Shown here piece by piece: positions 1 to 64,000 of a DNA stretch of 64,000 nucleotides. The notes beneath the pieces were generated by a model that saw nothing but the letters and a program-made list of their open reading frames with translations, had not been told where the DNA came from and made no database searches. The position numbers were made by a program, and so were the translations under genes. The DNA lies in assembly GCA_023475025.1 (NCBI GenBank), contig JAMCWB010000030.1, forward strand, positions 1,853-65,852, read 5' to 3'. Source of the stretch: Gammaproteobacteria bacterium. GTDB taxonomy: Bacteria; Pseudomonadota; Gammaproteobacteria; Pseudomonadales; Pseudomonadaceae. Position 1 is the stretch's first letter. Each line of letters begins with the position of its first letter.

Positions 1-2828
1 GTGAAATACGCCTGGCGTTGCAGGAGGGCATTGATCGTAAGACCCTGACCACACTGCGCAAGCGCTTCAGTCAGCTCAACCAGACCCGCCTGCGCCGTGT
101 CACCCAGGCGCTGGGCAACCGGCAGTATCTGGTACTGCAGCTGATCCCCCTGCTGTTTGATGTCAATCATCCGCTGCTGCCCGGCTATATTGCCGGGCAA
201 ACCCCTCACGGGTTGAGCGGCTATACACCGGATAACGACACCTTGCTGGCCGCGCAAAGCCTGACCCGCAGCTTTAGCTGGCGCAAACACCCGGCAGGCT
301 TCAACCCGCAGATTCACGGCCTGTACCTGATGGGCAGTGGCGGCACCATTGGGCAGTCGGACAAGAGCGACCTGGATATCTGGGTTTGCCATGATCCAGA
401 CTTGAACGAGGCCGAACGTCTGGAGCTGGCGAGCAAATGCCAGCTGATTACCGACTGGGCCGAGGCCCTCAATTGCGAGGCACATTTCTATCTGATCGAC
501 CCGGTGCGTTTCAGCCGGGGCGAACGTGATAGCGACCTGACCACGGAAGATTGCGGCAGCTCGCAGCATTATCTGTTGCTCGACGAGTTCTACCGCACTG
601 CCATTCAGCTCGCCGGGCGCTACCCGCTGTGGTGGATGGTGCCGGTTGAGGAAGAGCGCAATTATCCGGCCTTCACCGGCGAGTTACTCGGCAAGCGCTT
701 CCTGCGCGAGCGCGACACCCTGAATCTGGGTCACCTGGCTGAAATCCCCGCCGGTGAATATGTCGGTGCCGGGCTTTGGCAGCTGTACAAGGGCATCGAT
801 TCACCCTACAAATCCGTACTCAAACTATTGCTGACCGAGGTCTATGCCAACCATCACCCCGAGGTTGAATGCCTCAGCCTGACCTTCAAGCGCGCCGTGT
901 TTGCTGGTGAGCCGGATGCTGATGAGCTGGACCCTTACATCATGCTGTACCGCAAGGTTGAGGCTTATCTCAAAGCGCGTAATGACCCGGAGCGCCTGGA
1001 GCTGGTGCGCCGCTGCCTGTATTTGAAAGCGGATGTACGCCTGAGCCGGCGGGGCGGCATGCTGGACTGGAAGCGCCAGCTGATGGAGAAGCTGGTTGCC
1101 GAGTGGCAGTGGGATACCCGTCAATTGCAGCAGCTGGACAACCGTCGCCAATGGCGGGTGGAAGAAGTCAGCCGCGAACGCCGCCAACTGGTCAGTGAAC
1201 TGACCCACAGCTATCGCCTGCTGTCACACTTTGGCCGCAGCCATCAGGTGATCAATGCAATCAACAATCGCGACATGTCACTGCTTGGCCGCCGCTTGCA
1301 TGCAGCCTTTGAGCGCAAGGCAGGCAAGGTCGAGGTGATCAACCCCGGGATTGCCCCCGACCTGGCCGAACCCTTGCTGACACTGGCTACCGAGCAGGTC
1401 GACGATCAGACCAGCTGGAAGCTGCTGCGCGGCTCACTCAGCCTGCCGGAAGTGAACGACCACAAGCCCCTGAAACGCACCCGGCACATGATGGAATTGC
1501 TGGCCTGGGGCTATCGCAATGGTGTGATCGATGCCGCCAGCCGCTTTGTGCTGCATCCCGGTGACAGCGCCCTGAGTGAGTTTGAACTGAACAACCTGCT
1601 GGTGAGCTTACGCCAGACGTTCCCCTTGCCGCTGCCACTGCTGACCGAAACGGCCCTGTCCCGTGCCAGCCAGCCCTGCCAGGTGCTGCTGCTGGTCAAC
1701 GTCGGACTCGACCCGCTGCCTGCCAGCAGCCAACGCAACCTGCACCTGATCACCAGCCATACCGATGCGTTGGGCTACTCCGGCCTGCGTGACAACCTGA
1801 TCCTGAGTATCGACCAGATCACCCTGAACAGCTGGAATGAGTTACTGGTGAGTCGCTACGACGGTGAGCAGGCCTGCATACAGGCCTTGTGTGATTTTCT
1901 CAATCAGGGTCAGGCACACCAGCGCCTGCCCGAACTGCAAGTGGCCTGCTATTGCCGCAACCGTTCCAGCGCGATTGCCGAACGGGTAGAAAGCCTGTTC
2001 CGCGACGCTGCCGAGCGCTTGCTGGCAGAGCCGCCGCAGCAGTTTCTGTTGCAGGTACAGACCGGCTTTCGCCTGCTCGAACGGCGCAATGGCGTGATCG
2101 AGGTTACCGCACTGGAAGACCAGGAGGCACTGCAGCGCCATCTCGGCCGCAGCAAGCAACGGCATACCGGGCTCTATCTGGATAACTACGCACTGCAGGG
2201 CCAGGACCTGGCGCTGGTTCTGAGGCAGGACAAACCAGGACGCATTCAGGTGTTCTATCGCTTGCTCGGCAACCAGCAGGCTGAATTCTATGTGCTGGAT
2301 GAACGCGGCTCACTCTGGCGCCAACGGGCAGGCTATCAGGACGAGCAAACCCTGCTGCTGCCGTTGCTGCGCTTTTTGTACAGCGTGCGCCTGCGTCGTC
2401 AGATCAATCAGCCGCTGGATGCCCAGCGTAATCAGGATGAACTGCAGATTGGCGAGATACTGCCCGCCAGCGCCAATCACCCGACCCGTATCTTGCCGCG
2501 CCCGGTCCCGGAACTTAAGCTGGAAGCCGACTTCTACGCCGTTCAGGCGATTGCCGAACCCAGTGCCCAGCATAACAACTGGGTGGTGAGCATCTTTTGC
2601 GAGCATCGCGAGTTTTCTGCGCTCGAACATGGTGATCAATTGTTTGCCGCCGTCGCACGACATATCCTCGATCGCCGCCGCGAGCACTCCCGCTACCCCT
2701 GCTACATCACCGACCTTGACCTCTCGGCTGCCGACCCCGCCGGCAAGATGCAGACCATTCATTACCTGCGCTACCGCCAGCAGCTGGAGCAGGCACTGAA
2801 CCAGGCCATGGACAGCCTGCGCCAGTGA
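1..2828 (+). CDS. cyaA: Class I adenylate cyclase, N-terminus cut by window edge
   Basis: Track ORF 18..2828 (TTG) stays open back to base 3. It is 936 aa. The N-terminal EGIDRK..LIPLLFDVNHPLLPGY and the length are typical of class I CyaA. Synteny with lppL/lysA/dapF is Pseudomonas-like. Confidence 0.9.
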   Translation, partial: EIRLALQEGIDRKTLTTLRKRFSQLNQTRLRRVTQALGNRQYLVLQLIPLLFDVNHPLLPGYIAGQTPHGLSGYTPDNDTLLAAQSLTRSFSWRKHPAGFNPQIHGLYLMGSGGTIGQSDKSDLDIWVCHDPDLNEAERLELASKCQLITDWAEALNCEAHFYLIDPVRFSRGERDSDLTTEDCGSSQHYLLLDEFYRTAIQLAGRYPLWWMVPVEEERNYPAFTGELLGKRFLRERDTLNLGHLAEIPAGEYVGAGLWQLYKGIDSPYKSVLKLLLTEVYANHHPEVECLSLTFKRAVFAGEPDADELDPYIMLYRKVEAYLKARNDPERLELVRRCLYLKADVRLSRRGGMLDWKRQLMEKLVAEWQWDTRQLQQLDNRRQWRVEEVSRERRQLVSELTHSYRLLSHFGRSHQVINAINNRDMSLLGRRLHAAFERKAGKVEVINPGIAPDLAEPLLTLATEQVDDQTSWKLLRGSLSLPEVNDHKPLKRTRHMMELLAWGYRNGVIDAASRFVLHPGDSALSEFELNNLLVSLRQTFPLPLPLLTETALSRASQPCQVLLLVNVGLDPLPASSQRNLHLITSHTDALGYSGLRDNLILSIDQITLNSWNELLVSRYDGEQACIQALCDFLNQGQAHQRLPELQVACYCRNRSSAIAERVESLFRDAAERLLAEPPQQFLLQVQTGFRLLERRNGVIEVTALEDQEALQRHLGRSKQRHTGLYLDNYALQGQDLALVLRQDKPGRIQVFYRLLGNQQAEFYVLDERGSLWRQRAGYQDEQTLLLPLLRFLYSVRLRRQINQPLDAQRNQDELQIGEILPASANHPTRILPRPVPELKLEADFYAVQAIAEPSAQHNNWVVSIFCEHREFSALEHGDQLFAAVARHILDRRREHSRYPCYITDLDLSAADPAGKMQTIHYLRYRQQLEQALNQAMDSLRQ

Positions 2829-2883
2829 CCCTCAGGGCTGGTATACTGGCTGACAAGTTTACCGATTGCTCAAGGACGCCCCG

Positions 2884-3027
2884 ATGAAAATGCTCAGCGC
2901 TGCCTGCCTTCTCCTGCTCATGCTTGCCGGCTGCGGCCAGAAAGGCCCGCTGTACCAGCCCGAAGGTACCGCACAACCGACCAGCCAGGCCGAAGAAGAA
3001 GTCACCCAGCAACCTACGCAACGATGA
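2884..3027 (+). CDS. Small lipoprotein (LppL-like), 47 aa
   Basis: ATG at 2884 and TGA at 3025-3027. The signal peptide ends in a lipobox (MKMLSAACLLLLMLAGC). It is below the ORF-track size cut-off and lies directly upstream of lysA. Confidence 0.6.
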   Translation: MKMLSAACLLLLMLAGCGQKGPLYQPEGTAQPTSQAEEEVTQQPTQR

Positions 3028-3035
3028 GTGAGCGC

Positions 3036-4289
3036 ATGTCAGCTTTTGAATACCGTGATGGCGAACTCTTCGCCGACGATGTTGCCCTGCGCCAGGTCGC
3101 CCAGCAGTACGGCACACCCTGCTTTGTCTACTCACGCCAAGCCATTGAACAGGCCTGGCTGGCCTGGGATCAGGCCCTGAAAGACTGCTCGCGGCTGGTC
3201 TGTTTTGCCGTCAAGGCCAATTCCAATCTCGGCGTGCTGAATGTACTCGCTCGCCTTGGTGCCGGTTTCGATATCGTCTCTGGTGGTGAGCTGGAACGGG
3301 TACTGGCCGCTGGTGGCGATCCGGGCCGTGTGGTGTTCTCCGGCCTGGGTAAAACCGCCGAAGAAATGCGCCGTGCGCTGGAAGTAGGTATTTACTGCTT
3401 CAATGTGGAATCCACGGCCGAGCTGGAACGTCTGCAGCAGGTCGCCGCCGAACTCGGCGTCAAGGCGCCGGTCTCGCTGCGCGTCAATCCGGACGTGGAT
3501 GCGGGGACCCACCCCTATATCTCTACCGGCCTGAAAGAGAACAAGTTCGGTATCGATATTGCGGACGCCGGTGCGGTGTATCGCCATGCCGCCAGCCTGC
3601 CAAATATTGCCATTCACGGCGTTGACTGCCATATCGGCTCGCAACTGACCGAGGTCAGCCCCTTCCTTGATGCCTTGGATCGTTTACTGGTGCTGGTCGA
3701 CGAACTGGCTGCCGAAGACATCTGTATCCATCATCTGGATCTGGGTGGTGGCCTGGGCGTGACCTATGCCGACGAACAACCACCAAGCCCGGGCGATTAC
3801 CTGCAGCAGGTGCGCGAGCGCCTGGGTGAGCGCCAGCTGACCTTGCTGTTCGAGCCTGGGCGTTCGATCGTCGCCAATGCCGGCGTGCTGCTGACCCAGG
3901 TCAACCTGCTCAAGCCGACCGCGCACAAGAACTTTGCCATTATCGATGCGGCCATGAACGACCTGATCCGCCCGGCCCTGTACAGTGCCTGGATGGGTAT
4001 TGATCCGGTGCGCCCGCGTGACGATCAGCCAGCCCAGGTCTGGGATGTGGTTGGCCCGGTCTGCGAGACCGGTGATTTTCTCGGCAAGGACCGTGAACTT
4101 GCACTGGCCCCGGGCGATCTACTGGTGGTGCGTTCGGCCGGTGCCTATGGCTTTGTCATGAGTTCGAATTACAACACCCGACCGCGTGCCGCCGAGGTAC
4201 TGGTGGATGGCAGCCAGCACCATCTGGTGCGGCGACGCGAAACCGTTGCCGAACTTTTTGCCGGCGAAAGTCTGCTGCCCGAGGCCTGA
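3036..4289 (+). CDS. lysA: Diaminopimelate decarboxylase
   Basis: Track ORF 3024..4289. Met5 ([12 protein letters not shown]) was chosen because 3024 overlaps the lipoprotein stop. Motifs of the PLP-dependent decarboxylase family are present (FAVKAN, GGGLGV, CETGD). Confidence 0.93.
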
Positions 4290-4290
4290 C

Positions 4291-5121
4291 ATGCTGTTGC
4301 GATTCACCAAAATGCACGGGCTGGGCAACGACTTCATGGTCATCGATCTGGTCACCCAGCACGCCAGCCTCAACCCGAAACTGATCCGCCAGTGGAGTGA
4401 CCGGCGCTTTGGTATCGGCTTTGACCAGTTATTGCTGGTCGAGCCGCCAACCAACCCGGATATGGACTTTTGCTACCGCATTTTCAATGCCGACGGCAGT
4501 GAGGTGGAGCAGTGCGGCAATGGAGCACGCTGCTTTGCCCGCTTTGTGCAGGACAAGCGGCTGACCGCCAAAGACGAGATTCACGTGCAGACGGCCGGCG
4601 GCCCCATTGTGCTCAAGGTGCGACGTGACGGCCAGGTACGGGTCAATATGGGCGCGCCCCGGTTTGCACCCAGCGAAATCCCGTTCCAGGCTGACAGTGA
4701 AGCGCAAACCTACACGCTGGATGTTGGCGGGCAAAGACTGGATATCGCCACTGTCTCCATGGGCAACCCCCATTGCGTGACGCTGGTGGACAATCTGGAC
4801 ACCACCGAGGTTGAGCGACTTGGCCCGCTGATTGAAAGCCACCCGCGCTTTCCGCAACGGGTCAATGCCGGCTTTATGCAGCTACTGGATGCACACCATG
4901 TGCGCCTGCGGGTGTACGAGCGGGGTGCAGGTGAAACCCTGGCCTGTGGTACCGGAGCCTGCGCCGCGGCGGTAGCTGGCATTCGCCAGGGCCTGCTGCA
5001 ATCGCCGGTCAAGGTTGACCTGCCAGGCGGGCAACTCTTGATTGAATGGGCCGGAGCCGGTAAACCGGTCATGATGACCGGGCCAGCCACACGGGTATAC
5101 GAGGGGCAGATACGGGTATGA
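4291..5121 (+). CDS. dapF: Diaminopimelate epimerase
   Basis: ATG at 4291 gives [15 protein letters not shown]. Both catalytic Cys motifs are present (CGNGARC, ACGTGA). The gene immediately follows the lysA stop. Confidence 0.93.
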
Positions 5122-5834
5122 GCGACCAACGCGCCAAGGCCGATGAGCCATTGCCAAGTGCCGAGCAGGTAGCCAGCTACTTGCGCAAGCATCCGGCTTT
5201 TTTCGCCGAGTATGACGAACTGCTGCCGGAGCTGATTATCCCGCACGAGCGCGGGCATTCGATCTCGCTGGTTGAGCGCCAGGTAAAGTTACTGCGCGAA
5301 CGCAATATCGAGATGCGCAACCGCCTGAACCAGCTGATGGATGTAGCGCGGGACAACGACCGGCTGTTCGAGAAAAGCCGCCGTTTGATCCTTGACCTGC
5401 TCGAAGCAGAAAGCCAGGAACAGATCATCGCCCAGGTTGAAGACAGCCTGCGCAACGACTTTCAGGTGCCTTATGCCAGCCTGATCCTGTTCAGCGAAAC
5501 CGAACGTTTCAGCAACGCCCGTTGCGTCACCCATCAGGCAGCACGTGAGGCCATCGGCCACCTGCTCGACAGCGGCAAGACCCTGAGCGGCATCCTGCGC
5601 CCGGAGGAACTGGTGTTCCTGTTCGGCGACAGCGGCAAAGAAGTTGCCTCCTGCGCCGTATCACCTATTCAGTTCCAGGGCCTGCATGGCGTCCTCGCCC
5701 TGGGCAGCCGGGACTCCGGGCACTACAAACAGGCCAGCGGCACCCTATTCCTCGGCTTTATTGCCGATGCCCTGGGTCGCCTGCTGCTGCATCCGCCACA
5801 TATCCGCGACGAAGCACCGGCCAACGATGCCTGA
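5118..5834 (+). CDS. DUF484/YigA-like protein
   Basis: 238 aa with a 4-nt overlap on the dapF stop. It sits in the conserved dapF-yigA-xerC-yigB gene order. Confidence 0.75.
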
Positions 5835-6741
5835 GCAGCCAGCTCTGCTACCGATGCTTGATGCCTTCCTGCATCACTTGCAGGCAGAGCGTCAGGTATC
5901 AGCACAAACGGTAACCGCTTACCAGCGCGACCTGCAGGCGTTGGTCAGCGCCATGACCGAGCACGGCATGGACAGCTGGCAACAACTGGATCAAGCACAC
6001 TTACGGCCCTTGCTGGCGCGCCGGCACCAGCGCGGCCAGTCACCGCGCAGCCTGCAGCGCTGGCTGAGCGCAATCCGCAGTTTCTATCGCTACCTGCAGC
6101 GTGAAGGCCACTGCCAACATAACCCGGCGCTGGACCTGCGCGCACCCAAGGCTGGCCGCAAGCTACCCAAAACCCTGGATACCGACCGCGCCGCGCAACT
6201 GTTCAGCAACAGCACAGAGCCCGACTGGATTGCCCTGCGTGACACCGCCATGCTGGAGCTGTTCTATTCCTCCGGCTTGCGTCTGGCCGAACTGGCGGCG
6301 CTGAACACCCAGGATCTGGACCTGAGCCAGGGTGAAGTGCGGGTCACCGGCAAAGGCAACAAGACACGGATTCTGCCGGTCGGCCGTAAAGCCCGCGAAG
6401 CGCTTGACGTATGGCTGACAGCACACCCTCGATTGGAAGCCACCGGCAGTCCGCTGTTTGTCAGCCAGCGCGGCCAGCGTCTCGGCCATAGATCCATCCA
6501 GTTGCGGGTGCGCCAGGCTGGTCAACAGGCGCTCGGCCAGAACCTGCACCCGCATATGCTGCGACATTCCTTTGCCAGCCATATGCTGGAATCCTCCGGT
6601 GACCTGCGCGCAGTACAGGAACTGCTCGGGCACGCCGATATCAGCACGACGCAGGTCTATACCCATCTGGACTTTCAACACCTGGCGCAGGTGTATGATC
6701 GCGCCCACCCACGCGCCAAACGCAAAACGAGCGACTCATGA
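5827..6741 (+). CDS. xerC: Tyrosine recombinase XerC
   Basis: ATG at 5827 within track ORF 5644..6741, with an 8-nt overlap on the upstream stop. Recombinase motifs are present ([34 protein letters not shown]). Confidence 0.9.
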
Positions 6742-7445
6742 TCCAACTGTTGACCTTTGATCTGGACAATACCCTGTGGGAAACCGAATCCGTGGTGCAG
6801 GCTGCCGAAAAGATCCTGCTCAACTGGCTGGATCAACAAGCCCCTTTGTTTACCCGCAATCTGGACAGCGATGCGCGCCGCGCCTTGCGTCAGCAAGTGC
6901 TGGCCATGGACCCCGAGCTACGCCACCGGGTAACCGATTTGCGCATTGCCGTACTGCGCCACGGCTTGCTCCAGGCCGGCCATCCTGAAGCTGAAGCCGA
7001 GGCACTGGCCTTGCAGGGCTTTGCGGTATTTCTTGACGCGCGCCATGCCGTCGAGCTGTTTCCGCATGCCGAATCACTGCTGGCTGAGCTATCAAAACAC
7101 TATGCACTGGCGACCATTTCCAACGGCAATGCCGATGTGCGCCGGCTGGGCCTGGACAAGTATTTTCAGGCGATTGTTTCGGCGGACGAAGTCGGCATCA
7201 GCAAACCCGCACCAGAGCCCTTTATGGCTGCGCTTGAGCGCGTCGGCGTGGAACCGGGCAATGCCCTGCACATTGGCGACCACCCCTCCGATGACGTGCA
7301 TGGCGCCCGCAGCGTCGGCATGGCCAGCCTCTGGTTCAACCGCCTGAACGCGCCCTGGCCAGAGGAACTCTCGCCGGCGGATGGCGAAGTGAAATGCCTG
7401 AGTGAGATCCAGCCCTGGCTGAAGGCGAACGGCGGTAAGTCTTAG
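6738..7445 (+). CDS. HAD-superfamily hydrolase (YigB-like)
   Basis: N-terminal DxD motif (TFDLDNTLW) and C-terminal [12 protein letters not shown] overlap with the xerC stop. Confidence 0.8.
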
Positions 7446-7620
7446 GCTGGAAGCTGGGAGCTGGGAGCTGGGAGCTGGGAGCTGGGAGCTGGGAGCTGGA
7501 AGCTGGAAGCTGGAAGCTGGGAGCTGGGAGCTGGGAGCTGGGAGCTGGGAGCTGGAAGCTGGAAGCTGGAAGCTGGAAGCTGGAAGCTGGAAGCTGGAAG
7601 CTGGAAGCTGGAAGCTGGAA
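7446..7620. repeat. Perfect tandem heptanucleotide array (GCTGGRA) x25
   Basis: 175 nt starting one base after the HAD stop codon. Unit variants run as GCTGGAA x1, GCTGGGA x6, GCTGGAA x3, GCTGGGA x5, GCTGGAA x10, with no spacers. Confidence 0.95.
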
Positions 7621-7714
7621 GTATCAGGGTGTGGGTGGGTTGTTGGGCTGTCAAGCCTGGATCTGGCCCCGGCGCTTTTGATGCTCTGTGGATTGCTTAA
7701 AGCTCGATGAACAT

Positions 7715-7824
7715 GGATTGCCACGCCGCTGCGCGGCTCGCAATGACGCCCAGCAGGGGCGGCAGCACTGGGTGTGAGGTTACTGCACGCTGTCATTGCG
7801 AAGGCCGCAGGCCTGTGGCAATCC
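7715..7824. repeat. Pair of inverted REP-like palindromic units (33 nt each)
   Basis: GGATTGCCACGCCGCTGCGCGGCTCGCAATGAC (7715-7747) pairs with the inverted GTCATTGCGAAGGCCGCAGGCCTGTGGCAATCC (7792-7824). The termini GGATTGCCAC / CGCAATGAC are shared, and each unit is internally self-complementary. Confidence 0.6.
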
Positions 7825-7879
7825 ATCCGAACCCGCCACAAAAACCAACAATCGTCAGCCCGGCAACTCGGTCTTAAAC

Positions 7880-7907
7880 TTCCAGCTTCCAGCCTCTAGC
7901 TCCCAAA
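7880..7907. repeat. Short inverted copy of the heptamer array
   Basis: TTCCAGC TTCCAGC CTCTAGC TCCCAAA gives two perfect and two degenerate reverse-complement units of GCTGGAA. Confidence 0.55.
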
Positions 7908-7917
7908 CAATGAAGCC

Positions 7918-8229
7918 CTAGATCGGCCGGCTACCGTATTTGGACTCGGGTTTGCGCGGTGGGTCGTTCAAGACGTCGTCATTGACTTCCTGCACCTTGC
8001 CGCCACGGGCGAGGTACTCTTCGATCTGCTGGGCCAATAACTGACGCTCGCGCTCCTTGGCCGCCAGGGAGGCGCTTTCCAGCTCATCCTTGGAGCTGGC
8101 CGCCGTTTTCTTGCGCTTCTTGCTGACGGCGTCACTGTCGGCATCCTCCGTTTCCGGCAGATCGTCCAGTTCTTCGTCGTCTACCGCATCCATGTCATCA
8201 TCTAGATCATCAGCACTCACGGCAGCCAC
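7918..8229 (-). CDS. Small acidic protein, possibly a SutA-type RNAP-associated factor
   Basis: 103 aa with a D/E-rich N-terminal tail, a central helix (ERERQLLAQQIEEYLARGGKVQEV) and the C-terminal PPRKPESKYGSRPI. The resemblance to Pseudomonas SutA is from memory only. Confidence 0.5.
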   Translation of the reverse strand: MAAVSADDLDDDMDAVDDEELDDLPETEDADSDAVSKKRKKTAASSKDELESASLAAKERERQLLAQQIEEYLARGGKVQEVNDDVLNDPPRKPESKYGSRPI

Positions 8230-8320
8230 CCTTGTGGTTGGAAATCAGGCTATTTATAGCCCAACTGGAAATTTTAACCAGTCCTGACAACAACTTTTTT
8301 CGCAGGCCTGGACATTATCA

Positions 8321-8355
8321 CGCAGAAACGAAACAGGGCGCCCGAAGGCGCCCTG
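8321..8355 (-). terminator. Intrinsic terminator downstream of amtB
   Basis: Read on the minus strand: a 9-bp GC stem CAGGGCGCC / GGCGCCCTG with a 4-nt loop, followed by TTTCGTTTCTG. Confidence 0.6.
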
Positions 8356-8382
8356 TTGCTTGCTACAGCGTTCTACCCAGTA

Positions 8383-9624
8383 TTACTTCTGAGTGAACTC
8401 GGGGTAGGCTTCCATACCGCACTCGGCAATGTCCGCACCCTCATACTCTTCTTCTTCACTGATACGCAGACCGATAGTGGCTTTGATAATGCCCCAGACG
8501 ATCATGCTGGCAATGAACACCCAGGCGAAGATGGCAATCAGACCGACGACCTGCGGACCGAAGCTGGCATCAGCATTAGTCAACGGAACAGCCAGAACAC
8601 CCCAGATACCGGCAGTACCGTGCACCGAGATAGCACCCACCGGATCGTCCAGCTTCAGCTTGTCCAGTGCCAGGATCGAGAAGACCACGATCACGCCACC
8701 AACGGCACCGATCAGCATGGCCTGGAAGCCACCCGGAGCCAGCGGCTCGGCAGTGATCGAGACCAGACCGGCCAGTGCACCGTTGATCATCATAGTCAGG
8801 TCAGTCTTGCCGAACAGGATGCGTGACACGATCATCGCCGCAATCAGGCCACCAGCAGCAGACAGGTTGGTGTTGACCAGTACCTGAGCCACGTTGTTGG
8901 CTGACTCGATGTCCGACATTTTCAGCTCGGAACCACCGTTGAAGCCGAACCAGCCCATCCACAGGATGAACATACCCAGGGTAGCCAGCGGCAGGTTGGA
9001 GCCCGGAATGGCGTTGACCTGGCCATTGGCACCGTACTTGCCTTTACGCGCACCCAGCAGGATCACACCAGCCAGTGCACCGACGGCACCCGCCATGTGA
9101 ACGATACCCGAACCGGCATAGTCGGAGTAACCGATCTCGTCCAACCAGCCTTCGCCCCAGCTCCAGGCACCCTGGATCGGGTAGATGAAACCGGTCATGA
9201 CCACTGCGAAAGCCAGGAAGGCCCACAGCTTCATGCGCTCGGCAACAGCACCGGAGATGATCGACATACAGGCACCAGCAAACACCAGCTGGAAGAAGAA
9301 GTCGGAACGGTTGGAGTAGTAAGGCGCATCATCGCCGCCGGCCAGTACTTCTTCAACGGTGTTTTCCGCACCGATCAAAAAGCCCAGGCTGGGGAAGATG
9401 GAGCCAGCAGAGTCATACATGATGTAGTAACCGATGATGAGGTACATCACCGAGGCAATCGAGTACAGCGCAATGTTCTTGGCCAGAATCTCGGTTGTGC
9501 TTTTGGCGCGGACCAGGCCCGCTTCGAGCATGGCGAAACCAGCCGCCATCCACATGACCAGGATACCTGCTACCAGAAAGTAGAACGTATCAATGGCATA
9601 ACTAGTGTGAAGGATCTCTTCCAT
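8383..9624 (-). CDS. amtB: Ammonium transporter
   Basis: Track ORF 8383..9639, with the start placed at MEEILHTSY (9624). It is a polytopic membrane protein with Amt-family motifs and is paired with glnK. Confidence 0.93.
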   Translation of the reverse strand: MEEILHTSYAIDTFYFLVAGILVMWMAAGFAMLEAGLVRAKSTTEILAKNIALYSIASVMYLIIGYYIMYDSAGSIFPSLGFLIGAENTVEEVLAGGDDAPYYSNRSDFFFQLVFAGACMSIISGAVAERMKLWAFLAFAVVMTGFIYPIQGAWSWGEGWLDEIGYSDYAGSGIVHMAGAVGALAGVILLGARKGKYGANGQVNAIPGSNLPLATLGMFILWMGWFGFNGGSELKMSDIESANNVAQVLVNTNLSAAGGLIAAMIVSRILFGKTDLTMMINGALAGLVSITAEPLAPGGFQAMLIGAVGGVIVVFSILALDKLKLDDPVGAISVHGTAGIWGVLAVPLTNADASFGPQVVGLIAIFAWVFIASMIVWGIIKATIGLRISEEEEYEGADIAECGMEAYPEFTQK

Positions 9625-9675
9625 TGGTAAGCCCCCCATATAGGCTTAGATGCAATGTAGTTGGTTGAAACCGCC

Positions 9676-10029
<354 letters not shown>

Positions 10030-10176
10030 TTATTCAGACTTGCCCTGGGGGGACAGTGCAAGTCTATGCCGAGTTAGAGGCTTTTAGAAACGGACATTGG
10101 CTTTTCTCAAAGTCTCGCTGGTTTAAGTGGCATGCCCGGTGTTGGTCAGGCCAGCAAATCGCAGCTGACAAGGCCT

Positions 10177-10194
10177 TTGCACGTTCTTTGCCAG
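10177..10194 (-). promoter_or_regulatory. Candidate sigma-54 promoter for glnK-amtB
   Basis: The minus strand reads CTGGCAAAGAACGTGCAA, with correct GG-N10-GC spacing. It lies about 160 nt upstream of the glnK ATG and downstream of NtrC-like sites. Confidence 0.4.
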
Positions 10195-10257
10195 CTTTTG
10201 TTTTATTCATATATTTCATGCACTTATATCTTTTTAATGGCCCTCAGCCGGTATCAC

Positions 10258-10307
10258 GCACCCTTTTAGTGCGCATTTTTGGTGCATATCGCCTTTTCCC
10301 GGTGCAT
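10258..10307. promoter_or_regulatory. NtrC-like enhancer sites
   Basis: GCACCCTTTTAGTGC (GCAC-N7-GTGC dyad) plus two GGTGCAT half-sites. Their position relative to the -24/-12 candidate is appropriate. Confidence 0.35.
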
Positions 10308-10420
10308 CGTACTGATCGCGCCACCCAATACCAGCCAACGCTGGGCCTGAATCCAGCCACAGTGATACACTTGAACTTTCTGGCCGGATGCCCCGGCCAG
10401 CCCCGAACACTGGAAGCCCT

Positions 10421-10669
10421 ATGCTGCACAAGGTTCTGATAGGCGCGGTCAGCGGCCAGGCCGCCCGGCTATTAATGAGCGAAAAAGGCCTCTCACCGGC
10501 AGAAATGGAAAGTCGACTTAAAGTGCTGCTCAACAGCGCATTGAGTAAACTCGACGTCGTCAGCCGGGATGAATTCGAGACCCAGCAGGTGGTGCTGCAA
10601 CGCACCCGGGAAAAGCTGGAATCCCTGGAAAAGCGCGTCGCGCAACTGGAGCAGCAGCAGGAAGGCTGA
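10421..10669 (+). CDS. ubiK: UbiK/YqiC-family coiled-coil accessory factor
   Basis: ATG at 10421 within track ORF 10388..10669. It is 82 aa with a helical C-terminal LESLEKRVAQLEQQ. Its position between glnK and yifB matches Pseudomonas. Confidence 0.65.
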   Translation: MLHKVLIGAVSGQAARLLMSEKGLSPAEMESRLKVLLNSALSKLDVVSRDEFETQQVVLQRTREKLESLEKRVAQLEQQQEG

Positions 10670-10695
10670 GCTCTTATAACCTCAATGATCAAGGA

Positions 10696-12204
10696 GTGAT
10701 CATGTCTCTGGCTATCGTGCATAGCCGCGCCAAGCTGGGTATTCAGGCGCCGCTGGTCAGTGTTGAAGTCCATCTCGCCAATGGCATGCCAAGCATGACC
10801 CTGGTGGGGCTACCGGAAACCGCTGTGCGTGAGAGCAAGGACCGCGTACGCAGCGCCCTGAGCAATAGCCAGCTCGACTTCCCCGGCCTCAAGCGCATCA
10901 CCATCAATCTGGCACCGGCCGACCTGCCCAAGGAAGGCGGACGCTTTGATCTGGGCATCGCTCTGGGCCTGCTCTGTGCCAGCGGCCAGATTGATGCCAA
11001 GGTGCTGAACGCGCATGAATGTCTGGGTGAACTGGCCTTGTCTGGTGCCCTGCGCCCGGTGCAAGGCGTACTGCCTGCCGCTCTGGCCTGCCGTGAAGCA
11101 GGGCGCACCCTGGTGATCCCCAAGGACAACGCGCAGGAAGCAGCACTGGTTCGCGGCCTGACAGTGATTGCTGCCGACCACCTGCTGGACGTGGTTGCTC
11201 ACTTACGCGGCGAGACCTGCATTCCCCCTTTCAGCACCGACGCACCGCCACAGGCCGAGGCCTATCCGGATCTATCCGATGTGCAAGGTCAGGCCCAGGC
11301 CAAACGTGCCTTGCAGGTGGCCGCCAGCGGCGGGCATAACCTGCTGCTATTCGGCCCGCCCGGTACCGGCAAAACCCTGCTGGCCAGCCGCTTGCCCGGT
11401 ATCCTGCCGCCACTGAACGAGCAGCAGGCGCTGCAGGTGGCCGCCATCCAGTCCATTTGCGGGCAGGGCCCCTTGCAGCACTGGCCGCGCCGGCCCTTTC
11501 GTGCGCCCCATCATGGCGCATCCTCGGCGGCACTGGTCGGTGGCGGCAGTCATCCCCGTCCGGGCGAGGTCAGTCAGGCGCACCAGGGCGTCCTGTTTCT
11601 CGACGAGCTGCCCGAATTCGACCGCAAGGTGCTGGAAATGCTGCGCGAACCGCTGGAATCCGGCCAGATCCATATTGCCCGTGCGCGCGAGCAGCTGACC
11701 TTTCCAGCCCGCTTTCAATTGATCGCAGCGATGAACCCGTGCCCCTGCGGCTATCAGGGCGATCCTTCGGGCCGTTGCAGCTGCACGCCGGATCAGGTCA
11801 GCCGTTATCGCAGCAAGCTTTCAGGCCCCTTGCTGGACCGCATCGACCTGCATCTGCAAATGCATAATGAACCCGTCAGTCTGCGCCAGCAGACACCGGC
11901 CAAGCCAGACAGCGCGACGGCTGCTGCACTGGTCGCTGCTGCGCAGCAACGCCAGCTGCAGCGCCAGAGCTGTCTGAACGCACATCTGGACCTAGCTGGC
12001 CTGCGTGATCACTGCACCCTGAGTGATGCTGATGCCGGTTGGCTGGAGCAGGCCATTGAGCGGCTGGGACTATCCCACCGGGCCAGCCACCGGGTACTCA
12101 AGGTAGCGCGCACACTGGCCGACCTGGACGCAGAGCAAGGCATCAGTCGCAGCCATTTGGCCGAGGCCTTGCAGTATCGTCAACTGGATCGCCAACCGAA
12201 TTAG
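10696..12204 (+). CDS. yifB: YifB/ComM-family Mg-chelatase-like AAA+ ATPase
   Basis: Walker A LLLFGPPGTGKT, Walker B VLFLDELPEF, and a Cys-rich insert PCPCGY..CSC. Confidence 0.9.
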   Translation: MIMSLAIVHSRAKLGIQAPLVSVEVHLANGMPSMTLVGLPETAVRESKDRVRSALSNSQLDFPGLKRITINLAPADLPKEGGRFDLGIALGLLCASGQIDAKVLNAHECLGELALSGALRPVQGVLPAALACREAGRTLVIPKDNAQEAALVRGLTVIAADHLLDVVAHLRGETCIPPFSTDAPPQAEAYPDLSDVQGQAQAKRALQVAASGGHNLLLFGPPGTGKTLLASRLPGILPPLNEQQALQVAAIQSICGQGPLQHWPRRPFRAPHHGASSAALVGGGSHPRPGEVSQAHQGVLFLDELPEFDRKVLEMLREPLESGQIHIARAREQLTFPARFQLIAAMNPCPCGYQGDPSGRCSCTPDQVSRYRSKLSGPLLDRIDLHLQMHNEPVSLRQQTPAKPDSATAAALVAAAQQRQLQRQSCLNAHLDLAGLRDHCTLSDADAGWLEQAIERLGLSHRASHRVLKVARTLADLDAEQGISRSHLAEALQYRQLDRQPN

Positions 12205-12218
12205 AGAGAAATGAGCAC

Positions 12219-13901
12219 TCAGGCTTCGCCAATCAGGTCTTCACGGCACATCTGGTAGGCATCGAGGAAATAGCACAGCTCATCAAAGGCCAATGCCGGG
12301 CTGATGAAGTAGCCCTGAATCTGATCACAACCCATGCTGCGCAAGTGCTCCAGCTGGGCACGCTCCTCCACCCCTTCGGCCACCACTTCCAGCCCCAGGC
12401 TGTGCCCCATATCAACCATGGCCGACACCAGCTGGCGATCACTTTCCTGCAGATGGACACCCTTGACGAAGCTACGATCCAGCTTGAGCAGGTCAATCGG
12501 CAGGCTATGCAGGTGCACGAAAGAGGAAAAGCCGGTACCGAAATCATCCAACGAAAAACGTACGCCAAGCCCGACCATGCCCTCCATGGTCTGCAACACC
12601 TGCTCAGGGTGCTGCATCACCGCGGTTTCCGTCAGCTCGAACTCGAGAAAGCGCGGATCAACGCCGGTCTTTTCCAGCAGACGCTGCACGGTCGCCAGCA
12701 ACTGGCTGTCCTGAAACTGGCGGAAAGACATGTTCACTGCCACATGCACTGGCTGACGACGCCGCTGCAGACGGGCCAGGTCATGACAGGCGCGGGCAAT
12801 CACCCAATAGCCCATAGGTACGATCAGGCCGGTTTGCTCTGCCAGCGGAATAAATTCGTTGGGCCCAAGCAAGCCGCGCTCGGGGTGACGCCAGCGAATC
12901 AGGCCTTCCAGCCCGACAATACGGCCACTGGCCAGGTCAACCCGCGGCTGGTAATGCAACTCGAATTCGCCCCGGCGCAGCGCCTGGCGCAAGGAGGTCT
13001 CGAACTCGATCAGACTATTGGCCTGCAGGTTGAGGCGTTCATCATAGAAATGGAACTGACAGCCGCGCTGTTGTTTGGCTTGCTGCATGGCCATATTGGC
13101 ATGCAGCAACAGGGTATCCACGCTCTGACCCGCCTCCGGATAGGTGGCGATACCGATACTGCAGCCCAGTAGCAGGCCTTCAGAGCCCAGCAGAAATGGC
13201 TCAGCCAACTCACTCACCAGTTTCTGCGCAATCTGCAGCAAGTTGCTCGGCGAGCGGTAGTCTTCCAGCACCACGGCAAACTCATCGCTACCCATACGGC
13301 CGATAGTGTCGGTGTTACGCAATATGCTGCGCAGCCGCTGCACCACTTCCAGAATGATCTGATCGCCGGCCTCATGGCCAAGGGTATCGTTGACCCGGCG
13401 GAAGTTATCCAGATCAATAAAGAGCACAGCCAGGGGCTGATTGGCACGCAAGGCACGGTGCATGCCCTGGCGCAGCCGGTCCTGCAGCATCTGCCGGTTA
13501 CAGGTACCGGTCAGCGGGTCATAGCTGGCGGCATGGTCGAGGGCTGTTTGCAGGCTGTGGCGTTCAATGGCGTAGCGCAGACAACGCATGACTTCGCTGG
13601 CACTGGCCTGATCCCAGATGGTATCAGCAAGGGTAGCGGGCAGCTCGACCGGGTCCGGCTGGTCACTGAAGAAGATCAGCGGAACGCTGCACTCGGGCAT
13701 ATTTACCAGATACTTTTCCCGCACCAGCACGGCTGTGACCTCACCGGCGGCAATCAGCGCCTGCAGATCGGCCCAGGCGTCAAGACGCTCCAGACGATAA
13801 GGCTGACCGGGAATAGCAGCAAGACGACGGCACAATTGCACATAGGCACCGTGATCATCGTCCAGCAGTACTACATGCTGCACCTGGCTGTTAGCAGTCA
13901 A
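12219..13901 (-). CDS. Receiver-like / GGDEF / EAL c-di-GMP turnover protein
   Basis: A GGDEF-type domain with a degenerate GSDEF site, and an EAL-type domain (EFELTE, DDFGTGFSS, QGYF). Confidence 0.88.
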   Translation of the reverse strand: MTANSQVQHVVLLDDDHGAYVQLCRRLAAIPGQPYRLERLDAWADLQALIAAGEVTAVLVREKYLVNMPECSVPLIFFSDQPDPVELPATLADTIWDQASASEVMRCLRYAIERHSLQTALDHAASYDPLTGTCNRQMLQDRLRQGMHRALRANQPLAVLFIDLDNFRRVNDTLGHEAGDQIILEVVQRLRSILRNTDTIGRMGSDEFAVVLEDYRSPSNLLQIAQKLVSELAEPFLLGSEGLLLGCSIGIATYPEAGQSVDTLLLHANMAMQQAKQQRGCQFHFYDERLNLQANSLIEFETSLRQALRRGEFELHYQPRVDLASGRIVGLEGLIRWRHPERGLLGPNEFIPLAEQTGLIVPMGYWVIARACHDLARLQRRRQPVHVAVNMSFRQFQDSQLLATVQRLLEKTGVDPRFLEFELTETAVMQHPEQVLQTMEGMVGLGVRFSLDDFGTGFSSFVHLHSLPIDLLKLDRSFVKGVHLQESDRQLVSAMVDMGHSLGLEVVAEGVEERAQLEHLRSMGCDQIQGYFISPALAFDELCYFLDAYQMCREDLIGEA

Positions 13902-14064
13902 GAAATTTCCCCGATGGCCCTATAAAATTAATTAGATACAGTGTTTTTATAAAGTAGGTTATATCCAATTTTTTGCCACATACCAAGCCTAGCCTTTAGC
14001 CATCACTGCTGATTGTCAAGCGCAAGCTGATAGAATACTCGCTCAACTCAGGAGCCATGCCGCC

Positions 14065-16071
14065 GTGTCACGCCTCAACCCCCGCCAGCAGGAAGCCGTT
14101 CACTACATCAGTGGCCCGTTGCTGGTACTGGCCGGTGCCGGCAGTGGTAAAACCAGCGTCATTACCCGCAAGATCGCCTACCTGGTCCGTGAGTGCGGTA
14201 TCAAGGCCCGGCATATTGTTGCCGTGACCTTTACCAACAAGGCCGCTCGCGAGATGAAGGAGCGTGTCGGCCAACTGATCAAGGGCCCCGATGCGCGCGG
14301 GCTGACGGTTTCTACTTTTCATAACCTGGGCCTCAACATCATCCGCAAGGAACACCAGACACTGGGCTTCAAGCCCGGCTTTTCGATCTTCGACCAGCAG
14401 GATGCCCAGGCGCTGATTACCGATCTGATGCAGCGGGATTACGGCGCCGACGATGGTAGCGATGGCATTCAGCAGCAAATTTCCAGCTGGAAAAACGACC
14501 TTATCCTGCCGGATGAAGCCTTGGCTAATGCCCGCACACCCCAGGAGCAAACCGCCGCCAGCGTCTACATGCACTATCAGCGCACACTCAAGGCCTATAA
14601 TGCGGTCGATTTCGATGACCTGATTCTGATTCCGGTGATGCTGTTTCGCAATCACCCGGATGTGTTGGAAAAGTGGCAATTCCGCATCCGCTACATGCTG
14701 GTCGACGAATACCAGGACACCAACGCCAGCCAGTACCTGCTGGTGAAAATGCTGGTCGGCAATCAGGCGCGCTTTACCGTGGTCGGCGATGACGACCAGT
14801 CAATCTATGCCTGGCGCGGTGCGCGACCAGAAAATCTGGCGCTGTTGAAAGAGGATTTTCCCAGCCTCAAGGTAGTCATGCTCGAGCAGAACTACCGCTC
14901 GACCAGCCGTATTCTGCGCGCCGCCAACACCTTGATTGCCAATAATCCTCACGTATTTGAGAAGCAGTTGTGGAGCGAGCTGGGCTATGGCGATCCGATC
15001 CGGGTGATCCGTTGCCGCAACGAAGATGCCGAAGCCGAACGGGTCGCCACCGAGATCCAGACTGCGCATCTCAAGCATCGCCGGGCATGGAAGGACGTTG
15101 CCATTCTTTACCGCGGCAATCATCAGGCACGCTTGATGGAGCTCAAGTTGCAGCATCACCAGATTCCCTATCACTTGTCCGGCGGCACCAGCTTTTTCAG
15201 CCGCCAGGAAGTGAAGGACCTGATGTCTTACTTCCGTTTGCTGGTCAACCCGGATGACGACAACGCACTGCTACGGGTCATCAATGTACCGCGCCGCGAA
15301 ATCGGCCCGGCCACCCTGGAGAAACTGAGCAACTATGCCAACGGCCGCGAAATCAGCCTGTTTACTGCCTGCGGAGAAATGGGGCTGGCAGAACACCTCG
15401 ACGCCCGCTATCTCGAGCGCCTGCAACGCTTCCAGAGCTGGCTGGACGGCATTCGCCAGCGCTGCCAGCGGGAAGAACCCATAGGCGTGCTACGCGATAT
15501 GGTGCTGGATCTGGACTACGAGAACTGGCTGCGCCAGAACTGCTCCAGCGACGAGATTGCTGCCAAGCGCATGAGCAACGTCTGGTTTCTGCTCGACGCC
15601 CTGAAAAGCATTATCGAGCGGGATGAAGAGGGCAAAACCGATATTGAAGATGCGATCGCCAAACTGGTCCTGCGTGACATGCTCGATCGTCAGGAGGAGG
15701 AAGAAGACACCGACCGCGTCCAGCTGATGACTCTGCATGCCAGCAAGGGCCTGGAATACCCGCATGTATTCATTCTGGGGATGGAGGAAGAAATCCTGCC
15801 GCACCGCTCCAGCATTGAAGCCGACAGCGTGGAAGAAGAGCGCCGGCTGACCTATGTCGGCATTACCCGCGCCCGCCAGACATTGACCTTTACCTTCGCC
15901 GCCCGTCGACGCCAGTTTGGCGAAGTCATTGACTGCCTGCCCAGCCGATTCCTCGATGAATTACCCGACGATGACCTCGAATGGGAAGGCACCGACGACG
16001 CCCCACCAGAGCAAAAGCAGGCACGCGGAAACAACGCCCTGTCTGACATCCGCAGCCTGCTCGGCCGCTGA
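14065..16071 (+). CDS. rep: ATP-dependent DNA helicase Rep
   Basis: GTG start. SF1A motifs are present (AGAGSGKT, VDEYQDTN, TLHASKGLE), and the protein is 668 aa. Confidence 0.93.
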   Translation: MSRLNPRQQEAVHYISGPLLVLAGAGSGKTSVITRKIAYLVRECGIKARHIVAVTFTNKAAREMKERVGQLIKGPDARGLTVSTFHNLGLNIIRKEHQTLGFKPGFSIFDQQDAQALITDLMQRDYGADDGSDGIQQQISSWKNDLILPDEALANARTPQEQTAASVYMHYQRTLKAYNAVDFDDLILIPVMLFRNHPDVLEKWQFRIRYMLVDEYQDTNASQYLLVKMLVGNQARFTVVGDDDQSIYAWRGARPENLALLKEDFPSLKVVMLEQNYRSTSRILRAANTLIANNPHVFEKQLWSELGYGDPIRVIRCRNEDAEAERVATEIQTAHLKHRRAWKDVAILYRGNHQARLMELKLQHHQIPYHLSGGTSFFSRQEVKDLMSYFRLLVNPDDDNALLRVINVPRREIGPATLEKLSNYANGREISLFTACGEMGLAEHLDARYLERLQRFQSWLDGIRQRCQREEPIGVLRDMVLDLDYENWLRQNCSSDEIAAKRMSNVWFLLDALKSIIERDEEGKTDIEDAIAKLVLRDMLDRQEEEEDTDRVQLMTLHASKGLEYPHVFILGMEEEILPHRSSIEADSVEEERRLTYVGITRARQTLTFTFAARRRQFGEVIDCLPSRFLDELPDDDLEWEGTDDAPPEQKQARGNNALSDIRSLLGR

Positions 16072-16090
16072 TCAGCAGCGAGCATAAAAA

Positions 16091-16125
16091 ACCGCCGCAC
16101 CCGGCAGGGTAACGGCGGTTCTTTT
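16091..16125. terminator. Bidirectional terminator between rep and cytochrome c5
   Basis: Stem ACCGCCG...CGGCGGT flanked by an A-run upstream and TTCTTTT downstream. Confidence 0.55.
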
Positions 16126-16141
16126 CAAGCGATGTGCCGGA

Positions 16142-16585
16142 TCAGAGACCGGACATGTACTTGATAGACTCCATCAGCTCTTCATCGCTGCAGTTACCAC
16201 AAGTACCGCGCGGCGGCATGCCCGGCGGAATACCAGCGATGGCAGACTGCGTCAGCTCTTCCCAGCTATCGTTCCAGGCAGCCAGACGCTCGCCCCAGGC
16301 ATCAGCATCATTGGTAACCGGCGCACCCAACACGCCATTGGCGTGGCATGCGGTGCAGAACTGCTGATAAACCTGCTGGCCAGAACGCGCCTCAGCAACG
16401 TCACCACCGTTACCGGCAGGTGTTGCGGCAACTTCATCGGCGCAGGGGTCGCCCATCAGGCAAACATTGCCAACAGGCTTGATACGCTCAGCAATGGCCT
16501 GATCAACCGTTGAAGCGAAAGCACCGCCGGCAACCAGGGCAAGCATGGCTGCAGAGGCAGCCAGGAGTTTTTTCACAGTCGTCAC
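16142..16585 (-). CDS. cycB: Cytochrome c5
   Basis: Signal peptide plus a single haem site CTACH, 147 aa. Confidence 0.85.
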   Translation of the reverse strand: MTTVKKLLAASAAMLALVAGGAFASTVDQAIAERIKPVGNVCLMGDPCADEVAATPAGNGGDVAEARSGQQVYQQFCTACHANGVLGAPVTNDADAWGERLAAWNDSWEELTQSAIAGIPPGMPPRGTCGNCSDEELMESIKYMSGL

Positions 16586-16803
16586 CTTAACATCCTCATC
16601 GTAGCTTTAATTATGCGCTGGCAAACCGGCCACAAAACCGATTCACATAGCCAGTCAATGCCGCGAGTATACCGGTAAACCGCCTGCCGACAAAATAGCC
16701 AGAACACGCTTATCTGTAACCACCAGCATCAACCAGGATAAATTGCCCGGGCACAGCCGACGCTAGACGCAACAAGCCGCAATGCGTATCATTGCCGCCC
16801 TAC

Positions 16804-16880
16804 GCACCCGTAGCTCAGCTGGATAGAGTACCGCCCTCCGAAGGCGGGGGTCACAGGTTCGAATCCTGTCGGGTGCGCCA
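16804..16880 (+). tRNA. tRNA-Arg (anticodon CCG)
   Basis: Cloverleaf read by hand: acceptor GCACCCG/CGGGTGC, anticodon stem CCGCC/GGCGG with loop CTCCGAA, T-arm ACAGG-TTCGAAT-CCTGT, and an encoded CCA. Confidence 0.9.
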
Positions 16881-17035
16881 TCTCCCTTTAAAATCAACGA
16901 CTTACAACTACACGAACTCTCTTTTCTTGTGCCCAATTCGGCGGCTACAGAAAATAAGTACTCACTCGCCTTTTCAAAACACTTTGTCAGAATGACCCCT
17001 GCCCTCCAGCACTGAAAAAGCCTGAAAAAAGCTTT

Positions 17036-17064
17036 GTGCCCAGAATGTGCCCAAACCGTGCCCA
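17036..17064. repeat. Three direct GTGCCCA copies with exact 11-bp phasing
   Basis: Copies lie at 17036, 17047 and 17058, about 155 bp from the tRNA 3' end. Confidence 0.7.
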
Positions 17065-17288
17065 CTGATTTTTTTGCTTTTGGCAGCGACGGAGATTTTG
17101 AGTATAGCCCTCGTGCCCGTTTTCCATCGCTTGCAGGAATTTGGGTAGGTCAGTAGCGCTGTTTGTATGGTCAGGAAACTTCTTCCCCCAGATCACGCTA
17201 GCCCGTGCTGCTCGCTAAGCCCATTGACTAAACACATTGGGGCGTGGCCCGGGGAAGAGCGATTTACCCGCACTCAGAAGCTTGGAAA

Positions 17289-19082
17289 TTAACTTTCAAT
17301 ACTCAAAGCCCACCCCCTCCTGCCTAATGTCCGAAAGTCGCAACTCCCTGCAACCATTTGTTGATACTCGCGTGCGCCCTTAATTCCCCCGCGCAAGTAC
17401 CGATCGGATCCGCACTCAGCGCAATGAGCCTTGAATCCGGCTGGTTCCTGAAAAACAGGGCAAGCTGACCCACCGCATACAGGACAGACCTTCAATGCCC
17501 TGATCTCTTCGCTACGTTGTACCAGCTCATTCTCGAGCCGTATCGCATTGCCAGCCTTCAACACCTTATTCAGTTCGCCCAAGAGGTTTCCATCCAGCAC
17601 GTCCCTTACCTGGAGGGTTTTATTTTGTTGATCGACCCGCAGAGCAGAAGACCCCTTGGCCAGACTGAGAGCAGCAGTCGGGACTTTTATTAACGGTCGT
17701 CCATAGTTTTCCAACAGCAGTCCCTGCAAGACCCGATCAACCAATAAGCCAAATCGTTCCTCGCAGTACATATCCGAAGGGGAAAGCGGCACCCATTGCC
17801 CTTCAAAGGCGACCTGCGGCAGTTCTTGATCAAGTGCGGGCCAGGCGATGATCCGGTTGGTAGTAAGCTTCTGTTCAGAGGGGGCTTCCGCTGTCAGCCA
17901 AGGTACAACAGTCAGCAGTACCGCATCAGCGCTCACCAATTCCCACTCCAAGCCATTTTGTCGCAACGCCAGGGACCTGCCTGCCCAGTCCCCCTGGTCT
18001 TTCCCCCCTAGATACGGCTGCAGCGCTCGGCGTAAAACAAGGCCTGCGTAACGCGAATAAGCTTGAGCGAGATGCCGATTTCTTCTGAAACGCTCTTCAG
18101 CAGTTACTTTAGTTCCTGCCTGGCTGCGACCCAAAAGATCCCATAGAGCAGCCACATGCCGGTAGCTCGGATCATGGCTGAGGATATTCGTGCGATGCAA
18201 TCCGCTTTCAACCTGAGCGTTGCGGTCTACCAGCGTATACAGGCCACTTTGCTGCAACCCCCGGATTGCCTTTTGCAGGCTCTGCAGCGTGCTCAGTGAT
18301 TCATTCAAGAGCGCAGAGACTTTGCTGGTAGCACTCTGATCAAAGGTCCTACCCCATATATCACATACTGCATGGGCCAACCGATGATTGATATCGGCGG
18401 ACTCATAAAACTCCATAGCCTGGTCAAGTGTCGCCTGCAAACTACCAAGGGCCGATAGTCGATTACGCAGATGTCTGTCGATCTTGTCCAACAGCCTTGC
18501 GTATACACGGTTCTCGTAGATGCCGTAATCATCCTCACTGAAACGAGCCATTACCTTTCTTGGAATAACCCCGCTCAATGTTTGCCGCTGCCAATATTCG
18601 GAGTGGGACGCGAGGTGCACCAGCGCACCTTTTGACAACCTGCGTGCACGGGCTATATCTGTGACTTCATCCTCATAATGCATATCCAGTCGTGGTCGCT
18701 TGGAGATTCGGTGCAGATGCCCTTTGTTGAGCACCTCCCGCAACTTCTCTTCAAATGTCTGGAGATGTGCCTGATCATCTACAACTGCTGCTGGCATCAG
18801 AGGAGAAGGCAGCGTTTCCCCCTTCTGAATGTCAGCATCTATAGTGATAATTGCATTGAATAGCAGGTCGGCATTCGCAGTGTCGGCCTGTCCTGGAAGG
18901 ATGAAGGTTAGAATCTGCTTATCAAGCTGGCATCGCTGCCCACCGTCATCAACCAGTAGCCCCGAGAAGTCGGGCGTGTGACCATTCAAGGTGAGCCCTG
19001 TAGAGCCAGCCCAATAGCGCCCAGGCGCAACCTGCGGGGGCAGCGTCTTAAGCTGCGCCCCTGTCAGCCTATCCAACCACAT
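17289..19082 (-). CDS. McrC-like (DUF2357-type) partner protein with C-terminal zinc ribbon (CnuC-like)
   Basis: 597 aa with a 1-nt start/stop overlap on the McrB-like gene. DDYGIYENRVYARLL resembles the conserved ENR motif of McrC-family proteins. The C-terminal CPVCGG...CAECG is a zinc ribbon. No clear PD-(D/E)xK triad was seen by eye. Confidence 0.5.
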   Translation of the reverse strand: MWLDRLTGAQLKTLPPQVAPGRYWAGSTGLTLNGHTPDFSGLLVDDGGQRCQLDKQILTFILPGQADTANADLLFNAIITIDADIQKGETLPSPLMPAAVVDDQAHLQTFEEKLREVLNKGHLHRISKRPRLDMHYEDEVTDIARARRLSKGALVHLASHSEYWQRQTLSGVIPRKVMARFSEDDYGIYENRVYARLLDKIDRHLRNRLSALGSLQATLDQAMEFYESADINHRLAHAVCDIWGRTFDQSATSKVSALLNESLSTLQSLQKAIRGLQQSGLYTLVDRNAQVESGLHRTNILSHDPSYRHVAALWDLLGRSQAGTKVTAEERFRRNRHLAQAYSRYAGLVLRRALQPYLGGKDQGDWAGRSLALRQNGLEWELVSADAVLLTVVPWLTAEAPSEQKLTTNRIIAWPALDQELPQVAFEGQWVPLSPSDMYCEERFGLLVDRVLQGLLLENYGRPLIKVPTAALSLAKGSSALRVDQQNKTLQVRDVLDGNLLGELNKVLKAGNAIRLENELVQRSEEIRALKVCPVCGGSACPVFQEPAGFKAHCAECGSDRYLRGGIKGAREYQQMVAGSCDFRTLGRRGWALSIES

Positions 19083-21523
19083 TATCTGACATCCTCCAGA
19101 CGGCGAATATCAGCCTCCAGCAGCTGGTTGCAACTCGTTGGCTCACCGCCAAAGCCTGCATCAATCCAGAAAGTTTCCAGTGCATTCTGTACCGCTTTCA
19201 ATGCATCAAGGCTTACATCGTAACGACCGGTGACCTTGCCTTTTCGCATCACGCGCGTGGACAACAGGTGGTCCAGGGCTTCACCCTCGGACCCTCCCGC
19301 TGCCTTGATGACTGGGATGAAGCGCATTGCCTGCTTCTCAAAACGGTTCCCCCAACCCAAATCAAAATCCTTTTCCAGTAGTGTGGTCAAGGGGGCCTCG
19401 CTGAGCCATTTCAGCAAATCCCCGACCTCCTCCCCGTGCTTATTACATGCCTCATCAAAGGACTTGTTAAGTGAACTGTACGAAAAGCTTGTCGGATCGT
19501 AGCGCCTGACACCGAAGCGGTCGTCCTGCTTCGGCAGGGTCATCACATGAGCACGGTCATAGGTTTTATCGGCGAGCTCGTTAGTAGTTTCGTCATGGTT
19601 GGCAGTCCCGATAAACCAGACGTTACCCGGCACAAGTATTTTGCGCCCTTCGCGCAGCATCACCGGTGCATTAGGCATCGCCGTTTCCGCTAGACTGATC
19701 AACCTCTCGTCAGGGTTGTTCTTCTCAAGAGCGGACAAAAATTCAGCAAAATATTGCTCTGGCCGGGAGAGGTTCATCTCATCGAGCAGAATGACGTTAC
19801 AAGTATCCTTCCAGCGGGGCGTTTGAGCTTTATACAAGGCTTGCAGACAGTCCTTTTCATAAAAGCGCCGCTCGAAAGCGTTGTAATGGCCAAGCAAATC
19901 ATCACGGTCACGCCATCCTGCCTGCACAGCAATATCAGTACAGAACCCCCCCATTGCTTTAGCAAATGCTTTAGCCAGACTGGTTTTTCCTGTACCGCTG
20001 ATACCCTGAAAGACATGCAGCTGACTCATCGCCAGCCCACCGATCAGGGTACGAATATCTTCAAGACGATAAAACAGTTCAACGCTATCTTCTGCCTGGG
20101 CAATACGGTGCTGGAGCTCCTCAGCAAACTGCTCGAGCCCTGGCACAGGTTCATGCTCCATACTCGCGCGGTACTCCCGTTCCGTATCCATCAGCGACAT
20201 GGCCGGGAACGGCGTCTGGGTTTTCTGAGCGTTAGTCAGCTGATCAATACGGCTTTCAAGATCATCAATATGCACAGTCAGCGTGTTCTTGTGCTGTTCG
20301 AGTACACGTTTTTCGCGCGCTACAGCCTCAAGCTCAGTGGCAGCGACACGCCTCACGCTCAACTCACGTCTTAATTCGTCTCGCTCTGGCATAAGTGCCG
20401 CAAGATCCCGCTCAAGGTCAGCTTTACTACCACGCAGGTAATCGAGCTCTCGCTGTAGTTCGGCACTATCCGATTGTTCCAGCCGGCGTTTGAGAGAGTT
20501 ATTGTCCTGTCGCAAGTTATCGAGCTGCTCCAGAATGTCCGTCGCAGAGTGCTCACCAAGTGTCTGTTCCAACTCTCGCATACCCAAGAGTTGCTCCTTC
20601 AGCGCCTCGGTTTTCCCCCAAGCGCTGTCCAGCTGCCGCTCCAGCCTCGCCACAGCCTGCTCATGACTGGCGCGCTCCGCCTTCATTTCCAGGGTAACCC
20701 GCTGCTCCAGCTCTTGCTCTGCACCCTTGAGATCTGTCCATTCACGATCCAGCCTTCCACGGGCTCGATCCAGGTCCAGCTTGCTCTTACTTATTTCATG
20801 CTCGCGCTCATCTAGGAGCCTGACCCGCTTGGACTCCTCCTCTGAGCAGTTGAACTTGATCTCTGCCAGACGGCGCGCAGCCTCGCTCAGCTCGTCATCA
20901 AGCCTGCGCTTCTCATCTCTGAGCTCCTGCAGAATATCAGCCTGCTGTTTGAACAGCTCCTGCTGGCGCCGCTCAAGCTGACGCAGGGCCTGCTCATTCT
21001 GTTCCACAAAGCCAGCCTGGGCCTCGGCTTCACGCAGGCTCAGGGAGCGCCCAGTCTCCAAGAGTGCCGACTTCTGTTGCGCCAACTCAGCCTGTTCGGC
21101 AGACAGGGCGGCCCTTGCATCGTCATGGGTTTTTCTCTCCGCCTCGAGTGCGTCCCGCTCGATAACCAGCTTCTGCTCACGCTCCTCAATATCAGCAACC
21201 AGTCTGTTGGCTTCCTCCCAGCGACCGGAGTACTCATCCTTCAGTCGCTCCTTGAGTTTAACCAGCTCTTTACAGAATTCCGCGAAGCGCTCAATCCAAC
21301 GACCGAGCTCCGCATCCTCATCAGACTCGAATCTGTCCAGTACAACGCTCAGCCATTCCTGGTCGACAGGAATATCCATACTCATATCAAACGACTGGTA
21401 AACTTTGGAGGCACTCTCAAAAGACGCAGTCCACTTGTTATCCAACCCTGGGCGAGCCATTAAGACAGCGCCAGCCAACTGCTGGGCATTCTTGCTCGAA
21501 TTCTTCTTCGCCATTACATCCAT
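19082..21523 (-). CDS. Coiled-coil fused McrB-like AAA+ GTPase (CnuB-like)
   Basis: 813 aa. Residues about 80-440 are an E/R/L/Q-rich heptad-like coiled coil. The C-terminal AAA+ module has Walker A GISGTGKT, Walker B ILLDEMN and a McrB-type NxxD-like motif GTANHDET. Confidence 0.7.
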   Translation of the reverse strand: MDVMAKKNSSKNAQQLAGAVLMARPGLDNKWTASFESASKVYQSFDMSMDIPVDQEWLSVVLDRFESDEDAELGRWIERFAEFCKELVKLKERLKDEYSGRWEEANRLVADIEEREQKLVIERDALEAERKTHDDARAALSAEQAELAQQKSALLETGRSLSLREAEAQAGFVEQNEQALRQLERRQQELFKQQADILQELRDEKRRLDDELSEAARRLAEIKFNCSEEESKRVRLLDEREHEISKSKLDLDRARGRLDREWTDLKGAEQELEQRVTLEMKAERASHEQAVARLERQLDSAWGKTEALKEQLLGMRELEQTLGEHSATDILEQLDNLRQDNNSLKRRLEQSDSAELQRELDYLRGSKADLERDLAALMPERDELRRELSVRRVAATELEAVAREKRVLEQHKNTLTVHIDDLESRIDQLTNAQKTQTPFPAMSLMDTEREYRASMEHEPVPGLEQFAEELQHRIAQAEDSVELFYRLEDIRTLIGGLAMSQLHVFQGISGTGKTSLAKAFAKAMGGFCTDIAVQAGWRDRDDLLGHYNAFERRFYEKDCLQALYKAQTPRWKDTCNVILLDEMNLSRPEQYFAEFLSALEKNNPDERLISLAETAMPNAPVMLREGRKILVPGNVWFIGTANHDETTNELADKTYDRAHVMTLPKQDDRFGVRRYDPTSFSYSSLNKSFDEACNKHGEEVGDLLKWLSEAPLTTLLEKDFDLGWGNRFEKQAMRFIPVIKAAGGSEGEALDHLLSTRVMRKGKVTGRYDVSLDALKAVQNALETFWIDAGFGGEPTSCNQLLEADIRRLEDVR

Positions 21524-23001
21524 TCCTTAAAACATGCGGTAAAGCCCAGCGCGTACTGTATGCTGTCCAGCGCCATACGCGTCGTGAGTTGAATTGGTTC
21601 TTTCCCTGTGTATTCGCTCTGGGCGTGGCTGCTCTTGTTGCGCAGGTCGGCCACCTTCAGCAGCTTATCCAGTTGCAACTCGCTAGGACCTAGAGCCCTG
21701 AGCGGATGCCCCGGCTCATCGAGCGTACCCATTGCTGCAGCAAACAGCAGAGCCTTGAGCGAGGAAACTGGGCTGGAGCAAGCCCTGATCACCTGATCCA
21801 GACTCTGCCTTGAAAGCGCAACGCTTACCGGCCCGGTCAACGCAGGAACCGGCAGCGCAGAAAGGAGCTGTTGATTCAAACTGAAGTTGTTTTTTTTCAG
21901 CTTTGGCAACTGCCCCTCATTAGCTGGGTAAGTCCGGATCAGCCATTGCATGACCACTTCCAGCAGTTTCTGACTTTCCACCAGCGCGGCATCCAGCTCC
22001 TGCCCACTATGGTCATCCCTTAGTTTCTCGCGACGCACCAACAACGCGCCCAAATGGCGTTTGATATCTGGCTGCCGCTCTACCCAAGGATATTCAACCA
22101 GGATCTGAAACTCCGTTTGCTGTCGGAGTGCTTGCAACCACTGCTCCACGCTCTGCTCATCGGTACGTGGGATGCTTACGAGATTCTCAAGGTAAGTAAG
22201 GAGATGGGCGTTCTGCTCAACCAGCTGCAGAAATGCTTCGTTCAGCCACCAAGCGTTTTCACGCAGACCGAAGGGGTCCTTGACCGACCACAAATCCAGT
22301 CCGTCACTATCGCCAGTCACCCATACCAACACACGGGCGGATTGCGCAACATCATCCAACCGCTGCACACCCTGCAAACTGACCTGTTCAGGTAACCCGG
22401 TCCATTGGCCAAGCTGCTGGCTGGCGCTATAGTCTTCACGATAGTCACGATAAGCCCGCATCAAGGTGTCGTGGTCCAGCGCAGGCAACTCGGTGCGTGG
22501 CACTGAAAACTTGAAAGGCCTGTAGGTTTTACCTGTTCTTCGCTCCGTCAAGAACTCCGGAAAGTGGGCCAATGGGTCCACAGGCTCTATCTGGCTCAAC
22601 TGGACAACCAGCCGTGGCCAGAAGCGGCCATCTACTGCATCCTGCAGCAAATAACCGGATTTCATGTTGGTCTCAGCCACGTCCTCATCATCCAGCAAGC
22701 TCTCGCCTTTAGCTGTAAGCGCATCGGCGCTATCTACAAGCCATCCGTTGCTGACCCCTTGCGCAAGTATCAACTTGATCAGGTTAAGGTGGAGCCCGGT
22801 CAGAGCCGCCATATCTTCCGGGCGCGCGGTTCTTGCGCGCACCAGCCCCAGCACGGCGCGCTGTAACAGATTCAACTGCGACCGCTTTGGATCGGGATAC
22901 AGAACACGATGAACCAGTACGGGCCAGAGCAGCGACCGTTTCTTACCAAACGGTTTGGGGCCAAATGAGAGATACATACCAGACTCAGCGAAGACTGCCA
23001 T
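21514..23001 (-). CDS. wHTH-like / HEPN-motif protein (predicted RNase)
   Basis: Track ORF 21514..23085. The start was moved to ATG 23001, which is preceded by GGAGGTGAGC. The C-terminal ADLRNKSSHAQ is an Rx4H HEPN signature. The rest has no recognisable motif. Confidence 0.55.
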   Translation of the reverse strand: MAVFAESGMYLSFGPKPFGKKRSLLWPVLVHRVLYPDPKRSQLNLLQRAVLGLVRARTARPEDMAALTGLHLNLIKLILAQGVSNGWLVDSADALTAKGESLLDDEDVAETNMKSGYLLQDAVDGRFWPRLVVQLSQIEPVDPLAHFPEFLTERRTGKTYRPFKFSVPRTELPALDHDTLMRAYRDYREDYSASQQLGQWTGLPEQVSLQGVQRLDDVAQSARVLVWVTGDSDGLDLWSVKDPFGLRENAWWLNEAFLQLVEQNAHLLTYLENLVSIPRTDEQSVEQWLQALRQQTEFQILVEYPWVERQPDIKRHLGALLVRREKLRDDHSGQELDAALVESQKLLEVVMQWLIRTYPANEGQLPKLKKNNFSLNQQLLSALPVPALTGPVSVALSRQSLDQVIRACSSPVSSLKALLFAAAMGTLDEPGHPLRALGPSELQLDKLLKVADLRNKSSHAQSEYTGKEPIQLTTRMALDSIQYALGFTACFKEWM

Positions 23002-26000
23002 GCTCACCTCCACACATCTGGTGGAACGCAGCCAGAGCGGGTACCGCCTCTTGTGCCTCCGGGGCGGTAGCCAGCGCTGAGTCACCGACGCAGATCAACA
23101 TTTGCCTCTGACGGCTCATGGCAACGTTCATACGGTTGGGCAGCCTCAAGAACCCAAATTGCCGGTTGAGCTGCTTTTCCCGCTCGGCATCCCCCTCACT
23201 TCCCTGCCCCGGTGTTACAGGTTTATAGGTTCGAACACATGACAACAGCACAACATCAAACTCCTTGCCCTGGAACGCGTCGACAGAGCCAACCCGTAGC
23301 CGCTCTTCAGAGTTGACGGAGCCGTCCCCGCGCACCTTTCTTGTCCATTTGAAGATCTCATGGGGTTCGTAAGCTCCGTTGCGCAGCACCATCAGCGGTA
23401 CGCCATCGATGCGCTGCTCAGAGAGCTTCTCCATGATCAACTCGCGCTGTGCTGCATAGAAGGTTATGACACCCACCGATAGACTATCGCCACCAGCCTG
23501 CAGCAACCTCACTACCTCCTCGGCAATGCGCAGCGCCTCTACCTCCCTCACGCGACTTGTGCCTGAGCGCATCTCCTTACCCTGCCCCGCAGGCACATCT
23601 ATCCACTGGCAGACGCGGTCACGATAATGGCTAGCCAAAGGGCCAAGTCCGGCAAGGAAAGTCTCAGAAAAAACAAAATCCGCGGCGTCACGACCAGAAC
23701 GAATTCGCCCCAGCCCTTGGGATTCGTAAAATTGAGTACTTATAAAGTCACCAAGTAATGGGTGCATCCGGAACTGGGTGTCCAACATAACCACGCGACG
23801 GATATTGTCCTGCCTTTCAAGATCTTGCAGCTTGATACGCATTCGCTCGAACAGGCTCGAGCGAAAGGCCGCCAACTGCAGCTCGGTAAGCTGGTGCTCC
23901 GCCTGCAGCTGGCCCTCGATATCTGGCTCCAGCATGTGTGGTAACTGTCTGTCATCCCCGACCAAGACTATTCGGCGCTTTGCCATGGCCATAGGCACAA
24001 ACAGATCCAACGGGTTGGCACGGGCAGCCTCATCAATAACCACGGTATCAAATTCGATATCCGTGCTATCCAGATTCGATACTGATTTGAGGTTTGCCAT
24101 CTGCCTTCCTGCTGCCTGCTGGCAGGTAGCACCAACCACCATTGAATACTCATGCACGACCGCCTGTGCGGCGGCCCGGTCAATCGCCAGGCTATCCGCC
24201 AGCTGCTCCAGCACCCCGGCTACCCCCTGCTTACGCTGGCGCAGCCGGGTCTCCAGGTGTCGTTCAATCTCATCCAGCAGTGCCACCCCCTCTGGATCTG
24301 CCTGCTGCCTCAAGCTCACTGGTCGATAATCTGGCATATAAAGATCAAGTAACCGAGGCTTCCAGGCAGCCAGGTTTTGCAGCGTGGAGTCTTGAGTCTC
24401 TGTGCTATCCGCCGCCTCTTCCAGCACAGCAAACAGATCCGGATTGGTGTCTATGCCTTGACGCTTCAACCAACTGAGCAGGTCCCATGCGCGGTCCGGG
24501 CCATCGTCGTTAAATGAGGTCTCATCGACGCGAAGCGCTCTAACCCTTCTCAGAACCTGAACATTATGACCATCAACCGAAGTAGTAGGCGCCTGCCTTT
24601 GCAGTTGCTCGATGTACTCCTCGACCTGACTTTCAAGCCGCGGTGGCATTACCAAGCCACTTACCTCCAGCTCGCGCAACCCGTTCAAAATGCTCACGAA
24701 GCTCTCAGCCTGACTCCCGGGCGAAGCACCGGCAATTCTTGCCAAAGCCAGTTGGGTCGACAGATTCCGGACAAGCTCCAGTTCAGGATATTTGCCGTAC
24801 TGCTCGATCACCTTACCCTGCAGATGCTCGACCTGACGATCCAGCCATGGATCAATCAGGGAATCTTCTTCCTGCGCTCCCCGCTTACCACCCACTCGAG
24901 CCCCGGGCAGGCCAAACACATCGCTACGATCCAACGCGTTATCGACGGCGTCATGCTGGAAACTGCTGATCAGCACTTGCGCAGCAATATTATTCTCTTC
25001 AGCCTCTTCCGCGAGGCGGCGCTGCAGGGCTGCTATGACCTGAGTCTTACCGGTTCCTGGGGGGCCAATTATGATGGCCATATCAGGCGTGTTCAGTGCC
25101 GTATCCAACGCCAGGATCTGCTTCTCAGTGGGCTTGCCTCCCTTGAAGGTTTCCAATGCATACGGCGTCAGCCCCTTGATTGGACGGCGCCTGGAAGCGG
25201 GCACAGCCACACCTTCCAGCAACCACTTCAACTGGGGTAGTCGTTTCCCGGAATCAATCGACTGTTTTGCTGCCAGACGACGTTTACCCACCGTCCGCTG
25301 GCCGGCCAGCGACAGATAGATCCAGCCCTCAGGCTTTCTAGGGCGAATACTGCGGCGATTTGAAACTGGCTTGAAAACAACGCAGTTCTGCTCAAAGCGA
25401 ATTGTGCCCCGCGGATTATCCTGCTCAGCCTTCACTTCATCCGTAGTCAGTTCCTCAGCCCAGTCAGGGCGATCAACGCTGAGATCGACCTGCGTGCCTG
25501 CAGCAAGGTCCAGGTTGCGCCAACGTGAACGAAACTCTCTGTAATCGTCCAATGAGGCTGGCGTCAGTCGCCAGACGTTTTCGCGGCCCTCTTCATGCCC
25601 TTCCCATTCCACAAAGCGCAGGGCACGCAAGGTTTCAGCCTGAGTCAGCGCGGTTTGCCACTCCCTATCGTTGTAGAGATTCCATAGCTCCAGATAACTG
25701 GCACTGTCGCGCAACGCTGCATCAAGCGCCGCCCGATAACCAGGGCTGGCAAGAACAGCGGCAACCGACGCATCACGAAACGCAAACTGACCCAGGAGCA
25801 ATGAAAAGGCACCATCCCGGCGCGTATGACGGGTAATTCGCTTGATCAGTAACCCTTGATCCGCGCCCTGTTGCACATCTGCCCGCCAGCCCTTGCCCAC
25901 CAGCTGGAAAGCGCCACGGGATGTGCTGTTACTGAATCGTGCCACTGTGAGCCAGTCGCCCTCAGCTTGGTCGCGCACAAGAAAAGTCTCAGCCAACCAA

Positions 26001-26374
26001 TCGCAGGCCAGCTCAATACGCTGGTCGGGGATTTCCTGCTTGCTGTAGAGGTCTTCCACTATCAGCTCATCAACTCCGAGCTCAAGCTCCATGGCAGAAA
26101 TCTCAACTGGCGCACAGTACTGCACCAAAAGCTTGTCAGCCTGTTTGCTAGTGAGCAGCCAGCGTGTCTGATCCCTTAGAACCAAGCGGCTGAACAGGCC
26201 ATGATCAGCCCTCGCACAACTGACTCGAATCCGTTCATCTTTCTGCACAGCCAGCCATTCATCTTGATAGGCCTGCAGAAGCATCGCCTGCCCCACTTGA
26301 AAGCCGTCTGTTGATTCATCTGAGCTGAGAACCAGGACATCCTCGGACAGCAGGGGAAAGTGTTTAAAGTCCAT
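22985..26374 (-). CDS. Upf1/DNA2-like SF1B helicase with about 430-aa unknown N-terminal region (CnuH-like)
   Basis: 1129 aa. Helicase motifs are IIGPPGTGKT, VVIDEAARA, VLVGDDRQLP, VDAFQGKEFDVVLLS and NVAMSRQRQMLICVGD. Confidence 0.8.
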   Translation of the reverse strand: MDFKHFPLLSEDVLVLSSDESTDGFQVGQAMLLQAYQDEWLAVQKDERIRVSCARADHGLFSRLVLRDQTRWLLTSKQADKLLVQYCAPVEISAMELELGVDELIVEDLYSKQEIPDQRIELACDWLAETFLVRDQAEGDWLTVARFSNSTSRGAFQLVGKGWRADVQQGADQGLLIKRITRHTRRDGAFSLLLGQFAFRDASVAAVLASPGYRAALDAALRDSASYLELWNLYNDREWQTALTQAETLRALRFVEWEGHEEGRENVWRLTPASLDDYREFRSRWRNLDLAAGTQVDLSVDRPDWAEELTTDEVKAEQDNPRGTIRFEQNCVVFKPVSNRRSIRPRKPEGWIYLSLAGQRTVGKRRLAAKQSIDSGKRLPQLKWLLEGVAVPASRRRPIKGLTPYALETFKGGKPTEKQILALDTALNTPDMAIIIGPPGTGKTQVIAALQRRLAEEAEENNIAAQVLISSFQHDAVDNALDRSDVFGLPGARVGGKRGAQEEDSLIDPWLDRQVEHLQGKVIEQYGKYPELELVRNLSTQLALARIAGASPGSQAESFVSILNGLRELEVSGLVMPPRLESQVEEYIEQLQRQAPTTSVDGHNVQVLRRVRALRVDETSFNDDGPDRAWDLLSWLKRQGIDTNPDLFAVLEEAADSTETQDSTLQNLAAWKPRLLDLYMPDYRPVSLRQQADPEGVALLDEIERHLETRLRQRKQGVAGVLEQLADSLAIDRAAAQAVVHEYSMVVGATCQQAAGRQMANLKSVSNLDSTDIEFDTVVIDEAARANPLDLFVPMAMAKRRIVLVGDDRQLPHMLEPDIEGQLQAEHQLTELQLAAFRSSLFERMRIKLQDLERQDNIRRVVMLDTQFRMHPLLGDFISTQFYESQGLGRIRSGRDAADFVFSETFLAGLGPLASHYRDRVCQWIDVPAGQGKEMRSGTSRVREVEALRIAEEVVRLLQAGGDSLSVGVITFYAAQRELIMEKLSEQRIDGVPLMVLRNGAYEPHEIFKWTRKVRGDGSVNSEERLRVGSVDAFQGKEFDVVLLSCVRTYKPVTPGQGSEGDAEREKQLNRQFGFLRLPNRMNVAMSRQRQMLICVGDSALATAPEAQEAVPALAAFHQMCGGEHGSLR

Positions 26375-26380
26375 ATGCCA

Positions 26381-27790
26381 TCACCACCTGAACTGCCAGA
26401 AGATGTGCGAAGCGTCTAGATCGCCCACGTGAACCCGATAAGGTTCCGCATGCTGGCCACGCAAACTGTGTTTCAGTCCTTGATAGACCTCGAGGGCCTT
26501 TTTGGTCTGCCCGCGCTGGAGAGTCAGCCGACCTTCCAGCAGAGGGTAAATACCCAACCCTTTTTCTGTGAACTCAACACGGATATGGTCGGCGGGCCAA
26601 CGGTCGTAACTGAAGGTTGGCATCAACCGCTTCAGCTCCAGATCTGCCCCAAGTTGCAACCAGACCTTGCGGCCAGTTGCCATTTCAACGTCGTCTGCCG
26701 CTTCCTGGCTGTCTTCATCTTTTAGCTGAACGACAAACTCCTCGAACAACACCGCAGTGCTGTCGAGGGGGGTATCGCAAAAGAAGCAGCACTGGTCATC
26801 GAGCGAGTTAATTTCCTGCGGCACCAGGGTGCTGCCGCCACACCCATTGCAGGCAATCAGGCGCTCATCGATTTCGCTGAGCGCTTCCAGCCACTCAGCC
26901 ATACCCGGCCGCTCCGCCGGGTTATCTCGCCCTTGCTCAAAACAACGAGCAAAAAGCGCAGGCAGTTTGCTGTGCTCGATGAGCTGGATTGGCAGATTTA
27001 TAAAGCAGGCATTGGCATCATCGTGCGGGTCATGGATCCATGGTCGCTCGCCACGCAGTGCCGCATCTTCTTCCTCTGGCTCGCAATCACTGATCAAGTC
27101 ACCCTTGAACGGGTGATTGTGGGTCAGCAACTGATAGGCGATAACAGCAAAGCTCCAGGCATCGGTGAGACTGGACAAAAGGGAGTCACCGCGAACGACC
27201 TCGGGCGCTCCATAATCTACGGTGTGCAATGACAGGCCACTATGAGACTCCAGACTGATATTGTCGCAATCGATCAGCCATGTTTCGGCGTGGGCTGAAT
27301 CGTCTGATACAAATATATTGCTGGGTGACAGGTCGCCATACAGCATGCCTCGGGCGTGCAGTTGATTAAGCGTTCTGGCCAACTGACAGAGAATGCGCAC
27401 ACGACGACGAAGCCCACCCTGGCGCAGGTAATCAGCAGATGCTTCTTCGCCTGCCTCTACATAGCTCTCGAGCAATCGTTGCAAAGGCTCCAACCCATCC
27501 ATCAACTCCATAACATAACCACAGCGCGGCTCTGCAAGTGGCGATAGCGGACGAGCCAGTTTCAGACCGGCAAGATCCTGACGAATCAGCCACGCAATGT
27601 GTTTCTGCCAGCGCCGGCGAGCCTGAGGGTCTTTATTTGTGAACCCCTTGATAAGAACCTGTGGGTACTGGGTGTGGTAGACAATACCTTGACCACCACG
27701 GCTGAGCTCTTCGCACAGCTCGTAGATTGAACCCTTGGTGTCTTGCACCATGCGCTTGGGTCGCGCGCTTGTCTTTGCGGTCATCTGCAT
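26381..27790 (-). CDS. Ser/Thr protein kinase with C-terminal zinc ribbon (TerY-P kinase)
   Basis: Gly-rich loop GGQGIVY, catalytic loop YGDLSPSN, DCD in place of DFG, and YGAPE. A CNGCGG...CCFFC motif follows. TGATG coupling to the PP2C gene. Confidence 0.85.
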   Translation of the reverse strand: MQMTAKTSARPKRMVQDTKGSIYELCEELSRGGQGIVYHTQYPQVLIKGFTNKDPQARRRWQKHIAWLIRQDLAGLKLARPLSPLAEPRCGYVMELMDGLEPLQRLLESYVEAGEEASADYLRQGGLRRRVRILCQLARTLNQLHARGMLYGDLSPSNIFVSDDSAHAETWLIDCDNISLESHSGLSLHTVDYGAPEVVRGDSLLSSLTDAWSFAVIAYQLLTHNHPFKGDLISDCEPEEEDAALRGERPWIHDPHDDANACFINLPIQLIEHSKLPALFARCFEQGRDNPAERPGMAEWLEALSEIDERLIACNGCGGSTLVPQEINSLDDQCCFFCDTPLDSTAVLFEEFVVQLKDEDSQEAADDVEMATGRKVWLQLGADLELKRLMPTFSYDRWPADHIRVEFTEKGLGIYPLLEGRLTLQRGQTKKALEVYQGLKHSLRGQHAEPYRVHVGDLDASHIFWQFRW

Positions 27791-28482
27791 CAGTCCATTC
27801 TGAAAATGCCGGCTATGGTCTTGTCATCACCGTGTCGGGGTGTCGACCATCCGTTCAGTTCACGCGTCAGCCATTGACGCATCTGGCGTTTACTTGAGCG
27901 CCGCTGGCGCTGGTAAATCGCCTCGAAAAAAGACTCAAGATGCTCAGGAATAAGATCGTCGGAAATACCATCCGTCATCAGCAGCACACCATCGCCCGGG
28001 CGACCGAGTTCGATGTCAGTACTGTTGATCGTCTGGAGATCAGCCTGAGCCAGCGTTAGTGTCTGATTGCCGAACCCCTGGCGCTGCTCGGTGATTACGC
28101 GGAACTCACCATGACTTCTTACCAGGAGCAAACCGTCACCTATCTGCCCAGCTACGCCCTTTCCACAAGCATCGACCAGAGCCCAGATACAGGTCGCCTC
28201 ATACGCGCTGTGCCTGGCCCCGAAACGGTTCAGCCAGGCATCCCGCAGAGCGCAACCGACCTTATCATGCTTCAGGTCTGACCCCTGCCGAGCCAACTGT
28301 CTGAACAGCCGAACAGCTCTAGCTGAACCATAATGGCTTAGCGGCCGACTACCCAGCCCATCGGCTACGGCGATACACCAGCCACCTTTCAATCCGCGGA
28401 TACAGAGCGCATCCTGATTCGGAGCACCCTCCTGCACATGTGCAGGCCCGCGAACCGAGGAGCCTCCTGCTGAAAGTCGCAT
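27790..28482 (-). CDS. PP2C-family protein phosphatase (TerY-P phosphatase)
   Basis: NQDAL..., VADGLGS and LLMTDGISDDL metal-binding motifs. TGATG coupling on both sides. Confidence 0.85.
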   Translation of the reverse strand: MRLSAGGSSVRGPAHVQEGAPNQDALCIRGLKGGWCIAVADGLGSRPLSHYGSARAVRLFRQLARQGSDLKHDKVGCALRDAWLNRFGARHSAYEATCIWALVDACGKGVAGQIGDGLLLVRSHGEFRVITEQRQGFGNQTLTLAQADLQTINSTDIELGRPGDGVLLMTDGISDDLIPEHLESFFEAIYQRQRRSSKRQMRQWLTRELNGWSTPRHGDDKTIAGIFRMD

Positions 28483-29168
28483 CAGAACTCCCAGTCTTGA
28501 TCATCACCTTTTTGAATCTGCAGGGGTGTGGACTGATTGGGTGTAGCTGACTGACTGCGAGCGCTGACGCTCATGGTCACCGCACGGAAGAAGCGATGAA
28601 TGTCTGCGGCATTTTCTGCGCGAAACAGCGGAGCTTCGGGGTCATTGGCAAAGGTGCTGAGCATGTCCTCATCCGCATCGGCACCGATCGCCATGGCAAA
28701 GCGGGTTGCCTTGGCGCTCCGTTCACCCTTGGCCAGACGCTGAAACGGCCCCTGCCACTCATCGTTCGGGTAGCCATCAGAGACCAGTACAACAACCGGT
28801 CTATAGGCGCGAGAGGGAACGCTGTCCTTGTCTTCAATCATGTCGCTCAGCAGCGTCAGTGCGCCACCCAACGGAGTCATACCTTCAGCGGTCAGTGGCG
28901 TGAAACCGCTCAACTGATGCGCTGGCGTCAGGGGCAAGCTGACGGAAGCTTGATTGCCACCAAAAGTAATCACGCTGACCTGAATCTCGGCGCGCAAACG
29001 ACTTTCACCAGCAAAACTTTGGATCATGTCCTTGAGCCCCTTGTTAAGGGCTTCGATCTTGCCATCGACGGACATGCTGCCACTGGTATCGGCCAACACG
29101 ATGATCGGCAGAGGTCGGGCGGTTTGAACCTGGAATTTCTTCAACTCAGACATCAATGTCTTCCTCAA
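28482..29168 (-). CDS. TerY-like von Willebrand factor A protein
   Basis: MIDAS DTSGS, downstream GMTPLG and VLVSDGYPND, 228 aa. Confidence 0.85.
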   Translation of the reverse strand: MRKTLMSELKKFQVQTARPLPIIVLADTSGSMSVDGKIEALNKGLKDMIQSFAGESRLRAEIQVSVITFGGNQASVSLPLTPAHQLSGFTPLTAEGMTPLGGALTLLSDMIEDKDSVPSRAYRPVVVLVSDGYPNDEWQGPFQRLAKGERSAKATRFAMAIGADADEDMLSTFANDPEAPLFRAENAADIHRFFRAVTMSVSARSQSATPNQSTPLQIQKGDDQDWEF

Positions 29169-29252
29169 TAGTTACTCGGCACATGCGATAGTTGCCGAAA
29201 AATACAACCGGGGATCTTGATACTTTTACTTTCGAATTGACCAAAACGATGC

Positions 29253-30149
29253 TTAGCGCATTACCTTGTTCCAGTCGATGCCATAGCCAGCGGCGTCCAG
29301 CTCACGAGCAAGCGCTTGTTTCCAGCCGCCACTTTTATCCATGTTTTCCCACACCACTCCGGCAAAATCGCTCGGAATCTCAAGCTCCCCACTTTTCAGT
29401 GCACAGACCCGCTCCCGCCCCAGTCGACCTATGAAATAGCCCAACTCCAGCAATACGTTCTGTCTTGCTCTGAGTTCCGGGGTACCACCCTTTACGCACC
29501 CTTCGTCATCCGGCGTTAGCAACACAACAGCGAACCCGACATCACTGTGGGCGACCACCTTTTCGATGATGGTGCGCCCCTGGTTGGCTTGTTCATGCAG
29601 GATGATGGCTTCCAGGCCCATGCGCTCAAGGAACCGCGCAACCGACTCGCGTGCACCATCATCGTGGCCGTGGACGATAAAAACCTTGCTTGAAAAGGGG
29701 AGCTTAAGCGTAGTACCCGTATCGCCACGAGAATTCACATAGCTCTTATAGTCGCGCACAAAAGGAATAATAAGCTGGCCAGTGAGGGTATGAATTCCAG
29801 CTATGACCTTGTTCCCGGAATGAAAATAATGGAGGCAAAAATTGATCGCATAATCAGGATCTGCAGCCAGCTTTTGTATTAAAAGCAGCGTCAAACCTAA
29901 TGATGCTTTATGATCATCCGGCCAAGCCAGCTTGGCGCTTCCCATCATGCCAGTTGCGGCTTTTCCACTTTCCTCAAGGAAAGCCTCCAAATCGACGCCA
30001 GCAGTAAGCTCGTCATTAAAAGGCGCAAGATCAGAATGCTTAAGCAGCTGGGCCAGCTTGCGCAAGGGACGCTCGAAAGTCTGCATCTGAGAATTTTGCA
30101 GATCCAGTACGGCATGGTTGATTTCAGTAAAAAGATCCTGACCCATCAC
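29253..30149 (-). CDS. Two-domain protein with C-terminal bacterial TIR-like nucleotide-binding domain
   Basis: The C-terminal half reads KVFIVHGHDDGARESVARFLE..VVLLTPDDEG..RARQNVLLELGYFIGRLGRERVC..PSDFAGVV. This matches the TIR-like family seen in Cap12/PycTIR effectors. The N-terminal 150 aa are unrecognised. Confidence 0.7.
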   Translation of the reverse strand: MMGQDLFTEINHAVLDLQNSQMQTFERPLRKLAQLLKHSDLAPFNDELTAGVDLEAFLEESGKAATGMMGSAKLAWPDDHKASLGLTLLLIQKLAADPDYAINFCLHYFHSGNKVIAGIHTLTGQLIIPFVRDYKSYVNSRGDTGTTLKLPFSSKVFIVHGHDDGARESVARFLERMGLEAIILHEQANQGRTIIEKVVAHSDVGFAVVLLTPDDEGCVKGGTPELRARQNVLLELGYFIGRLGRERVCALKSGELEIPSDFAGVVWENMDKSGGWKQALARELDAAGYGIDWNKVMR

Positions 30150-30430
30150 TGACCTCCTTCTGATTGCAATCTGGCTTCTGCTGCTTTTTGCAGGATCTGC
30201 TCCCGATATTTTTCCTTCATCTGAATAACTAACGGCCCGACAATCGAATTGGACGCATATTCCGTAACCCGTAGATCAATAGTCTGGCTAATCTGATTGA
30301 TCGCTGACTCAATACTGGAAGGGTCATAAGGGTTAAATTTTACAACCCCAAGTTCACCATCCAACTCGGAGAGAGCACGCTGAGCGTCCTCGAGCTGTTT
30401 TTGCAGCTTATCAAAACCTTTGATTTTCAT
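30146..30430 (-). CDS. Small helical protein, unknown function
   Basis: Track ORF 30146..30448 (TTG). ATG 30430 is preferred because of AGGAGG 6 nt upstream. The stop overlaps the TIR-like start by 4 nt. Confidence 0.6.
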   Translation of the reverse strand: MKIKGFDKLQKQLEDAQRALSELDGELGVVKFNPYDPSSIESAINQISQTIDLRVTEYASNSIVGPLVIQMKEKYREQILQKAAEARLQSEGGQ

Positions 30431-30503
30431 TGAATGCCTCCTGGCCAATTGATGTTCGACTCACTTCTCACCTTCCTAAGTAAAGGCGAGACACTGAGTT
30501 CTA

Positions 30504-30520
30504 AGCGAACATCGTGCCAA
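30504..30520 (-). promoter_or_regulatory. Sigma-54 (-24/-12) promoter P2
   Basis: The minus strand reads TTGGCACGATGTTCGCT, with correct GG-N10-GC spacing. It is about 60 nt upstream of the small-protein ATG and matches P1 at 16 of 17 positions. Confidence 0.65.
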
Positions 30521-30590
30521 AATATAAAACCCAATAAAAACAGCGCGTTGCGCAAGCGACGCATAGCTCTCCGCTTCACACATAACAACA

Positions 30591-30612
30591 AATATTACAT
30601 TTTGGTAATATT
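30591..30612. promoter_or_regulatory. AT-rich inverted repeat about 85 bp upstream of P2 (candidate enhancer/UAS)
   Basis: AATATTAC-N6-GTAATATT, followed by a third TATTAC. Confidence 0.35.
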
Positions 30613-30646
30613 TATTACCGCCACACAGTTGCCTTGGGAGGCGGCG

Positions 30647-31561
30647 CTACTCCTCAAAATAATCCGAGTCCAACCGTTTCACCTCGTAGGTCGCTATCGT
30701 GGAGACTCCAACCCCGGTGTCGATCATCAGGCTCACCAGCTTCTCGCCGTCAATCAGCACGATACGGGTATCAATGAGCGAGGCATACTCTATCGCTTCT
30801 GAGCTGAAGCTGGATGTAGTCAGGAAAACCCCTTTCTTGGCTCTCTGGCCCTGGAGCGCGCCGGCGAATTTCTGTATTTCGGGGCGGCCTACGGTACCTT
30901 CCCAACGCTTGGCCTGCAGGTAGATGACATCCAGGCCGAGCCGATCTTCCTTGATAACGCCATCAATACCGCCGTCGCCGGAGCGGCCGAGCGTCTGTCC
31001 TGCGTCCTTGCGCGAGCCGCCATAGCCGAGCCTTACCAGCAGCTCGACGACCAGGCGCTCGAAGAATGCTGGGGACGCAGCCTTGATTCTGGTTATGAGT
31101 TCTTCCTTTAGCTCCTCACGGACGGTCTGATAACCAAACTCCATATGTTCCGATGGTGTCAGTGTGTCCGTTTCGATGGAGCCCACCGGGGTGGCTGCTG
31201 CAGGCTTTTCGGGTTTGCTCCCCGACTGGAACGCTGTGTACTCATCAAACTGGCGCAGGTAGGACATATTTATTGGAGCTGCATCCTGCGCCAGCGCCTC
31301 CAGCCCTCGCTGGGTTATCCGATAGCGGGCTCGGCTGGGCGATTCAATCAGGCCGGCACCTTTGAGATGGGTTTTTGCCCAGCCTATGCGGTTATCAAAC
31401 AGCCGTGCGTAGCCACTGGGCAGCATTTCGGCCAGCTCGTCCTCGGTCAGCTGAAAATACCCGGCAAGATACTCGTTGGTTTCACGATTAGTCCGCACCG
31501 CTCCGTCAGCGAGGTGCTCCAGCAGAGGGCGCATGATTGTCTGGAAGTCGGGTATTGCCAT
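30647..31561 (-). CDS. mrr: Mrr-family type IV restriction endonuclease
   Basis: N-terminal Mrr_N-like wHTH and C-terminal catalytic core GDGGIDGVI...LQAKRW. Confidence 0.85.
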   Translation of the reverse strand: MAIPDFQTIMRPLLEHLADGAVRTNRETNEYLAGYFQLTEDELAEMLPSGYARLFDNRIGWAKTHLKGAGLIESPSRARYRITQRGLEALAQDAAPINMSYLRQFDEYTAFQSGSKPEKPAAATPVGSIETDTLTPSEHMEFGYQTVREELKEELITRIKAASPAFFERLVVELLVRLGYGGSRKDAGQTLGRSGDGGIDGVIKEDRLGLDVIYLQAKRWEGTVGRPEIQKFAGALQGQRAKKGVFLTTSSFSSEAIEYASLIDTRIVLIDGEKLVSLMIDTGVGVSTIATYEVKRLDSDYFEE

Positions 31562-31616
31562 GTTGTCGGTGTTCCTTTCCTGGATGGCCTTAGTTGGCTT
31601 ATTGACCGAAGTTAGT

Positions 31617-32777
31617 CTACAGCTGGCCGGAGAAGGCTTGTTGGCTCAACGAGCTGGCTAATCTCTCCTGTGCTGCGAGAGCATCCAGAAGACGACCTCG
31701 GTGCGACTCAAAAGCTTTATAACGATCAAGGAAAGCTATTTGCTGCGCGTGCGGGGGCAAGGCCACTGGTGTTTTTGCAATCAACCCAACATTCAATGTG
31801 GGCTGGGCTACTGCACGAGTTTCCCGCTTGAAATAGCCTTGAACTACCGGACTCTGTAGGTAGCGATAAACATACTCGCGGTTTACGCCTTCACGAATAG
31901 GTATCCGCGTGACTGCTCGCGCAATATTCCATCCAATCATTGCATCGCTGGCCCAACCGACACGACCAATAGTGCCTACGCAAGCGATCAGAATTTCATT
32001 TCCTTTCAGCTTTGATTTCCTATGCTTCGAATCAATGCTTGCCGACACTCGCCTTAGCTGGGCGACGTCAGGAGTAACATCAGAAAGATCTCCAGACCTT
32101 ACCAATGGAACACCGTCCTCTTCGTGATCACCCGGCTGAACAACGCCGTAGTTCAATTTGTCATTGGGATCAATGAGCGTAGAAAGCTCAACGACATTCC
32201 ACCCCTTCGGATTCGTCACCGGATCACCAAACATCTCCAGAAACACGGCGCGGAGGAAGTCGTCGGCGAGCTGGATGGCTTGCTGGCGTTTGCGGCGAAT
32301 GGCGTCGGCCTTGTCGAGGATGGCGGCGATGCGCTTTTGTTCGGGCAGGGGTGGGAGGGGGATTTCTACTGCTTCAAGCTTGCCTTTAGTAATGTGCTTA
32401 AGGCCAACCCCGCCATGAGCCTGATCAATAATCAGGTCCAGCTTAGAATTTATTGCATATCGAAGATAATTTTTATCGATATGACGCTCATCAATATCAA
32501 CCCTAAAAATATGTTGATTTAGAAAGCCCTTGCCCCGATTCCAGAAGAATGCACCAAAGGAAGTCCCTGGAGTGCCAGACCAAGAGAAAAGCAAGTCCCC
32601 CGGATCCACGTGGAATCTTTTTTCCACCTCAAAATCGCAATAATTGAAAGGTTTAGTTTCATCATTGAGATTTTGGATTCGAACAATAGGAGTGCCCGAG
32701 GCCGACCACTCCTCCGGCTTAAATGCTCTCCCGTTCTGAAGGCTGCATACACTTCCAAAGGGAACGAGATTCATCAC
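31617..32777 (-). CDS. hsdS: Type I R-M specificity subunit
   Basis: 386 aa in a two-TRD layout with conserved LPPLPEQKRIAAILD and LPPHAQQIAFLD spacer helices. 4-nt overlap with hsdM. Confidence 0.88.
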   Translation of the reverse strand: MMNLVPFGSVCSLQNGRAFKPEEWSASGTPIVRIQNLNDETKPFNYCDFEVEKRFHVDPGDLLFSWSGTPGTSFGAFFWNRGKGFLNQHIFRVDIDERHIDKNYLRYAINSKLDLIIDQAHGGVGLKHITKGKLEAVEIPLPPLPEQKRIAAILDKADAIRRKRQQAIQLADDFLRAVFLEMFGDPVTNPKGWNVVELSTLIDPNDKLNYGVVQPGDHEEDGVPLVRSGDLSDVTPDVAQLRRVSASIDSKHRKSKLKGNEILIACVGTIGRVGWASDAMIGWNIARAVTRIPIREGVNREYVYRYLQSPVVQGYFKRETRAVAQPTLNVGLIAKTPVALPPHAQQIAFLDRYKAFESHRGRLLDALAAQERLASSLSQQAFSGQL

Positions 32778-34378
32778 AACATTCCCTCCAACTCATCCAG
32801 ATCCGCCATGATCTCCCGCTCCAGCGCCTTCAACCGCTGCAGTATCACCTTCGGGTCTTCGTATACTTCTTCCTCGTACACCACTTCCTTGTAGCGGTTG
32901 ATGGACAGATCGTACTTGTTGGCGGCGATATCGGCGGCGGGGACGACGAAGGCTTTCCGGGTCTTGTCACCAAAGATGGTGTCGATGCTGGAGGCCTTGA
33001 GGTTGCTTTCGACCATCTGCCGGTACTTGTGCCACTGGCCGATGGCATCGGGCAGGTCGTTGCTGCCCTCGCCTTTCAGCTCGGCGCGCTTGTCATCCAG
33101 CGAGTAGCCGTCGGCCTGCAGGTCATAAAACCACACACGCTCGGTGCTGCCGCCCTTGGTGAAGATGAGGATGGCGGTGCTGACGCCGGCGTAGGGTTTG
33201 AACACGCCGCTAGGCAGGCTGACGATGCCTTCGAGCTGGTTGTTGTCGAGCAGCTCCTGACGCAGTTGCTGGTGGGCCTTGGATGAGCCGAACAGCACAC
33301 CGTCCGGCACGATCACGGCGGCGCGACCACCGAGTTTGAGCGAGCGCAGGATGTGGGCGACAAACAGCAGCTCGGTCTTCTTGGTTTTCACCAGACCGAG
33401 CACGTCGGGGTTGGTGTTGCTTTCATCCAGGCTGCCTTTGAATGGCGGGTTGGCCAGCACCACATCGAAAAAGTTTTCTTCCTGCTCGGGGTAGTGCTCC
33501 TTGATCGATTTGCTCAGGGAGTCCTGGTACAGGATGTTGGCGCCATGCACGCCGTGCAGCATCATGTTCATGCTGGAGACGCGCAGCATGGTGGTATCGA
33601 AGTCGAAGCCCCAGAACATGCTGCGGTTGATGTGCTCACGGTAAGGCTCCAGCAGGTCGCCGGTGTAATGTTTGTTGCCGTCTTCATCGGTAAAGATGCC
33701 GGCTTCGCTGGAGTGCTCGCGGTTAAGGTATTCCATGGTGCGGGCGAGGAAGCCGGCGGTACCGCAGGACGGATCGCAGATAACATCGGTAGGCTGCGGG
33801 GCAACCAACTCGATCATGGCGTCGATGATGTGGCGAGGCGTGCGGAACTGACCGTTGATGCCGGCGGTGGTCAGTTTGCTCAGCAGGTATTCGTAGATAT
33901 CGCCCTTTACATCACTCTGGTTCAGCGGCAGGTCGTTGACCATTTCCACGGCGGAGGTCAGCACCGATTCGTTCTTGATCTCCAGATCGGCGTCCTGCAT
34001 GTATTCGCCGATATGCCCCAGCCCCTCCAGTGCACTGCCTTCATCACCCAGGCCATCGGCGTTGTCAGACTGCTTGCCCAATTTGGCAAAGTAGGGGTAA
34101 ACCTTGTGCCGGAGGTGGCTGTGCAGCTCCTTGCCGCTCATGTTGCGGAAGTTTTTCCAGCGCAGCAGCTGGCCTTCCGGGGTATTGGGAAACAGCCGGT
34201 CAAAGACCTTGCCGGTGCGATTGGCCTTGCGCTCGGCGACGTCTTCCTGCATGTCGAGCATGCGGGCGAACATCAGGTAGCTGATCTGTTCGATCACTGT
34301 CAGCGGGTTGGTGATGCCGCCGGTCCAGAATTTTTCCCAGAGTTTGTCTATGTCGTTACGGATTTTGCCAGTGAGCAT
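32774..34378 (-). CDS. hsdM: Type I R-M N6-adenine DNA methyltransferase
   Basis: Motif [11 protein letters not shown] and motif IV NPPFKGS, with an HsdM N-terminal domain. Confidence 0.92.
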
Positions 34379-34385
34379 GGGTGTT

Positions 34386-35450
34386 TCAATTGTCCTGTTG
34401 TGGTGTATCTGATTGGTATCGGGCGGCTGCTTCCTTCAGGCGCAGCACTCTTTCCCGTTCGCGCTCCAGTTCCCGTGCCAGTTCCTCTTCAGTGGGCAGG
34501 GCTGTGAGGTATTTGGAGGCGAACAATTGCTTGCTTTCGCTGAGCACGGAGTATTTGGCGACGGTGTTATTGCGCTCGCTGCACAGAATCAGCCCGATGG
34601 TCGGGTTGTCGTCGGGGCGGCGTTTGTGTTCTTCATACATGCGCACATACATGTCCATCTGGCCCACGTCCTGGTGGGTGAGCTTGTGCATTTTCAGGTC
34701 GATCAGCAGAAAGCATTTGAGATGAAAGTTGTAGAACACCAGATCGATGAAGTAGTCGCCGTCATCGGTGCGGATGCGTTGCTGGCGTTCGACGAAGGCA
34801 AAGCCCTTGCCCAGCTCCAACAGGAACTGCTGCAGGTTGGAGATGATGCCCTGTTCGAGGTCGCTTTCCTGCCAGGTTTTATCCGGCAGGTTGAGAAAGT
34901 CGAGGATGTAGGGGTCGCGCAGGTAATGTTTGGGATCATCCTGCAGCGGCTCGGTTTTCTCCTGTGCTTCCTGCTCGACAGTGGACTTGTCCTTGCTGGC
35001 GAGCAGGCGCTCGTAATACAGCGTGCCGATCTGGCGCTCCAGTGCGCGGACGCTCCAGTTCTCATCCGCCGCCTCATCCGCATACCACTGCCTGGCAGCA
35101 GGGTTCTCAATACGCATCAGGGTTCGATAGTGGCTCCAGCTCAAAACACTACGCAGTGTGTAGTGTTTTGGGAAAGTCAGGTAGAACTGCCGCATATTGC
35201 GCAGGTTGCCCACATCAAACCCTTTGCCAAACTCGGCCTGCAGGCGCTCTGACAACTGTTTGAGCTGCTGCTTGCCGTACTCTGCCCGCTGCTGCCCTTG
35301 CTGCTCCTGCTCTACAATCAAGCGGCCGATATGCCAGTAGGCCTGAACCATGTGCTGGTTGACCGCCTGCCTGACCTGCTGGCGGGCCTGGGCAATGACT
35401 TCTGCTATGGCCTGATAAAGCGTGCCCGGCACCAGATCCTTACTGGCCAT
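34386..35450 (-). CDS. YhcG/DUF1016-type PD-(D/E)xK nuclease-like protein
   Basis: Start placed at ATG 35450 (AGGAGG 7 nt upstream) within track ORF 34386..35489. The core reads [20 protein letters not shown]. The gene is inserted between hsdR and hsdM. Confidence 0.8.
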
Positions 35451-38400
35451 GCTGAGCCTCCTGCTTGATGAATGGTTCAAGCACTGCAATCAGATCGCCG
35501 ACGTCATCCGGCGTGAACACACCGTCGATGCCCTCATGGGAAATGCTGTCGAAGGGAGGCTCATAGAGTTTGTCGACAACGATGCTGCCGTGTTGGGCTA
35601 TATAGTTTTTCAGCAGGTTCATAAAGCGCACCTGCTGGGCGGTCAGCGTCGGGTGGTTGTGCAGGAAGCGCTTGAAGTGCTCCTCGATGGCCTGCGGGTC
35701 AAGCCCGATAATCTCGCGCACGGTCAGGTGCAGCTGATCGGCAGTGCGCCCGTAGAACTCATTGAGCACCTCCAGGCTGACGCCGGGGTGGCTGGTGAGG
35801 ATGGTCGAGGTCAGGGTTTTCAGCTCCGGCTCGGCAATCGGCTCACCCTGGCGGATTTTCTGCAGGGTCGGGTTAGCAGCCAGCATGGCGTCAAGGATGT
35901 CCTTAAGCCGACGGCGGTAGATCATGGCTTCGTTGGCGCCAGCGATATACACCTGACGCTCATTGTTCTGGATGTTGCCATCACGGGTGCGCGTGCTGCC
36001 GATGTCGTAGCCGGGGCCCGTGCCGCTCTGGCGGTATTTCATGATGCTGCGCAACTCCTTGCGGGCATGCTCCAGCTTGGCAATGCTCGGCTGCTGCCAG
36101 AACGCAGCACTGCGTACTTCGGCAATCACTGCATCCTTCTGGCGCACGGCATTGATGTTCACTGCGAGCCTATCCAGCTCGGCCAGCAGTTCGGTCTTTC
36201 CGTCCTCGAAGCAACTGGCCTGCACTACCAGACAGCACTGAATACCGGCGATCAGCTTGTCGAAGGCCGTCGCGTGCTTGTCACGCAACACCCGGGCGGA
36301 CATCAGCGGGGCAATGGTGTTGCTCAACAGGTGTTGGGTTTTGCTGTCGAGTGTCTTGAGCATCGGAGTTTGTTGCAGCTGGTGCACCACCCGCAGCTCA
36401 CGCTTAACCGCCACACTGGTGTCCGGCAGATCATTGATGTCTGCCTGCAGCAACTCGACGGCCACATCAAAGGCGTCAGCGTGGTTGGCCTTGAGCGCGG
36501 CCTGCGCCAGTTGCAGGCGCGCTTCGAAGGTGGTCTGCAGCAGCGACTTGCTGCCGGTGTCCTCCGGCTCCAGGTATTCCTGCTCGAAGAAATCGAAGTT
36601 GCCGTAGTGATCGAAAATGAGGAATTCGCTCTTGTGCTTGCCCGGCCCAAACAGATTGGGACGCAGGCGGGTGCCGCGGCCGATCATCTGCCAGAATTTG
36701 ACCCAGCTCTTCACTGGTTTGGCAAAGACCAGATTGACTACCTCGGGTACGTCGATGCCGGTGTCGAGCATGTCCACCGAGATGGCGATACGGAAGTCGT
36801 TGTCCGGTTTCTTGAATTCCTTGATCAGTGTTTCCACATGCGGAATGGCGTTGTGGATCACCTTGCAGACCTTGCTGCCATATTGCGGATACAGCTTGCA
36901 GAACAGTTTTTCCAGGTGCTCGGCATGATCCTGACGCTGGGCGAAGACGATGGTCTTGCCCACCAGTGAGCCAGTGTCATCCTGGATGCCATTATTGATC
37001 AGGTTCTCGAGGATGATGCGGTCGGTGTCTTCACTGAAGATCTTGCGGCCGATGTCCTTGCCGGCGATGGTGGTCTGCCGGGCTTCTTCCTCTCCCAGGT
37101 CCTCTTCCAGCTGACGTTGCTGTGCTTCGCTGAGCTGGCTGTAATGGATGCCGTCACGCAGAAAATCGGTGGTCAGGTCCTTGACCCGGAAGGGCACCAG
37201 ATAGGGTGGCTCGTTGTTGATGGCCGCATCCAGCCCGAATTCAAAGGTCGGGTCGGTGGTTTCACAGTCGAACAGGTCGAAGGTATTGCGACTGATGAAT
37301 TTAACCGGTGTCGCGGTCAGCCCGACCTGCATGGCATCGAAGTAATCAAACAGGTCGCGGTACTTGTTGTAGATGCTGCGATGGCTTTCGTCGGCGATGA
37401 TCAGGTCGAAAAAGCCAACATCCAGCTGGGCAAAGCGGTTCATCATGCCCGGATAGGTGGCAATGAAGATGCGAGCGGTCTGATCCACCTTGCTGGTTTC
37501 ACCAATGACGCAACGCGGCTCACTGGGGAGATTCTGCTTGAAGGCATCATCGGCTTGCACGCGCAGTTCCTTGCGATCACAGAGAAACAGCACGCGCTTG
37601 GCCCAGCCGGTACGCAGCAGTAATTCCGCTAGGGCGATGGCAACACGGGTCTTGCCCGTGCCAGTGGCCTGAATGATCAGCGCCTTGCGCCGCTGGCTCT
37701 GGAAGTGCGCGGCGACAGTCTTGATTGCTTCGATCTGGTAGGGCCGATCGGCAATGCTCAACTGCGGGTTGTGCTTTTCCAGCGCCTGGACCCGATATTG
37801 GCGCTGGTAAATCAGGTATTCCAGGCTGTCCTTGCTGTAGAGGCCGTACACCGGGCGATAGGTGTTGTACTGGGCATCGTCCCAGATGAAGGTTTCATAG
37901 CCGTTGCTATAGAAAATTACTGGCCGCTGCATGCCCATGCGTTCAAAACCATCGGCATACATACGCGCTTGTTCACGTCCAGCTTGCAGGCTGACGTTGC
38001 CAGACTTCTTCGCCTCGATCACGGCGAGTGGCTGGCCGTTGTCGCCCCACAGCACATAGTCAGCACGACCTTTACCGGACGGGTTATCCGGGAAATCCAC
38101 CTCGACTTCATGCCCTACCTGCGCAGGGTTAGCCACATCCCAGCCGGCCTGCAGCAGCATCGCATCAATCAATAGGGTTCGGGTCTTGGCTTCATTCCAC
38201 TGCAGGCTGTCGGCTACCTGCTGGCTCTCGCGTTGGCGTTTCTGTTGATCGGGGCGGGCCGGCGGCTCAAGCTTCTCAATATTGCGGGTGCGCTGCTGTT
38301 CCAGCTCGGCAATCACCTGCTGCAAGGCTTCCTGCTTCTGGGACAGCTCTTTTTCGTAATTGGATACCGACTGCTGCAACCCCTTGATGGCCGCCGTGGG

Positions 38401-38835
38401 GTCGGCAACCTCAACAAACTCGGGAATGGTGTCGTGCTGCACACCGTAGTATTTGACGGCCATATACATGGCCAGCTGGTGCGATGTCTTCAATGCCAAC
38501 TGGGCATTGCGCAGGTCGCCTTCCGCACCATGGGCGGCGTCATTGCCCTGGATACGCAAAAAATTGATCTGATGGATCAGCGATTTGCTCACGCAGTCGG
38601 CAAATACCGGGTTTTTCACCAGATCGTAAAAGCTGGCCTGGGGCAGACGTGGAAGCGTCTCTTCCTTGTAGATGGTTTTGGTCAGCTCTTCGGCAAAGCT
38701 GCGCAACCGGGTCAACGCGCTGCCGGGGTCGACATGCAGTACCGCTTCGGCCAGCCCGCCAAGATTGGCCAGCACTTCATTGCCGGGGCGCAGAAATTCA
38801 AAATTCACTGATGTCATAAAGGCTATTGTGTCCAT
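35440..38835 (-). CDS. hsdR: Type I restriction enzyme R subunit with N-terminal DUF4145-like module
   Basis: Nuclease GRADYVLW...VIEAKKS, helicase QATGTGKT and ADESHRS, and an EcoEI-R-type C-terminal domain. The N-terminal 110 aa carry RIQGNDAAHG. The start is uncertain (38835 or Met7 at 38817). Confidence 0.9.
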   Translation of the reverse strand: MDTIAFMTSVNFEFLRPGNEVLANLGGLAEAVLHVDPGSALTRLRSFAEELTKTIYKEETLPRLPQASFYDLVKNPVFADCVSKSLIHQINFLRIQGNDAAHGAEGDLRNAQLALKTSHQLAMYMAVKYYGVQHDTIPEFVEVADPTAAIKGLQQSVSNYEKELSQKQEALQQVIAELEQQRTRNIEKLEPPARPDQQKRQRESQQVADSLQWNEAKTRTLLIDAMLLQAGWDVANPAQVGHEVEVDFPDNPSGKGRADYVLWGDNGQPLAVIEAKKSGNVSLQAGREQARMYADGFERMGMQRPVIFYSNGYETFIWDDAQYNTYRPVYGLYSKDSLEYLIYQRQYRVQALEKHNPQLSIADRPYQIEAIKTVAAHFQSQRRKALIIQATGTGKTRVAIALAELLLRTGWAKRVLFLCDRKELRVQADDAFKQNLPSEPRCVIGETSKVDQTARIFIATYPGMMNRFAQLDVGFFDLIIADESHRSIYNKYRDLFDYFDAMQVGLTATPVKFISRNTFDLFDCETTDPTFEFGLDAAINNEPPYLVPFRVKDLTTDFLRDGIHYSQLSEAQQRQLEEDLGEEEARQTTIAGKDIGRKIFSEDTDRIILENLINNGIQDDTGSLVGKTIVFAQRQDHAEHLEKLFCKLYPQYGSKVCKVIHNAIPHVETLIKEFKKPDNDFRIAISVDMLDTGIDVPEVVNLVFAKPVKSWVKFWQMIGRGTRLRPNLFGPGKHKSEFLIFDHYGNFDFFEQEYLEPEDTGSKSLLQTTFEARLQLAQAALKANHADAFDVAVELLQADINDLPDTSVAVKRELRVVHQLQQTPMLKTLDSKTQHLLSNTIAPLMSARVLRDKHATAFDKLIAGIQCCLVVQASCFEDGKTELLAELDRLAVNINAVRQKDAVIAEVRSAAFWQQPSIAKLEHARKELRSIMKYRQSGTGPGYDIGSTRTRDGNIQNNERQVYIAGANEAMIYRRRLKDILDAMLAANPTLQKIRQGEPIAEPELKTLTSTILTSHPGVSLEVLNEFYGRTADQLHLTVREIIGLDPQAIEEHFKRFLHNHPTLTAQQVRFMNLLKNYIAQHGSIVVDKLYEPPFDSISHEGIDGVFTPDDVGDLIAVLEPFIKQEAQHGQ

Positions 38836-38846
38836 GCTGGTTGAAT

Positions 38847-38863
38847 AGCGAAGATCGTGCCAA
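38847..38863 (-). promoter_or_regulatory. Sigma-54 (-24/-12) promoter P1
   Basis: The minus strand reads TTGGCACGATCTTCGCT, with GG-N10-GC spacing. It begins 3 nt after the activator's stop codon and ends 12 nt before the hsdR ATG. Confidence 0.65.
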
Positions 38864-38865
38864 CA

Positions 38866-40350
38866 CTATTCAATGCCGTACTTCTCCATCCAGTTAGTCA
38901 GCGTTTGCTGGCTTTTCAGACCCAGTAATTTGGCTGCTCGGGTCTTGTTACCTGCTGTCTGCTGCAGTGCCTGCTCTAGGTAAGGGCGCACAAATTCGCC
39001 AAGTAGCGCTTGTATATCAATGCCTTGAGAGACATCGAGCCCAGTTGACTTGTCCATCTTAGCAGGCATATCAAACAACGCACCGGCCATATCCTGTTGT
39101 TCGATAGTATCACCTTGGCACCAAAGTGCAGCCCGCACTAGTGTCGCTTGCAGTTCACGAACATTTCCTGGCCACGCATGCTGAAGTACAAGTTTTTTTC
39201 CTTCAGCAGAAATTTTCTTACCGGCCAGAGCGGTATCCTGCCTGCCGATTACCGCCAGCAGCGCTTCGCACAGCAGCAACAAATCACCCTCCCGCTCCCG
39301 CAAAGGCGGCAGATGCAGTACGCCCACTGCAACCCGGTAAAATAGATCTTCACGAAAGCAACCCGCTGCAACATCCGCCATCAGATTGCGGTGGGTCGCA
39401 GCAACCAGCCGGACATCCACACGTTGCTCTACTGACCCGCCCACTGGCGTACACACCCCTTCCTGCAACACTCTCAGTAGACGGACCTGAACGTCGGCCG
39501 CCAGCTCACCAAACTCGTCAAGGAAAAGGGTGCCACCGTCAGCCTGCTGGAAAACCCCAAGCCGGTCAGCAATGGCACCGGTAAAAGCCCCCTTTTTGTG
39601 ACCAAACAATGTTGAGTCGATCAACTCGGAAGGAATGGCGCCACAGTTCACCGCTACAAAGGGCTTGGCTGCTCGCGGCCCAGCATTATGGATCGCCCTG
39701 GCAAACAGCTCTTTGCCGGTACCGGTTTCACCATAGATCAGCACAGGTACCAGCTTTTGCGCTAGCACCTCTGCCTGCTGCTTAAGCAACAGCATGGTTT
39801 TATTTCGCGTGATGATATTGTCGAAGGCCGCATTAACCGGTGCCGCCTGCATGAGCATGTTGTTCAAACTGGCGGCACTGATTTCTGCGGCAGCCGGCAC
39901 ATACTCCGCAGCGATCTCAAAGGGTATGTCGATCTGCTGAACGCCCTGCTCCAGCGAGGATTGGTAATAGAGGGCGGGATAGCGCGTCTTGCCCAGCAGA
40001 ATCCATACTGCCTGCATCGCAGGCGTACCCGGACTGAGCAAAATGGCCAGAGGCTCACCGCTGCTCTGCAGCCTGCGCAAATGACGCTCTGCAGCCTGAT
40101 AAATCTCGGCAAAGTTGACCGGTGAGCTCAGGGGCTCGTGGTAAACATTCAGCGGCGTTTCGGTATTCTCCGCCAGCCAGGCGCGGTAGCTCTCCAGCTG
40201 CTCTGGCGGATAGGAACAAAGCAGTTCAGCCCTGGCAAAGCTGCCAGCATGCAATGTAGAAAGCACAGGGCCCGGCAGACCGCCAGCCGGCGCTTTGAGA
40301 TCATTCCCGCCAATCCAGCTCACCAGAATCGGCAACTGCTTTTTCACCAT
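38866..40350 (-). CDS. RtcR-like sigma-54-dependent activator (CARF - AAA+ - Fis HTH)
   Basis: The N-terminal CARF-type signature LLSPGTPAMQAVWILLGKTRYPALYYQSS parallels E. coli RtcR HITTGTHVAQICWFLL. The AAA+ module has GETGTGKE and GAFTGA. The C-terminal HTH reads NKTRAAKLLGLKSQQTL. ATG 40350 is preferred over TTG 40362. Confidence 0.8.
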   Translation of the reverse strand: MVKKQLPILVSWIGGNDLKAPAGGLPGPVLSTLHAGSFARAELLCSYPPEQLESYRAWLAENTETPLNVYHEPLSSPVNFAEIYQAAERHLRRLQSSGEPLAILLSPGTPAMQAVWILLGKTRYPALYYQSSLEQGVQQIDIPFEIAAEYVPAAAEISAASLNNMLMQAAPVNAAFDNIITRNKTMLLLKQQAEVLAQKLVPVLIYGETGTGKELFARAIHNAGPRAAKPFVAVNCGAIPSELIDSTLFGHKKGAFTGAIADRLGVFQQADGGTLFLDEFGELAADVQVRLLRVLQEGVCTPVGGSVEQRVDVRLVAATHRNLMADVAAGCFREDLFYRVAVGVLHLPPLREREGDLLLLCEALLAVIGRQDTALAGKKISAEGKKLVLQHAWPGNVRELQATLVRAALWCQGDTIEQQDMAGALFDMPAKMDKSTGLDVSQGIDIQALLGEFVRPYLEQALQQTAGNKTRAAKLLGLKSQQTLTNWMEKYGIE

Positions 40351-40464
40351 CCATGCCCCCAAACAGCCATTCTTGTCTGTCCACTACACAAGCCAACAGA
40401 ACTGCTTAGTGCTCAGCTCACTACAACCTGAAAAGCTCAGCCATCACAACGCAGTTTATGCCAT

Positions 40465-40725
40465 TCAATTGCTACGGCCTTGGTCATCAAGGTCACTGAC
40501 TCGCTCGCTAGGAACGTATTCAACCAAGTCTTCTATCTTGCAATCAAAGTAACGGCACAGCCCATCAATATGCTCAGTACTGGTGCTGAATCCCCGCCGA
40601 TTGATCATCTTCGACAAGGTTACCCGGTGGATGCCGGCACCCTCCGCCACTTCCGCGATGGTAATGCGGCGCCCCTCCTCAAACTCCCTGCGGGCGATCA
40701 TTTCTTTGATCTTGAAACGAAGCAT
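40465..40725 (-). CDS. XRE-family HTH regulator
   Basis: 86 aa with the HTH ITIAEVAEGAGIHRVTLSKMINRR. It is divergent from the xis/int genes. Confidence 0.8.
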   Translation of the reverse strand: MLRFKIKEMIARREFEEGRRITIAEVAEGAGIHRVTLSKMINRRGFSTSTEHIDGLCRYFDCKIEDLVEYVPSERVSDLDDQGRSN

Positions 40726-40835
40726 ATTGGCTACATCCGTTACTTATATTTTTCAAATGTTAGCAATTGGCTGCAAAAAAAGCTTGCCTAACGAACCCGT
40801 CGAAGCTATACATATACACATGTAGCCAATTAGCT
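40726..40835. promoter_or_regulatory. Divergent promoter/operator region with ATTGGCT repeats
   Basis: A 10-bp perfect inverted repeat TTGGCTACAT (40727-36) / ATGTAGCCAA (40820-29), plus a third ATTGGCTGC at 40766-74. Confidence 0.5.
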
Positions 40836-40860
40836 ACATATGAAGCCCAAGGAGAACGTT

Positions 40861-41094
40861 ATGACTACTCAATACCTAACCACCGACGAGCTTGCAGCTC
40901 GCATCAAATATGACGCCAGAACAATTCGCGACCGACTCAAGGATAGCGTTTTGCTTGAGGGCGTTCACTACATCCGACCCTTTGGTGGACGCAAAATTCT
41001 TTATATCTGGGAAGCCATTGAGCGAGACATGGGCGGCACATCCAACAGCCCTCTTGCCATCCCCATGGCCAACGGAGGTGTCATGCATGGCTAG
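40861..41094 (+). CDS. AlpA/excisionase-family small DNA-binding protein
   Basis: ATG 40861 after AAGGAG. The sequence LTTDELAARIKYDARTIRDRLKD..GVHYIRPFGGRKILY is typical of Xis/AlpA HTH proteins. It overlaps the int start by 8 nt. Confidence 0.75.
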   Translation: MTTQYLTTDELAARIKYDARTIRDRLKDSVLLEGVHYIRPFGGRKILYIWEAIERDMGGTSNSPLAIPMANGGVMHG

Positions 41095-42292
41095 TATCCG
41101 TGTACGAGAACAGACAGGAAAACTGTTCTTCGACTTCCGTTACCGTAACAAACGATGCCGTGAGCAAACGGCCCTGGATGACACACCTACCAACCGGCGC
41201 AAGCTGGAAGGGATTTTGAAAAAGGTCGAGGCCGAAATCACTCTGGGGACGTTCGAGTATGCTCGGTATTTTCCGGGCAGCAAAAATGCCCAAAAGTTTG
41301 GCGAGGCCGCGACAGCTCAGGCGCAACTCAAGCACCACGCAACGCCACTTTTTAGTGACTTTGCCGATACCTGGTTTGCCGAAATGCAGGCTCAGTGGCG
41401 ACGCTCGCACATTGATACGGTGGCAGGCACTTTGCGCGCCTACTTGAAGCCAGAATTTGGTGAGAAAGAGGTCGGCTCCATCACCAAGGCAGAGATTTTA
41501 TCTTTCCGTTCCCAGCTCGCCAAAGTCAGAAACGGTAAAGACAAACCGCTGTCAGCAGAGAGAATCAACCACATCATGACGCCTTTGCGCATGATCCTTA
41601 ACGAAGCAGCCGACCGGTACGAGTTTACCTCACCCTATCAGGGCATCAAATCGCTAAAGGTACCGCGGACTGATGTAGAGCCGTTTACCGTCGACGAGGT
41701 CAAGCTGATCCTGCAAACGGTGAGGGCCGATTTTAAAAACTATTACACCGTGCGCTTTCTGACCGGAATGCGCACCGGTGAAATTGATGGGCTGCAGTGG
41801 CAATTTGTCGACTTTGAACGCCGACAAATTTTGGTGCGCCAGGCTCTGGTCAGAGACGAGCTGGTTTACACCAAAAATGATGGATCATTCCGCACCATTG
41901 ATATGTCCGGTCCAGTCTATGACGCACTGCAGGAGCAGCATAAAGCGACCGGTCAATTCGACTACGTGTTCTGCACGCGCAACGGCAAGCCTATCGCCCA
42001 CCGCAATATCACCCAACGGGTGTGGTACCCCTTGTTGCGGCACCTGGGACTACGTAAACGGCGGCCCTATCAAACCCGCCATACCGCAGCAACGCTTTGG
42101 CTGGCAGCAGGCGAATCGCCGGAATGGATTGCCCGCCAAATGGGCCATACCACCACCGAAATGCTGTTCCGCGTTTATTCCCGCTATGTGCCCAACCTCA
42201 CACGCCGTGACGGCTCTGCCATGGAACGTTTGCTGGTCAGTGAATTCAACCAAGCCAGCCATTCCGATGCTCAGGAGAAAGAACATGCTTAA
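41087..42292 (+). CDS. int: Tyrosine integrase with N-terminal arm-binding (DUF3596-type) domain
   Basis: ATG 41087 after GGAGG, within track ORF 40892..42292. The N-terminus reads IRVREQTGKLFFDFRYRNKRCRE. Catalytic motifs are GMRTGEI, TRHTAATLW and VYSRY. Confidence 0.88.
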   Translation: MASIRVREQTGKLFFDFRYRNKRCREQTALDDTPTNRRKLEGILKKVEAEITLGTFEYARYFPGSKNAQKFGEAATAQAQLKHHATPLFSDFADTWFAEMQAQWRRSHIDTVAGTLRAYLKPEFGEKEVGSITKAEILSFRSQLAKVRNGKDKPLSAERINHIMTPLRMILNEAADRYEFTSPYQGIKSLKVPRTDVEPFTVDEVKLILQTVRADFKNYYTVRFLTGMRTGEIDGLQWQFVDFERRQILVRQALVRDELVYTKNDGSFRTIDMSGPVYDALQEQHKATGQFDYVFCTRNGKPIAHRNITQRVWYPLLRHLGLRKRRPYQTRHTAATLWLAAGESPEWIARQMGHTTTEMLFRVYSRYVPNLTRRDGSAMERLLVSEFNQASHSDAQEKEHA

Positions 42293-42530
42293 GATATCCG
42301 CTCACACCTGCCGCCGCCTTGCTAGAGCCATCCAGGTTGCATTGCGAATCCCCGAGGGAGATGCGCTGGTCTTTTTGATTGGACGCGGCCACGAAGCATC
42401 CAATCTGGATGCGCTGGAGACCTGGGTGACTGAAACATTGCCACAACTGGAAGAAGAGTGTGGCAAGGCGGTGCTGCCCTATTTGCTTGATCGCCTGGAA
42501 AGCACTCTGGACCAGTGGGGGGCAGCCTGA
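42285..42530 (+). CDS. Small hypothetical protein (81 aa)
   Basis: ATG 42285 in the frame of track ORF 41778..42530. It overlaps the int stop by 8 nt and the next gene by 1 nt. Confidence 0.45.
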   Translation: MLKISAHTCRRLARAIQVALRIPEGDALVFLIGRGHEASNLDALETWVTETLPQLEEECGKAVLPYLLDRLESTLDQWGAA

Positions 42531-43468
42531 TGAACAGCTCACTGCCATCCACCTTTTCAAATAACGATGCAGATGCCTTTTGGTTGACTGGCTGCCTGGA
42601 AACCCAACAGGCCTATCAGGTATCGCCTCTGAAATCCTGTATTTTCCTCGTTTTGGAAAATCTTGCAGGGCGCCATGAGGTTCTAGCAGCCCTGGATAAC
42701 CATCCGGGGTCATGGCCAACCAATGGAGTAGTCGCCGTCTCAATGCACGTCACGGCCCATGGGGGCTTTTTGACCGTTGACGATCAGAAGCTATTAACAA
42801 CCCATGCTTTTCAGTCACTCAGCCATCTACCCGCCAGCAAAGTGGGCTCAGTCACGACCGTAATGGACGTTGAGCGGTGGATAGACAGCTGCCCATACCC
42901 AACACTGCAACGCTTCGCCTATCAGGTACTTGGAGAGCCCAATATTGGCTGTCGATTTTTTAGCTACCCAGCAAGCGCTAACCACCACCACTGCTATCCG
43001 GGTGGGTTGGCTGAGCACAGTCTGGAGGTGGCTCAGTCAGTCTATGCCGTAAGCAGCAGCTTCTCTGAGCATGAGCGCTGGCTAGCCGCGCTCGCTGGCC
43101 TGCTCCATGACCTCGGTAAGGTACGAAGCATGCAGCCAGATGGGCGACGAACAGAAACTGGATATTTGGTGAGTCACGAGCTGCTGGGATATGAGCTAGC
43201 TATTCCGGCCCTCAACACGCTGGAAAAAGAATGGCCAGACGGCGCCAATGGGCTTCGATACCTGTTTGAGTGGCTGATCAAGCCAAAGCAGCAACGACCA
43301 GTATTGCCCGTTGCCCTGGCCATCAAGCAGGCAGACATCATGAGTGCTGCCGCCAATAACCGGCAAAAAGTCTTCAGTGATAAGCCTGTCTGGCAGACCT
43401 TTGCCCGATGCGATGGACCTGGCCCTGAAAGTACCTTCTGGCTGCCAAGGCCGCCGCACGCTGACTAA
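42530..43468 (+). CDS. HD-domain protein of the TraI_2 / MOBH-relaxase-like type
   Basis: HHHCYPGGLAEHSLEV...LLHDLGKV is an HD signature as found in the N-terminal part of MOBH relaxases. At 312 aa it lacks a helicase part. Confidence 0.55.
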   Translation: MNSSLPSTFSNNDADAFWLTGCLETQQAYQVSPLKSCIFLVLENLAGRHEVLAALDNHPGSWPTNGVVAVSMHVTAHGGFLTVDDQKLLTTHAFQSLSHLPASKVGSVTTVMDVERWIDSCPYPTLQRFAYQVLGEPNIGCRFFSYPASANHHHCYPGGLAEHSLEVAQSVYAVSSSFSEHERWLAALAGLLHDLGKVRSMQPDGRRTETGYLVSHELLGYELAIPALNTLEKEWPDGANGLRYLFEWLIKPKQQRPVLPVALAIKQADIMSAAANNRQKVFSDKPVWQTFARCDGPGPESTFWLPRPPHAD

Positions 43469-43613
43469 GGGAGGTCAGTGCTGCCATGGTTGTACGTCAG
43501 CCGCAAGCTTGACTTGGGCGAAAGCCATGCCAGTATAAATACTGATTATCCATACAGCTTTATGGCGAAAGGTAAGCCTTTAGCCCGCTATCAGTTTCCT
43601 ATCGGAGCTTAAT

Positions 43614-44012
43614 ATGCCCACTCTCAATGAAATGACTAACCTGCTGTTCGGCGATGGAGAGCCAATGCAGGGCGCCACCTTCTCGCTGGAAGAGGCGATT
43701 GAACAAGCCAAGTCCTATGCCACGCACAAGCCCTTCAGGATTGTCCGTGACTGGATATGGGCTGATCTGGATGTGGGCGAGAAAATCGCCCTGGATCTGG
43801 AGTCACGAGGTATCAACCCGGTGATGGTCTATGCGCATGAGGTCATGTACGACAGCACTTCGCGCTTCGAACCCGGCAATTGGGTAAGGACCACACCTCT
43901 TATACGGTTTACTCCACCTGGCTTTTTTGAAACCCGAAACACGGTCTATGTCTTGATAGGTGAAGGCAAACGTAAAACAACATCGCTGGACGCCATTATG
44001 AGCATTCACTGA
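43614..44012 (+). CDS. Hypothetical protein
   Basis: 132-aa ORF with a plausible RBS context and no recognisable motif. Confidence 0.4.
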   Translation: MPTLNEMTNLLFGDGEPMQGATFSLEEAIEQAKSYATHKPFRIVRDWIWADLDVGEKIALDLESRGINPVMVYAHEVMYDSTSRFEPGNWVRTTPLIRFTPPGFFETRNTVYVLIGEGKRKTTSLDAIMSIH

Positions 44013-44145
44013 CCCAGCCAACGGCATGCGTTTGGAGGGTGCAGACATTGAGGCGGGTAGTGACAGCTGATGGAAGGCTGCCCTGCCCGCTGTACTGAGC
44101 CCCCCATTCTTACCCACTTGGGCCTATCAGTAAGGAGCCAGAACC

Positions 44146-44457
44146 ATGGAAATTCGTGATGGATTGTCGGCATCCATTCAAGCAGATTTTGAAAAGTCGC
44201 TTGGTGAGGTGCCCCGTCTGCTGGAAAGCCTTGATGACCCATCTAGCAAAGATCTACTGGCAGACATTGCCGCCACAGAAGCTCTTGCACTTAGCCTGCT
44301 GGTGTTTGGCAGTACGGCAAAAGCAAAGCACTACCTGCAAAAATCCAACACTCGTCTTGCTGGCATGACCCCACTGCACGGCATCCAAACCGGCGCCAAT
44401 GCGCGAGATCGTGTCATCGCTGATCTGATCAGGCTGATAGAAGGCTATGTTTTCTGA
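44146..44457 (+). CDS. DUF2384 (MbcA/ParS/Xre antitoxin toxin-binding domain) protein
   Basis: 103 aa after AAGGAG. The C-terminal AKHYLQKSNTRLAGMTPLHGIQTGANARDRVIADLIRLIEG fits the DUF2384 pattern. Confidence 0.6.
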   Translation: MEIRDGLSASIQADFEKSLGEVPRLLESLDDPSSKDLLADIAATEALALSLLVFGSTAKAKHYLQKSNTRLAGMTPLHGIQTGANARDRVIADLIRLIEGYVF

Positions 44458-44914
44458 GCAGGCGCGGAGTATTACGGTCTGTATTCAAATAACTCACATA
44501 AAGAGCAGCATGCAGATGGTTACGCAAGAAAATGACCTGCCGGGCGAGAACGAGAGCCACATGATTGGCTTGCGTGCGGCCATTACAATCCTCAAGGGTT
44601 GGAAAGCCAGCCGAAGCCAGATTCAGAAAATATTGGGCATTTCCAGCTACGCTCTGGACCGAGTCACCGCCGGAAATGCTCCATCCAAGCTGGATGGCGA
44701 GCAGGCTGAGCGCATCAGCATGGTGCTGAACATCCACGCCGCCATGCGCACGCTTTTTGAAAATCCAGCAAACGTATACGGTTTTATGAGACGCCCCAAC
44801 GACAATGATTTTTTTAACGGCCGCGCACCGCTCGATGTTATTGCTGAGGGCCGCCTGCAGGACCTTGTCGAAACGCATCGGCGCATCGAAAGCCTTAGCA
44901 ATGGCACTTGGTGA
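44447..44914 (+). CDS. Xre-like HTH + DUF2384 antitoxin-like protein
   Basis: KILGISSYALDRV plus FMRRPNDNDFFNGRAPLDVIAEGRLQDLVETHRRIE. The start is ambiguous (44447 or 44510). Confidence 0.6.
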   Translation: MFSEQARSITVCIQITHIKSSMQMVTQENDLPGENESHMIGLRAAITILKGWKASRSQIQKILGISSYALDRVTAGNAPSKLDGEQAERISMVLNIHAAMRTLFENPANVYGFMRRPNDNDFFNGRAPLDVIAEGRLQDLVETHRRIESLSNGTW

Positions 44915-45247
44915 GGTGTCCATGACAACGGCACCGCAGCTTGCTGCACGACAAGTACGTGAATGCGATAAGTCGCGAGCCCCAATAACAAGGGCAAGAG
45001 CACTGCCATTGCAGCTCCGAGGCTGGTCGGTTCCATTAGCAGCATAAACGCAATACCCGCGGCTGCTGTGAGAAAAGCCGCATAGTTGAAAGTTTTCTCA
45101 AGGGTGCGGCAGTCCATGTTCACTGAAGGTCCCTTGATCCGTGAACTGATTTATTTGAAGCCAAACCTCAAATACGCGCTGGCTCGCCAAAGGCAGCAGC
45201 CTGCCATGAGCATCATTGCTGACAACGTAACGCACAGGAGAGACCCC

Positions 45248-45556
45248 ATGAAAATCCGCGAGACAAAAAACGTTCTGGTCACTACCGATGTGCTCTGTGA
45301 TGTATGCGGCACATCCACCACAAAACCCGGCACCCCTGCGCAGTATGGCGTGCTGTCAGCCCACTGGGGCTATGGTTCGCAGCATGATGGTGAACGGTAT
45401 GAGGTGCACCTGTGTGAGGGCTGCTTTTTCAGCACCCTGACAGGACTGCGACGTCAGCGGATGGTTGAGCATTTGTTCGACGAAGTATCCGATCAGGCGA
45501 TAAAACCTGACGCACCGTTCGGTCTGGTTGAACGTGATAACTATTTCAAGGACTGA
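45248..45556 (+). CDS. Small Cys-pair (zinc-ribbon-like) protein
   Basis: ATG 45248 after AGGAGA, within track ORF 45086..45556. It carries CDVCG...CEGC. Confidence 0.45.
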   Translation: MKIRETKNVLVTTDVLCDVCGTSTTKPGTPAQYGVLSAHWGYGSQHDGERYEVHLCEGCFFSTLTGLRRQRMVEHLFDEVSDQAIKPDAPFGLVERDNYFKD

Positions 45557-45605
45557 GTAATACCGCGCCTCAGTAACCCTCAGCCATACGGAGAACCGTC
45601 CGGAC

Positions 45606-46094
45606 TCAACAGCCGTGCAAAAGCCGCTCTCGCAGCCGTTGTACTGTCTGTTCGCAGGACAAACCCAACGCGGGATCAGCATGAATCAGTTGAGGCAGCT
45701 TCTCGTCGGGCCAGCCTCGGGCATCATCATCAATGGCCAGCCAGTCGCAGGGTGAGTTCATTCGAGCCAGATAGGCCTGAATCTGCTCGTAGCGTGTCTG
45801 TAGGTCCCAAAACGTTGCTGCTCCAGATTCGCCGATTTTCATTTTTGAGTGCCAGGTGGCGCCAACCACCAAAGCTCTTAAGCATTCCGGTAACGCATTG
45901 CAGGCACGCCTGAATCCGAGATGACGTGCCCAACTCGTTGACAGGACAATCCTCACATCAGCGCCCTCAATCGCTGACAGTAGCTGTGGTACCCACATGA
46001 AAAGCTCACCCGGTCCACGCAGCACCGGGCGCCCGCGCTTCAGGTAGACCTCGTCAGGGTGCAGCACCCCGTCATAGTCCAGGAACAACAGCAT
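45606..46094 (-). CDS. HAD-like phosphatase of the RNA-repair associated (HAD_SAK-like) type
   Basis: Start at ATG 46094 (AGGAGG 5 nt upstream) gives MLLFLDYDGVLHPDEV, placing the DxD nucleophile motif at the N-terminus. The C-terminal WLAIDDD is also present. Confidence 0.55.
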   Translation of the reverse strand: MLLFLDYDGVLHPDEVYLKRGRPVLRGPGELFMWVPQLLSAIEGADVRIVLSTSWARHLGFRRACNALPECLRALVVGATWHSKMKIGESGAATFWDLQTRYEQIQAYLARMNSPCDWLAIDDDARGWPDEKLPQLIHADPALGLSCEQTVQRLRERLLHGC

Positions 46095-46244
46095 GAGTCC
46101 TCCTGCCATAAATGCTTCGTCCGAGCTGTGAATGTCATGCACACCATTGCCACGCTCCGCTGATGGGCTTGTCTGAACGGAAAGCCCTTTCTCCGGCAAC
46201 CAGCATTGATTAGCCGCAGAGCCGTCGGAACCACTACCGTGAGC

Positions 46245-46889
46245 CTAGATACGACTTGCCAGATCCAGCACTATCGACGGGTTAATGGGCTGGTATTGCT
46301 CGTTACAGGTGCAGGCATTAATCAGGGTGAGCGGTCCGCGCCGATAGGTGCCGTACCCTTCATGAATATGCCCAAAGATATGAGCTTTGAGGGACAGCCT
46401 GTCAATGCGCTGCAACAGCTCAATACACCCAACATGCCTGAGCCCCAGCGCTAGCTCAACCTCATCTCCGATCCCCCTCGGCGGGCCGTGGGTGATCAGC
46501 ACATCCGTTTTGTCAGGGATGCGCGACCAGGCATCGTACAGCGGTGGACCCGGGTCCAGCATGAATGCCCAATTCATAAATGTGGGTGTCCAGGGCGAGC
46601 CCCAGAAACGAATGCCTTCAATTTCAACGCCACTGTCCTCAAGGTAAATCGCGTGACTGAGCGCCTCGCGTGCCTGCTCCGGGCTGTCCTGGAATGCCCA
46701 GTCATGGTTACCGGCGATCACGACCTTGTACCTGTGAGGCAGTGTACCCTGCCAGTCATTCAGCTCCTCAACATTGTCCAGCGTGCCCTGCCCCAGGCTA
46801 TGACCGGCGTGGATCAGCACATCGCCATCTGGAATGTCCTGGATGCTGCGATGCATGCTATGTGTGTCGGAGATACAAACGAGTTTCAT
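46245..46889 (-). CDS. Calcineurin-like metallophosphoesterase
   Basis: Motifs ISDTH, GDVLIHAG, GNHD, THGPP and GHIHEG. Confidence 0.85.
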   Translation of the reverse strand: MKLVCISDTHSMHRSIQDIPDGDVLIHAGHSLGQGTLDNVEELNDWQGTLPHRYKVVIAGNHDWAFQDSPEQAREALSHAIYLEDSGVEIEGIRFWGSPWTPTFMNWAFMLDPGPPLYDAWSRIPDKTDVLITHGPPRGIGDEVELALGLRHVGCIELLQRIDRLSLKAHIFGHIHEGYGTYRRGPLTLINACTCNEQYQPINPSIVLDLASRI

Positions 46890-47527
46890 CGGCTTGTCTG
46901 TGGTGGGCTGTGAGTTGCAGTATCGGTCGGCTGGCTGAGCAGTTCATCCAGTAGCGACCAGTCCAGAAATGGCAGTAAGCGTGCGATATTCCTGGCGTCA
47001 TCAACCCCGCGGTGGGGCTGGCCGTCAAATTCCAGCTCATGATGAGCCAGTGCATGGGCAAGGCTGGTTTTCTTGTGCTGCCTGGTGGTACGTCGCCAGA
47101 GCTTCTTCAAGTTCAGGTGCGGCAGGCTTAGCAGTTGTGAATCGGCACTGTCGAGGGCGCATTGTGCTGTCAGCTGGCTCAGATCGTAGTTGCCCCAGCT
47201 GCACCAGAGTGCATCCGCTGCGACGTCGTTCAGCCAAGCGTTCATCTGGACAACAGCATCTGCAAGCGGTGGTGCGTTATCAACCATGGCTTGCGTGATA
47301 TGCGTCAGTTCAATGCAGAACTCACTGAGCACGGGTTGGCGTTGGGGTCGCACCATGAAGGAGCGCGTATCCAGCACAGTGCCATGCTGGTTGCTCAGCG
47401 CGCAGCCAATCTCGATAATTTCCATCGTGTGAATGCTTTGCGCCGTACCCTCTGGCGTGCTGGCGTCCCAGCACGTGGCTTCAAGGTCAACCACGAGAAT
47501 TGGCGAATTATTTTCCTGCATTGGCAT
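46886..47527 (-). CDS. DEDDh 3'-5' exonuclease (ERI-1/KapD-like)
   Basis: Motifs LVVDLEATCW, EIIEIGC and HRGVDDARN. 4-nt overlap with the phosphoesterase gene. Confidence 0.8.
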   Translation of the reverse strand: MPMQENNSPILVVDLEATCWDASTPEGTAQSIHTMEIIEIGCALSNQHGTVLDTRSFMVRPQRQPVLSEFCIELTHITQAMVDNAPPLADAVVQMNAWLNDVAADALWCSWGNYDLSQLTAQCALDSADSQLLSLPHLNLKKLWRRTTRQHKKTSLAHALAHHELEFDGQPHRGVDDARNIARLLPFLDWSLLDELLSQPTDTATHSPPQTSR

Positions 47528-48011
47528 TAGCCTTGCCTTTAGTCAGATAGCCAATAAACATACATTCAAGAAGACCGCTTTGCCTAAAAATTGAGCCGTC
47601 AATGAGGCTTGGCGCAAGCCACCACAAGACCCGCAGCCTCACAGAACACCCCTATCATGTGATCCTGCAGTTGAAGGTCCAGTGTGGCAGCTTTCGGCCA
47701 GAAGCAGTCGCTCGTCAATAGCTTCTCTCCACCCATGACAACCATTCATTAGGGAACCTGTTGCTCTGCTGAAGCTTTTGTCACGTTTTTATATGGGCAG
47801 CGTCGTATAAGAAAGACTTCACCAGCCGAGTATGGCCTGGATCCAGAAAGCCACAAATGCGCAACATATTGTGATGGTGTGCCTCGCGATATCTACATAT
47901 TGATATTCTCGACAGGTGAAAGTAGTCTATGGTTACTGGCCACAGACTAAAGAGGAAGCGGAGCCGGCTCATATGCAGCGTGCGTTGATATGAGCAGGGT
48001 AGCGCCAAGAG

Positions 48012-49211
48012 GTGAACTTATGGCAGTACTGCTGGACGCACTCTATGACTAAATCTAAAACTGCCACTGGGCGCTTCGACACCGACGACGTGACGAAACG
48101 TGTCGTATGGACTCAGGCTGCAGGCCACTGTGAGCTGTGTGGCACCGACCTCATGTACGACTACCGGGCAGGTAAGCCCATGAACTGGGGAGAGGTTGCT
48201 CACATCCTGCCAGCGAGTCCAAAGGGCCCCCGGGGTCGGTCTGACCATGACGAAGCAAAGGCTGCGTCGCTTACCAACGACACAGCCAATCTCATGCTTC
48301 TCTGCCCTGGCTGCCATGACAAAATTGATCGGGATGCTGATGGATATCCAGAAAGCGATCTTAGCGGCCTGCACCAAGCGTACCTGGAGCGAGTCCGGCT
48401 AGCGGCAACCACTCCTGACGGTGGAAGAGCGATTCCAGTTATTGTCCAAAGTCAGCATTTCGCAACGAACAACGACATCCCCGTTCGTGATCTGTTGGTG
48501 GCAATGTCCTCTGAGGGACTGACGGCATTCGATCATCCCATCAAGATCACTTTTCCAGCCCCAAGCCATCGTGGCCGGGATGACCACTACTGGCAGAGCA
48601 TCAAGGACAGCATTCAGCACGAATTAGAGCAGCAGTTAAAACGCCGCGGAGGAGCATGTGGTGACGCTCCTGCGCTTGCCGTAGTGGGCGTGGCAGACAT
48701 CCCAGCGTTGATCATGCTGGGACAGTCCTTAGGTGATCGATCCAAGCGCCTGCTTTTCTCGTTCAACCGTGAGCACCAACTACGTTGGCCTGACCAGTCA
48801 GCCGAACCTCCCGAGTTTGTGTTCACCCCGCCCTCGGATGGAGAAGGCCCACTGGCTCTGGTATTGTCTATCTCCGCGCAAGTCCCAGCTCGCGATGTCG
48901 AAGAGGCACTACCTGGTGCGCGTATCGCTGGGCTGAGCATCCCAGTGCCCAGCTATGCGATGGTTCAGAACCGTCGCGTGATACACGCGTTTCGCGACGC
49001 TCTACAAAAGCACTTGAGCCGGCTTGAGGCCATGACTGCAGACACAGTCCATGTGTTTGCGGCGATTCCCGCTGCTTTGGCTATTGAGTTCGGGGCCTTG
49101 CTTACTACGCAACATCAACACGCTTACCTGATCTTCGATCGAGATAAAGACAACCAAAACAGGTTCACGCCAACACTACAGTTGGGCCACCAAGCCCAGG
49201 AGGTTCGTTGA
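48012..49211 (+). CDS. cap5: CBASS effector Cap5-like: HNH endonuclease fused to SAVED domain
   Basis: HNH motifs CELCG...EVAHILP...LLCPGCHDKID followed by about 270 aa of SAVED-like C-terminus. GTG start at 48012 (alternative ATG at 48045). 4-nt overlap with the CD-NTase gene. Confidence 0.75.
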   Translation: MNLWQYCWTHSMTKSKTATGRFDTDDVTKRVVWTQAAGHCELCGTDLMYDYRAGKPMNWGEVAHILPASPKGPRGRSDHDEAKAASLTNDTANLMLLCPGCHDKIDRDADGYPESDLSGLHQAYLERVRLAATTPDGGRAIPVIVQSQHFATNNDIPVRDLLVAMSSEGLTAFDHPIKITFPAPSHRGRDDHYWQSIKDSIQHELEQQLKRRGGACGDAPALAVVGVADIPALIMLGQSLGDRSKRLLFSFNREHQLRWPDQSAEPPEFVFTPPSDGEGPLALVLSISAQVPARDVEEALPGARIAGLSIPVPSYAMVQNRRVIHAFRDALQKHLSRLEAMTADTVHVFAAIPAALAIEFGALLTTQHQHAYLIFDRDKDNQNRFTPTLQLGHQAQEVR

Positions 49212-50464
49212 TGTCCATGAGCAATGAACAGACCAAGCGCGGAAGCTGGGAGCACTTTCTGCTCCGCGCCGCGAAGGAGATCTCACTGTCCGAATCACAG
49301 TACGAGAAGATCAACGACCGATACTCCCAGCTTGAGAAGATTCTCAACGCTTCCGACAATCCACTTCTGGCGGAGGCGCACATTTTTGTCCAAGGCTCCA
49401 TGCGCCTGAAGACAACGATCAAACCCGTTTCTGGCGCCCCAGAGGATCTGGACACCATCGACGCGGACGCCATTATTTGGCTCCCTCATGCACAGGGTGC
49501 TAGAGCTAGAGAGGTTCTGGATGCAATTGAGGAACGCTTCAAGGCTGGCAGCCGTGTCCAGGAGGAAATCAAGCAACTACGCCGAGGCATCCGGATCATC
49601 TATGCTGACGAAAACCCTGGATTCCACATTGATGTCACGCCCGCGCGAGCCATCAATGGGAATTCTCAAGGCAATGGCGAAGGCAAGCTGGAAGTACCGG
49701 ATCGAGAGACTGGGTGGAAGGCGAGTAGCCCGATCCCCTACTCAAAGTGGTTGCAGGTCGCGTCAACGCAACCCATCTCCTTGGCGGAACATATGGCTGT
49801 CGCGAAAAGCCAGCGCGCTTTTGATGCCGCCACTCAGGATCCGCTGCCGCAGTATCAGGACTATCTCGATCAAGACCCACTTCGGGCAACGATCAAGCTG
49901 CTGAAGCGTCATCGGGATGAGTGGGCCATCCGCACCAAAAATACGGATCATCGTCCGATTTCGGCAGTCATCACCACTCTCGCTACCCACGCCTACGTTG
50001 ATGTGGCGAAAGAGTCCCAGTCGACGCCGCTAAGGCCGCTAGATGCCATCCTCGAAATCGTCCGAAGGATGCCGGATCACATTAAGTACCGGGGCAACGA
50101 ATGCCAGGTTTGCAACCCGGCAGATAGCGGCGAAAACTTCGCTGAAAAATGGAATAGGCCGCTCGATGGACATCGCTACCGCCGGGCATTCCAGGAATGG
50201 CACGAGAATGCCAGCGTATCGGTCTCGCTGGGACTTGAAAGCTACGAGTCCGCAGAAGCGTTTGCCAAGGCCGTGAACGAAAACTTCGGCATTGGTCCTA
50301 CCCTCATTTCGGCAGTTAATAGCGAAATTCCGCCCAACTGGACGATGCCTGGCCGGCCTGATGGCACCACCCGAAACGCCACATTAATGGGCACTATGTT
50401 TGGAGGCGTGAGCGGGACTGCGAGCTCTCAGGAGGATGTGAGGCCAGTTGGGCGTCTTGGTTGA
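49208..50464 (+). CDS. CD-NTase (cGAS/DncV-like nucleotidyltransferase)
   Basis: Motifs QGSMRLKT, DIDADAI and HIDVTPA fit the GS...DxD...D pattern. The protein ends in ...VGRLG with a terminal Gly. Confidence 0.75.
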   Translation: MMSMSNEQTKRGSWEHFLLRAAKEISLSESQYEKINDRYSQLEKILNASDNPLLAEAHIFVQGSMRLKTTIKPVSGAPEDLDTIDADAIIWLPHAQGARAREVLDAIEERFKAGSRVQEEIKQLRRGIRIIYADENPGFHIDVTPARAINGNSQGNGEGKLEVPDRETGWKASSPIPYSKWLQVASTQPISLAEHMAVAKSQRAFDAATQDPLPQYQDYLDQDPLRATIKLLKRHRDEWAIRTKNTDHRPISAVITTLATHAYVDVAKESQSTPLRPLDAILEIVRRMPDHIKYRGNECQVCNPADSGENFAEKWNRPLDGHRYRRAFQEWHENASVSVSLGLESYESAEAFAKAVNENFGIGPTLISAVNSEIPPNWTMPGRPDGTTRNATLMGTMFGGVSGTASSQEDVRPVGRLG

Positions 50465-52232
50465 TCAGACGGATACGTCTCTGCAGCGTGGTATAGCCGC
50501 GCTGCGAGGTGCTCTTGGCGAAGATGCCGCACAGGCACTGCTTCAGCCTGCGGTCGCTCGGACCGGTGAAGCTGCGAGCTACTACTTTCCTCTGCCAGTT
50601 GACTATACGGGCACGGAGCGGCGGCTACGCATCAGCTTTCCCAAGAATTTCCCCCGCAGTGGATTGAGGCTTACAGTCGAGCCCTCGCCATGGCTTGTAT
50701 GGCCTCACGCGATGGAAGTCGGGCTCTGCCTGCATGGTTTCCAGGAGCGCCCAGTGATGGGCACCCCTGAATACGTGGTGTCGGATAGCCTGGCGCGGTT
50801 AGGCAAGATCGTAAATTTGTCCCGGATGGGTTCATGTGCGGCTGACCGAGATGCCGAATTTCGTCGCGAAATCACATCGTACTGGTCTAGGCAGCAAGGG
50901 CTATCTCTACAGAACCTTATCCTTTTGGATCGCCCTCAAGTTGCCTCGAAGCTGTATGCCCTTAGCGATCCTCGACAGACGTTACCATCTGGCCAAGAAA
51001 CAGTCTGGCTCGCCACGGATTTGGCATCCCTGAAAAGACACTGCCGGCGGACGATTGGCCGATCTCCAAGGATGCGAGCACCGGAGGCCCCAGGATTCTA
51101 CGCAAAGCTTCGGAGCTATCCGGACCTGCGCCTTCCCGCTCCTGAGCTACTGCTCACATGGCTCTTGCCGCATCTCGCTCCTAATGACAGAACGCAGCTG
51201 GTGGCTTGGTTCAATGAGCGTAGCTCACTGCCCAACCGCTGGATCGCTTTGGAGCTCCCTGGGGATGCCAGCGCCCCAATCTACTGCCTGAACGTTCGCG
51301 CATACGGCCCACAGCTGGATCGAGGATCGAGGTTTTACCTGCGATCAGCGCGGCGCCGGCCTGCAGTTGCAGTCAATCATCCCCCAGTTCTGATCCGAGC
51401 AACGGCGCTGGATGTGCTGGATCGAACAGAGATTTTATCCCGTGACCTCAGTGGCGTGGCGCAGAAACTAGAAGGGGCTCGCGTCGTTTGCGTTGGGGTA
51501 GGTTCGTTGGGTAGCACCGTTGCCCTACAGTTGGCGCGTTCGGGTGTTGGCCATCTGACACTCATTGACCCAGACCACTTGGTCTCGGCAAATCTTGGCA
51601 GACATGTGCTCGGTGCCGATGATCTCGGTCTCCCCAAGGCAGAAGCGCTTCAGGAGAAAATTCGCAAAGACCTGCCCACTACGGAAGTCGCGGCGTTTGC
51701 CACCTTCGCCGAAGTGGTGATGTACAAGAATCCCGAGGTTTTTGATAAAGCGGATCTGGTAGTGGTTACTACCGCTGACTGGCAGTCGGAGGTGGCGTTG
51801 TGGGGGGCCAAGTCGAATGGCACCTCTTGGGGTTTACTCCAGGCCTGGAGTGAGCCTCATACACAGGTGGGGCATGTGCTCCTTGCACCACCTGGTGCAT
51901 TTGATGCTCGGGGCCTATTCACAGACAACGGTGATTTTAAGCACAAGTTCACCGAGTGGCCGGAAGGTGGGGTCGTCGCCCTTCCCGCCTGCGGGGAGAG
52001 TTTCATCCCAGGAGGTTCTCTTGGGATGGCGAACATTGCTTCGATGGTTTCTCAAGCTGCATTACGAGTGTTGAGTGGCATCATCGACAGCCCGAGCTGG
52101 GTCAGCAGCATTAATAGACCTGATGACGTGGTTAGGCTGGGAGGTAACTACCTCGGGCCTGAGCTACCTGCCGGAATGCAGCAGGCCCAGCTGGAGCGCG
52201 ATTGGCCGAAAGCATCGGAGAAAAGTAAATGA
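50448..52232 (+). CDS. cap2: Cap2 (E2-like + E1/ThiF-like fusion)
   Basis: Rossmann motif CVGVGSLGSTVALQLARSGVGHLTLIDPD..NLGRH and an N-terminal E2-like region. TTG start after GGAGGA. Confidence 0.8.
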   Translation: MGVLVDQTDTSLQRGIAALRGALGEDAAQALLQPAVARTGEAASYYFPLPVDYTGTERRLRISFPKNFPRSGLRLTVEPSPWLVWPHAMEVGLCLHGFQERPVMGTPEYVVSDSLARLGKIVNLSRMGSCAADRDAEFRREITSYWSRQQGLSLQNLILLDRPQVASKLYALSDPRQTLPSGQETVWLATDLASLKRHCRRTIGRSPRMRAPEAPGFYAKLRSYPDLRLPAPELLLTWLLPHLAPNDRTQLVAWFNERSSLPNRWIALELPGDASAPIYCLNVRAYGPQLDRGSRFYLRSARRRPAVAVNHPPVLIRATALDVLDRTEILSRDLSGVAQKLEGARVVCVGVGSLGSTVALQLARSGVGHLTLIDPDHLVSANLGRHVLGADDLGLPKAEALQEKIRKDLPTTEVAAFATFAEVVMYKNPEVFDKADLVVVTTADWQSEVALWGAKSNGTSWGLLQAWSEPHTQVGHVLLAPPGAFDARGLFTDNGDFKHKFTEWPEGGVVALPACGESFIPGGSLGMANIASMVSQAALRVLSGIIDSPSWVSSINRPDDVVRLGGNYLGPELPAGMQQAQLERDWPKASEKSK

Positions 52233-52720
52233 CGGCGATCGCGTGGCAATGGACCTGGCCCGGGCTAAACACTCCTCTGTTGGTATCGCAGGAGGTTGCG
52301 AGCCTGCTGGAGAGCTACAGGCAGAAGCACTTTGATGTAGAGCGTGGGGGGCAGCTATTCGTCGACCCTTCAAGCGTGGCCGGACTGGTACTGGCATTGG
52401 CTACTCCCCCTCATAACGATGATCGGGCTGGTAGGACCTGGCTGGATTTGAATGCTCGTCGCTGTCGAAAGGAAATTGAGCAGGCTAATGCCGCAGGTCT
52501 CCGCCTGGTAGGCTACTGGCATACCCACCCGCAAAGCATTCCTATGATCTCCCCCACGGATATCGGGAGCTTTTCCAGGTTCGCCGCGCACTACACCCAA
52601 GAGCTGCCGCACCCGCTGGCAATCATCGTGGGCAACTCCAGCAGCCACGAAGGCATAAAGGCTTGGTCTTTCAGGGATGGGCGCTATGTTGAAGCTGTTT
52701 GGGGCAGTTGGCCAGGTTAG
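52229..52720 (+). CDS. cap3: Cap3 (JAB/JAMM isopeptidase)
   Basis: ERGGQLF and the JAMM motif GYWHTHPQSIPMISPTD. 4-nt overlap with cap2. Confidence 0.8.
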   Translation: MTAIAWQWTWPGLNTPLLVSQEVASLLESYRQKHFDVERGGQLFVDPSSVAGLVLALATPPHNDDRAGRTWLDLNARRCRKEIEQANAAGLRLVGYWHTHPQSIPMISPTDIGSFSRFAAHYTQELPHPLAIIVGNSSSHEGIKAWSFRDGRYVEAVWGSWPG

Positions 52721-53277
52721 TGGTTACATGCCTCCTCCAGCATGAGAGCGAAAAGCTCCCCCTGGAATCGTGCGTCGTCCAACGCGTTATGGTTGGGTGC
52801 GCTTTGGGGGTTGAAACGAGCGGTCATTTGGGAGGATTTAGTTTCCCTCCAGCGGCATCCGGTAACCCCCATGTAATACGCCTTCATGTCGAGCGCGGTG
52901 AACCCAAAGGGGTTCGTCCCAGAATACTTGTGGAAGTAGTAGTTGACGAACGACCAGTCAAACGGGGCATTCAGCCCCACGAAAACGATTTTCTGATCTG
53001 CCGAACATACCTGGTTCAACCATTGCTCCAGCTCGAGCATCGCCACCTGGGGGGGAAGCCCTTCTCTTTCAAGCTTACAGAGATCGAGACCAGTTACGGC
53101 GACTGCCTCCGGATCATGTTTTACGCCGTCCGGTTGGAGCTCAAGATAGATCGATTGAGTAGGCTCTGAAACGAGGCACGCCCCAATAGAGAGCAGACTA
53201 TAAATGCCCGGTACGGGGCCGGAAGTCTCGACATCGACAGAAACATAAAGCTCATCGTTCATTATCGTGCTCCTCAT
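52717..53277 (-). CDS. DnaQ-like DEDD 3'-5' exonuclease
   Basis: Motifs VSVDVETSG, GLNAPFDWSF and HNALDDAR. It is convergent with cap3, and their 3' ends overlap by 4 nt. Confidence 0.75.
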   Translation of the reverse strand: MRSTIMNDELYVSVDVETSGPVPGIYSLLSIGACLVSEPTQSIYLELQPDGVKHDPEAVAVTGLDLCKLEREGLPPQVAMLELEQWLNQVCSADQKIVFVGLNAPFDWSFVNYYFHKYSGTNPFGFTALDMKAYYMGVTGCRWRETKSSQMTARFNPQSAPNHNALDDARFQGELFALMLEEACNH

Positions 53278-53363
53278 ATTTCAGACAGCATGCTGGAGGT
53301 CATAAGTCTCTACAAGCTTTGTAGCTATCCAATGACTGCTTCTGGCCGACAACTGCCCGCCAA

Positions 53364-53406
53364 GCGGCTTTTTGAGCCGCAACGAAAAAAGCCACCCGAA
53401 GGTGGC
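53364..53406 (-). terminator. Twin hairpins; the second is an intrinsic terminator on the minus strand
   Basis: GCGGCT-TTTTG-AGCCGC and GCCACC-CGAA-GGTGGC. On the minus strand the second is followed by TTTTTT. Confidence 0.5.
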
Positions 53407-53419
53407 TTTAATCTGAATC

Positions 53420-53444
53420 TGGAGCGGGAAACGGATATCGAATC
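53420..53444 (-). other. tRNA-Gly 3'-end fragment (possible att remnant)
   Basis: The minus strand reads GATTCGATATCCGTTTCCCGCTCCA. The last 13-14 nt equal the acceptor 3' strand plus CCA of Pseudomonas tRNA-Gly(GCC) as I remember it. The T-stem cannot pair and no tRNA body follows. Confidence 0.45.
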
Positions 53445-53957
53445 AAAGCCCTAACGTATTGATTCAAAATAAAAAGCACCGATCCCAAAAATCAGGACAG
53501 ACTAAATTCTGGACTAACCTCAACGTAGCGTCAACATCAATTGACTACCCAGATCCAAGCATGTCCACTGACATCCGCTTCTGCTAACAGATGTCCTCTC
53601 TTACCAAGGCAGCTAGCAAGTACGTCGCCCGCCAACACTGCACACACTTACAATGAGGCTCCACGAAAGATCGCCGGTAGGGGCTCTCATCTACCCACTG
53701 CCATACCGTCCGCTGCAGCCCCCAAGTAGATCAGCAGCAATTGACAGGCCTGCCCCGGAGAGATCGCAAATATCCTCCCAGCGGACAGATGACAATGCAG
53801 CAGGAAACGGCAGTTTCTGAATACGGTCGAAGAGCAAGGCACGCCTTGGCAATGAATGATATTTGACAAAATACAAAAATGTTCAAATATTGTCATCCAG
53901 TACTATTAGAGAAAACATAATCTCTACCAACCCATTCATATAAAAGGGAGATGGCAA

Positions 53958-54794
53958 GTGGCAAGAACATGGCTGATTACCGGAGCCAGCCGAGGGCTGG
54001 GTTTTCATATCGCGCAGTCGGCTCTTGCCGTCGGCGACAACGTCATTGCAACCGGCAGGAGTTCGCTCGCTGTCGCTGAAGCCTTTGGCGATTGCGGAGA
54101 CCAGCTGCTTGCCTTACCCCTTGATGTAACCCGCCAAGAGCAGGTGCAGCAGGTTGTGAATAAAGCCATCGAGCATTTCGCCTGCATCGATGTGCTGGTC
54201 AATAATGCGGGCTTTGGGCAACTGGGCCCTTTTGAGGAAAATACTCCGGCAGCGGCGCATGAACAGTTCGCAACCAATGTATTCGGGCTGTTCGATATGT
54301 GTCGGGCGGTCTTGCCGATAATGCGTGAGCGAAAACAAGGCCACGTTTTCAACATCGCCTCCATAGCCGGCCTGGCGGGCATGGGCGGTGCGGCGTTGTA
54401 CTGCTCGTCGAAATTCGCTGTGGCAGGCTTTTCTGAGGCATTGGCCCAGGAAGTGGCCGGATTTGGCATCAAGGTCACCAGCGTGGCACCAGGTGCGTTT
54501 CGCACGGATTTTCTCGACGCCAGCTCAGCGCGTTTTGGCAACAATCAACTGACTGACTATGCCGAGTTTTCCGCCAAGGTCAAAGCCTCATCGGCAAACG
54601 GCAATCATGCTCAGCCGGGGGATCCGGCAAAACTTGGTGCGGCGATTGTGCAACTGGCCCTCGACCCACAGGCACCTGTTCACTTCATAGTTGGCTCCGA
54701 TGCTCTGAAGATGGCCTCCAACCGGCTGACGACACTGCAACAGGAAATTGAAAAGTGGCATCAGCTATCAGCTTCCACTGATGGGGCACCCTGA
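53958..54794 (+). CDS. Short-chain dehydrogenase/reductase
   Basis: GTG start. Motifs TGASRGLG, NNAG and YCSSK. Confidence 0.88.
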   Translation: MARTWLITGASRGLGFHIAQSALAVGDNVIATGRSSLAVAEAFGDCGDQLLALPLDVTRQEQVQQVVNKAIEHFACIDVLVNNAGFGQLGPFEENTPAAAHEQFATNVFGLFDMCRAVLPIMRERKQGHVFNIASIAGLAGMGGAALYCSSKFAVAGFSEALAQEVAGFGIKVTSVAPGAFRTDFLDASSARFGNNQLTDYAEFSAKVKASSANGNHAQPGDPAKLGAAIVQLALDPQAPVHFIVGSDALKMASNRLTTLQQEIEKWHQLSASTDGAP

Positions 54795-54869
54795 GGCACA
54801 CGCCAAGGATGGCGCCCCATCAATGGAAGCTGATAGCCAACTGTTTCGCCGGCATAACCCCGGCACACT

Positions 54870-55733
54870 CTATTCAGCTTTCACGTAGAAGCCTACCGCA
54901 ACGATGTAGTCTCCGGTCTTTTCGAACAGAGTGACCTTGGGCTCGCTCCTTCTGGTTACCGGGTTGGGCCAGAGATAGTTTATACGACCCTTGTCATGTG
55001 CCTCGACGGCCTCCAGGATCTGTTGGCCAATGGGTTGCTGATCGGCAGAACGAATTTTCCGGAAATCACTGTTTATCAGCCTCAGGTTGTAGCCGTGGGC
55101 AACGAAACGCTCGGTTTTCCGGTCGACAACGAAGGCATATAGATCATCCCTGAGGAATTGCGCATCCAGCGCGTTGATGCGTTCGAACGTATCAACCGGG
55201 TCCTCAGTGACAGCTTTCAGTACATGATCCAGCAGTACCAGAGTTTCCTCCTCCGTGGAGCGTGGAATGTAGTAACCAACCGCAAATATCTTGTCGTCCA
55301 CCCGCTGGAAGAACACTCGCTTGCGTTCGAAACGACCTTCCTGCCAGTTCATCCAGCGGTAATCGGCATGGTGGATGTCATCTGCCTCGGGTAGTGCCAG
55401 AGCGCGCTGGAATCGCTCCCTGAGCTCCTCATTCAGCGCCTGGCTGACATCACGACCCACCAGGTTGACCGAAGGCCCGCCGCTGGCCAGCATGACGCCA
55501 GCGGTATCGATGACATACACATACAGCTCGTCGTCGACGAACTCGCCCTGGCGACTGAAAGCCGCCATAGCGCTATCACCTTTTTCCCGATAGTGGGCAA
55601 TCGCCTTGGTCAGCAGGGTGGTTGCGCGATCGGCCTCTTGCACCAGGCTGCCTTGCGGAATGCCCTGGGCGAAGACGCCCACACAGGCCAGAATTCCCAG
55701 CATCAAAATGATATGTCGACAGATCAGCAACAT
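54870..55733 (-). CDS. Secreted/periplasmic double Cache-like domain protein
   Basis: The start at 55733 gives a signal peptide MLLICRHIILMLGILACVGVFAQG. Two repeated Cache-like halves are present (YVYVIDTAG.., YAFVVDRKT..). Confidence 0.55.
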   Translation of the reverse strand: MLLICRHIILMLGILACVGVFAQGIPQGSLVQEADRATTLLTKAIAHYREKGDSAMAAFSRQGEFVDDELYVYVIDTAGVMLASGGPSVNLVGRDVSQALNEELRERFQRALALPEADDIHHADYRWMNWQEGRFERKRVFFQRVDDKIFAVGYYIPRSTEEETLVLLDHVLKAVTEDPVDTFERINALDAQFLRDDLYAFVVDRKTERFVAHGYNLRLINSDFRKIRSADQQPIGQQILEAVEAHDKGRINYLWPNPVTRRSEPKVTLFEKTGDYIVAVGFYVKAE

Positions 55734-55786
55734 GATATTGTCTCCCGTTCGATTTTCCGCACCCTCGGCAAAAGCGCTGGGCCCCA

Positions 55787-56911
55787 TCAAAGGTTGCGGC
55801 TGATGATTTCCTTCATGATTTCCGAGGTACCGCCGTAAATCCGGGCAACTCTGGCATCCACCCAGGCACGACCAATCTTGTACTCGCTCATGAAACCGTA
55901 GCCACCGTGCAATTGCAGCAGTTCATCGAGCAGTTTGCCCTGAAGTTCGGACCCCATGAGCTTGGCCATGGCCGCCACATCCGCCGGCAGATCACTACGC
56001 ATGACCCGCTCCAGGCAACTGTCCACAAAGGCCCTGAGCATGGTTGCCTGGGCCTTGACTTCGGCCAGTTTGAAGCGGGTATTCTGAAAATCGAAAACCG
56101 GCTTGCCGAATACCTTGCGCTCACGGGTATATTCGATGGTTTCCTCAAGCAGCGTCTCGATCGACTGGGCTGCCCGCAGGGCGATGATAAGGCGCTCCCA
56201 GGCCAACTGGTGGGTCAGGTACTTGAATCCCAGATTCTCCTCGCCCAGACGATTGCTGACCGGCACCCGCACTTCATCAAAGAACAACTCTGCGGTGTCC
56301 TGCCCCTTCAGGCCAATTTTCTCCAGCAAACGACCCCTGGAAAAACCTTGGCGATCGGTTTCCACGCAGACCAGGGTCAGTTCCTTACTGGTGGGGTCCA
56401 GCTTGGTTGCGGTGACGACCAGATCCGCGTTGCCGCCGTTGGTAATGAAGGTCTTTTGGCCGGAGACAACATACTCATCGCCATCGCGCCGTACCTGGGT
56501 ACGCATGGAGCGCAGGTCACTGCCAATGCCCGGTTCACTCATGGCAATAACGCCGATTGTTTCGCCACTGACCATTTTCGGCAGCCACTTGAGCTTTTGC
56601 TCTTCAGAACCATAGGCGACGATATAGGGCGCGACAATCTCGGAATGGGTGGTAAAGCCTACCGCCGTCGCATTGACTCTGGCCAACTCTTCGATCATTA
56701 CCGCCGAGTGGCCAAAATCACCGCCCGACCCGCCATACTCTTCCGGCACTGTCGAGCACAACAGCCCCATCTCGCCGGCTTTCAGCCAGATGTCCTTCGG
56801 GACGATGCCCTGCTTTTCCCACTCCGGCAAATACGGCGCTATTTCACGCTCGATAAAGCGGCGCGCCTGGTCTCTGAACATATTGTGGTCTTCACGAAAT
56901 ACGCTACGCAT
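55787..56911 (-). CDS. Acyl-CoA dehydrogenase
   Basis: 374 aa with ACAD N, middle and C domains, including MSEPGIGSD and the catalytic-region YGGTSEI. Confidence 0.9.
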   Translation of the reverse strand: MRSVFREDHNMFRDQARRFIEREIAPYLPEWEKQGIVPKDIWLKAGEMGLLCSTVPEEYGGSGGDFGHSAVMIEELARVNATAVGFTTHSEIVAPYIVAYGSEEQKLKWLPKMVSGETIGVIAMSEPGIGSDLRSMRTQVRRDGDEYVVSGQKTFITNGGNADLVVTATKLDPTSKELTLVCVETDRQGFSRGRLLEKIGLKGQDTAELFFDEVRVPVSNRLGEENLGFKYLTHQLAWERLIIALRAAQSIETLLEETIEYTRERKVFGKPVFDFQNTRFKLAEVKAQATMLRAFVDSCLERVMRSDLPADVAAMAKLMGSELQGKLLDELLQLHGGYGFMSEYKIGRAWVDARVARIYGGTSEIMKEIISRNL

Positions 56912-56938
56912 CGTGATAGTCTCCTTTGAGCAGGCTTG

Positions 56939-57739
56939 TCATTGATCTTTGTAGTCCGGTTTGCGCTTTTCCACGAAGGCACTCACCGCTTCCCGATGAT
57001 CGTCCGTGTGATGCGCCAGCGCCTGATAAGCTGCTGACAGCTCCAGCAGTGAGTCGAGACGCATATGTTGCCCCTCGCGCAACAGGCGTTTGCACAGGCG
57101 CAGCGCATGCCCGGGATTGCTGGCAATGCGCCCGGCCAGAGCCAGGGCCTCGGATTCGAGCTCCTCCGGTGTGCAAACCTGCTCGACAAGTCCCCACTCC
57201 AGTGCCTTGACGGCATCGATGGTGTCACCGGTGAACGCCATCAGGCTGGCTTTCGGGATACCGATAATCCGCGGCAACAGCCAGGCGCCCCCATCACCGG
57301 GCACGATACCCAGCTTGACGAAGCTTTCAGCGAACAGCGCCGTGCTACTGGCAATCCGGATATCACACATGCAGGCCAAGTCCAGCCCGGCGCCAATGGC
57401 CGGACCATTGACCGCGGCGATCACCGGAATATCCAGTTCATACAGCGCCAGCGGAATGGTCTGGATGCCATTGCGATAGGTATCGCGCAGCTCATAGGGC
57501 GAACCGGCAAAGATGCCCTCGCGGTTTTGCATGTCCTTGATGTTGCCACCGGCACAAAAGGCCTTGCCGTTGCCGGTCAATACCATGACCCTTGCGCTGC
57601 GATCACGCTTCAGCTCGGCACAAAGGTCGACGAATTCCTGCATCTGGGCGGGTTCGGAAAGCGCATTGCGACTTTCCGGGCGATTCATGCGCACCACCAC
57701 CACACCGGCGTTACGCTCTACCTGCAAAAATTGACTCAT
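56939..57739 (-). CDS. Enoyl-CoA hydratase/isomerase
   Basis: Start at 57739 (ATGA overlap with the upstream stop). Crotonase motifs are FCAGGNIKDM and AAVNGPAIGAGLDLA. Confidence 0.88.
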   Translation of the reverse strand: MSQFLQVERNAGVVVVRMNRPESRNALSEPAQMQEFVDLCAELKRDRSARVMVLTGNGKAFCAGGNIKDMQNREGIFAGSPYELRDTYRNGIQTIPLALYELDIPVIAAVNGPAIGAGLDLACMCDIRIASSTALFAESFVKLGIVPGDGGAWLLPRIIGIPKASLMAFTGDTIDAVKALEWGLVEQVCTPEELESEALALAGRIASNPGHALRLCKRLLREGQHMRLDSLLELSAAYQALAHHTDDHREAVSAFVEKRKPDYKDQ

Positions 57740-58809
57740 GGGTGTAGTCCTTGTGGAACGGCCAGTTCTTGTTGTTGAGGATGAGTTACAAGGGGCCAAA
57801 AGCCCCGGTCACCGGCGGCACAGGCATATTCACCCAGCAACCGGCTCCAGAATGTCGAAGAGCCGAACTCACTGCGCCACGCCCACAGGCGGCGGGTCAG
57901 CAACTGCAATGAATATTCCTGGGTAAAGCCGATCGCGCCATGCACCGAGTGGCCAATGCTCGCCCCTTGACTGGCAGCATCCGAGGTACTGATTTTCGCC
58001 ACCGCAATACACAATGCGGCCAGGCGGCTGTCCGACTCAGCGAAAGCCGCTTCAGCAGCCACACTCGCCGCCGCCGTCTGCTCGGCCAGCACCGCCAGTT
58101 GCTGCTGGATAGCCTGGAATGCAGCAATCGGGCGCCCAAACTGCTTGCGTTCAGCGGCATACCCCGAGGTCAGCTCCATCAAGGCCGCCAACGCACCGGC
58201 GATCTGCGCCGAACGCAGCATTGCCCCGCCAGTCAGCAGTACCGAGGCTGGCAGATCTTCAGGCAAGGCCGCCGAAGCCATCAGTGGTGCGGAAGAAAAC
58301 CGCAAGGTATCGCGAGGCTCACCGGCAATATTAGTACCCGGAACAACCGCTTCGGCCGTCGCCGGCTCAAGCAACACGACCCGATAGCCGGTTTTTTCAT
58401 TGCCTGTCAGTGCCACGACCAGCTCCGCATGGCGACCCCACGGGACTTGTCGCAACTCGCCGGAAACCCGGTCGCCAGTCCATTCCAGGGAGGAATCCAC
58501 GGCGATGGTCAGAATGCCGCTGCGAGCTCCAATACCTGAACGCTCGAGCAGCCAGTTGCCCAGCAGCATCTCTACCAGCGGAACCGGCGCGGCATGGCGT
58601 CCGGCGGCGCGAGCAATCACGAACAGATCGGGCCAACTGGCCTCGGCGCCTCCAGCCTGCTCCGGCGCACCGGCCAGCAGGATGCCATTGTCTTCCAAGG
58701 CCCGCCAAAGATCCGTAGACCAGTTGCCAGACTCGGCAGCCCGGACATACTCGGGTGTCGCGATATCAGCTAGCAGGCGCTCTATGGTCGACTCAAAAAG
58801 TTCTCGCAT
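57736..58809 (-). CDS. Acyl-CoA dehydrogenase-family protein (probable non-catalytic or beta subunit)
   Basis: 357 aa with an ACAD fold. The gene is translationally coupled to the preceding ACAD gene. Confidence 0.75.
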   Translation of the reverse strand: MRELFESTIERLLADIATPEYVRAAESGNWSTDLWRALEDNGILLAGAPEQAGGAEASWPDLFVIARAAGRHAAPVPLVEMLLGNWLLERSGIGARSGILTIAVDSSLEWTGDRVSGELRQVPWGRHAELVVALTGNEKTGYRVVLLEPATAEAVVPGTNIAGEPRDTLRFSSAPLMASAALPEDLPASVLLTGGAMLRSAQIAGALAALMELTSGYAAERKQFGRPIAAFQAIQQQLAVLAEQTAAASVAAEAAFAESDSRLAALCIAVAKISTSDAASQGASIGHSVHGAIGFTQEYSLQLLTRRLWAWRSEFGSSTFWSRLLGEYACAAGDRGFWPLVTHPQQQELAVPQGLHP

Positions 58810-59960
58810 TATCGAAGCCCCAGTCCGCGCGCAATGATTCCACGAAGGATTTCACGAGTACCGCCGCGCAATGAAAAGGAAGGTGCCATCTGGGTCAGAT
58901 AGGCCAGCACCTGGGCATGCTCGGAGCCACCGCCCACCTGGGGCTGCTCCTCTATGAGCAGTTGCAATATCTCCGGCAGATCCTGCTCGAAGACGTTGCC
59001 AAGATCCTTGACGCATGAAGCGGCCCAGGCCGGGTTCTGCCCGTCACTCAGTTGCCTGGTCACTGCCAGCGACATATTGCGCAGCGTTACTAGGCGAGCG
59101 GTGATGCGGCCAAAATCGCGGGCCTGTAAAGCGTCGGGTTTCGAGCCGATAGCCTTGATGGCAGTGTGTATCAGAGCAATGCTGCTCAAAAAACGTTCCG
59201 GTCCACTGCGCTCGAAGGCCAGCTCGGCGGTGACCTGCTGCCAGCCTTTCCCCTCCTCCCCGATCAGGGCGTCGGCGTCGAGGCGCACATCGTCGAAAAA
59301 CACTTCATTGAAGTGCTCTCCCCCCGCCAGATCCGCAATCGGCCGAATGGTGATGCCAGGCAAGTTCAAGTCGATGATGAATTGCGACATGCCGCCGTGC
59401 CGACCACTTTCTTCCTTGTCTCCGGTACGAACCAAGGCGATCATGTAATGCGAGTGCTGCGCATTGGTGGTCCAGACTTTCTGCCCGTTGAGCAGCCAGC
59501 CACCCTCGATGCGTTTGGCATTGGACTTGATCGATGCCAGATCGGACCCGGAGTTCGGCTCGCTCATGCCAATGCAGAAGTAGCTTTCACCACGGCAAAT
59601 GGGCGGCAGATAGTGCTCTTTCTGGCTTTCTGTGCCGAAGCGCAGAATCAGCGGCGCGCTTTGCCGGTCGGCAATCCAGTGCGCCGATACTGGCGCTCCA
59701 GCGGCCAGCAGCTCTTCGATAATGACATAACGCGCAAATGGCGAGGCTTCAGCGCCACCATAGCGTTTCGGCAGCGCCATGCCCAGCCAGCCCTTTTGTC
59801 CGAGCAGGCGACTGAATTGGGCGTCGAACCCCATCCACGAATAGGCACGCTTCACCGCTGGATAATCCTGCAGGGCATCATCGACGAACGACCTGACGTC
59901 TAGCCGAAGCGCTTCCGCCTCGGCCGGTATGCTGCTGTAACTAAACTGGGAAATACTCAT
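58809..59960 (-). CDS. Acyl-CoA dehydrogenase (probable alpha subunit)
   Basis: Start at 59960 (MSISQF) within track ORF 58809..60014. Motifs GMSEPNSGSD and RGGTREI. Confidence 0.85.
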   Translation of the reverse strand: MSISQFSYSSIPAEAEALRLDVRSFVDDALQDYPAVKRAYSWMGFDAQFSRLLGQKGWLGMALPKRYGGAEASPFARYVIIEELLAAGAPVSAHWIADRQSAPLILRFGTESQKEHYLPPICRGESYFCIGMSEPNSGSDLASIKSNAKRIEGGWLLNGQKVWTTNAQHSHYMIALVRTGDKEESGRHGGMSQFIIDLNLPGITIRPIADLAGGEHFNEVFFDDVRLDADALIGEEGKGWQQVTAELAFERSGPERFLSSIALIHTAIKAIGSKPDALQARDFGRITARLVTLRNMSLAVTRQLSDGQNPAWAASCVKDLGNVFEQDLPEILQLLIEEQPQVGGGSEHAQVLAYLTQMAPSFSLRGGTREILRGIIARGLGLR

Positions 59961-60072
59961 CAACAAGACACCTTCGATTACGCGACGCAACCCGGAAAGC
60001 AAGTTTGTCGGCAAACCCCTGCCCGGCTTCCGGCAAAAACCGGATAGCCAGGCAAGGCGCTAGGCCACTGGC

Positions 60073-61383
60073 TCAAATAGCGGTTTTTGCATCCGCCTGG
60101 GCAAACATCGAATTGATGTCACCTGAGGTTACCGGCTTGCCATCCTTGCGGGTGACTTCCGCGCCGCCCAATCCCAGAGCAGGCTCGGTGCTCACATGAG
60201 TAGCCAGAGCCCGCAGCGCGCCAACGGTGCAGTTTTCACGGCCCAGAATGGAGAACGGGTCGTAGGAAAACTCGCGCATGGCGTTGAGATGGGTGACCTT
60301 GTCGATCTGTTGCCGGGTCAGATGCTTGAGACCAGCCCAAGTGGTTTCCGGCGATTCTGGCCAGGTGCAATCCGAGTGCGGGTAATCGCTTTCCCAGGTC
60401 ACCATGTCCTCGTTCATGAACTGCAGGTTCTGCAAGCCGAAGTTGTCTTCGATAAAGCAGGTAATGAAGTGTTTGAAAAACACATCGCTGGGCATTTTTC
60501 CGTCGAAATCGGCGTTGGTCCAAGCATGATGATGGCGATGGGTGAAGTCAGCCCGTTCCAGCAGATAGGGAACCCAGCCAATACTGCCTTCAGACAATGC
60601 CATGCGCAGGGTCGGGAATTTTTTCCACATTGGCGCCCAGATCCAGTCCGCTGCCGCGTTCGCAATGGAAATTGGCATGGTGGTAATCCAGGCGTCGATC
60701 GGCGACAGATCCGAGGCATGCTCTGCTTTGCCGCCGGAACCGATATGGCAGCAGATGACGACGTTGTTGTCGGCACAGGCCTTCCACAGTGGATCCCAGT
60801 AATCGTCATGGATGGACGGATAGCCCAGTCTCGCGGGGTTGTCCGAGAATGACAGCGCATGCACGCCCTGGGCGGACAGGCGCTTCACTTCGGCGACTGC
60901 TGCATTCATGTCCCAGAAGGGTACCAGCATCAGGGGAATGAAGCGGCCCGGTACGGCGTTGCACCAGTCATACAGATGCCAGTCGTTGTAGGCCCGGATC
61001 GCAGCCAGGGCAATTTCCCTGTTCGAATGAGCCTGAAAGCGCTGGCCGGCAAAACCGGGAAAGGTAGGGAAACACAAGGAACCCAGCACGCCATTGGCGT
61101 TCATGTCATCGACACGGGCCTTGACGTCCCAGGTGCCACGCCGCATCTGGTCATAGCCAAGCGGTTCCATTCCGTACTCTTCCTTGGGACGCCCAACCAC
61201 CGAGTTGAGCCCCATATAGCCGGTTGCTTCGTCTTCGAATATCCATACATCACGCTCACCGCGCTTTTCGACGTGCGGCTCACGGCCTTTGAACTTTTCC
61301 GGCATGTGGTGTTTGAAAGCATCCGGTGGCTCGATGGCATGATCGTCCACACTGACGAGGATAAGGTCTTCGAGTTTCATCAT
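60073..61383 (-). CDS. Amidohydrolase-2 family metal-dependent hydrolase
   Basis: 436 aa with N-terminal VSVDDHAIEP (HxH-type region) and an ACMSD-like overall pattern. Confidence 0.7.
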   Translation of the reverse strand: MMKLEDLILVSVDDHAIEPPDAFKHHMPEKFKGREPHVEKRGERDVWIFEDEATGYMGLNSVVGRPKEEYGMEPLGYDQMRRGTWDVKARVDDMNANGVLGSLCFPTFPGFAGQRFQAHSNREIALAAIRAYNDWHLYDWCNAVPGRFIPLMLVPFWDMNAAVAEVKRLSAQGVHALSFSDNPARLGYPSIHDDYWDPLWKACADNNVVICCHIGSGGKAEHASDLSPIDAWITTMPISIANAAADWIWAPMWKKFPTLRMALSEGSIGWVPYLLERADFTHRHHHAWTNADFDGKMPSDVFFKHFITCFIEDNFGLQNLQFMNEDMVTWESDYPHSDCTWPESPETTWAGLKHLTRQQIDKVTHLNAMREFSYDPFSILGRENCTVGALRALATHVSTEPALGLGGAEVTRKDGKPVTSGDINSMFAQADAKTAI

Positions 61384-61568
61384 GTTCCCCTTCGCTTTTC
61401 GCGGATTGTGATTGTTGGATGATCATAGATCACATGAGGGTAGATTTAAACACAATTTTGATTTTTGTTTAATTGTTTTTTGTTTGCCCACACACTACCA
61501 CCACGGCTAACGCCGCAAAGCCGTCCAGACAGGTCTCTGAACGGCTCGCTCACAGCATCCCGGCCTGC

Positions 61569-62843
61569 TCAGTCCCAGATCACATGCAGATAATGCGGGC
61601 CTCGTAGTTGCGCACCGGTAATCTCGGGAGCCGGCTTCGCCGGATCGAGCCTGATGTTAGGCAACATGTCCAGCACGGCATTGAGCGCGCAGTTGATTTC
61701 CGTCTTGGCCACGAACTGCCCAATACACATATGCGGCCCGAAACCGAAGCCGAATGAGGGGCGCTGGCGACGATCAATGTCGAAGGTGTCGGCATTCTCG
61801 AAAAACTCTTCATCGCGGTTGGCCGAGCTGACGATGCAGGAAACCATCGCTCCTTTGGGAATCTTGACGCCACGAATCTCGGTATCTTCCGAGGCTTGGC
61901 GAACCTTGAAGGTCGCCACCGGCTCATAGCGAATCGATTCGTCAATTGCCTTGTTGACCAGGCTGCGATCATTGCGCACGCGCTCGAGCAGTTCTGGATT
62001 CTCCAGCAGCAACGTCATCAGGGTGCCGAAGGTGCGGGTGGTGGTTTCTCCCGCCGCAGGCAGGAGCGAGCGCACAAAGGTGGTTATCTCGTGATCATCG
62101 AGCGAACGGCCTTCGTACTCGGCTCGAATCAGACGACTGATGAGATCGTCTCCTTCACCCCCCGCTGCGCGACGCTCCGCAACCACGACCTTGATAGCAT
62201 CGTAAAGCGCCACCACCGCTTCCATTGCCGCTTTCTTGGCTGCCTGAGCCTTGGCGGGATCGACCTGCGGCCCTGCCAGAATGGCTAGCGCCCAGGCGGC
62301 ATATTGCTTGATCTTCTCGGGCTGGTCATTGGGGAAACCAATCAGTGAATAAATCACCCTGATCGGAAAATACAGCGCAAAATCCATCAGATCCGCGCCT
62401 TTTTGCGGAACCATGGGCGTCAGGAATTCCTCGCGGATAACCTTGTCTATGCGGTCTTCTTTCCAGCGGTTGACCGTATCCGGCATAAATACCGGTTGCA
62501 GCAGGTTACGCATGTTCTTGTGTTGATCACCATCCATGGCCGTCAGGATCAGGCCATCGAAAAACGCGCCCAGACCTTCGGCGATGAAGCCGCTGGTAAA
62601 TTTGCTGGCATCGCGCATGACGTGCATCACATCGTCATATTTGAACAATGTGTAGCATGGACGATTCGGATCGACCCCGGCGATCGAGGGAACGCCCAGT
62701 CGCTCCATGAAGTTCCCCTCAAGCACGGGGCTCTGCTCGCGCATGTCGGCATAAGCCGCATGCAGGTCTATGTCGCTGCCCTGGTAATTGCTTGCCACAT
62801 CGGTAAATACCTTTTCCAGTTCGCTTTTTGCCTGGTCAGACAT
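61569..62843 (-). CDS. Cytochrome P450
   Basis: Haem-binding loop FGFGPHMCIGQ, an ExxR motif, and I-helix AAGETT. Confidence 0.92.
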   Translation of the reverse strand: MSDQAKSELEKVFTDVASNYQGSDIDLHAAYADMREQSPVLEGNFMERLGVPSIAGVDPNRPCYTLFKYDDVMHVMRDASKFTSGFIAEGLGAFFDGLILTAMDGDQHKNMRNLLQPVFMPDTVNRWKEDRIDKVIREEFLTPMVPQKGADLMDFALYFPIRVIYSLIGFPNDQPEKIKQYAAWALAILAGPQVDPAKAQAAKKAAMEAVVALYDAIKVVVAERRAAGGEGDDLISRLIRAEYEGRSLDDHEITTFVRSLLPAAGETTTRTFGTLMTLLLENPELLERVRNDRSLVNKAIDESIRYEPVATFKVRQASEDTEIRGVKIPKGAMVSCIVSSANRDEEFFENADTFDIDRRQRPSFGFGFGPHMCIGQFVAKTEINCALNAVLDMLPNIRLDPAKPAPEITGAQLRGPHYLHVIWD

Positions 62844-63029
62844 GACGATCTCCTCTTGTTGTTCTTGATATTCAGGCTGCTATCGGGCCACGGAAGCCCG
62901 GCAGTTCTTCCGAGCTTATACCTGATACCGATGAATTTGAACCTTTTTAAATATTTTGATCAACAAATCACTTTTCTTTGACCGGTAACTCATCCAGCAC
63001 GGCTAAAAACACATGGATGCCCAGCAGCT

Positions 63030-63545
63030 TTATTGTTCATCCTCATAGGCCTGCTGAACGTAGGTCATACGGCCACCAGCCAACATCAAGGCGCAATACA
63101 TGTTCAGTTCGGTAATCTGGGCCTGGCTGAAACACCGTGACAGCGCAACGTAATGTCGGTCATCCAGCATCATGTAGTCACCGGCAAACAACTCGGCAAA
63201 TTGCAGCGCCGCCTGCTCGGCTTCGGTGAAGCGATCACTGTCGGTCGCCAGGCAGGCAACATCCTCCTCACTCACCTCGCCCGATTTCCGCGCCAGCTGA
63301 CAAGCTTTGCAGGTCGTAACGCTGGCAATTTTCAGGCGGACCAGTTCCTTGAGCCGTTCGCCCAGCAGACTATGGGAGTGAAACTGCTCAAGCAGCGCCA
63401 GCCAAGCCTCCGCCAGGGGCGGACGATGGGCCCAGACCTGCACAGGTACACTGGAGCTGAGCATTCCCGAGCGCAATCCGCGCTCCAGAGCGCTTGCCAG
63501 CGAATCCGGTAAGGCCGGCAACGGAACAGGTGAAATCCTCGACAT
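63030..63545 (-). CDS. Carboxymuconolactone decarboxylase/AhpD-like protein
   Basis: Start at 63545 within track ORF 63030..63590. It carries a CKACQ motif and is helical. Confidence 0.6.
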   Translation of the reverse strand: MSRISPVPLPALPDSLASALERGLRSGMLSSSVPVQVWAHRPPLAEAWLALLEQFHSHSLLGERLKELVRLKIASVTTCKACQLARKSGEVSEEDVACLATDSDRFTEAEQAALQFAELFAGDYMMLDDRHYVALSRCFSQAQITELNMYCALMLAGGRMTYVQQAYEDEQ

Positions 63546-63582
63546 ACGAGCTACCTTGCACCGCTCTCGCGGTGCGGTTGTA

Positions 63583-64000
63583 TTAGGCAATACGCTCGAT
63601 CAGCGTCGCCGTACCCAGACCACCGGCGCAGCAGATCGCCTGCATCGCATAGCGACCCTTGCGACGTTCGAGTTCATTCAGCATCGAGGTCATGATCCGT
63701 GCACCGCTGGCGCCGAGCGGATGACCAAGGGCAATGGCGCCGCCATTGACATTCAGCCGTTCAGCCGGCGCACCGGTCTCCCTCAGCCAGGCAAGCGGCA
63801 CCGAGGCGAAAGCCTCGTTGACTTCAAACAGATCCACTTCATCAATGCGCAAACCCGCCTTGGCCAGAATCTTCTGCGTGGCGGCAATCGGACCTGTCAG
63901 CATCAGCGTCGGGTCCGCGCCTACCGTGGTAATGGCCTTGATCCGCGCCCGAGCTTTCAGGCCGAGCCGAGCCGCTGTCTCGGCGGACATCAGCAACAGC
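63583..64000 (-). CDS. Thiolase (acetyl-CoA acyltransferase), C-terminal part only; gene continues beyond the window
   Basis: C-terminal thiolase motifs NEAFA, NVNGGAIALGHPLGASG and CAGGLG. The frame is open to base 64000. Confidence 0.88.
   Translation of the reverse strand, partial: LLLMSAETAARLGLKARARIKAITTVGADPTLMLTGPIAATQKILAKAGLRIDEVDLFEVNEAFASVPLAWLRETGAPAERLNVNGGAIALGHPLGASGARIMTSMLNELERRKGRYAMQAICCAGGLGTATLIERIA

Follow-up and report, generated by a model that had tools for sequence, protein, structure and literature searches.

A Type II CoCoNuT operon with its TerY-P module as the last unit of a co-directional defence array in a gammaproteobacterial contig

The vWA, PP2C and Ser/Thr kinase genes found in the window (the whole 64,000-nt stretch of DNA analysed here) form, together with the four genes downstream, one seven-gene operon, vWA-PP2C-STK(ZnR)-CnuH-CnuE-CnuB-CnuC, which is a Type II CoCoNuT (coiled-coil nuclease tandem) with its TerY-P module. 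It closes a defence "superoperon" of genes that all run in one direction, at whose head stands an RtcR-like CARF/sigma-54 activator (Table 1). The identification follows from the presence of every testable defining feature set out by Bell, Sahakyan, Makarova, Wolf and Koonin (eLife 2024; PMC11090510), who defined Type II CoCoNuT. We regard as very probable the joint reading in which the locus has this identity and the triad acts as a phospho-switch gating RNA degradation by CnuH and CnuE.

The seven-gene architecture, the kinase zinc ribbon and the RtcR superoperon were already published in 2024 and are not new, so that the novelty implied by an earlier note on this DNA does not hold: the exact architecture, zinc ribbon included, is that of the published Type II CoCoNuT. 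Our additions are small, namely a sigma-54 motif upstream of vWA, a family-restricted beta domain of about 125 residues in the kinase, and a parallel with MkoA of Mokosh; PMC11090510 mentions neither this domain nor sigma-54 promoter motifs nor Mokosh. The locus is a compact, clean and apparently intact example with conserved catalytic motifs, of a system that apparently no one has tried experimentally, and its island also contains an RtcR-like activator and a defined sigma-54 promoter. The locus allows a direct test of whether an RNA-targeting machine of helicase, HEPN and McrBC is gated by a kinase/phosphatase switch like those of eukaryotes.

Table 1. Features of the operon and of the upstream array (coordinates are positions in the window)
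Feature	Coordinates	Strand	Length (aa)	Remarks
RtcR-like CARF-AAA+-HTH sigma-54 activator	38866..40362	minus		heads the co-directional gene array
Sigma-54 -24/-12 promoter motif TGGCACGATCTTCGCT	38847..38862	minus		3 nt past the RtcR-like stop, 11 nt before the hsdR ATG
Sigma-54 motif TGGCACGATGTTCGCT, almost identical to the first	30504..30519	minus		upstream of the 94-aa ORF, the TIR gene and then vWA
94-aa ORF	30146..30430	minus	94	TGATG overlap with the TIR gene; pair inserted between sigma-54 promoter and vWA
TIR-domain gene	29253..30146	minus		see previous row
Decayed vWA-proximal sigma-54 site	29183..29197			GG-N8-GC spacing
vWA, TerY-like	28482..29153	minus	223	Pfam VWA 1.1e-12; MIDAS motif
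PP2C-type Ser/Thr phosphatase	27790..28482	minus	230	Pfam PP2C_2 3.1e-37
Ser/Thr kinase (STK)	26381..27790	minus	469	Pfam Pkinase 8e-14; core about 20-300, zinc ribbon 314-338, family-restricted beta domain (predicted) about 345-469
CnuH, UPF1-like SF1 helicase	22985..26374	minus	1129	Pfam AAA_11 and AAA_12
CnuE, predicted wHTH, helical region and single C-terminal HEPN	21514..23001	minus	495	RxxxxH motif
CnuB, McrB-like GTPase	19082..21523	minus	813	Pfam AAA_5 5e-6
CnuC, McrC-like	17289..19082	minus	597	Pfam DUF2357 4.7e-5; zinc ribbon

The seven genes and their linkage

The TerY-P triad of Anantharaman et al. (2012), summarized in PMC11090510 as neighbouring genes that encode a TerY-like vWA protein containing a MIDAS motif, a PP2C phosphatase and a Ser/Thr kinase, is found in the window in just this form. 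Its recognition in the earlier note was correct, and the history given there (definition by comparative genomics, stand-alone anti-phage activity of a related triad) agrees with the passages on TerY-P in PMC11090510. In Type II CoCoNuT the triad, whose kinase carries a zinc ribbon, is encoded directly upstream of cnuH (PMC11090510). The vWA protein has an intact MIDAS ("VLADTSGSMS"; DTSGS...T...D), a reading previously made from the DTSGS motif and now confirmed by the Pfam match and by the conservation, at 95% or more in 33 homologues, of DxSGS and of the T and D that complete the MIDAS, while the PADLOC TerY model matches it at E = 0.0023 only. The gene had been extended to 29168, which is an in-frame TTG; the ATG at 29153, with a GAGGAA ribosome-binding site upstream, is the likelier start. 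The Asp-rich metal-binding motifs of the PP2C (NQD, DGLGS, GDG, TDG..DD and HGDDK) are conserved among homologues, and none of the PADLOC models matches this protein.

The genes are tightly joined in the window, where the vWA stop and the PP2C start share a TGATG overlap, the kinase TGA (26383..26381) lies 6 nt from the helicase ATG at 26374, as had been reported before, and cnuE overlaps the 3' end of cnuH by 17 nt and cnuB by 10 nt. A TGATG overlap had also been claimed between PP2C and kinase; it is present, but the kinase homologues begin at a second ATG at 27784, 5 nt past the PP2C stop, which is probably the conserved start. Over 41 related loci the junctions measure, in the median, -1 nt (vWA>PP2C), +5 nt (PP2C>STK), +6 nt (STK>CnuH), -17 nt (CnuH>CnuE), -10 nt (CnuE>CnuB) and -1 nt (CnuB>CnuC), with overlaps or gaps of at most 7 nt in nearly all loci; the -17 nt overlap is kept in 35/38 loci and the STK-CnuH gap measures 2 to 7 nt in 40/41. 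The seven genes are colinear in all 41 loci wherever the contig reaches, down to 37% kinase identity, and the same colinearity is observed on Polaromonas and Klebsiella plasmids. Neither the 41 survey loci nor the 2 plasmid loci include a case of the kinase subfamily outside this cassette, and a search of E. coli genomes with the kinase/helicase region gave no DNA match. Because short junctions are conserved across the 41 related loci, the link between the triad and cnuHEBC is not due to chance. The placement of the triad in a single operon with the helicase and a coiled-coil McrBC system, as put forward earlier, is thus borne out, and for this kinase subfamily the link is obligatory within the survey.

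The four downstream proteins match their published descriptions in every testable feature. CnuH of Type II CoCoNuT is a UPF1-like SF1 helicase in which Walker A is followed by a helical insertion (PMC11090510), and the best PDB sequence matches of the protein encoded here are UPF1/NAM7/SEN1 (1.4e-19); its AAA_11 match spans residues 417 to 812 (395 residues) for 250 model positions, indicating that its first RecA domain contains a large insertion. About 400 N-terminal residues are unannotated, with nothing found in Pfam for residues 1 to 300; PMC11090510 assigns an SmpB-like OB fold (SPB) and RelE-like (RTL) domains to the CnuH N-terminus. The gene between helicase and McrB is predicted from its sequence to encode the HEPN RNase CnuE, described for Type II as a wHTH plus one HEPN domain with RxxxxH, against two such domains in Type III-A (PMC11090510). 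Here a single R-N-x-x-S-H motif, in which R, N and H reach at least 95% conservation among 34 homologues, stands near the C-terminus ("LRNKSSHA"), the length of the protein is in line with that of homologues, and a wHTH is weakly matched (PF24409, 0.0026).

CnuB, which in Type II joins a long N-terminal coiled coil to an McrB-type GTPase from the NxD clade (PMC11090510), has in the window an N-terminal coiled coil of about 350 residues (SMC/Rad50 coiled-coil models match about 167 to 480), a PADLOC PDC-M26A match of 1.4e-38, and invariant Walker A (GISGTGKTS), Walker B (LLDEMN) and NxD signature ("ANHDE") motifs. CnuC is described as having a DUF2357 McrC N-terminal domain, a PD-(D/E)xK that is still present though inactivated, and a zinc ribbon containing two or three CPxC motifs (PMC11090510). 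In line with this, the protein in the window scores 23.2 bits against DUF2357, for a cutoff of 23.3, and has a conserved C-terminal zinc ribbon (CPVC...CAEC; Pfam zinc-ribbon match at residues 529 to 559), and the homologue alignment shows no conserved (D/E)xK, the expected position being occupied by a conserved "IAWP". The predicted catalytic residues of the operon are invariant among homologues (MIDAS, PP2C, kinase K48/D153/N158/D174, Walker and HEPN). The HEPN RNase CnuE, the UPF1-like helicase and the RtcR-like activator are points that the earlier note had missed.

The kinase and its C-terminal tail

The kinase core falls among eukaryotic-like kinases (Foldseek on an AF2 model), and its PADLOC matches are to mad6 (6.7e-17), PD-T4-6 (1.3e-15), MkoA (6.9e-11) and Stk2 (9e-5), with no TerY-specific match. 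Its catalytic loop reads YGDLSPSN, and the family alignment shows invariant GGQG32-35, K48, D153, N158, D174/D176 and APE195-197, as well as the four Cys of a zinc ribbon (C314-x2-C317 ... C335-x2-C338). Activity cannot be read from the sequence, since YGD stands where HRD is expected and there is no obvious conserved alpha-C Glu.

The zinc ribbon and a tail of about 130 residues had been noticed before, and both are confirmed, with 131 residues following the ribbon that have no Pfam match. This tail is, as modelled, a beta domain confined to this kinase family. Among 1.84 billion representative proteins only 24 match it, mostly kinases of similar length or short proteins that may be fragments; two long matches, to eukaryotic Ig-repeat proteins, were discarded as spurious. 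A profile search of PDB sequences with the tail gave nothing relevant. In structure searches with the AF2 model the tail weakly resembles IRF association domains (E 0.037 to 0.06, TM about 0.4), and no other structural neighbour comes up consistently in the two independent libraries searched. IRF association domains belong to the SMAD/FHA fold class. By eye, the tail looks FHA-like (TGRKV..., SDH, ...GD). A canonical FHA domain was rejected, with Pfam empty at E <= 10 for the window sequence and 16 family members; furthermore, the invariant G-R lies inside a strand and not in a loop in the AF2 model, which counts against FHA. It is conceivable, if rather doubtful, that the tail is a phosphopeptide-docking module that would assemble or activate a CnuH/CnuE complex, in a unit induced at the level of transcription via an RtcR-type sensor of RNA damage and the conserved sigma-54 promoter. 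If true, such phospho-dependent docking would bear a formal likeness to pLxIS-IRF3 signalling in animal innate immunity.

Promoter motifs and the surrounding island

The activator at the head of the array matches the PADLOC RtcR_PspF2--CARF_AAA_HTH model over its full length (2.5e-204), as well as Pfam Sigma54_activat (2.4e-64) and NCBIfam RtcR (9e-95, under the cutoff of that model). This is in line with PMC11090510, where Type II CoCoNuT often has a co-oriented upstream RtcR-like CARF-AAA-HTH gene, with optional ancillary restriction systems between the two. In the window a type I RM system, Mrr and the TIR gene lie between activator and operon, all on the minus strand, and nine related loci (L003, L027-L030, L032, L033, L040 and L043) have an RtcR-like homologue directly upstream of vWA. 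With CBASS in addition to the type I RM system, Mrr and the TIR gene, the neighbourhood is a dense defence island; no direct repeat of the tRNA-Arg 3' end that might delimit it was found in the window.

The two sigma-54 motifs, TGGCACGATCTTCGCT behind the activator gene and TGGCACGATGTTCGCT closer to the operon, are nearly identical, and no terminator-like site was seen between the latter and vWA. With a strict pattern, which matches 55 times altogether in 789 kb, both strands counted, a sigma-54 motif is found at -160 to -30 of vWA in 20/36 related loci. Only this strict, position-specific analysis is informative; a loose pattern allowing 2 mismatches shows no enrichment window-wide (90 observed versus 102 expected). 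Sigma-70 promoters and terminators between 16.5 and 31 kb likewise occur at chance-level counts, with none between the TIR gene and vWA. As the window's own vWA-proximal site is decayed, expression here would have to start from the upstream promoter at 30519. The TIR protein (Pfam CAP12-PCTIR_TIR 4e-39; PADLOC PDC-S35 1.4e-71) and its 94-aa partner ORF are absent as a pair from all 41 related loci and are outside the conserved cassette.

A phospho-switch, its alternatives and known systems

The HEPN RNase CnuE, the UPF1-like helicase and the RtcR-like activator together suggest that the operon targets RNA and not DNA. In the mechanism that we propose, the RtcR-like protein would sense an RNA-damage signal and fire the sigma-54 promoters, so that the array is transcribed, and the translationally coupled products would assemble via their coiled coils. 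The triad would act as a reversible phospho-switch, with the MIDAS vWA protein as a sensing or docking subunit and the PP2C keeping the system off. The kinase, docked via its zinc ribbon and C-terminal beta domain, may phosphorylate CnuH and/or CnuE, or itself, and phosphorylation would license degradation of phage or host RNA by the UPF1-like helicase and the HEPN RNase, with restriction, or abortive infection or dormancy, as the outcome. Because our literature search for experimental work on any Type II CoCoNuT found no study, every step of this mechanism is inferred; phosphorylation control of the downstream proteins is a reasonable reading, the same as the published one. By analogy, the STK-helicase fusion in MkoA would favour kinase-helicase coupling, a single PADLOC MkoA model covering the kinase at model positions 10 to 222 and the helicase at 349 to 1081. 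Mokosh being experimentally validated, this fusion gives a rationale for taking CnuH as the first candidate substrate of the kinase.

Four other explanations were weighed against the phospho-switch. The kinase might itself be the effector that, once triggered, aborts infection by phosphorylating numerous proteins of host or phage, in the style of Stk2/PD-T4-6, with the PP2C as antidote. Its core is indeed best matched by the defence kinases mad6, PD-T4-6 and Stk2, and the conserved kinase/phosphatase pairing recalls toxin-antitoxin logic, but we consider this unlikely, as it leaves unexplained both the strict co-inheritance and translational coupling with the helicase/HEPN/McrBC machine and the STK-helicase fusion in MkoA.

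Somewhat less likely still is that the triad forms a TerY-P defence cassette sufficient by itself, an independent second layer that does not regulate CnuHEBC. Related triads of vWA, PP2C and Ser/Thr kinase in one operon do act alone (Gao et al. 2020, as cited in PMC11090510), and the window shares this layout with them; the kinases of those triads, according to the same passages, end in an OB fold, whereas the tail here consists of a zinc ribbon and the putative beta domain. Moreover, the PADLOC TerY-P-type models barely match (only vWA, and that weakly), and the restriction of the kinase subfamily to the cassette and the short STK-CnuH junction argue against independence. The locus is therefore not counted among stand-alone TerY-P systems, given its weak TerY match, its kinase tail and a triad that never occurs alone.

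Type I Mokosh consists of MkoA, an STK-helicase fusion, and MkoB, a PLD nuclease, and is validated as an anti-phage system (Millman et al. 2022). That the locus is a split version of it (STK, helicase, effector) which recruited McrBC is improbable. The likeness is real: the MkoA model, itself STK plus Upf1-like helicase, matches CnuH (2.6e-81) and the kinase (6.9e-11) with adjacent parts, the helicases are of the same UPF1-like family, and the N-terminus of CnuE weakly resembles MkoB (PADLOC, 2.8e-6). However, the effector here is HEPN and the defining PLD nuclease is absent (no PLD match in Pfam or PADLOC), the kinase has a gene of its own and resembles other defence kinases at least as much as that of MkoA, and the vWA and PP2C genes and the McrB/McrC pair, which are extra with respect to Mokosh, are invariant parts of the unit. 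The locus is accordingly not a type I Mokosh. A triad for tellurite or metal stress sensing unrelated to phage defence, as suggested by the TerY name and by the first description of TerY-P among ter genes (as related in PMC11090510), is hardly credible in a window with no ter genes and a dense defence island around the operon.

The phospho-switch reading of a Type II CoCoNuT thus remains the preferred one. With classical McrBC type IV restriction the operon shares an AAA+ (AAA_5) GTPase gene overlapping that of a DUF2357-type McrC partner; in contrast to it, a long coiled coil replaces the N-terminal DNA-reading domain, NxD serves as signature motif, McrC lacks its nuclease motif and the predicted target is RNA. 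With Type II CoCoNuT (PMC11090510) it shares the same seven genes in the same order, a kinase with a C-terminal zinc ribbon, a UPF1-like CnuH with an insertion after Walker A, a CnuE with one HEPN RxxxxH whose gene overlaps the start of cnuB, a CnuB with coiled coil and NxD GTPase motif, a CnuC with DUF2357 and zinc ribbon and without the catalytic (D/E)xK, and an upstream RtcR-like CARF activator with type I RM in between, all in a single direction. We observe no architectural difference from this system, the inserted TIR (PDC-S35) pair and the decayed vWA-adjacent promoter being local details.

Gene content and coupling of the triad and its downstream genes

The three TerY-P genes (vWA, PP2C and Ser/Thr kinase) are present in the window with the DTSGS and YGDLSPSN strings that the earlier note had picked out in the vWA protein and the kinase, and the Pfam assignments agree with it. 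We also see the TGATG overlaps it had described at the vWA/PP2C and PP2C/kinase junctions, the vWA TGA sharing one base with the PP2C ATG and the PP2C TGA overlapping the kinase ATG. There are, however, two in-frame kinase ATGs, 6 nt apart (27784..27790, minus strand); the overlap is made by the first, whereas the second (27784), 5 nt past the PP2C stop, is where the alignment with homologues begins. Likewise, the limit formerly assigned to the vWA gene, 29168, is an in-frame TTG, and the most likely start is the ATG at 29153, with a GAGGAA site upstream. The spacing of 6 nt between kinase stop (TGA, 26383..26381) and helicase ATG holds, as does the additional C-terminal region of the kinase: a CxxC...CxxC zinc ribbon (C314, C317, C335, C338) follows the kinase core, and the 131 residues past it have no family match in a Pfam search. 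The kinase is of the non-RD type (YGD), and no conserved alpha-C Glu could be located in the homologue alignment.

The nearest solved relatives of the helicase (CnuH) by sequence are UPF1, NAM7, SEN1 and SMUBP-2 (best 1.4e-19). The true start of the following gene is the ATG at 23001, versus the GTG given by the ORF finder, resulting in a 495-aa protein (CnuE) whose gene overlaps the helicase gene by 17 nt, as in relatives; it ends in LRNKSSHA, an RxxxxH HEPN motif whose R, N and H reach 95% conservation or more among 34 homologues. The 813-aa protein (CnuB) has a coiled coil of about 350 residues, backed by SMC/Rad50 model matches, and then an AAA_5 GTPase in which Walker A, Walker B and the NxD signature 'ANHDE' are invariant. 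The 597-aa protein (CnuC) combines DUF2357 with a conserved zinc ribbon (CPVC...CAEC) and, on homologue comparison, no conserved (D/E)xK.

Features of the locus and the surrounding island in the window
Feature	Coordinates	Strand	Assignment
vWA gene	28482..29153	-	Pfam VWA 1.1e-12; DTSGS
PP2C gene	27790..28482	-	Pfam PP2C_2 3.1e-37
Kinase gene	26381..27790	-	Pfam Pkinase 8e-14; YGDLSPSN
CnuH helicase, 1129 aa	22985..26374	-	AAA_11 and AAA_12 domains (Pfam)
tRNA-Arg(CCG) gene	16804..16880	+	409 nt from cnuC end
Decayed sigma-54 copy	29183..29197	-	GG-N8-GC spacing; vWA-adjacent, where relatives have the vWA promoter
94-aa ORF/TIR pair	29253..30430	-	TGATG overlap between the two
Sigma-54 motif 2	30504..30519	-	ahead of 94-aa ORF, TIR gene, then vWA
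Type I RM system	31617..38835	-	YhcG/DUF1016 PD-(D/E)xK gene between hsdM and hsdR; N-terminal DUF4145 in HsdR
Genes between RtcR-like gene and triad		-	hsdR, DUF1016 nuclease, hsdM, hsdS, Mrr, TIR gene
Sigma-54 motif 1	38847..38862	-	just past rtcR-like stop, ahead of hsdR
RtcR-like gene	38866..40362	-	full-length CARF-AAA-HTH, RtcR_PspF2-type 2.5e-204 (PADLOC); NCBIfam RtcR 9e-95
Tyrosine integrase	40892..42292	+	just past rtcR-like gene
RNA-repair-type genes (three)	45606..47527	-	HAD_SAK_2, calcineurin-like phosphoesterase, RNase T-like exonuclease
Type II CBASS operon	48012..52720	+	HNH-SAVED effector, CD-NTase (SMODS), E1/E2-like ThiF protein, JAB protease

Linkage across related loci and the kinase tail

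The kinase family (465-478 aa) is conserved over its full length and widespread in Gammaproteobacteria. We surveyed 41 loci, 38 of them genome loci collected with the kinase as seed and 3 from exact-protein look-ups, by tblastn with the seven window proteins, and observe that all seven genes are colinear on one strand in every locus where the contig reaches far enough, down to 37-38% kinase identity in Neomegalonema (L039) and an unclassified Pseudomonadota MAG (L040). Median junctions in vWA to CnuC order are -1, +5, +6, -17, -10 and -1 nt, with a kinase-helicase gap of 2-7 nt in 40/41 loci, and the same core order is found on two distant plasmids, Polaromonas pPNAP01 and a Klebsiella IncF plasmid. 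Being kinase-seeded, this survey speaks to the occurrence of the kinase clade outside the seven-gene cassette, and shows that there is none, which is the result that bears on the rival reading of the triad as an independent, stand-alone cassette. One otherwise complete cassette, in Xenorhabdus bovienii, is an inactivated copy, its cnuB homologue (16289..20080 of L003) being interrupted by an IS110-family transposase gene (17951..18955). The Klebsiella quasipneumoniae IncF plasmid, conjugative, carries a distant relative in which the VWA and PP2C genes are separated by an inserted AAA ATPase and DUF1887 CARF protein, resembling the 'extended Type III-A' operons of Bell et al. (PMC11090510).

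An AF2 model of the kinase tail, based on a 16-sequence alignment, is confidently all-beta (pLDDT 87.5, pTM 0.84). Foldseek returned nothing significant for it; the sole high-probability matches in the PDB and a viral library are IRF association domains (IRF9, E 0.037, probability 0.99, TM 0.43; IRF4; herpesvirus vIRFs, probability 0.98). A role as a phosphopeptide-docking module may be taken as a lead, not a finding. In an exhaustive HMM search over 1.84 billion representative proteins, just 24 carry the domain; full-length matches are of about 458-479 aa, the size of the kinase family, and most others are short and may be fragments. Two long matches, Ig-repeat proteins, were rejected as spurious. 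Since the Polaromonas Type II kinase keeps the tail (hhalign 96%) and the Klebsiella kinase, from the locus resembling Type III-A, aligns over the zinc ribbon only, the tail is a Type II-specific domain.

Sigma-54 promoter motifs and the TIR pair

In 20/36 loci, the coding strand carries a strict sigma-54 motif (TGGCA[CT]-N7-GC[AT]) within -160..-30 of the vWA start, with 55 matches in total over 789 kb of loci on both strands; several remaining loci have a sigma-54 motif further upstream, leaving space for inserted genes. Two near-identical motifs, TGGCACGAT[C/G]TTCGCT, are present in the window, and a decayed copy with the wrong spacing remains at the vWA-adjacent site, a pattern that points to insertion of the TIR pair, or of the RM block, along with a duplicated promoter. 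A scan of 16.5-31 kb found no terminator-like site from the TIR gene to vWA. The pair consists of a 94-aa ORF without family match and a protein of 297 aa whose TIR domain is of the CAP12/Pycsar type (PADLOC candidate PDC-S35, 1.4e-71). None of the 41 related loci has the pair, which is probably an NADase module carried by the superoperon as an accessory. Sigma-54 motif 1 ends 11 nt short of the ATG annotated for hsdR, which would leave that transcript with almost no leader unless translation really begins at the next ATG (38817).

The presence of the RNA-repair-type genes is of note, given that an RtcR-like regulator stands at the head of the island. A direct repeat of the tRNA-Arg 3' end was looked for within the window and not found.

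Proposed mechanism and relation to known systems

Gene content, order, coupling, catalytic-residue conservation and promoter motifs are observed here; beyond these, we propose that the RtcR-like protein would sense RNA ends and drive sigma-54 transcription, that the coupled products would assemble, perhaps via their coiled coils, with the triad reversibly switching CnuH and/or CnuE, and that HEPN RNase and helicase would then degrade RNA. One PADLOC model of the Mokosh protein MkoA covers both the window kinase (model positions 10-222) and the helicase (349-1081; 2.6e-81), but the kinase core resembles MkoA no more than it does other defence kinases in PADLOC. Type I MkoA is a Ser/Thr kinase fused to a Upf1-like helicase (Millman et al.), and because it joins both domains, it supports a direct functional link between kinase and helicase. 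Rival readings would make the locus a Mokosh variant or the kinase an abortive-infection effector, or place the triad in a metal-stress role.

The earlier reading of a triad joined to a helicase and coiled-coil McrBC block was right in substance, but it is not new: this is the published Type II CoCoNuT. Bell et al. (PMC11090510), where Mokosh is without mention, describe CnuH as an SF1 helicase of the UPF1 type that has a helical insertion, with SmpB-like and RelE-like domains assigned to its N-terminus, CnuE as wHTH plus HEPN (a single RxxxxH in Type II, against two HEPN domains in Type III-A), CnuB as a coiled-coil McrB of the NxD clade, and Type II CnuC as combining DUF2357 with an inactivated nuclease and a zinc ribbon, with an Hsp70-like protein instead in Type III-A. 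They also report frequent RtcR-like CARF/sigma-54 activators, with Type I RM and other systems lying between activator and CoCoNuT in one direction, and predict RtcR-dependent transcription, with no promoter reported. A literature search found no experiment on Type II CoCoNuTs. The window agrees with Type II in all features tested, namely the UPF1-like helicase, the single HEPN motif of CnuE, the coiled coil and NxD signature of CnuB, the DUF2357 and zinc ribbon of CnuC without a conserved (D/E)xK, the triad with its zinc-ribbon kinase, and the RtcR-like gene upstream. The locus is typical of a system that had previously been defined in silico, and it looks intact. To this known architecture, the sigma-54 promoter, the kinase tail domain and the Mokosh fusion add small new leads.

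Follow-up and report, generated by a model that had tools for sequence, protein, structure and literature searches.

TIR-like NADase effectors are well established in bacterial immunity, and among them the closest described relatives of the locus reported here are Cap12 (TIR-STING) and PycTIR. In Cap12 TIR domains, the glutamate of the motif NVVFEFG is the catalytic residue. A second relevant group comprises fused toxin-antitoxin sensors such as CapRel(SJ46) and sensor-NADase defence proteins such as DSR2 and the SARM1-type autoinhibited TIRs, in which a toxic enzymatic domain is held off by a regulatory domain, attached to it or associated with it, that doubles as the sensor of the trigger. 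PADLOC lists a further relative, PDC-S35, only as a candidate system, and we know of no definition of it other than an HMM match. The literature that we found, which may mention them in supplementary tables, contains no experimental study of PDC-S35 or of the gene pair analyzed here, and we found no described function for the related pair on the F plasmid. Membership of the PDC-S35 candidate was already catalogued for this family; the partnership with YuaX, the fusions, the effector swapping, the autonomy and the F-plasmid orthologues are new here. With moderate confidence, we read the pair as an autonomous, horizontally mobile unit of abortive-infection or defence type, in which YuaX and a helical N-terminal domain would control a swappable toxic effector, in this case a TIR-like NADase.

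The window, by which we mean the whole 64,000-nucleotide stretch of DNA analyzed, carries this cassette in a defence island next to a tRNA-Arg gene. An earlier note on the same DNA had described two open reading frames with overlapping stop and start codons, and both are present on the minus strand. The small gene (30146-30430) starts with ATG and encodes an all-helical protein of 94 aa; the large gene (29253-30149) encodes, when read from GTG 30149, a protein of 298 aa composed of a helical N-domain, a linker and a TIR-like domain. The stop codon of the small gene (30146-30148) overlaps the start of the large one. The 4-nt overlap (GTGA) given in the earlier note holds for the GTG start, while an alternative start at ATG 30146 would yield 297 aa and a 1-nt overlap (TGATG). 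A Shine-Dalgarno sequence, GGAGG (30153-30157, minus strand), sits inside the end of the small gene, 6 nt 5' of ATG 30146 and 3 nt 5' of GTG 30149, a spacing that favours the ATG; homologues of the large protein start with MAQD or MMAQD. The small gene has its own Shine-Dalgarno sequence, AGGAGG (30437-30442, minus strand), which we read from the sequence 6 nt 5' of its ATG. Whichever start the large gene uses, its translation is coupled to that of the small gene, and most related loci keep the ATGA/TGATG junction. As the protein products of both are conserved in dozens of genera, they are not chance open reading frames; they form one real cassette.

Upstream, 216 nt of A+T-rich sequence (30431-30646) separate the small gene from mrr and form a probable promoter region, which includes an inverted repeat (AACAAATATTAC/GTAATATTTATT, 30587-30616). 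A simple sigma-70 scan returned no minus-strand promoter in this interval, in which we infer a promoter to lie. When sequencing runs were searched for transcript evidence, the window sequence was matched only in metagenomic DNA runs.

The C-terminal part of the large protein (residues 155-298; 29256-29687, minus strand) is TIR-like. By Pfam HMM search, the protein matches PF10137, the CAP12/Pycsar effector TIR domain, with an E-value of 4e-39 and 133.8 bits (gathering threshold 24.7), residues 155-271 aligning with positions 1-118 of the 119 in the profile. A profile search of the PDB with the large protein found as its sole matches the TIR domains of Cap12 (9lmq, 7un8) and PycTIR (8jsj). Using Foldseek, we compared models of the window protein and of a fused homologue with known structures; for both, the best matches are TIR-STING (9lmq, 9lmr and 7un8, probability 1.00), with an E-value of 3.7e-4 when the query is the window protein and 3.3e-5 when it is the fused homologue, and in the better of the two models the superposition on 7un8 has an rmsd of 3.3 Å over 118 columns. 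In the PDB profile alignment, the Glu of NVLLELG (E235; codon GAG, 29445-29447, minus strand, in the motif RARQNVLLELGYF) aligns with that of NVVFEFG in the Cap12 TIR domains. This candidate catalytic residue does not vary among 38 split-form and 53 fused-form homologues, and the F-plasmid orthologue has it too. The HMM match, the PDB profile search, the fold and the retained catalytic-type Glu together bear out the earlier assignment of this domain to the Cap12/PycTIR-type family. The assignment is to the family rather than to Cap12 itself: the NCBIfam Cap12 equivalogs NF050171 and NF050172, whose cut-off is 450 bits, reach 44.6 and 34.7 bits and match the TIR part only. Five PADLOC HMMs for PDC-S35 also match (E-values of 1.4e-71 to 9.6e-39), in alignments that span only residues from about 108 or 150 to 297 and leave the N-domain unrepresented.

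By analogy with these relatives, the TIR-like domain is probably NAD-destroying, and we propose it as an NAD+-consuming effector. The substrate need not be NAD+, however, because the TIR fold is related to those of nucleoside 2-deoxyribosyltransferases and N-glycosidases; structural matches in BFVD and the PDB also include DNPH1, BcmB and viral nucleoside 2-deoxyribosyltransferases (NDTs), and PF10137 proteins still bear only the annotation 'nucleotide-binding protein'. The same architecture could thus serve a different chemistry, in which the domain cleaves another N-glycosidic substrate, such as nucleotides or nucleic-acid bases, or makes a signal as Thoeris ThsB does. We think this quite unlikely, as the nearest solved relatives, by sequence and by structure alike, are NADase effectors.

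The remainder of the cassette looks different. The N-domain (residues 1-150; 29700-30149, minus strand) is helical, and the observation in the earlier note that it lacks an assigned family is upheld in Pfam, NCBIfam, PADLOC and PHROG. These residues have no PDB match by sequence-profile search. Foldseek likewise found no fold relative of the N-domain or of YuaX with either model against the PDB or with the fused model against BFVD; what it returned were only TIR, flavodoxin-like and NDT matches, together with long alignments of high rmsd. A Pfam HMM search of the large protein detected no STING, SAVED or CARF-type domain. The N-domain is nevertheless widespread, being present in 245 clusters at 50% identity, and it is modelled with a pLDDT of 90-98 in the AlphaFold2 prediction of a fused homologue. 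The AlphaFold2 pTM values of 0.50-0.52 mean that the placement of the domains relative to one another is not confidently predicted. The N-termini of other PDC-S35-type proteins are unrelated, with no detectable homology to the N-domain. Two repeat proteins, P0340 and P0360, appeared at first to be N-domain carriers, with 10-11 matches each; they are translations of low-complexity tandem repeats whose individual stretches have E-values above 0.01, and we discarded them as spurious.

The small protein very likely belongs to the YuaX family, PF27363. This membership comes through its homologues rather than from a direct score: PF27363 is precomputed on all 119 of them, including one that is 98% identical, and the family is absent from the older Pfam release in which the small protein has no match. 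In the AlphaFold2 model of the fused homologue, the YuaX part consists of three long helices. No DNA-binding, effector, transmembrane or ligand-binding family in Pfam, NCBIfam, PADLOC or PHROG matches YuaX, and the earlier description of the small protein as unassigned holds as regards function. Secondary phmmer matches hinted that YuaX might be a duplicated piece of the N-domain; BLASTP found nothing, the probability was 0.4% when the two family alignments were compared by hhalign, and we rejected the idea. YuaX and the N-domain resemble no known sensor, and we propose the word 'sensor' for them on architecture alone, with the N-domain as a sensory or regulatory domain that would act with YuaX.

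This proposal draws on the company that the two keep. All 45 of 45 genome loci coding for a full-length relative of the large protein have a yuaX gene immediately upstream of it, and about 35 loci that have nothing but the TIR-like domain in common lack yuaX; other PDC-S35-type subfamilies mostly lack a conserved upstream small open reading frame. Fusion of all three parts, YuaX, N-domain and TIR-like domain, into one chain of about 404 aa is seen in more than 100 clusters at 90% identity. The constant presence of the small gene and these natural fusions confirm the suspicion, voiced in the earlier note, that the module is self-contained. TIR_2, Hypoth_Ymh (which carries the HEPN motif RNPKAH, Rx4H), DUF4145 and several unknown domains are likewise found attached to the N-domain, YuaX being either fused to it or encoded upstream. 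Other effectors of the YuaX and N-domain module are a canonical TIR, two HEPN-type domains and domains without a known family, and across at least five different C-terminal domains YuaX tracks the N-domain and not the toxic domain.

These sister architectures also speak to whether the TIR-like domain generates a signal. Because HEPN domains, which are terminal effectors, take the same position, the TIR-like domain would be an effector and not a signal generator; in addition, the sole partner available, a soluble helical protein of 94 aa, is unlikely to be a downstream effector. The parts of the cassette differ in how closely homologues resemble the window proteins, the median identity being 60% for YuaX, 66% in the N-domain and 87% in the TIR-like domain. 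This gradient fits a faster-evolving sensor attached to a conserved effector, and may reflect nothing more than weaker constraint on YuaX and the N-domain.

Among 149 flanking proteins of 40 related loci, no partner gene recurs. The flanking genes vary, with many from mobile elements and defence systems, and include integrases, transposases, BrxL, ShosA, AriA, Old, GajA, a retron reverse transcriptase and a type IV restriction enzyme. TerY, PP2C, kinase, Mrr, HsdS and HsdM were considered as conserved neighbours and set aside, not being conserved across 45 related loci; as TerY-P, Mrr and Hsd are not its constant companions, the cassette is autonomous.

The case of TerY-P merits attention, as the earlier note had raised the possibility that the cassette is an accessory of this downstream system. 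In the window the TerY-P triad is complete, with a vWA protein, a PP2C phosphatase and a Ser/Thr kinase, and it lies on the same strand as the cassette. As had been pointed out, the spacer to the vWA (TerY) gene (29169-29252) is short, 84 nt if that gene starts at a TTG and 99 nt if it starts at its first ATG, and we found in it no terminator-like site, hairpin or inverted repeat. Local read-through from the cassette into TerY-P is therefore possible, and the large protein and its partner could in principle be co-transcribed with the triad as an accessory or regulatory subunit. Of 45 related loci, however, 44 have no TerY, PP2C or kinase homologue, none has the whole triad, and the one exception is a weak vWA match 4 kb away on the opposite strand. 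Copies of the cassette on F, in the MS 115-1 prophage and at other sites lack the triad. We therefore give an accessory role almost no credence.

A second candidate for a dependency is a cyclase. Every relative of the TIR-like domain with a solved structure is an effector that cyclic nucleotides activate, and the window contains a complete CBASS operon (48012-52720), whose CD-NTase (49208-50464) is the nearest to the cassette. The earlier statement that no cyclase is adjacent is correct as far as adjacency goes, the operon being about 18 kb away. The N-domain with YuaX might then bind a second messenger made by this CD-NTase or by another cyclase, as in Cap12 and PycTIR. Several observations make this very unlikely: the Cap12 equivalog scores lie far below the cut-off and concern the TIR part only, the Pfam search showed neither a STING nor a SAVED or CARF-type domain, the CBASS operon has its own HNH-SAVED (Cap5) effector, no cyclase family recurs among the 149 neighbours of 40 loci, and the cassette travels to plasmids and prophages by itself.

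The family is spread over Alpha-, Beta-, Gamma- and Deltaproteobacteria. Orthologues occur in 317 of 5426 complete E. coli genomes and on about 985 enterobacterial plasmids, among them F and the virulence plasmid of K. pneumoniae. On F, the pair (NC_002483.1, 41216-42395) consists of yuaX and the gene for a 299-aa 'nucleotide-binding protein', beside pifA/pifC. The large protein of the window is 48% identical over its full length to this protein (WP_000963206.1), which also matches the PDC-S35 HMMs, and the small protein is 46% identical to its F-plasmid counterpart (WP_000538310.1). The copies on F and on Klebsiella IncF plasmids adjoin pifA; as a general neighbour PifA was rejected, being confined to the IncF lineage. 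In E. coli MS 115-1, the copy lies in a prophage beside retron Ec67.

This distribution bears on the main rival to the defence reading, namely that the cassette is a toxin-antitoxin or addiction module. In such a module, which the earlier note had also suggested, the TIR-like protein would be the toxin and YuaX an antitoxin that disappears or is degraded once the cell loses the mobile element; the pair would mainly stabilise plasmids, prophages and islands, and any defence would be secondary. The cassette is found almost only on mobile elements, its small upstream gene overlaps a larger gene with a toxic-type domain in the manner of a type II-like coupled pair, and the copies on low-copy plasmids, which lie close to ccdAB and vapBC (on F and the K. 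pneumoniae virulence plasmid), fit addiction equally well. An antitoxin that acts directly on the active site would not, however, be expected to track the N-domain across at least five unrelated C-terminal domains. Moreover, in the more than 100 clusters where YuaX is fused to its partner, differential degradation is excluded for those lineages, although CapRel is a known example of a fused toxin-antitoxin. The family searches detected no DNA-binding domain in YuaX. A toxin-antitoxin-like function in the broad sense thus survives from the earlier suggestion, while a classical direct antitoxin is unlikely; taken as a whole, we regard the addiction module as an improbable account of the cassette, if the least improbable of the rival readings.

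Returning to the defence-type reading, we suggest the following model. The C-terminal TIR-like domain would be the toxic effector, and YuaX together with the helical N-domain would form a joint regulatory and sensing module. In uninfected cells, this module would hold the effector inactive; once a trigger is sensed, it would release or assemble the effector, and the TIR domains thus brought together would, most probably, hydrolyze NAD+ as in TIR-STING/Cap12. The simplest trigger would be a phage-derived protein or another cue of infection, with no separate second-messenger synthase. The NADase chemistry, the autoinhibition and activation through YuaX and the N-domain, the phage trigger and the abortive-infection outcome are all steps that we infer. 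More tentatively, YuaX and the N-domain could be a new, effector-independent sensing module that detects a phage component directly, like a bacterial pattern-recognition unit, and the F copy could be an overlooked second determinant of phage exclusion; we consider this possible and rather doubtful. If it were true, the module would switch whichever toxic domain is attached to it, a TIR-like NADase here and canonical TIRs or HEPN RNases elsewhere.

Several features make the cassette of wider interest. YuaX and the helical domain of about 150 residues would constitute a regulatory module without a known fold relative, and its reuse with several toxic domains would mark it as a general immune 'front end'. 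The cassette is present on virulence plasmids of hypervirulent Klebsiella. Its position next to pifA on F means that many laboratory F' strains carry it, and its function can be tested in E. coli. For annotation, we suggest that PDC-S35 be split and that the YuaX-partnered subfamily be treated as a two-gene or fused system.

Set beside the known systems, the cassette combines familiar and unfamiliar parts. Five PDC-S35 HMMs match the window protein, essentially in its TIR-like half only; PDC-S35 is modelled as a single-gene system, whereas the subfamily of the window always has a YuaX partner or fusion. With Thoeris it has in common a two-gene operon that includes a TIR-superfamily domain and a location in defence islands, and it differs in that the partner is a soluble helical protein of 94 aa without an effector-type domain. 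The resemblance to CapRel(SJ46), DSR2 and SARM1 is one of concept, the family of the window pair existing in split as well as fused form; in sequence and structure they are unrelated. The F-plasmid pair shares the gene order, the overlapping genes and full-length identities of 46% and 48%, and it differs in belonging to a plasmid lineage and in being convergent with the T7-exclusion gene pifA; PifA adjoins neither the window cassette nor the copies at the other genome loci. Cap12 and PycTIR are separated from the window protein by their sensor parts: it has no STING, SAVED or transmembrane sensor and no adjacent cyclase, it carries in their place an unrelated helical domain and a separate YuaX, and it falls about tenfold below the NCBIfam cut-off for Cap12 equivalogs. 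What it has in common with both is the PF10137 TIR-like subfamily, the fold and the conserved Glu, and by analogy it is likely that here, too, a sensor part drives TIR assembly and the depletion of NAD+.

The cassette lies on the minus strand of the window, and an open-reading-frame check bore out the positions that the earlier note had assigned to the pair. The small gene (30146-30430, 94 aa) starts with ATG, preceded 6 nt 5' by an AGGAGG Shine-Dalgarno sequence, and its TGA stop overlaps the start of the large gene (29253-30149). The 4-nt overlap described previously holds if the large gene starts at GTG 30149, giving 298 aa. Because homologues of the large protein begin MAQD or MMAQD, and because a GGAGG (30153-30157) is spaced 6 nt from ATG 30146, the sequence makes this ATG at least as likely a start, in which case the overlap is 1 nt (TGATG) and the protein has 297 aa. 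The ATGA/TGATG junction is repeated in most related loci, and the pair is genuine, coupled and conserved. Upstream of the small gene, in the spacer that separates it from mrr, lies an inverted repeat with 12-nt A+T-rich arms (AACAAATATTAC/GTAATATTTATT, 6 nt apart, 30587-30616) that might serve as an operator, belong to a promoter or act as a weak mrr terminator.

The small protein, previously left without an assignment, very likely belongs to a named family: all 119 homologues (93-97 aa) carry the precomputed Pfam annotation PF27363, named 'YuaX'. Our local Pfam copy still returned nothing for it, because PF27363 is absent from that copy. In a model of a fused homologue, the YuaX region is predicted to form three long helices. 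Direct comparison ruled out that the small protein is a duplicate of the N-terminal part of the large protein (residues 1-150, the N-domain).

Surveying one genome per GTDB species, we obtained 80 loci. Full-length relatives of the large protein (51-79% identity) occur in 45 of them, each with a YuaX gene directly upstream (45/45). The YuaX gene is absent from surveyed loci with the TIR-like domain only; there, the proteins have unrelated N-termini and mostly lack a conserved small ORF upstream. When the N-domain by itself was used in an exhaustive HMMER search, it returned 245 clusters at 50% identity, many of them with YuaX sequence fused ahead of the N-domain. Fusions of YuaX, N-domain and TIR-like domain (~404 aa, PF27363 + PF10137) account for >100 clusters at 90% identity, most of them alphaproteobacterial. 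This Rosetta-stone evidence argues that the small and large window proteins function together, and the gene pair is almost certainly one functional unit. In a Rhodobiaceae MAG (L039, 2433-3629), the small and large frames seem joined by a 150-aa read-through, possibly a recent fusion or a sequencing error, intermediate between the split and fused forms.

A TIR-like fold had been proposed for the C-terminal domain of the large protein, and both profile and structural comparison agree. Residues 155-271 match PF10137 (CAP12/Pycsar effector TIR domain) with E 4e-39 and 133.8 bits against a cut-off of 24.7. A profile of 38 homologues found only three solved relatives among PDB sequences, Cap12 TIR-STING (9lmq and 7un8) and PycTIR (8jsj), all matched solely within the TIR part. 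For AlphaFold2 models of the window protein (pLDDT 72) and of the fused homologue P0284 (pLDDT 86.5), the best Foldseek match of the predicted structure in the PDB was TIR-STING (E 3.7e-4 and 3.3e-5, respectively; probability 1.00), followed by the TIR domains of SPARTA, SARM1, MyD88 and ThsB. E235, the Glu of the window motif RARQNVLLELGYF (codon 29445-29447, minus strand), aligns with the Glu of NVVFEFG and is invariant in 38 split-form homologues, 53 fused-form homologues and the F-plasmid orthologue. By analogy with TIR NADases, NAD+ is probably the substrate; that the domain performs a different chemistry seems quite unlikely.

The N-domain itself could be assigned to no family, as had been noted: residues 1-150 gave no match in Pfam, NCBIfam, PADLOC, PHROGs or PDB sequences and no credible structural match by Foldseek, and newer precomputed Pfam annotation of the whole large-protein family lists PF10137 alone. 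Where YuaX is fused to the N-domain protein, or its gene overlaps the start of that protein's gene, PF10137 can be replaced by other C-terminal domains: canonical TIR_2 (P0249, L082), Hypoth_Ymh with an RNPKAH Rx4H motif (P0266), DUF4145 (P0271, L083-85), a weak DUF5955 match and several unassigned domains. Hypoth_Ymh and DUF4145 we take to be HEPN-type RNase families. At one locus (L086) the YuaX gene is uncalled in the annotation yet present; in the two most distant N-domain cases YuaX was not detected. Abortive-infection proteins are usually built in this way, with a constant front end and toxic back ends that can be exchanged. Given this swapping, we read the TIR-like domain as very probably the terminal effector and propose that YuaX and the N-domain are the regulatory or sensing part. 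That the cassette is instead an addiction or toxin-antitoxin module is unlikely: YuaX and the N-domain stay constant across different C-terminal domains, which argues against YuaX as a fold-specific active-site antitoxin.

Three further observations concern these domains. DUF4145, an alternative effector domain on this module elsewhere, also has a weak N-terminal match (E 5.6e-5) in the window's HsdR subunit (35440-38835, minus strand). On three metagenomic contigs (L083-L085), a divergent SLATT_5-domain gene (1144-1794, and 372-1022) lies ~1 kb upstream of the YuaX and N-domain-DUF4145 pair and may be a further defence neighbour or a partner. Overlapping P0362, the most distant N-domain relative examined, is an upstream 107-aa ORF (L087, 128-451) that is not detectably YuaX-like and carries an odd precomputed ThiC_Rad_SAM label; it may be a diverged or replaced partner.

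The cassette sits in a ~21-kb minus-strand defence island (16804-38835, including the adjacent tRNA-Arg(CCG) at 16804-16880). The order is a DUF2357 protein, a McrB-like AAA_5 protein matching PDC-M26A, an AAA_11/AAA_12 helicase resembling Mokosh MkoA, the TerY-P triad, the cassette, Mrr, HsdS and HsdM, a YhcG/DUF1016 nuclease and HsdR; the island also holds an unassigned 523-aa protein. A tyrosine integrase is encoded at 40892-42292 (plus strand). The earlier note had entertained the cassette as a TerY-P accessory. As it stated, no terminator was found between the two, so local read-through into TerY-P is possible. However, TerY, PP2C and the kinase, like Mrr, HsdS and HsdM, are not conserved neighbours in the surveyed related loci (the sole trace being one weak vWA match, 4 kb off on the opposite strand), which makes the accessory role extremely improbable. 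Together with the constant upstream YuaX gene and the fusions, this supports the other suggestion, a self-contained module.

Among 149 flanking proteins from 40 related loci, the only families seen more than once are mobile-element or ICE genes (integrases six times, transposases and resolvases also repeatedly), mad3/mad8 and a few housekeeping-type families with two members each (aldo/keto reductase, GNAT acetyltransferase, transcription-regulator and unknown-function domains). Neighbours seen once include BrxL, ShosA, AriA, Old, GajA, a retron RT, PsyrA and a type IV restriction enzyme. Across Vibrio, Yersinia, Pseudomonas, Halomonas, Bordetella, Xanthomonas and a Desulfuromonadaceae MAG, the full-length large protein retains 77-80% identity, a sign of horizontal spread. 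Relative to the window proteins, YuaX has a median identity of 60%, the N-domain 66% and the TIR-like domain 87%. A chromosomal-type cassette (~69% DNA identity to the window) is present in 7 E. coli genomes; in E. coli MS 115-1 (L081, 11994-13177) it lies in a prophage, ~1.4 kb from a retron Ec67-family RT/endonuclease gene, at what looks like a prophage defence hotspot. We consider phage defence the probable main role of the cassette.

TIR NADase activity requires TIR-TIR assembly. By analogy with TIR-STING, PycTIR, SARM1 and other TIR NADases, YuaX and the N-domain would keep the effector inactive and, on an infection cue, would allow the TIR-like domains to assemble; the assembled domains would deplete NAD+, and the cell would arrest or die before the phage cycle is complete. 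Since no second-messenger synthase travels with the cassette, the simplest assumption is that it senses the cue directly, and dependence on a signal made elsewhere is highly unlikely. The window does encode a complete type II CBASS-like operon (48012-52720, plus strand), comprising an HNH + SAVED effector (48012-49211), a SMODS CD-NTase (49208-50464), a ThiF/E1-like protein (50448-52232) and a 163-aa ORF (52229-52720), but with an effector of its own this operon probably does not supply the TIR-like protein. Overall, we lean towards a TIR-like effector controlled by YuaX and the N-domain that answers infection by NAD+ depletion.

Orthologues of the pair are carried by plasmids. A tblastn search with the small protein matched 995 plasmids, of which Klebsiella contributes 592 and Escherichia 314. 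On the F plasmid (NC_002483.1; L092, pair 41216-42395), a 96-aa gene (WP_000538310.1, 41216-41506) and that of a 299-aa 'nucleotide-binding protein' (WP_000963206.1, 41496-42395) overlap; their products are 46% and 48% identical to the small and large proteins, respectively, over their full lengths. The F pair is convergent with pifA (PADLOC PifA, E 3e-290) and pifC, 50 nt from pifA, and the same arrangement is found on Klebsiella IncF virulence plasmids (L090, L091), including one of hypervirulent K. pneumoniae. Among related loci, PifA was not found as a neighbour outside the IncF-type plasmid lineage. The F-type pair occurs in 985 PLSDB plasmids and in 317 of 5426 complete E. coli genomes, among them F' laboratory strains; NEB Turbo, NEB5-alpha F'Iq and NCM3722 are carriers. 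The best-studied plasmid in biology thus bears a candidate pair that standard E. coli phage assays can address directly.

Literature searches, and checks that in defence-discovery papers covered mainly the article text, yielded no description or test of the pair. Closest in likely mode of action to the large protein are the Cap12/PycTIR-type effectors; it differs from them in having neither a sensor-domain match nor a cyclase partner, and it is not a Cap12, since it reaches only 44.6 and 34.7 bits with the NCBIfam Cap12 equivalogs, whose cut-offs are 450. PADLOC assigns it to the candidate system PDC-S35 (E 1.4e-71), which WP_000963206.1 likewise matches. PDC-S35, however, is modelled as one gene and defined by the TIR-like half, its five models aligning solely with residues ~108/150 to 297, whereas the window subfamily stands apart as a variant with two genes or three fused domains; its front end combines an N-domain not in Pfam with YuaX, which is only named there. 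Although not categorically new, the pair brings to light what we propose is an uncharacterised sensing module in wide reuse.

Follow-up and report, generated by a model that had tools for sequence, protein, structure and literature searches.

A probable second sigma-54 promoter in a mobile defence island encoding an RtcR-type CARF activator

Gene organization of the island

The window, that is, the whole stretch of DNA analysed here, covers 64 kb of a 165.6-kb MAG contig. A tyrosine integrase gene at 40892..42292 on the plus strand marks one end of the island, and an integrase gene is found in the matching position in the related locus L299. All other features described below lie on the minus strand. 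A small Cro/C1-type HTH_26 gene (40465..40725), which is also present in L299 and L300, stands just upstream of the gene for an RtcR-like bacterial enhancer-binding protein (38866..40350). The latter protein consists of a CARF domain (approximately residues 1-150), a sigma-54 AAA+ domain that contains the GAFTGA loop, and an HTH_8 domain of the Fis type.

The activator was matched by the Pfam families PF00158, PF25601 and PF02954 (Sigma54_activat, E = 2.4e-64) and by the PADLOC model RtcR_PspF2--CARF_AAA_HTH (E = 2.5e-204, positions 3-481 of 481). Since the Pfam search with the N-terminal domain alone gave no significant match, structure prediction was needed for the fold of this domain. The AF2 model (pLDDT 84.8) was compared with the PDB by Foldseek, and ranks 1-41 were all CARF proteins, including Csm6 (6tug, E = 5.7e-5), Cam1, Can1, Cad1 and Card1; by its predicted structure, the N-terminal domain has a CARF fold. 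The activator is 34% identical to E. coli RtcR, CARF core included, and it scored 318.5 bits against the RtcR equivalog model NF038308 of NCBIfam, below the cut-off of 650. Neither rtcB nor rtcA was found near the activator gene, the neighbours of which are defence genes. The activator is thus a member of a paralogous subfamily, RtcR_PspF2, and not RtcR itself. No rpoN gene was found in the window, and sigma-54 would be provided by an rpoN gene of the host.

The genes downstream of the activator form two units. Unit 1 (30647..38835) contains hsdR (35440-38835; DUF4145, HSDR_N, ResIII and EcoEI_R_C), a YhcG/DUF1016 nuclease gene (yhcG, 34386-35489), hsdM (32774-34378), hsdS (31617-32777) and mrr (30647-31561), and hsdR, hsdM and hsdS follow the activator gene in 17 fetched loci. 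Unit 2 (17289..30430) is a tightly packed 13.1-kb series of genes that encode, from yuaX to CnuC, a YuaX-like protein (30146-30430), a CAP12/Pycsar-type TIR-like protein (29253-30149), a TerY-like vWA protein (28482-29168), a PP2C protein (27790-28482), a Ser/Thr kinase (26381-27790), the SF1 helicase CnuH (22985-26374), which matches AAA_11 and AAA_12, and then CnuE (21514-23085), CnuB (19082-21523) and CnuC (17289-19082). CnuE (523 aa) carries a C-terminal RNKSSH as its single HEPN RxxxxH motif and ends with ...DLRNKSSHAQ. CnuB (813 aa) is McrB-type, with AAA_5 at 505-657 and an SMC/Rad50-like coiled coil at 167-451. CnuC (597 aa) is McrC-like; its DUF2357 match is borderline (23.2 versus 23.3 bits), and the L289 homolog carries a DUF2357 annotation. 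According to gene and domain content, unit 2 holds the components of a Type II CoCoNuT, namely CnuB, CnuC, CnuH, CnuE and the TerY-P triad of vWA, PP2C and kinase, and the same gene order is repeated in L081, L293, L289 and L291. An earlier reading of this downstream half as TIR-like/TerY-P/McrBC did not recognise the described Type II CoCoNuT (PMC11090510).

Two near-identical sigma-54 promoter motifs

A sigma-54 (-24/-12) promoter motif, P2, was located at 30504..30520 (TTGGCACGATGTTCGCT), with the GG at 30518-30517 and the GC at 30506-30505. A second motif of this type, P1, was located at 38847..38863 (TTGGCACGATCTTCGCT) and begins 2 nt past the stop codon of the activator gene. P1 and P2 are separated by 8343 bp and are identical at 16 of 17 positions. 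The initial annotation had considered such a near-identical pair unlikely to arise by chance, which was borne out by a search of the 64-kb window at up to 2 mismatches: P1 and P2 were the only matches, against a chance expectation of 0.04. None of 100 shuffles of the sequence yielded two matches.

The GG-N10-GC spacing is present in both motifs, and each of them, as TGGCACGATGTTCGCT for P2 and TGGCACGATCTTCGCT for P1, has a single mismatch to TGGCAC-N5-TTGCW, which in both cases is a C for T at -14 (TCGCT for TTGCT). This -12 element, with TCGC in place of the consensus TTGC, counts against the promoter reading. Looser matches to TGGCAC-N5-TTGCW were not enriched in the window (42 seen, 53.6 expected), and only the pair stands out.

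The likeness of P1 and P2 ends at the edges of the 17-mer. A recent duplication of the whole segment was considered as the source of the identity and was rejected, because the flanking sequences diverge right up to the 17-mer. Whole modules are duplicated in L006, in contrast to the window.

The predicted +1 of P1 coincides with the downstream ATG at 38835, which implies a leaderless hsdR message. A second ATG follows 18 nt further on.

The intergenic region of P2

P2 is located in a non-coding gap of 216 bp between the end of mrr (30647) and the ATG of yuaX (30430), is co-oriented with the downstream genes and begins 89 nt before that ATG. Transcription from a sigma-54 promoter is expected to start about 12 nt downstream of the GC, and this geometry, applied to the -12 C at 30505, places the predicted P2 start at 30491..30495. 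A 5' leader of about 63 nt is predicted in this way. The first gene has a Shine-Dalgarno sequence AGGAGG (30442-30437) 6 nt before its ATG (30430-30428; the two together at 30428..30442), so that the position of P2 shortly upstream of an AGGAGG-ATG, as previously noted, was confirmed. The 3' end of the leader (CAAT..TTGCCAGGAG) is kept in L081 and L293.

Upstream of P2, an imperfect GC hairpin (stem 30563-30544) followed by CTG-T5 (30540-30536) occupies 30536..30563, between P2 and the upstream element described below. It had been proposed as a terminator after mrr. The imperfect stem and the T5 do exist; the predicted folding energy of -12.8 kcal/mol is no better than that of shuffled sequence (z = +0.28), and the hairpin was not reported by the terminator scan. 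The terminator was accordingly dropped as a firm feature and kept as a possibility. An IHF-like CAA-N4-TTG with a T-tract fits the same stretch equally well, and the stretch may serve either to terminate unit 1 weakly or to bend the DNA as an IHF-type site (CAACGCGCTG, then the T-tract). The sequence TGCGCAAC...TTGTTTTT is partly kept in L293 and L081. A promoter scan found no sigma-70-like promoter on the coding strand in the gap.

The AT-rich upstream element

An AT-rich element of 29 bp (GGTAATAAATATTACCAAAATGTAATATT, 30591..30619) lies upstream of P2, its centre about 108 nt from the predicted start. It holds a perfect 8-bp dyad, AATATTAC-N6-GTAATATT, at 30612-30591, and no other such site was present in the window when up to 1 mismatch was allowed. 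Counterparts from five loci (the window, L086, L293, L081 and L307) were aligned, and the PWM built from them scored 44.5 at 30591-30619 and at most 11.6 elsewhere in the window. L086, a plasmid locus of P. luteola FDAARGOS_637 that has both P1 and P2, carries a near-identical dyad before its second sigma-54 promoter at an equal distance (71 versus 73 nt). Its cargo behind the element is different, consisting of an STY4851-family gene and a large helicase gene. The element of L086 lies next to an activator gene, and the recognition helix of the encoded HTH, SQQTL(T/S)NW, is the same as that of the activator in the window. The symmetry of the dyad is clear in the window and L086 only, and the element is degenerate in L293, L081 and L307. 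The 29-bp element is proposed as a candidate upstream activating sequence for the HTH of the activator, and the dyad as the site to which the island activator would bind. The dyad had been called an enhancer or IHF-type site before; the enhancer part of this claim agrees with the conservation of the element and with its location, which is usual for an upstream activating sequence, and the IHF part is weakened by a better IHF-like core nearer to the promoter.

No copy of the element was found upstream of P1 by the dyad search, by the five-element PWM or by reading the 3' end of the activator gene and the region upstream of that gene. The sequence upstream of P1 encodes the HTH domain of the activator, and the initial observation that P1 has no comparable dyad and a coding upstream region thus holds. 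In L001 and L300-L302, weak PWM matches were obtained about 360 nt upstream of P1; they coincide with conserved codons (GKKIS) and probably reflect coding constraint. Because P1 does not have the element, either the element is not the site of the activator or P1 is activated differently.

The sequence collection was scanned with the pattern TATTAC-N6-GTAAYA-N60-85-TGGCAC. Such scans for the dyad with TGGCAC gave at least 120 and 81 matches, nearly all by chance, the pattern being too loose; 4 matches had the full TTGCW, and the two of these with recognisable downstream genes were aioBA and amt. No further member of the regulon was found in these scans.

Conservation in related loci

A motif in the position of P1 (from -60 to +300 nt of the end of the activator gene) is kept in 20 of 23 homologous loci, with a chance expectation per locus of 0.012 to 0.057, and the hosts belong to several phyla, with Pseudomonas, Planctomycetota, Spirochaeta and Latescibacterota among them. 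The P1 sequence is identical in L300 (Halopseudomonas yangmingensis), and close variants are present in L299, L301 (H. maritima) and L302.

In each of the four CoCoNuT-linked loci, the P2 motif precedes the yuaX ATG by 89-95 nt, and the counterparts in L081, L293/L294 and L307 are 95 nt before yuaX; this sample is small, and its four islands all come from Pseudomonas or Halopseudomonas-like relatives. The gene upstream of P2 varies among these loci (Mrr, OLD-family ATPase or Hhe). None of the nine free-standing YuaX-TIR modules has the motif, and a comparison of E. coli complete genomes with the P2 region and the downstream genes gave only free-standing YuaX-TIR in 7 genomes, with no CoCoNuT. 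Between loci, the spacer of P2 changes and the GG and GC are retained, as is predicted for a sigma-54 site and unlike a repeat element.

At least two sigma-54 promoters are also present in the islands L003 (16/16 identical), L006 (15/16), L008 and L086. The promoter pairs share 5.7 of 8 non-core positions within an island and 3.4 of 8 between islands, and a value of 5.7 was reached by none of 265 derangements.

Interpretation and alternative explanations

The best explanation is that P2 is a genuine sigma-54 promoter, which starts the second unit of a mobile island encoding its own RtcR-type CARF/AAA+/HTH activator; we assign this reading a probability of about 0.7 on the basis of the sequence comparisons. 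The proposal from which the analysis started, namely that P2 is a second sigma-54 promoter that belongs to the regulon of P1 and heads the TIR-like/TerY-P/McrBC half, withstood all the in-silico tests that were run. Since the internal promoter is almost identical to P1, it is most likely activator-dependent. With two near-identical sigma-54 promoters and an activator of its own, the island is most likely divided into two operons with separate switches, one for DNA restriction and one for an RNA-targeting McrBC-type system, instead of forming a single long operon. We infer the sigma-54 dependence, the activating signal and the transcription starts of P1 and P2.

In the proposed mechanism, sigma-54 RNA polymerase would be held in a closed complex at both P1 and P2. 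A ligand or partner on the CARF domain would lift the inhibition of the AAA+ domain, and by analogy with RtcR the signal could be RNA ends with 2',3'-cyclic phosphate. At P2 the activator would then bind the AT-rich 29-bp element, about 108 nt before the start, bending of the intervening T-rich DNA may assist, and the ATPase of the activator would open the promoter. P1 would drive hsdR, yhcG, hsdM, hsdS and mrr, and P2 would drive yuaX, the TIR-like gene, TerY-P, cnuH, cnuE, cnuB and cnuC. The apparent 'superoperon' would consequently be two operons wired to one sensor.

Three other explanations were weighed. P2 might work and be fired by an NtrC-family enhancer-binding protein of the host, the AT-rich dyad being the site of this host regulator. 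The dyad TATTACC-N4-GGTAATA occurs twice upstream of the sigma-54 promoter of the arsenite oxidase genes aioBA in L164, and a similar dyad precedes the sigma-54 promoter of amt in L101; such TATTAC-N6-GTAATA-like dyads before unrelated genes mean that the sequence is not diagnostic of the island activator, and the dyad is missing at P1. We nevertheless consider a host regulator improbable, for the element and the promoter accompany RtcR-like islands that are carried by plasmids and integrative elements of different hosts (L086, L293/L299, L081 and L307), both are missing where YuaX-TIR genes occur without such an island, and P1 resembles the P2 of its own island more closely than that of another island. 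Moreover, a mobile island tied to a host-specific regulator would lose its control upon transfer. It is likewise quite unlikely that P2 is unused, a relic of an old duplication that accounts for its likeness to P1, with the CoCoNuT half read through from P1 or from an unrecognised sigma-70 promoter. The genes do share one orientation with short gaps, the weak hairpin after mrr (z = +0.28) makes read-through from P1 plausible, and the description of 2024 was of one superoperon in which internal promoters were expected to be RtcR-independent. A relic would decay, however, whereas the GG/GC spacing and the distance to the ATG are fixed in four islands with diverged spacers and leaders; the upstream element is conserved too, and the coding strand of the gap has no sigma-70-like site.

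Instead of an activator site, the dyad might be a hairpin in the mrr RNA at which transcription ends, or a bending site for IHF or another nucleoid protein, and we regard this as rather unlikely. As RNA, the dyad would form a 12-bp A/U stem with a U-rich stretch behind it; in its AT-richness it resembles IHF and Fis sites, and the element is degenerate in three of the five loci. The arms in L086, however, carry a non-compensating change (TATTACC / GGTAACA), and in L293 the pairing is gone while the sequence blocks are retained, which fits a protein site and does not fit an RNA helix. Regarding IHF, the dyad is centred about 108 nt before the start, a distance typical of upstream activating sequences, whereas IHF sites usually lie nearer, and the better IHF-like core (CAA-N4-TTG and a T-tract) lies between the dyad and the promoter. 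The ACC..GGT shape of the dyad also counts against this explanation, as we take it to resemble the known sites of HTH_8 activators (NtrC sites).

If the reading of P2 as an activator-dependent sigma-54 promoter is extended beyond this locus, RtcR_PspF2 CARF activators might run private multi-promoter sigma-54 regulons wholly contained in mobile islands, in which a portable cassette of the element and a -24/-12 promoter connects newly acquired defence cargo of any kind to a single intracellular sensor, and restriction, with a leaderless hsdR, is inducible alongside an RNA-targeting suicide module. This generalization is tentative, and we hold it to be somewhat doubtful. The types of cargo concerned include CoCoNuT, STY4851-family and helicase genes, and DUF3696 ATPase modules.

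Little is understood of how defence islands are switched on, and most of the known regulators are WYL-domain repressors of sigma-70 promoters. A sigma-54 promoter stays essentially silent when its activator is missing, a property that would be well suited to the control of toxic effectors, for example HEPN RNases and TIR-like proteins. If both P1 and P2 respond to the CARF activator, the 20-kb 'superoperon' consists of two units with one sensor, and the expectation of 2024 that internal promoters are RtcR-independent would be corrected. Type I restriction in these islands would then be induced rather than constitutive, and the protection of the host chromosome would have to be explained. The analysis supplies exact sites for mutation and a 29-bp candidate operator, and such work is made practical by the related islands that are present in Pseudomonas aeruginosa.

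Comparison with known systems

The closest regulatory parallel is the rtcBA-RtcR system of E. coli and Salmonella, in which the activator likewise combines CARF, sigma-54 AAA+ and HTH domains (34% identity to E. coli RtcR) and acts at a -24/-12 promoter (TGGCACGACGGTTGCA in E. coli). The layout of the E. coli rtcBA promoter, with an upstream activating sequence, an IHF site and a sigma-54 site (PMC9650030), is shared in this order by the candidate sites of P2. Truncated RtcR that lacks the CARF domain is constitutively active (PMC9650030, PMC7790460). The island differs from the E. coli system in that the cargo consists of phage-defence genes in place of the RNA repair enzymes RtcB and RtcA, in that the activator gene points in the same direction as its target and directly adjoins P1 whereas E. 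coli rtcR is divergent from its target, and in having two promoters per locus.

At the gene level, the island corresponds to the RtcR-homolog 'superoperons' with Type II CoCoNuT described by Bell, Sahakyan, Makarova, Wolf and Koonin (eLife 2024, PMC11090510), with which it shares the RtcR homolog, Type I RM and ancillary defence genes, TerY-P, CnuH, CnuE, CnuB and CnuC, all in one orientation. That study predicts activation of the downstream genes by the RtcR homolog, identifies no promoters and expected internal promoters to be independent of RtcR. In the present island, a sigma-54 site nearly identical to P1 precedes the CoCoNuT half, and the genes of a YuaX/TIR-like pair separate this site from TerY-P. 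The gene-level system is therefore already known, and no published promoter map of such islands was found.

Several -24/-12 promoters can be served by one enhancer-binding protein, as is the case for PspF with pspA and pspG and for NifA with the nif operons. The island resembles these regulons in having one activator gene and dispersed -24/-12 promoters of similar sequence. It differs from them in that the regulon appears to lie wholly on one mobile island and in that P1 leaves no room for an intergenic upstream site. Finally, the WYL regulators BrxR and CapW are also ligand-sensing factors at the head of an island, proposed to couple a signal of infection or damage to expression; these are sigma-70 repressors released on the signal, whereas the island protein would be an ATP-driven activator working with sigma-54.

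Gene order and the promoter pair

The island comes from a 165.6-kb contig of a gammaproteobacterial MAG and is bounded by an integrase at 40892-42292. Between 40.4 and 17.3 kb the genes are all on the minus strand, either overlapping or separated by short gaps. A small Cro/C1-type HTH_26 gene (40465-40725, minus strand) comes first in the gene order, directly upstream of the sigma-54 activator gene (38866-40350, minus strand), which is followed by P1. Behind P1 lie hsdR, a YhcG/DUF1016 nuclease gene, hsdM, hsdS and mrr, in that order, and then P2. Behind P2 come a 94-aa YuaX-like gene and a CAP12/Pycsar-type TIR-like gene, followed by the genes for a TerY-like vWA protein, a PP2C phosphatase, a Ser/Thr kinase, a large SF1 helicase and a 523-aa protein with the C-terminal end RNKSSH (RxxxxH motif); the block ends with those for a McrB-type AAA_5 protein with a long coiled coil and a McrC-like protein. 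The HTH_26 gene adjoins the activator gene upstream in three related islands (those of the window, L299 9670-9930 and Halopseudomonas yangmingensis L300 9622-9873) and may control the activator's own expression.

The P2 motif (TTGGCACGATGTTCGCT, 30520-30504, minus strand) and the P1 motif (TTGGCACGATCTTCGCT, 38863-38847, minus strand), spaced by 8343 bp, were compared directly on the minus strand, and the identity at 16 of 17 positions reported in the initial annotation was borne out. At up to two mismatches, P1 and P2 were the only matches to the 17-mer in the 64-kb window (0.04 expected), and two matches were reached by no shuffled sequence. The distance from GG to GC is exactly ten bases in both motifs, each has one mismatch (TCGCT) to TGGCAC-N5-TTGCW, and the identity stops at the 17-mer borders, the flanks being unrelated. 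Looser matches to this consensus were not enriched across the window (42 versus 53.6 expected), and thus the P1/P2 pair alone stands out.

Sigma-70-like promoter matches across the whole P1 unit (window 30400-40900) numbered 2 versus 5.4 in shuffles, with just one on the coding strand, and no obvious separate hsdM-hsdS promoter was seen across this unit. An RM operon inducible as a whole would raise the question of how methylation of the host DNA is kept up.

Identity of the activator

The activator contains a sigma-54 interaction domain (E = 2.4e-64), the GAFTGA loop and a Fis-type HTH. No significant Pfam match was obtained for residues 1-180. The AlphaFold model of the N-terminal part (33 homologs, pLDDT 84.8) matched CARF domains, and ranks 1-41 of the Foldseek search against PDB were all CARF proteins, with Csm6, Cam1, Can1, Cad1 and Card1 at the top. 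Over the CARF core plus AAA+ domain, the activator is 34% identical to E. coli RtcR. Despite the end-to-end match to the PADLOC profile RtcR_PspF2--CARF_AAA_HTH (E = 2.5e-204), the activator is an RtcR-like paralog and not RtcR itself, because its score for NCBIfam RtcR proper (318 bits) is under the 650-bit cut-off and neither rtcB nor rtcA was found near it.

P1 in related loci

P1 was surveyed in 23 loci, comprising 17 with full-length activator relatives from a genome scan and six plasmid records. A -24/-12 motif was present on the same strand from -60 to +300 nt of the activator gene end in 20 of the 23, and 19 of these motifs had at most one mismatch; the background expectation per locus was 0.012 at one mismatch and 0.057 at two. 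The hosts included Pseudomonas, Azotobacter, Halioglobus, Geobacter, Polaromonas, Rhodoferax, Vibrio, Planctomycetota, Spirochaeta, Latescibacterota and Bacteriovoracaceae. The spacer varies by lineage and GG and GC are constant; the closer relatives H. yangmingensis (91% identity), H. maritima, P. aeruginosa and a MAG (79% identity) have the same P1. Across the activator family, P1 is conserved. It is followed by hsdR-hsdM-hsdS in 13 genome-scan loci and four of the six plasmid loci (the degraded L087 copy included), and directly by the McrBC-type CoCoNuT system in the Rhodoferax and Polaromonas plasmids.

At least ten loci have an ATG at the predicted transcription start, 10-14 nt past the P1 motif (window 38817-38863, minus strand; L001, L002, L003, L004, L005, L008, L086, L087 and L299-L302, just past the activator gene). 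From the window ATG, six extra in-frame codons (MDTIAF) lead up to the conserved start M(T/K)SVNFEFL. No Shine-Dalgarno site was found for this ATG; its position at the predicted start and the missing Shine-Dalgarno site suggest a leaderless hsdR message. Gene callers differ on the hsdR start between L302 and L303.

In several relatives (L001 11486, L002 3126, L087 21466, L302 11487, L086 21498, L008 18793 and L003 11499) the spacer pairs with the sequence just past the -12 element, with changes matched between lineages (CGGTCC..GGACCG, GATCC..GGATC, AGGTAT..ATACCT and GCCCT..AGGGGC). At least five pairs of at least 5 bp were obtained in 1% of locus permutations. The pairing is absent at window P1, and window P2 has just GTTC..GAAC.

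P2 in related loci

The TIR-like protein is widespread: copies in Vibrio, Pseudomonas, Yersinia, Serratia and E. coli are about 78% identical. Its gene and the YuaX-like gene form a two-gene module (window 29253-30430, minus strand), often free-standing, which in the window island has been inserted behind P2 and ahead of the CoCoNuT genes. Free-standing copies were seen in Vibrio, a P. aeruginosa integrative element and E. coli, and the PADLOC entry for the protein is candidate system PDC-S35, made under the name of its TIR-like gene product.

Thirteen loci were fetched via the TIR-like protein, and TerY-P and CnuH lie behind the module in four of them (the window, L081, L293/L294 and L307). 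A sigma-54 motif was found 89-95 nt ahead of the yuaX ATG in all four (TGGCACGATGTTCGCT in the window, TGGCACGGTATTCGCA in L081 and L307, TGGCACGATATTCGCA in L293/L294), while the gene just upstream of P2 varies (Mrr, Hhe-like or OLD-family ATPase). No such motif was found within 400 nt of the nine free-standing modules (L082-L084, L295-L297 and L304-L306), even at two mismatches. In islands of this type with the same downstream genes, P2 is conserved. L293 and L299 overlap on a single contig and together give a second case of the full architecture, in the order integrase, HTH_26, activator (79% identical), P1, hsdR, shdA, hsdM, hsdS, OLD, P2, yuaX, TIR-like gene and CoCoNuT.

A possible third promoter of this type is a weaker -24/-12-like motif (CGGCACTTACATCGCT) at L081 3031; it falls in the intergenic gap ahead of a DUF4011/Hhe-type helicase gene, about 6.6 kb upstream of L081 P2.

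Sequence elements around P2

The AT-rich dyad upstream of P2 proved to be perfect (AATATTAC-N6-GTAATATT, 30612-30591, minus strand), and the AGGAGG was located 6 nt ahead of the ATG at 30430. In the P2-region alignment of five loci, L307 added, a conserved 29-bp block ends about 70 nt before TGGCAC; it reads GGTAATAAATATTACCAAAATGTAATATT in the window, GATAAATAATATTACCGAAAGGTAACATT in L086, GGTAAGAAACCTTATTTGAATGCAATGTT in L293, GTTAAGAAGTCTTATTTAAAGATAAGATT in L081 and GATAAGAAATTTTATTTAAAAATAATCTT in L307. The most telling case is L086, a P. luteola plasmid, of which the activator is 67% identical to that of the window with the same HTH recognition helix, SQQTL(T/S)NW. Its P1 is TGGCACGATCCTGGCT, and its second promoter, TGGCACGCAACATGCT, heads unrelated cargo (a STY4851-family gene and a large helicase), at 71 nt from the dyad versus 73 nt in the window.

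The combination of a sigma-54 promoter and an upstream site is textbook. The element centre, about 108 nt upstream of the predicted P2 start, is at the usual place for an activator site. The partly conserved stretch between element and P2 (TGCGCAAC...TTGTTTTT) has a CAA-N4-TTG core followed by a T-tract and resembles an IHF-like site. At P1, as had been noted, no comparable dyad was found by dyad searches, nor was a copy of the element found by a scan with a matrix from the five elements.

In an aioBA-like arsenite-oxidase operon of metagenomic origin (L164 3257-3364, minus strand; sigma-54 promoter TGGCACGATCCTTGCA), two dyads very like that of the window, TATTACCAATTGGTAATA and TATTACCATTAGGTAAT, precede the promoter; the half-site shape may be common to different HTH_8 activators. 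The E. coli K-12 rtcR-rtcB gap (L298 4130-4260) carries, about 100-130 nt before TGGCACGACGGTTGCA, GGTAA and GGTTAC motifs that recall the GGTAA/TTACC half-sites of the window element, possibly by chance.

Several promoters per island

Multiple promoters per island are a recurring theme. In L003 the second promoter is identical to P1 (16/16) and divergent from the activator, with a helicase gene with a zinc ribbon further downstream on its strand. In L006 (Latescibacterota) two tandem modules of a DUF3696 ATPase and an unknown gene stand right after the RtcR-like activator gene, each with its own near-identical sigma-54 promoter (11531 and 14686; 15/16) and a similar leader. In L008 the second promoter follows hsdS and heads a metallo-beta-lactamase-fold gene. 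Across six islands, 5.7 of the 8 non-core positions were shared by same-island promoter pairs versus 3.4 by different-island pairs, and none of 265 derangements reached the observed within-island similarity. The above-chance identity of P1 and P2 thus holds as a general property; same-island promoters either were copied one from the other or are kept at a shared optimum.

Proposed mechanism and alternatives

The island has two -24/-12 motifs and a cis-encoded CARF/AAA+/HTH activator, and both promoter positions and the P2 element are conserved. Sigma-54 holoenzyme would wait in closed complex at P1 and P2 until a CARF-sensed signal frees the AAA+ domain; for RtcR the signal involves RNA ends with 2',3'-cyclic phosphate together with the RtcA/RtcB proteins (PMC7790460, PMC9650030). 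The activator would then open both promoters, at P2 bound to the 29-bp element, and the island would be two operons under one sensor, P1 serving DNA restriction and P2 the YuaX/TIR-like/CoCoNuT block.

P2 is probably a functional promoter dependent on the island's activator (probability about 0.7). It might be driven by a different host activator; dyads of the same form precede the sigma-54 promoters of aioBA and amt on metagenomic contigs, so the window dyad is typical of HTH_8 activator sites generally and no proof of binding by this activator. The dyad might also be a hairpin or bending site; its arms do not covary, with a non-compensating change in L086 and pairing lost in L293, a pattern that a protein site fits better than an RNA helix. 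P2 might otherwise be an unused relic with read-through from P1. An imperfect hairpin followed by CTG-T5 is present after mrr (30563-30544), as the initial annotation had proposed for a terminator, but its stability was no better than shuffled (z = +0.28) and the terminator scan did not report it; P1 transcripts could run into the second unit past so weak a hairpin. Dependence of P2 on the island's activator is kept as the preferred reading. The motif pair is a real finding, and its main interpretation, a second sigma-54 promoter before the TIR-like/TerY-P/McrBC half, is backed by the comparative sequence data.

Comparison with known systems

The island type is already described at the gene level. 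Type II CoCoNuTs (TerY-P, CnuH, CnuE, CnuB and CnuC) often stand behind an RtcR homolog (Bell et al., eLife 2024, PMC11090510), with Type I RM and other defence genes between the two in one direction as a 'superoperon', and the homolog was proposed as activator of the downstream genes (PMC11090510); a P. aeruginosa island of this type is listed in the END-nuclease preprint (PMC12191111). No sigma-54 promoter maps of such islands were found in the literature searched, including PMC11090510, the Shield paper (PMC10270631) and PMC12191111. With P2, a system so far described by its genes alone gains a cis-regulatory layer, and the finding goes against the published expectation of RtcR-independent internal promoters (PMC11090510). 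The E. coli rtcBA promoter consists of a UAS, an IHF site and a sigma-54 site (PMC9650030), and P2, as read from its sequence, would have the same three-part layout.
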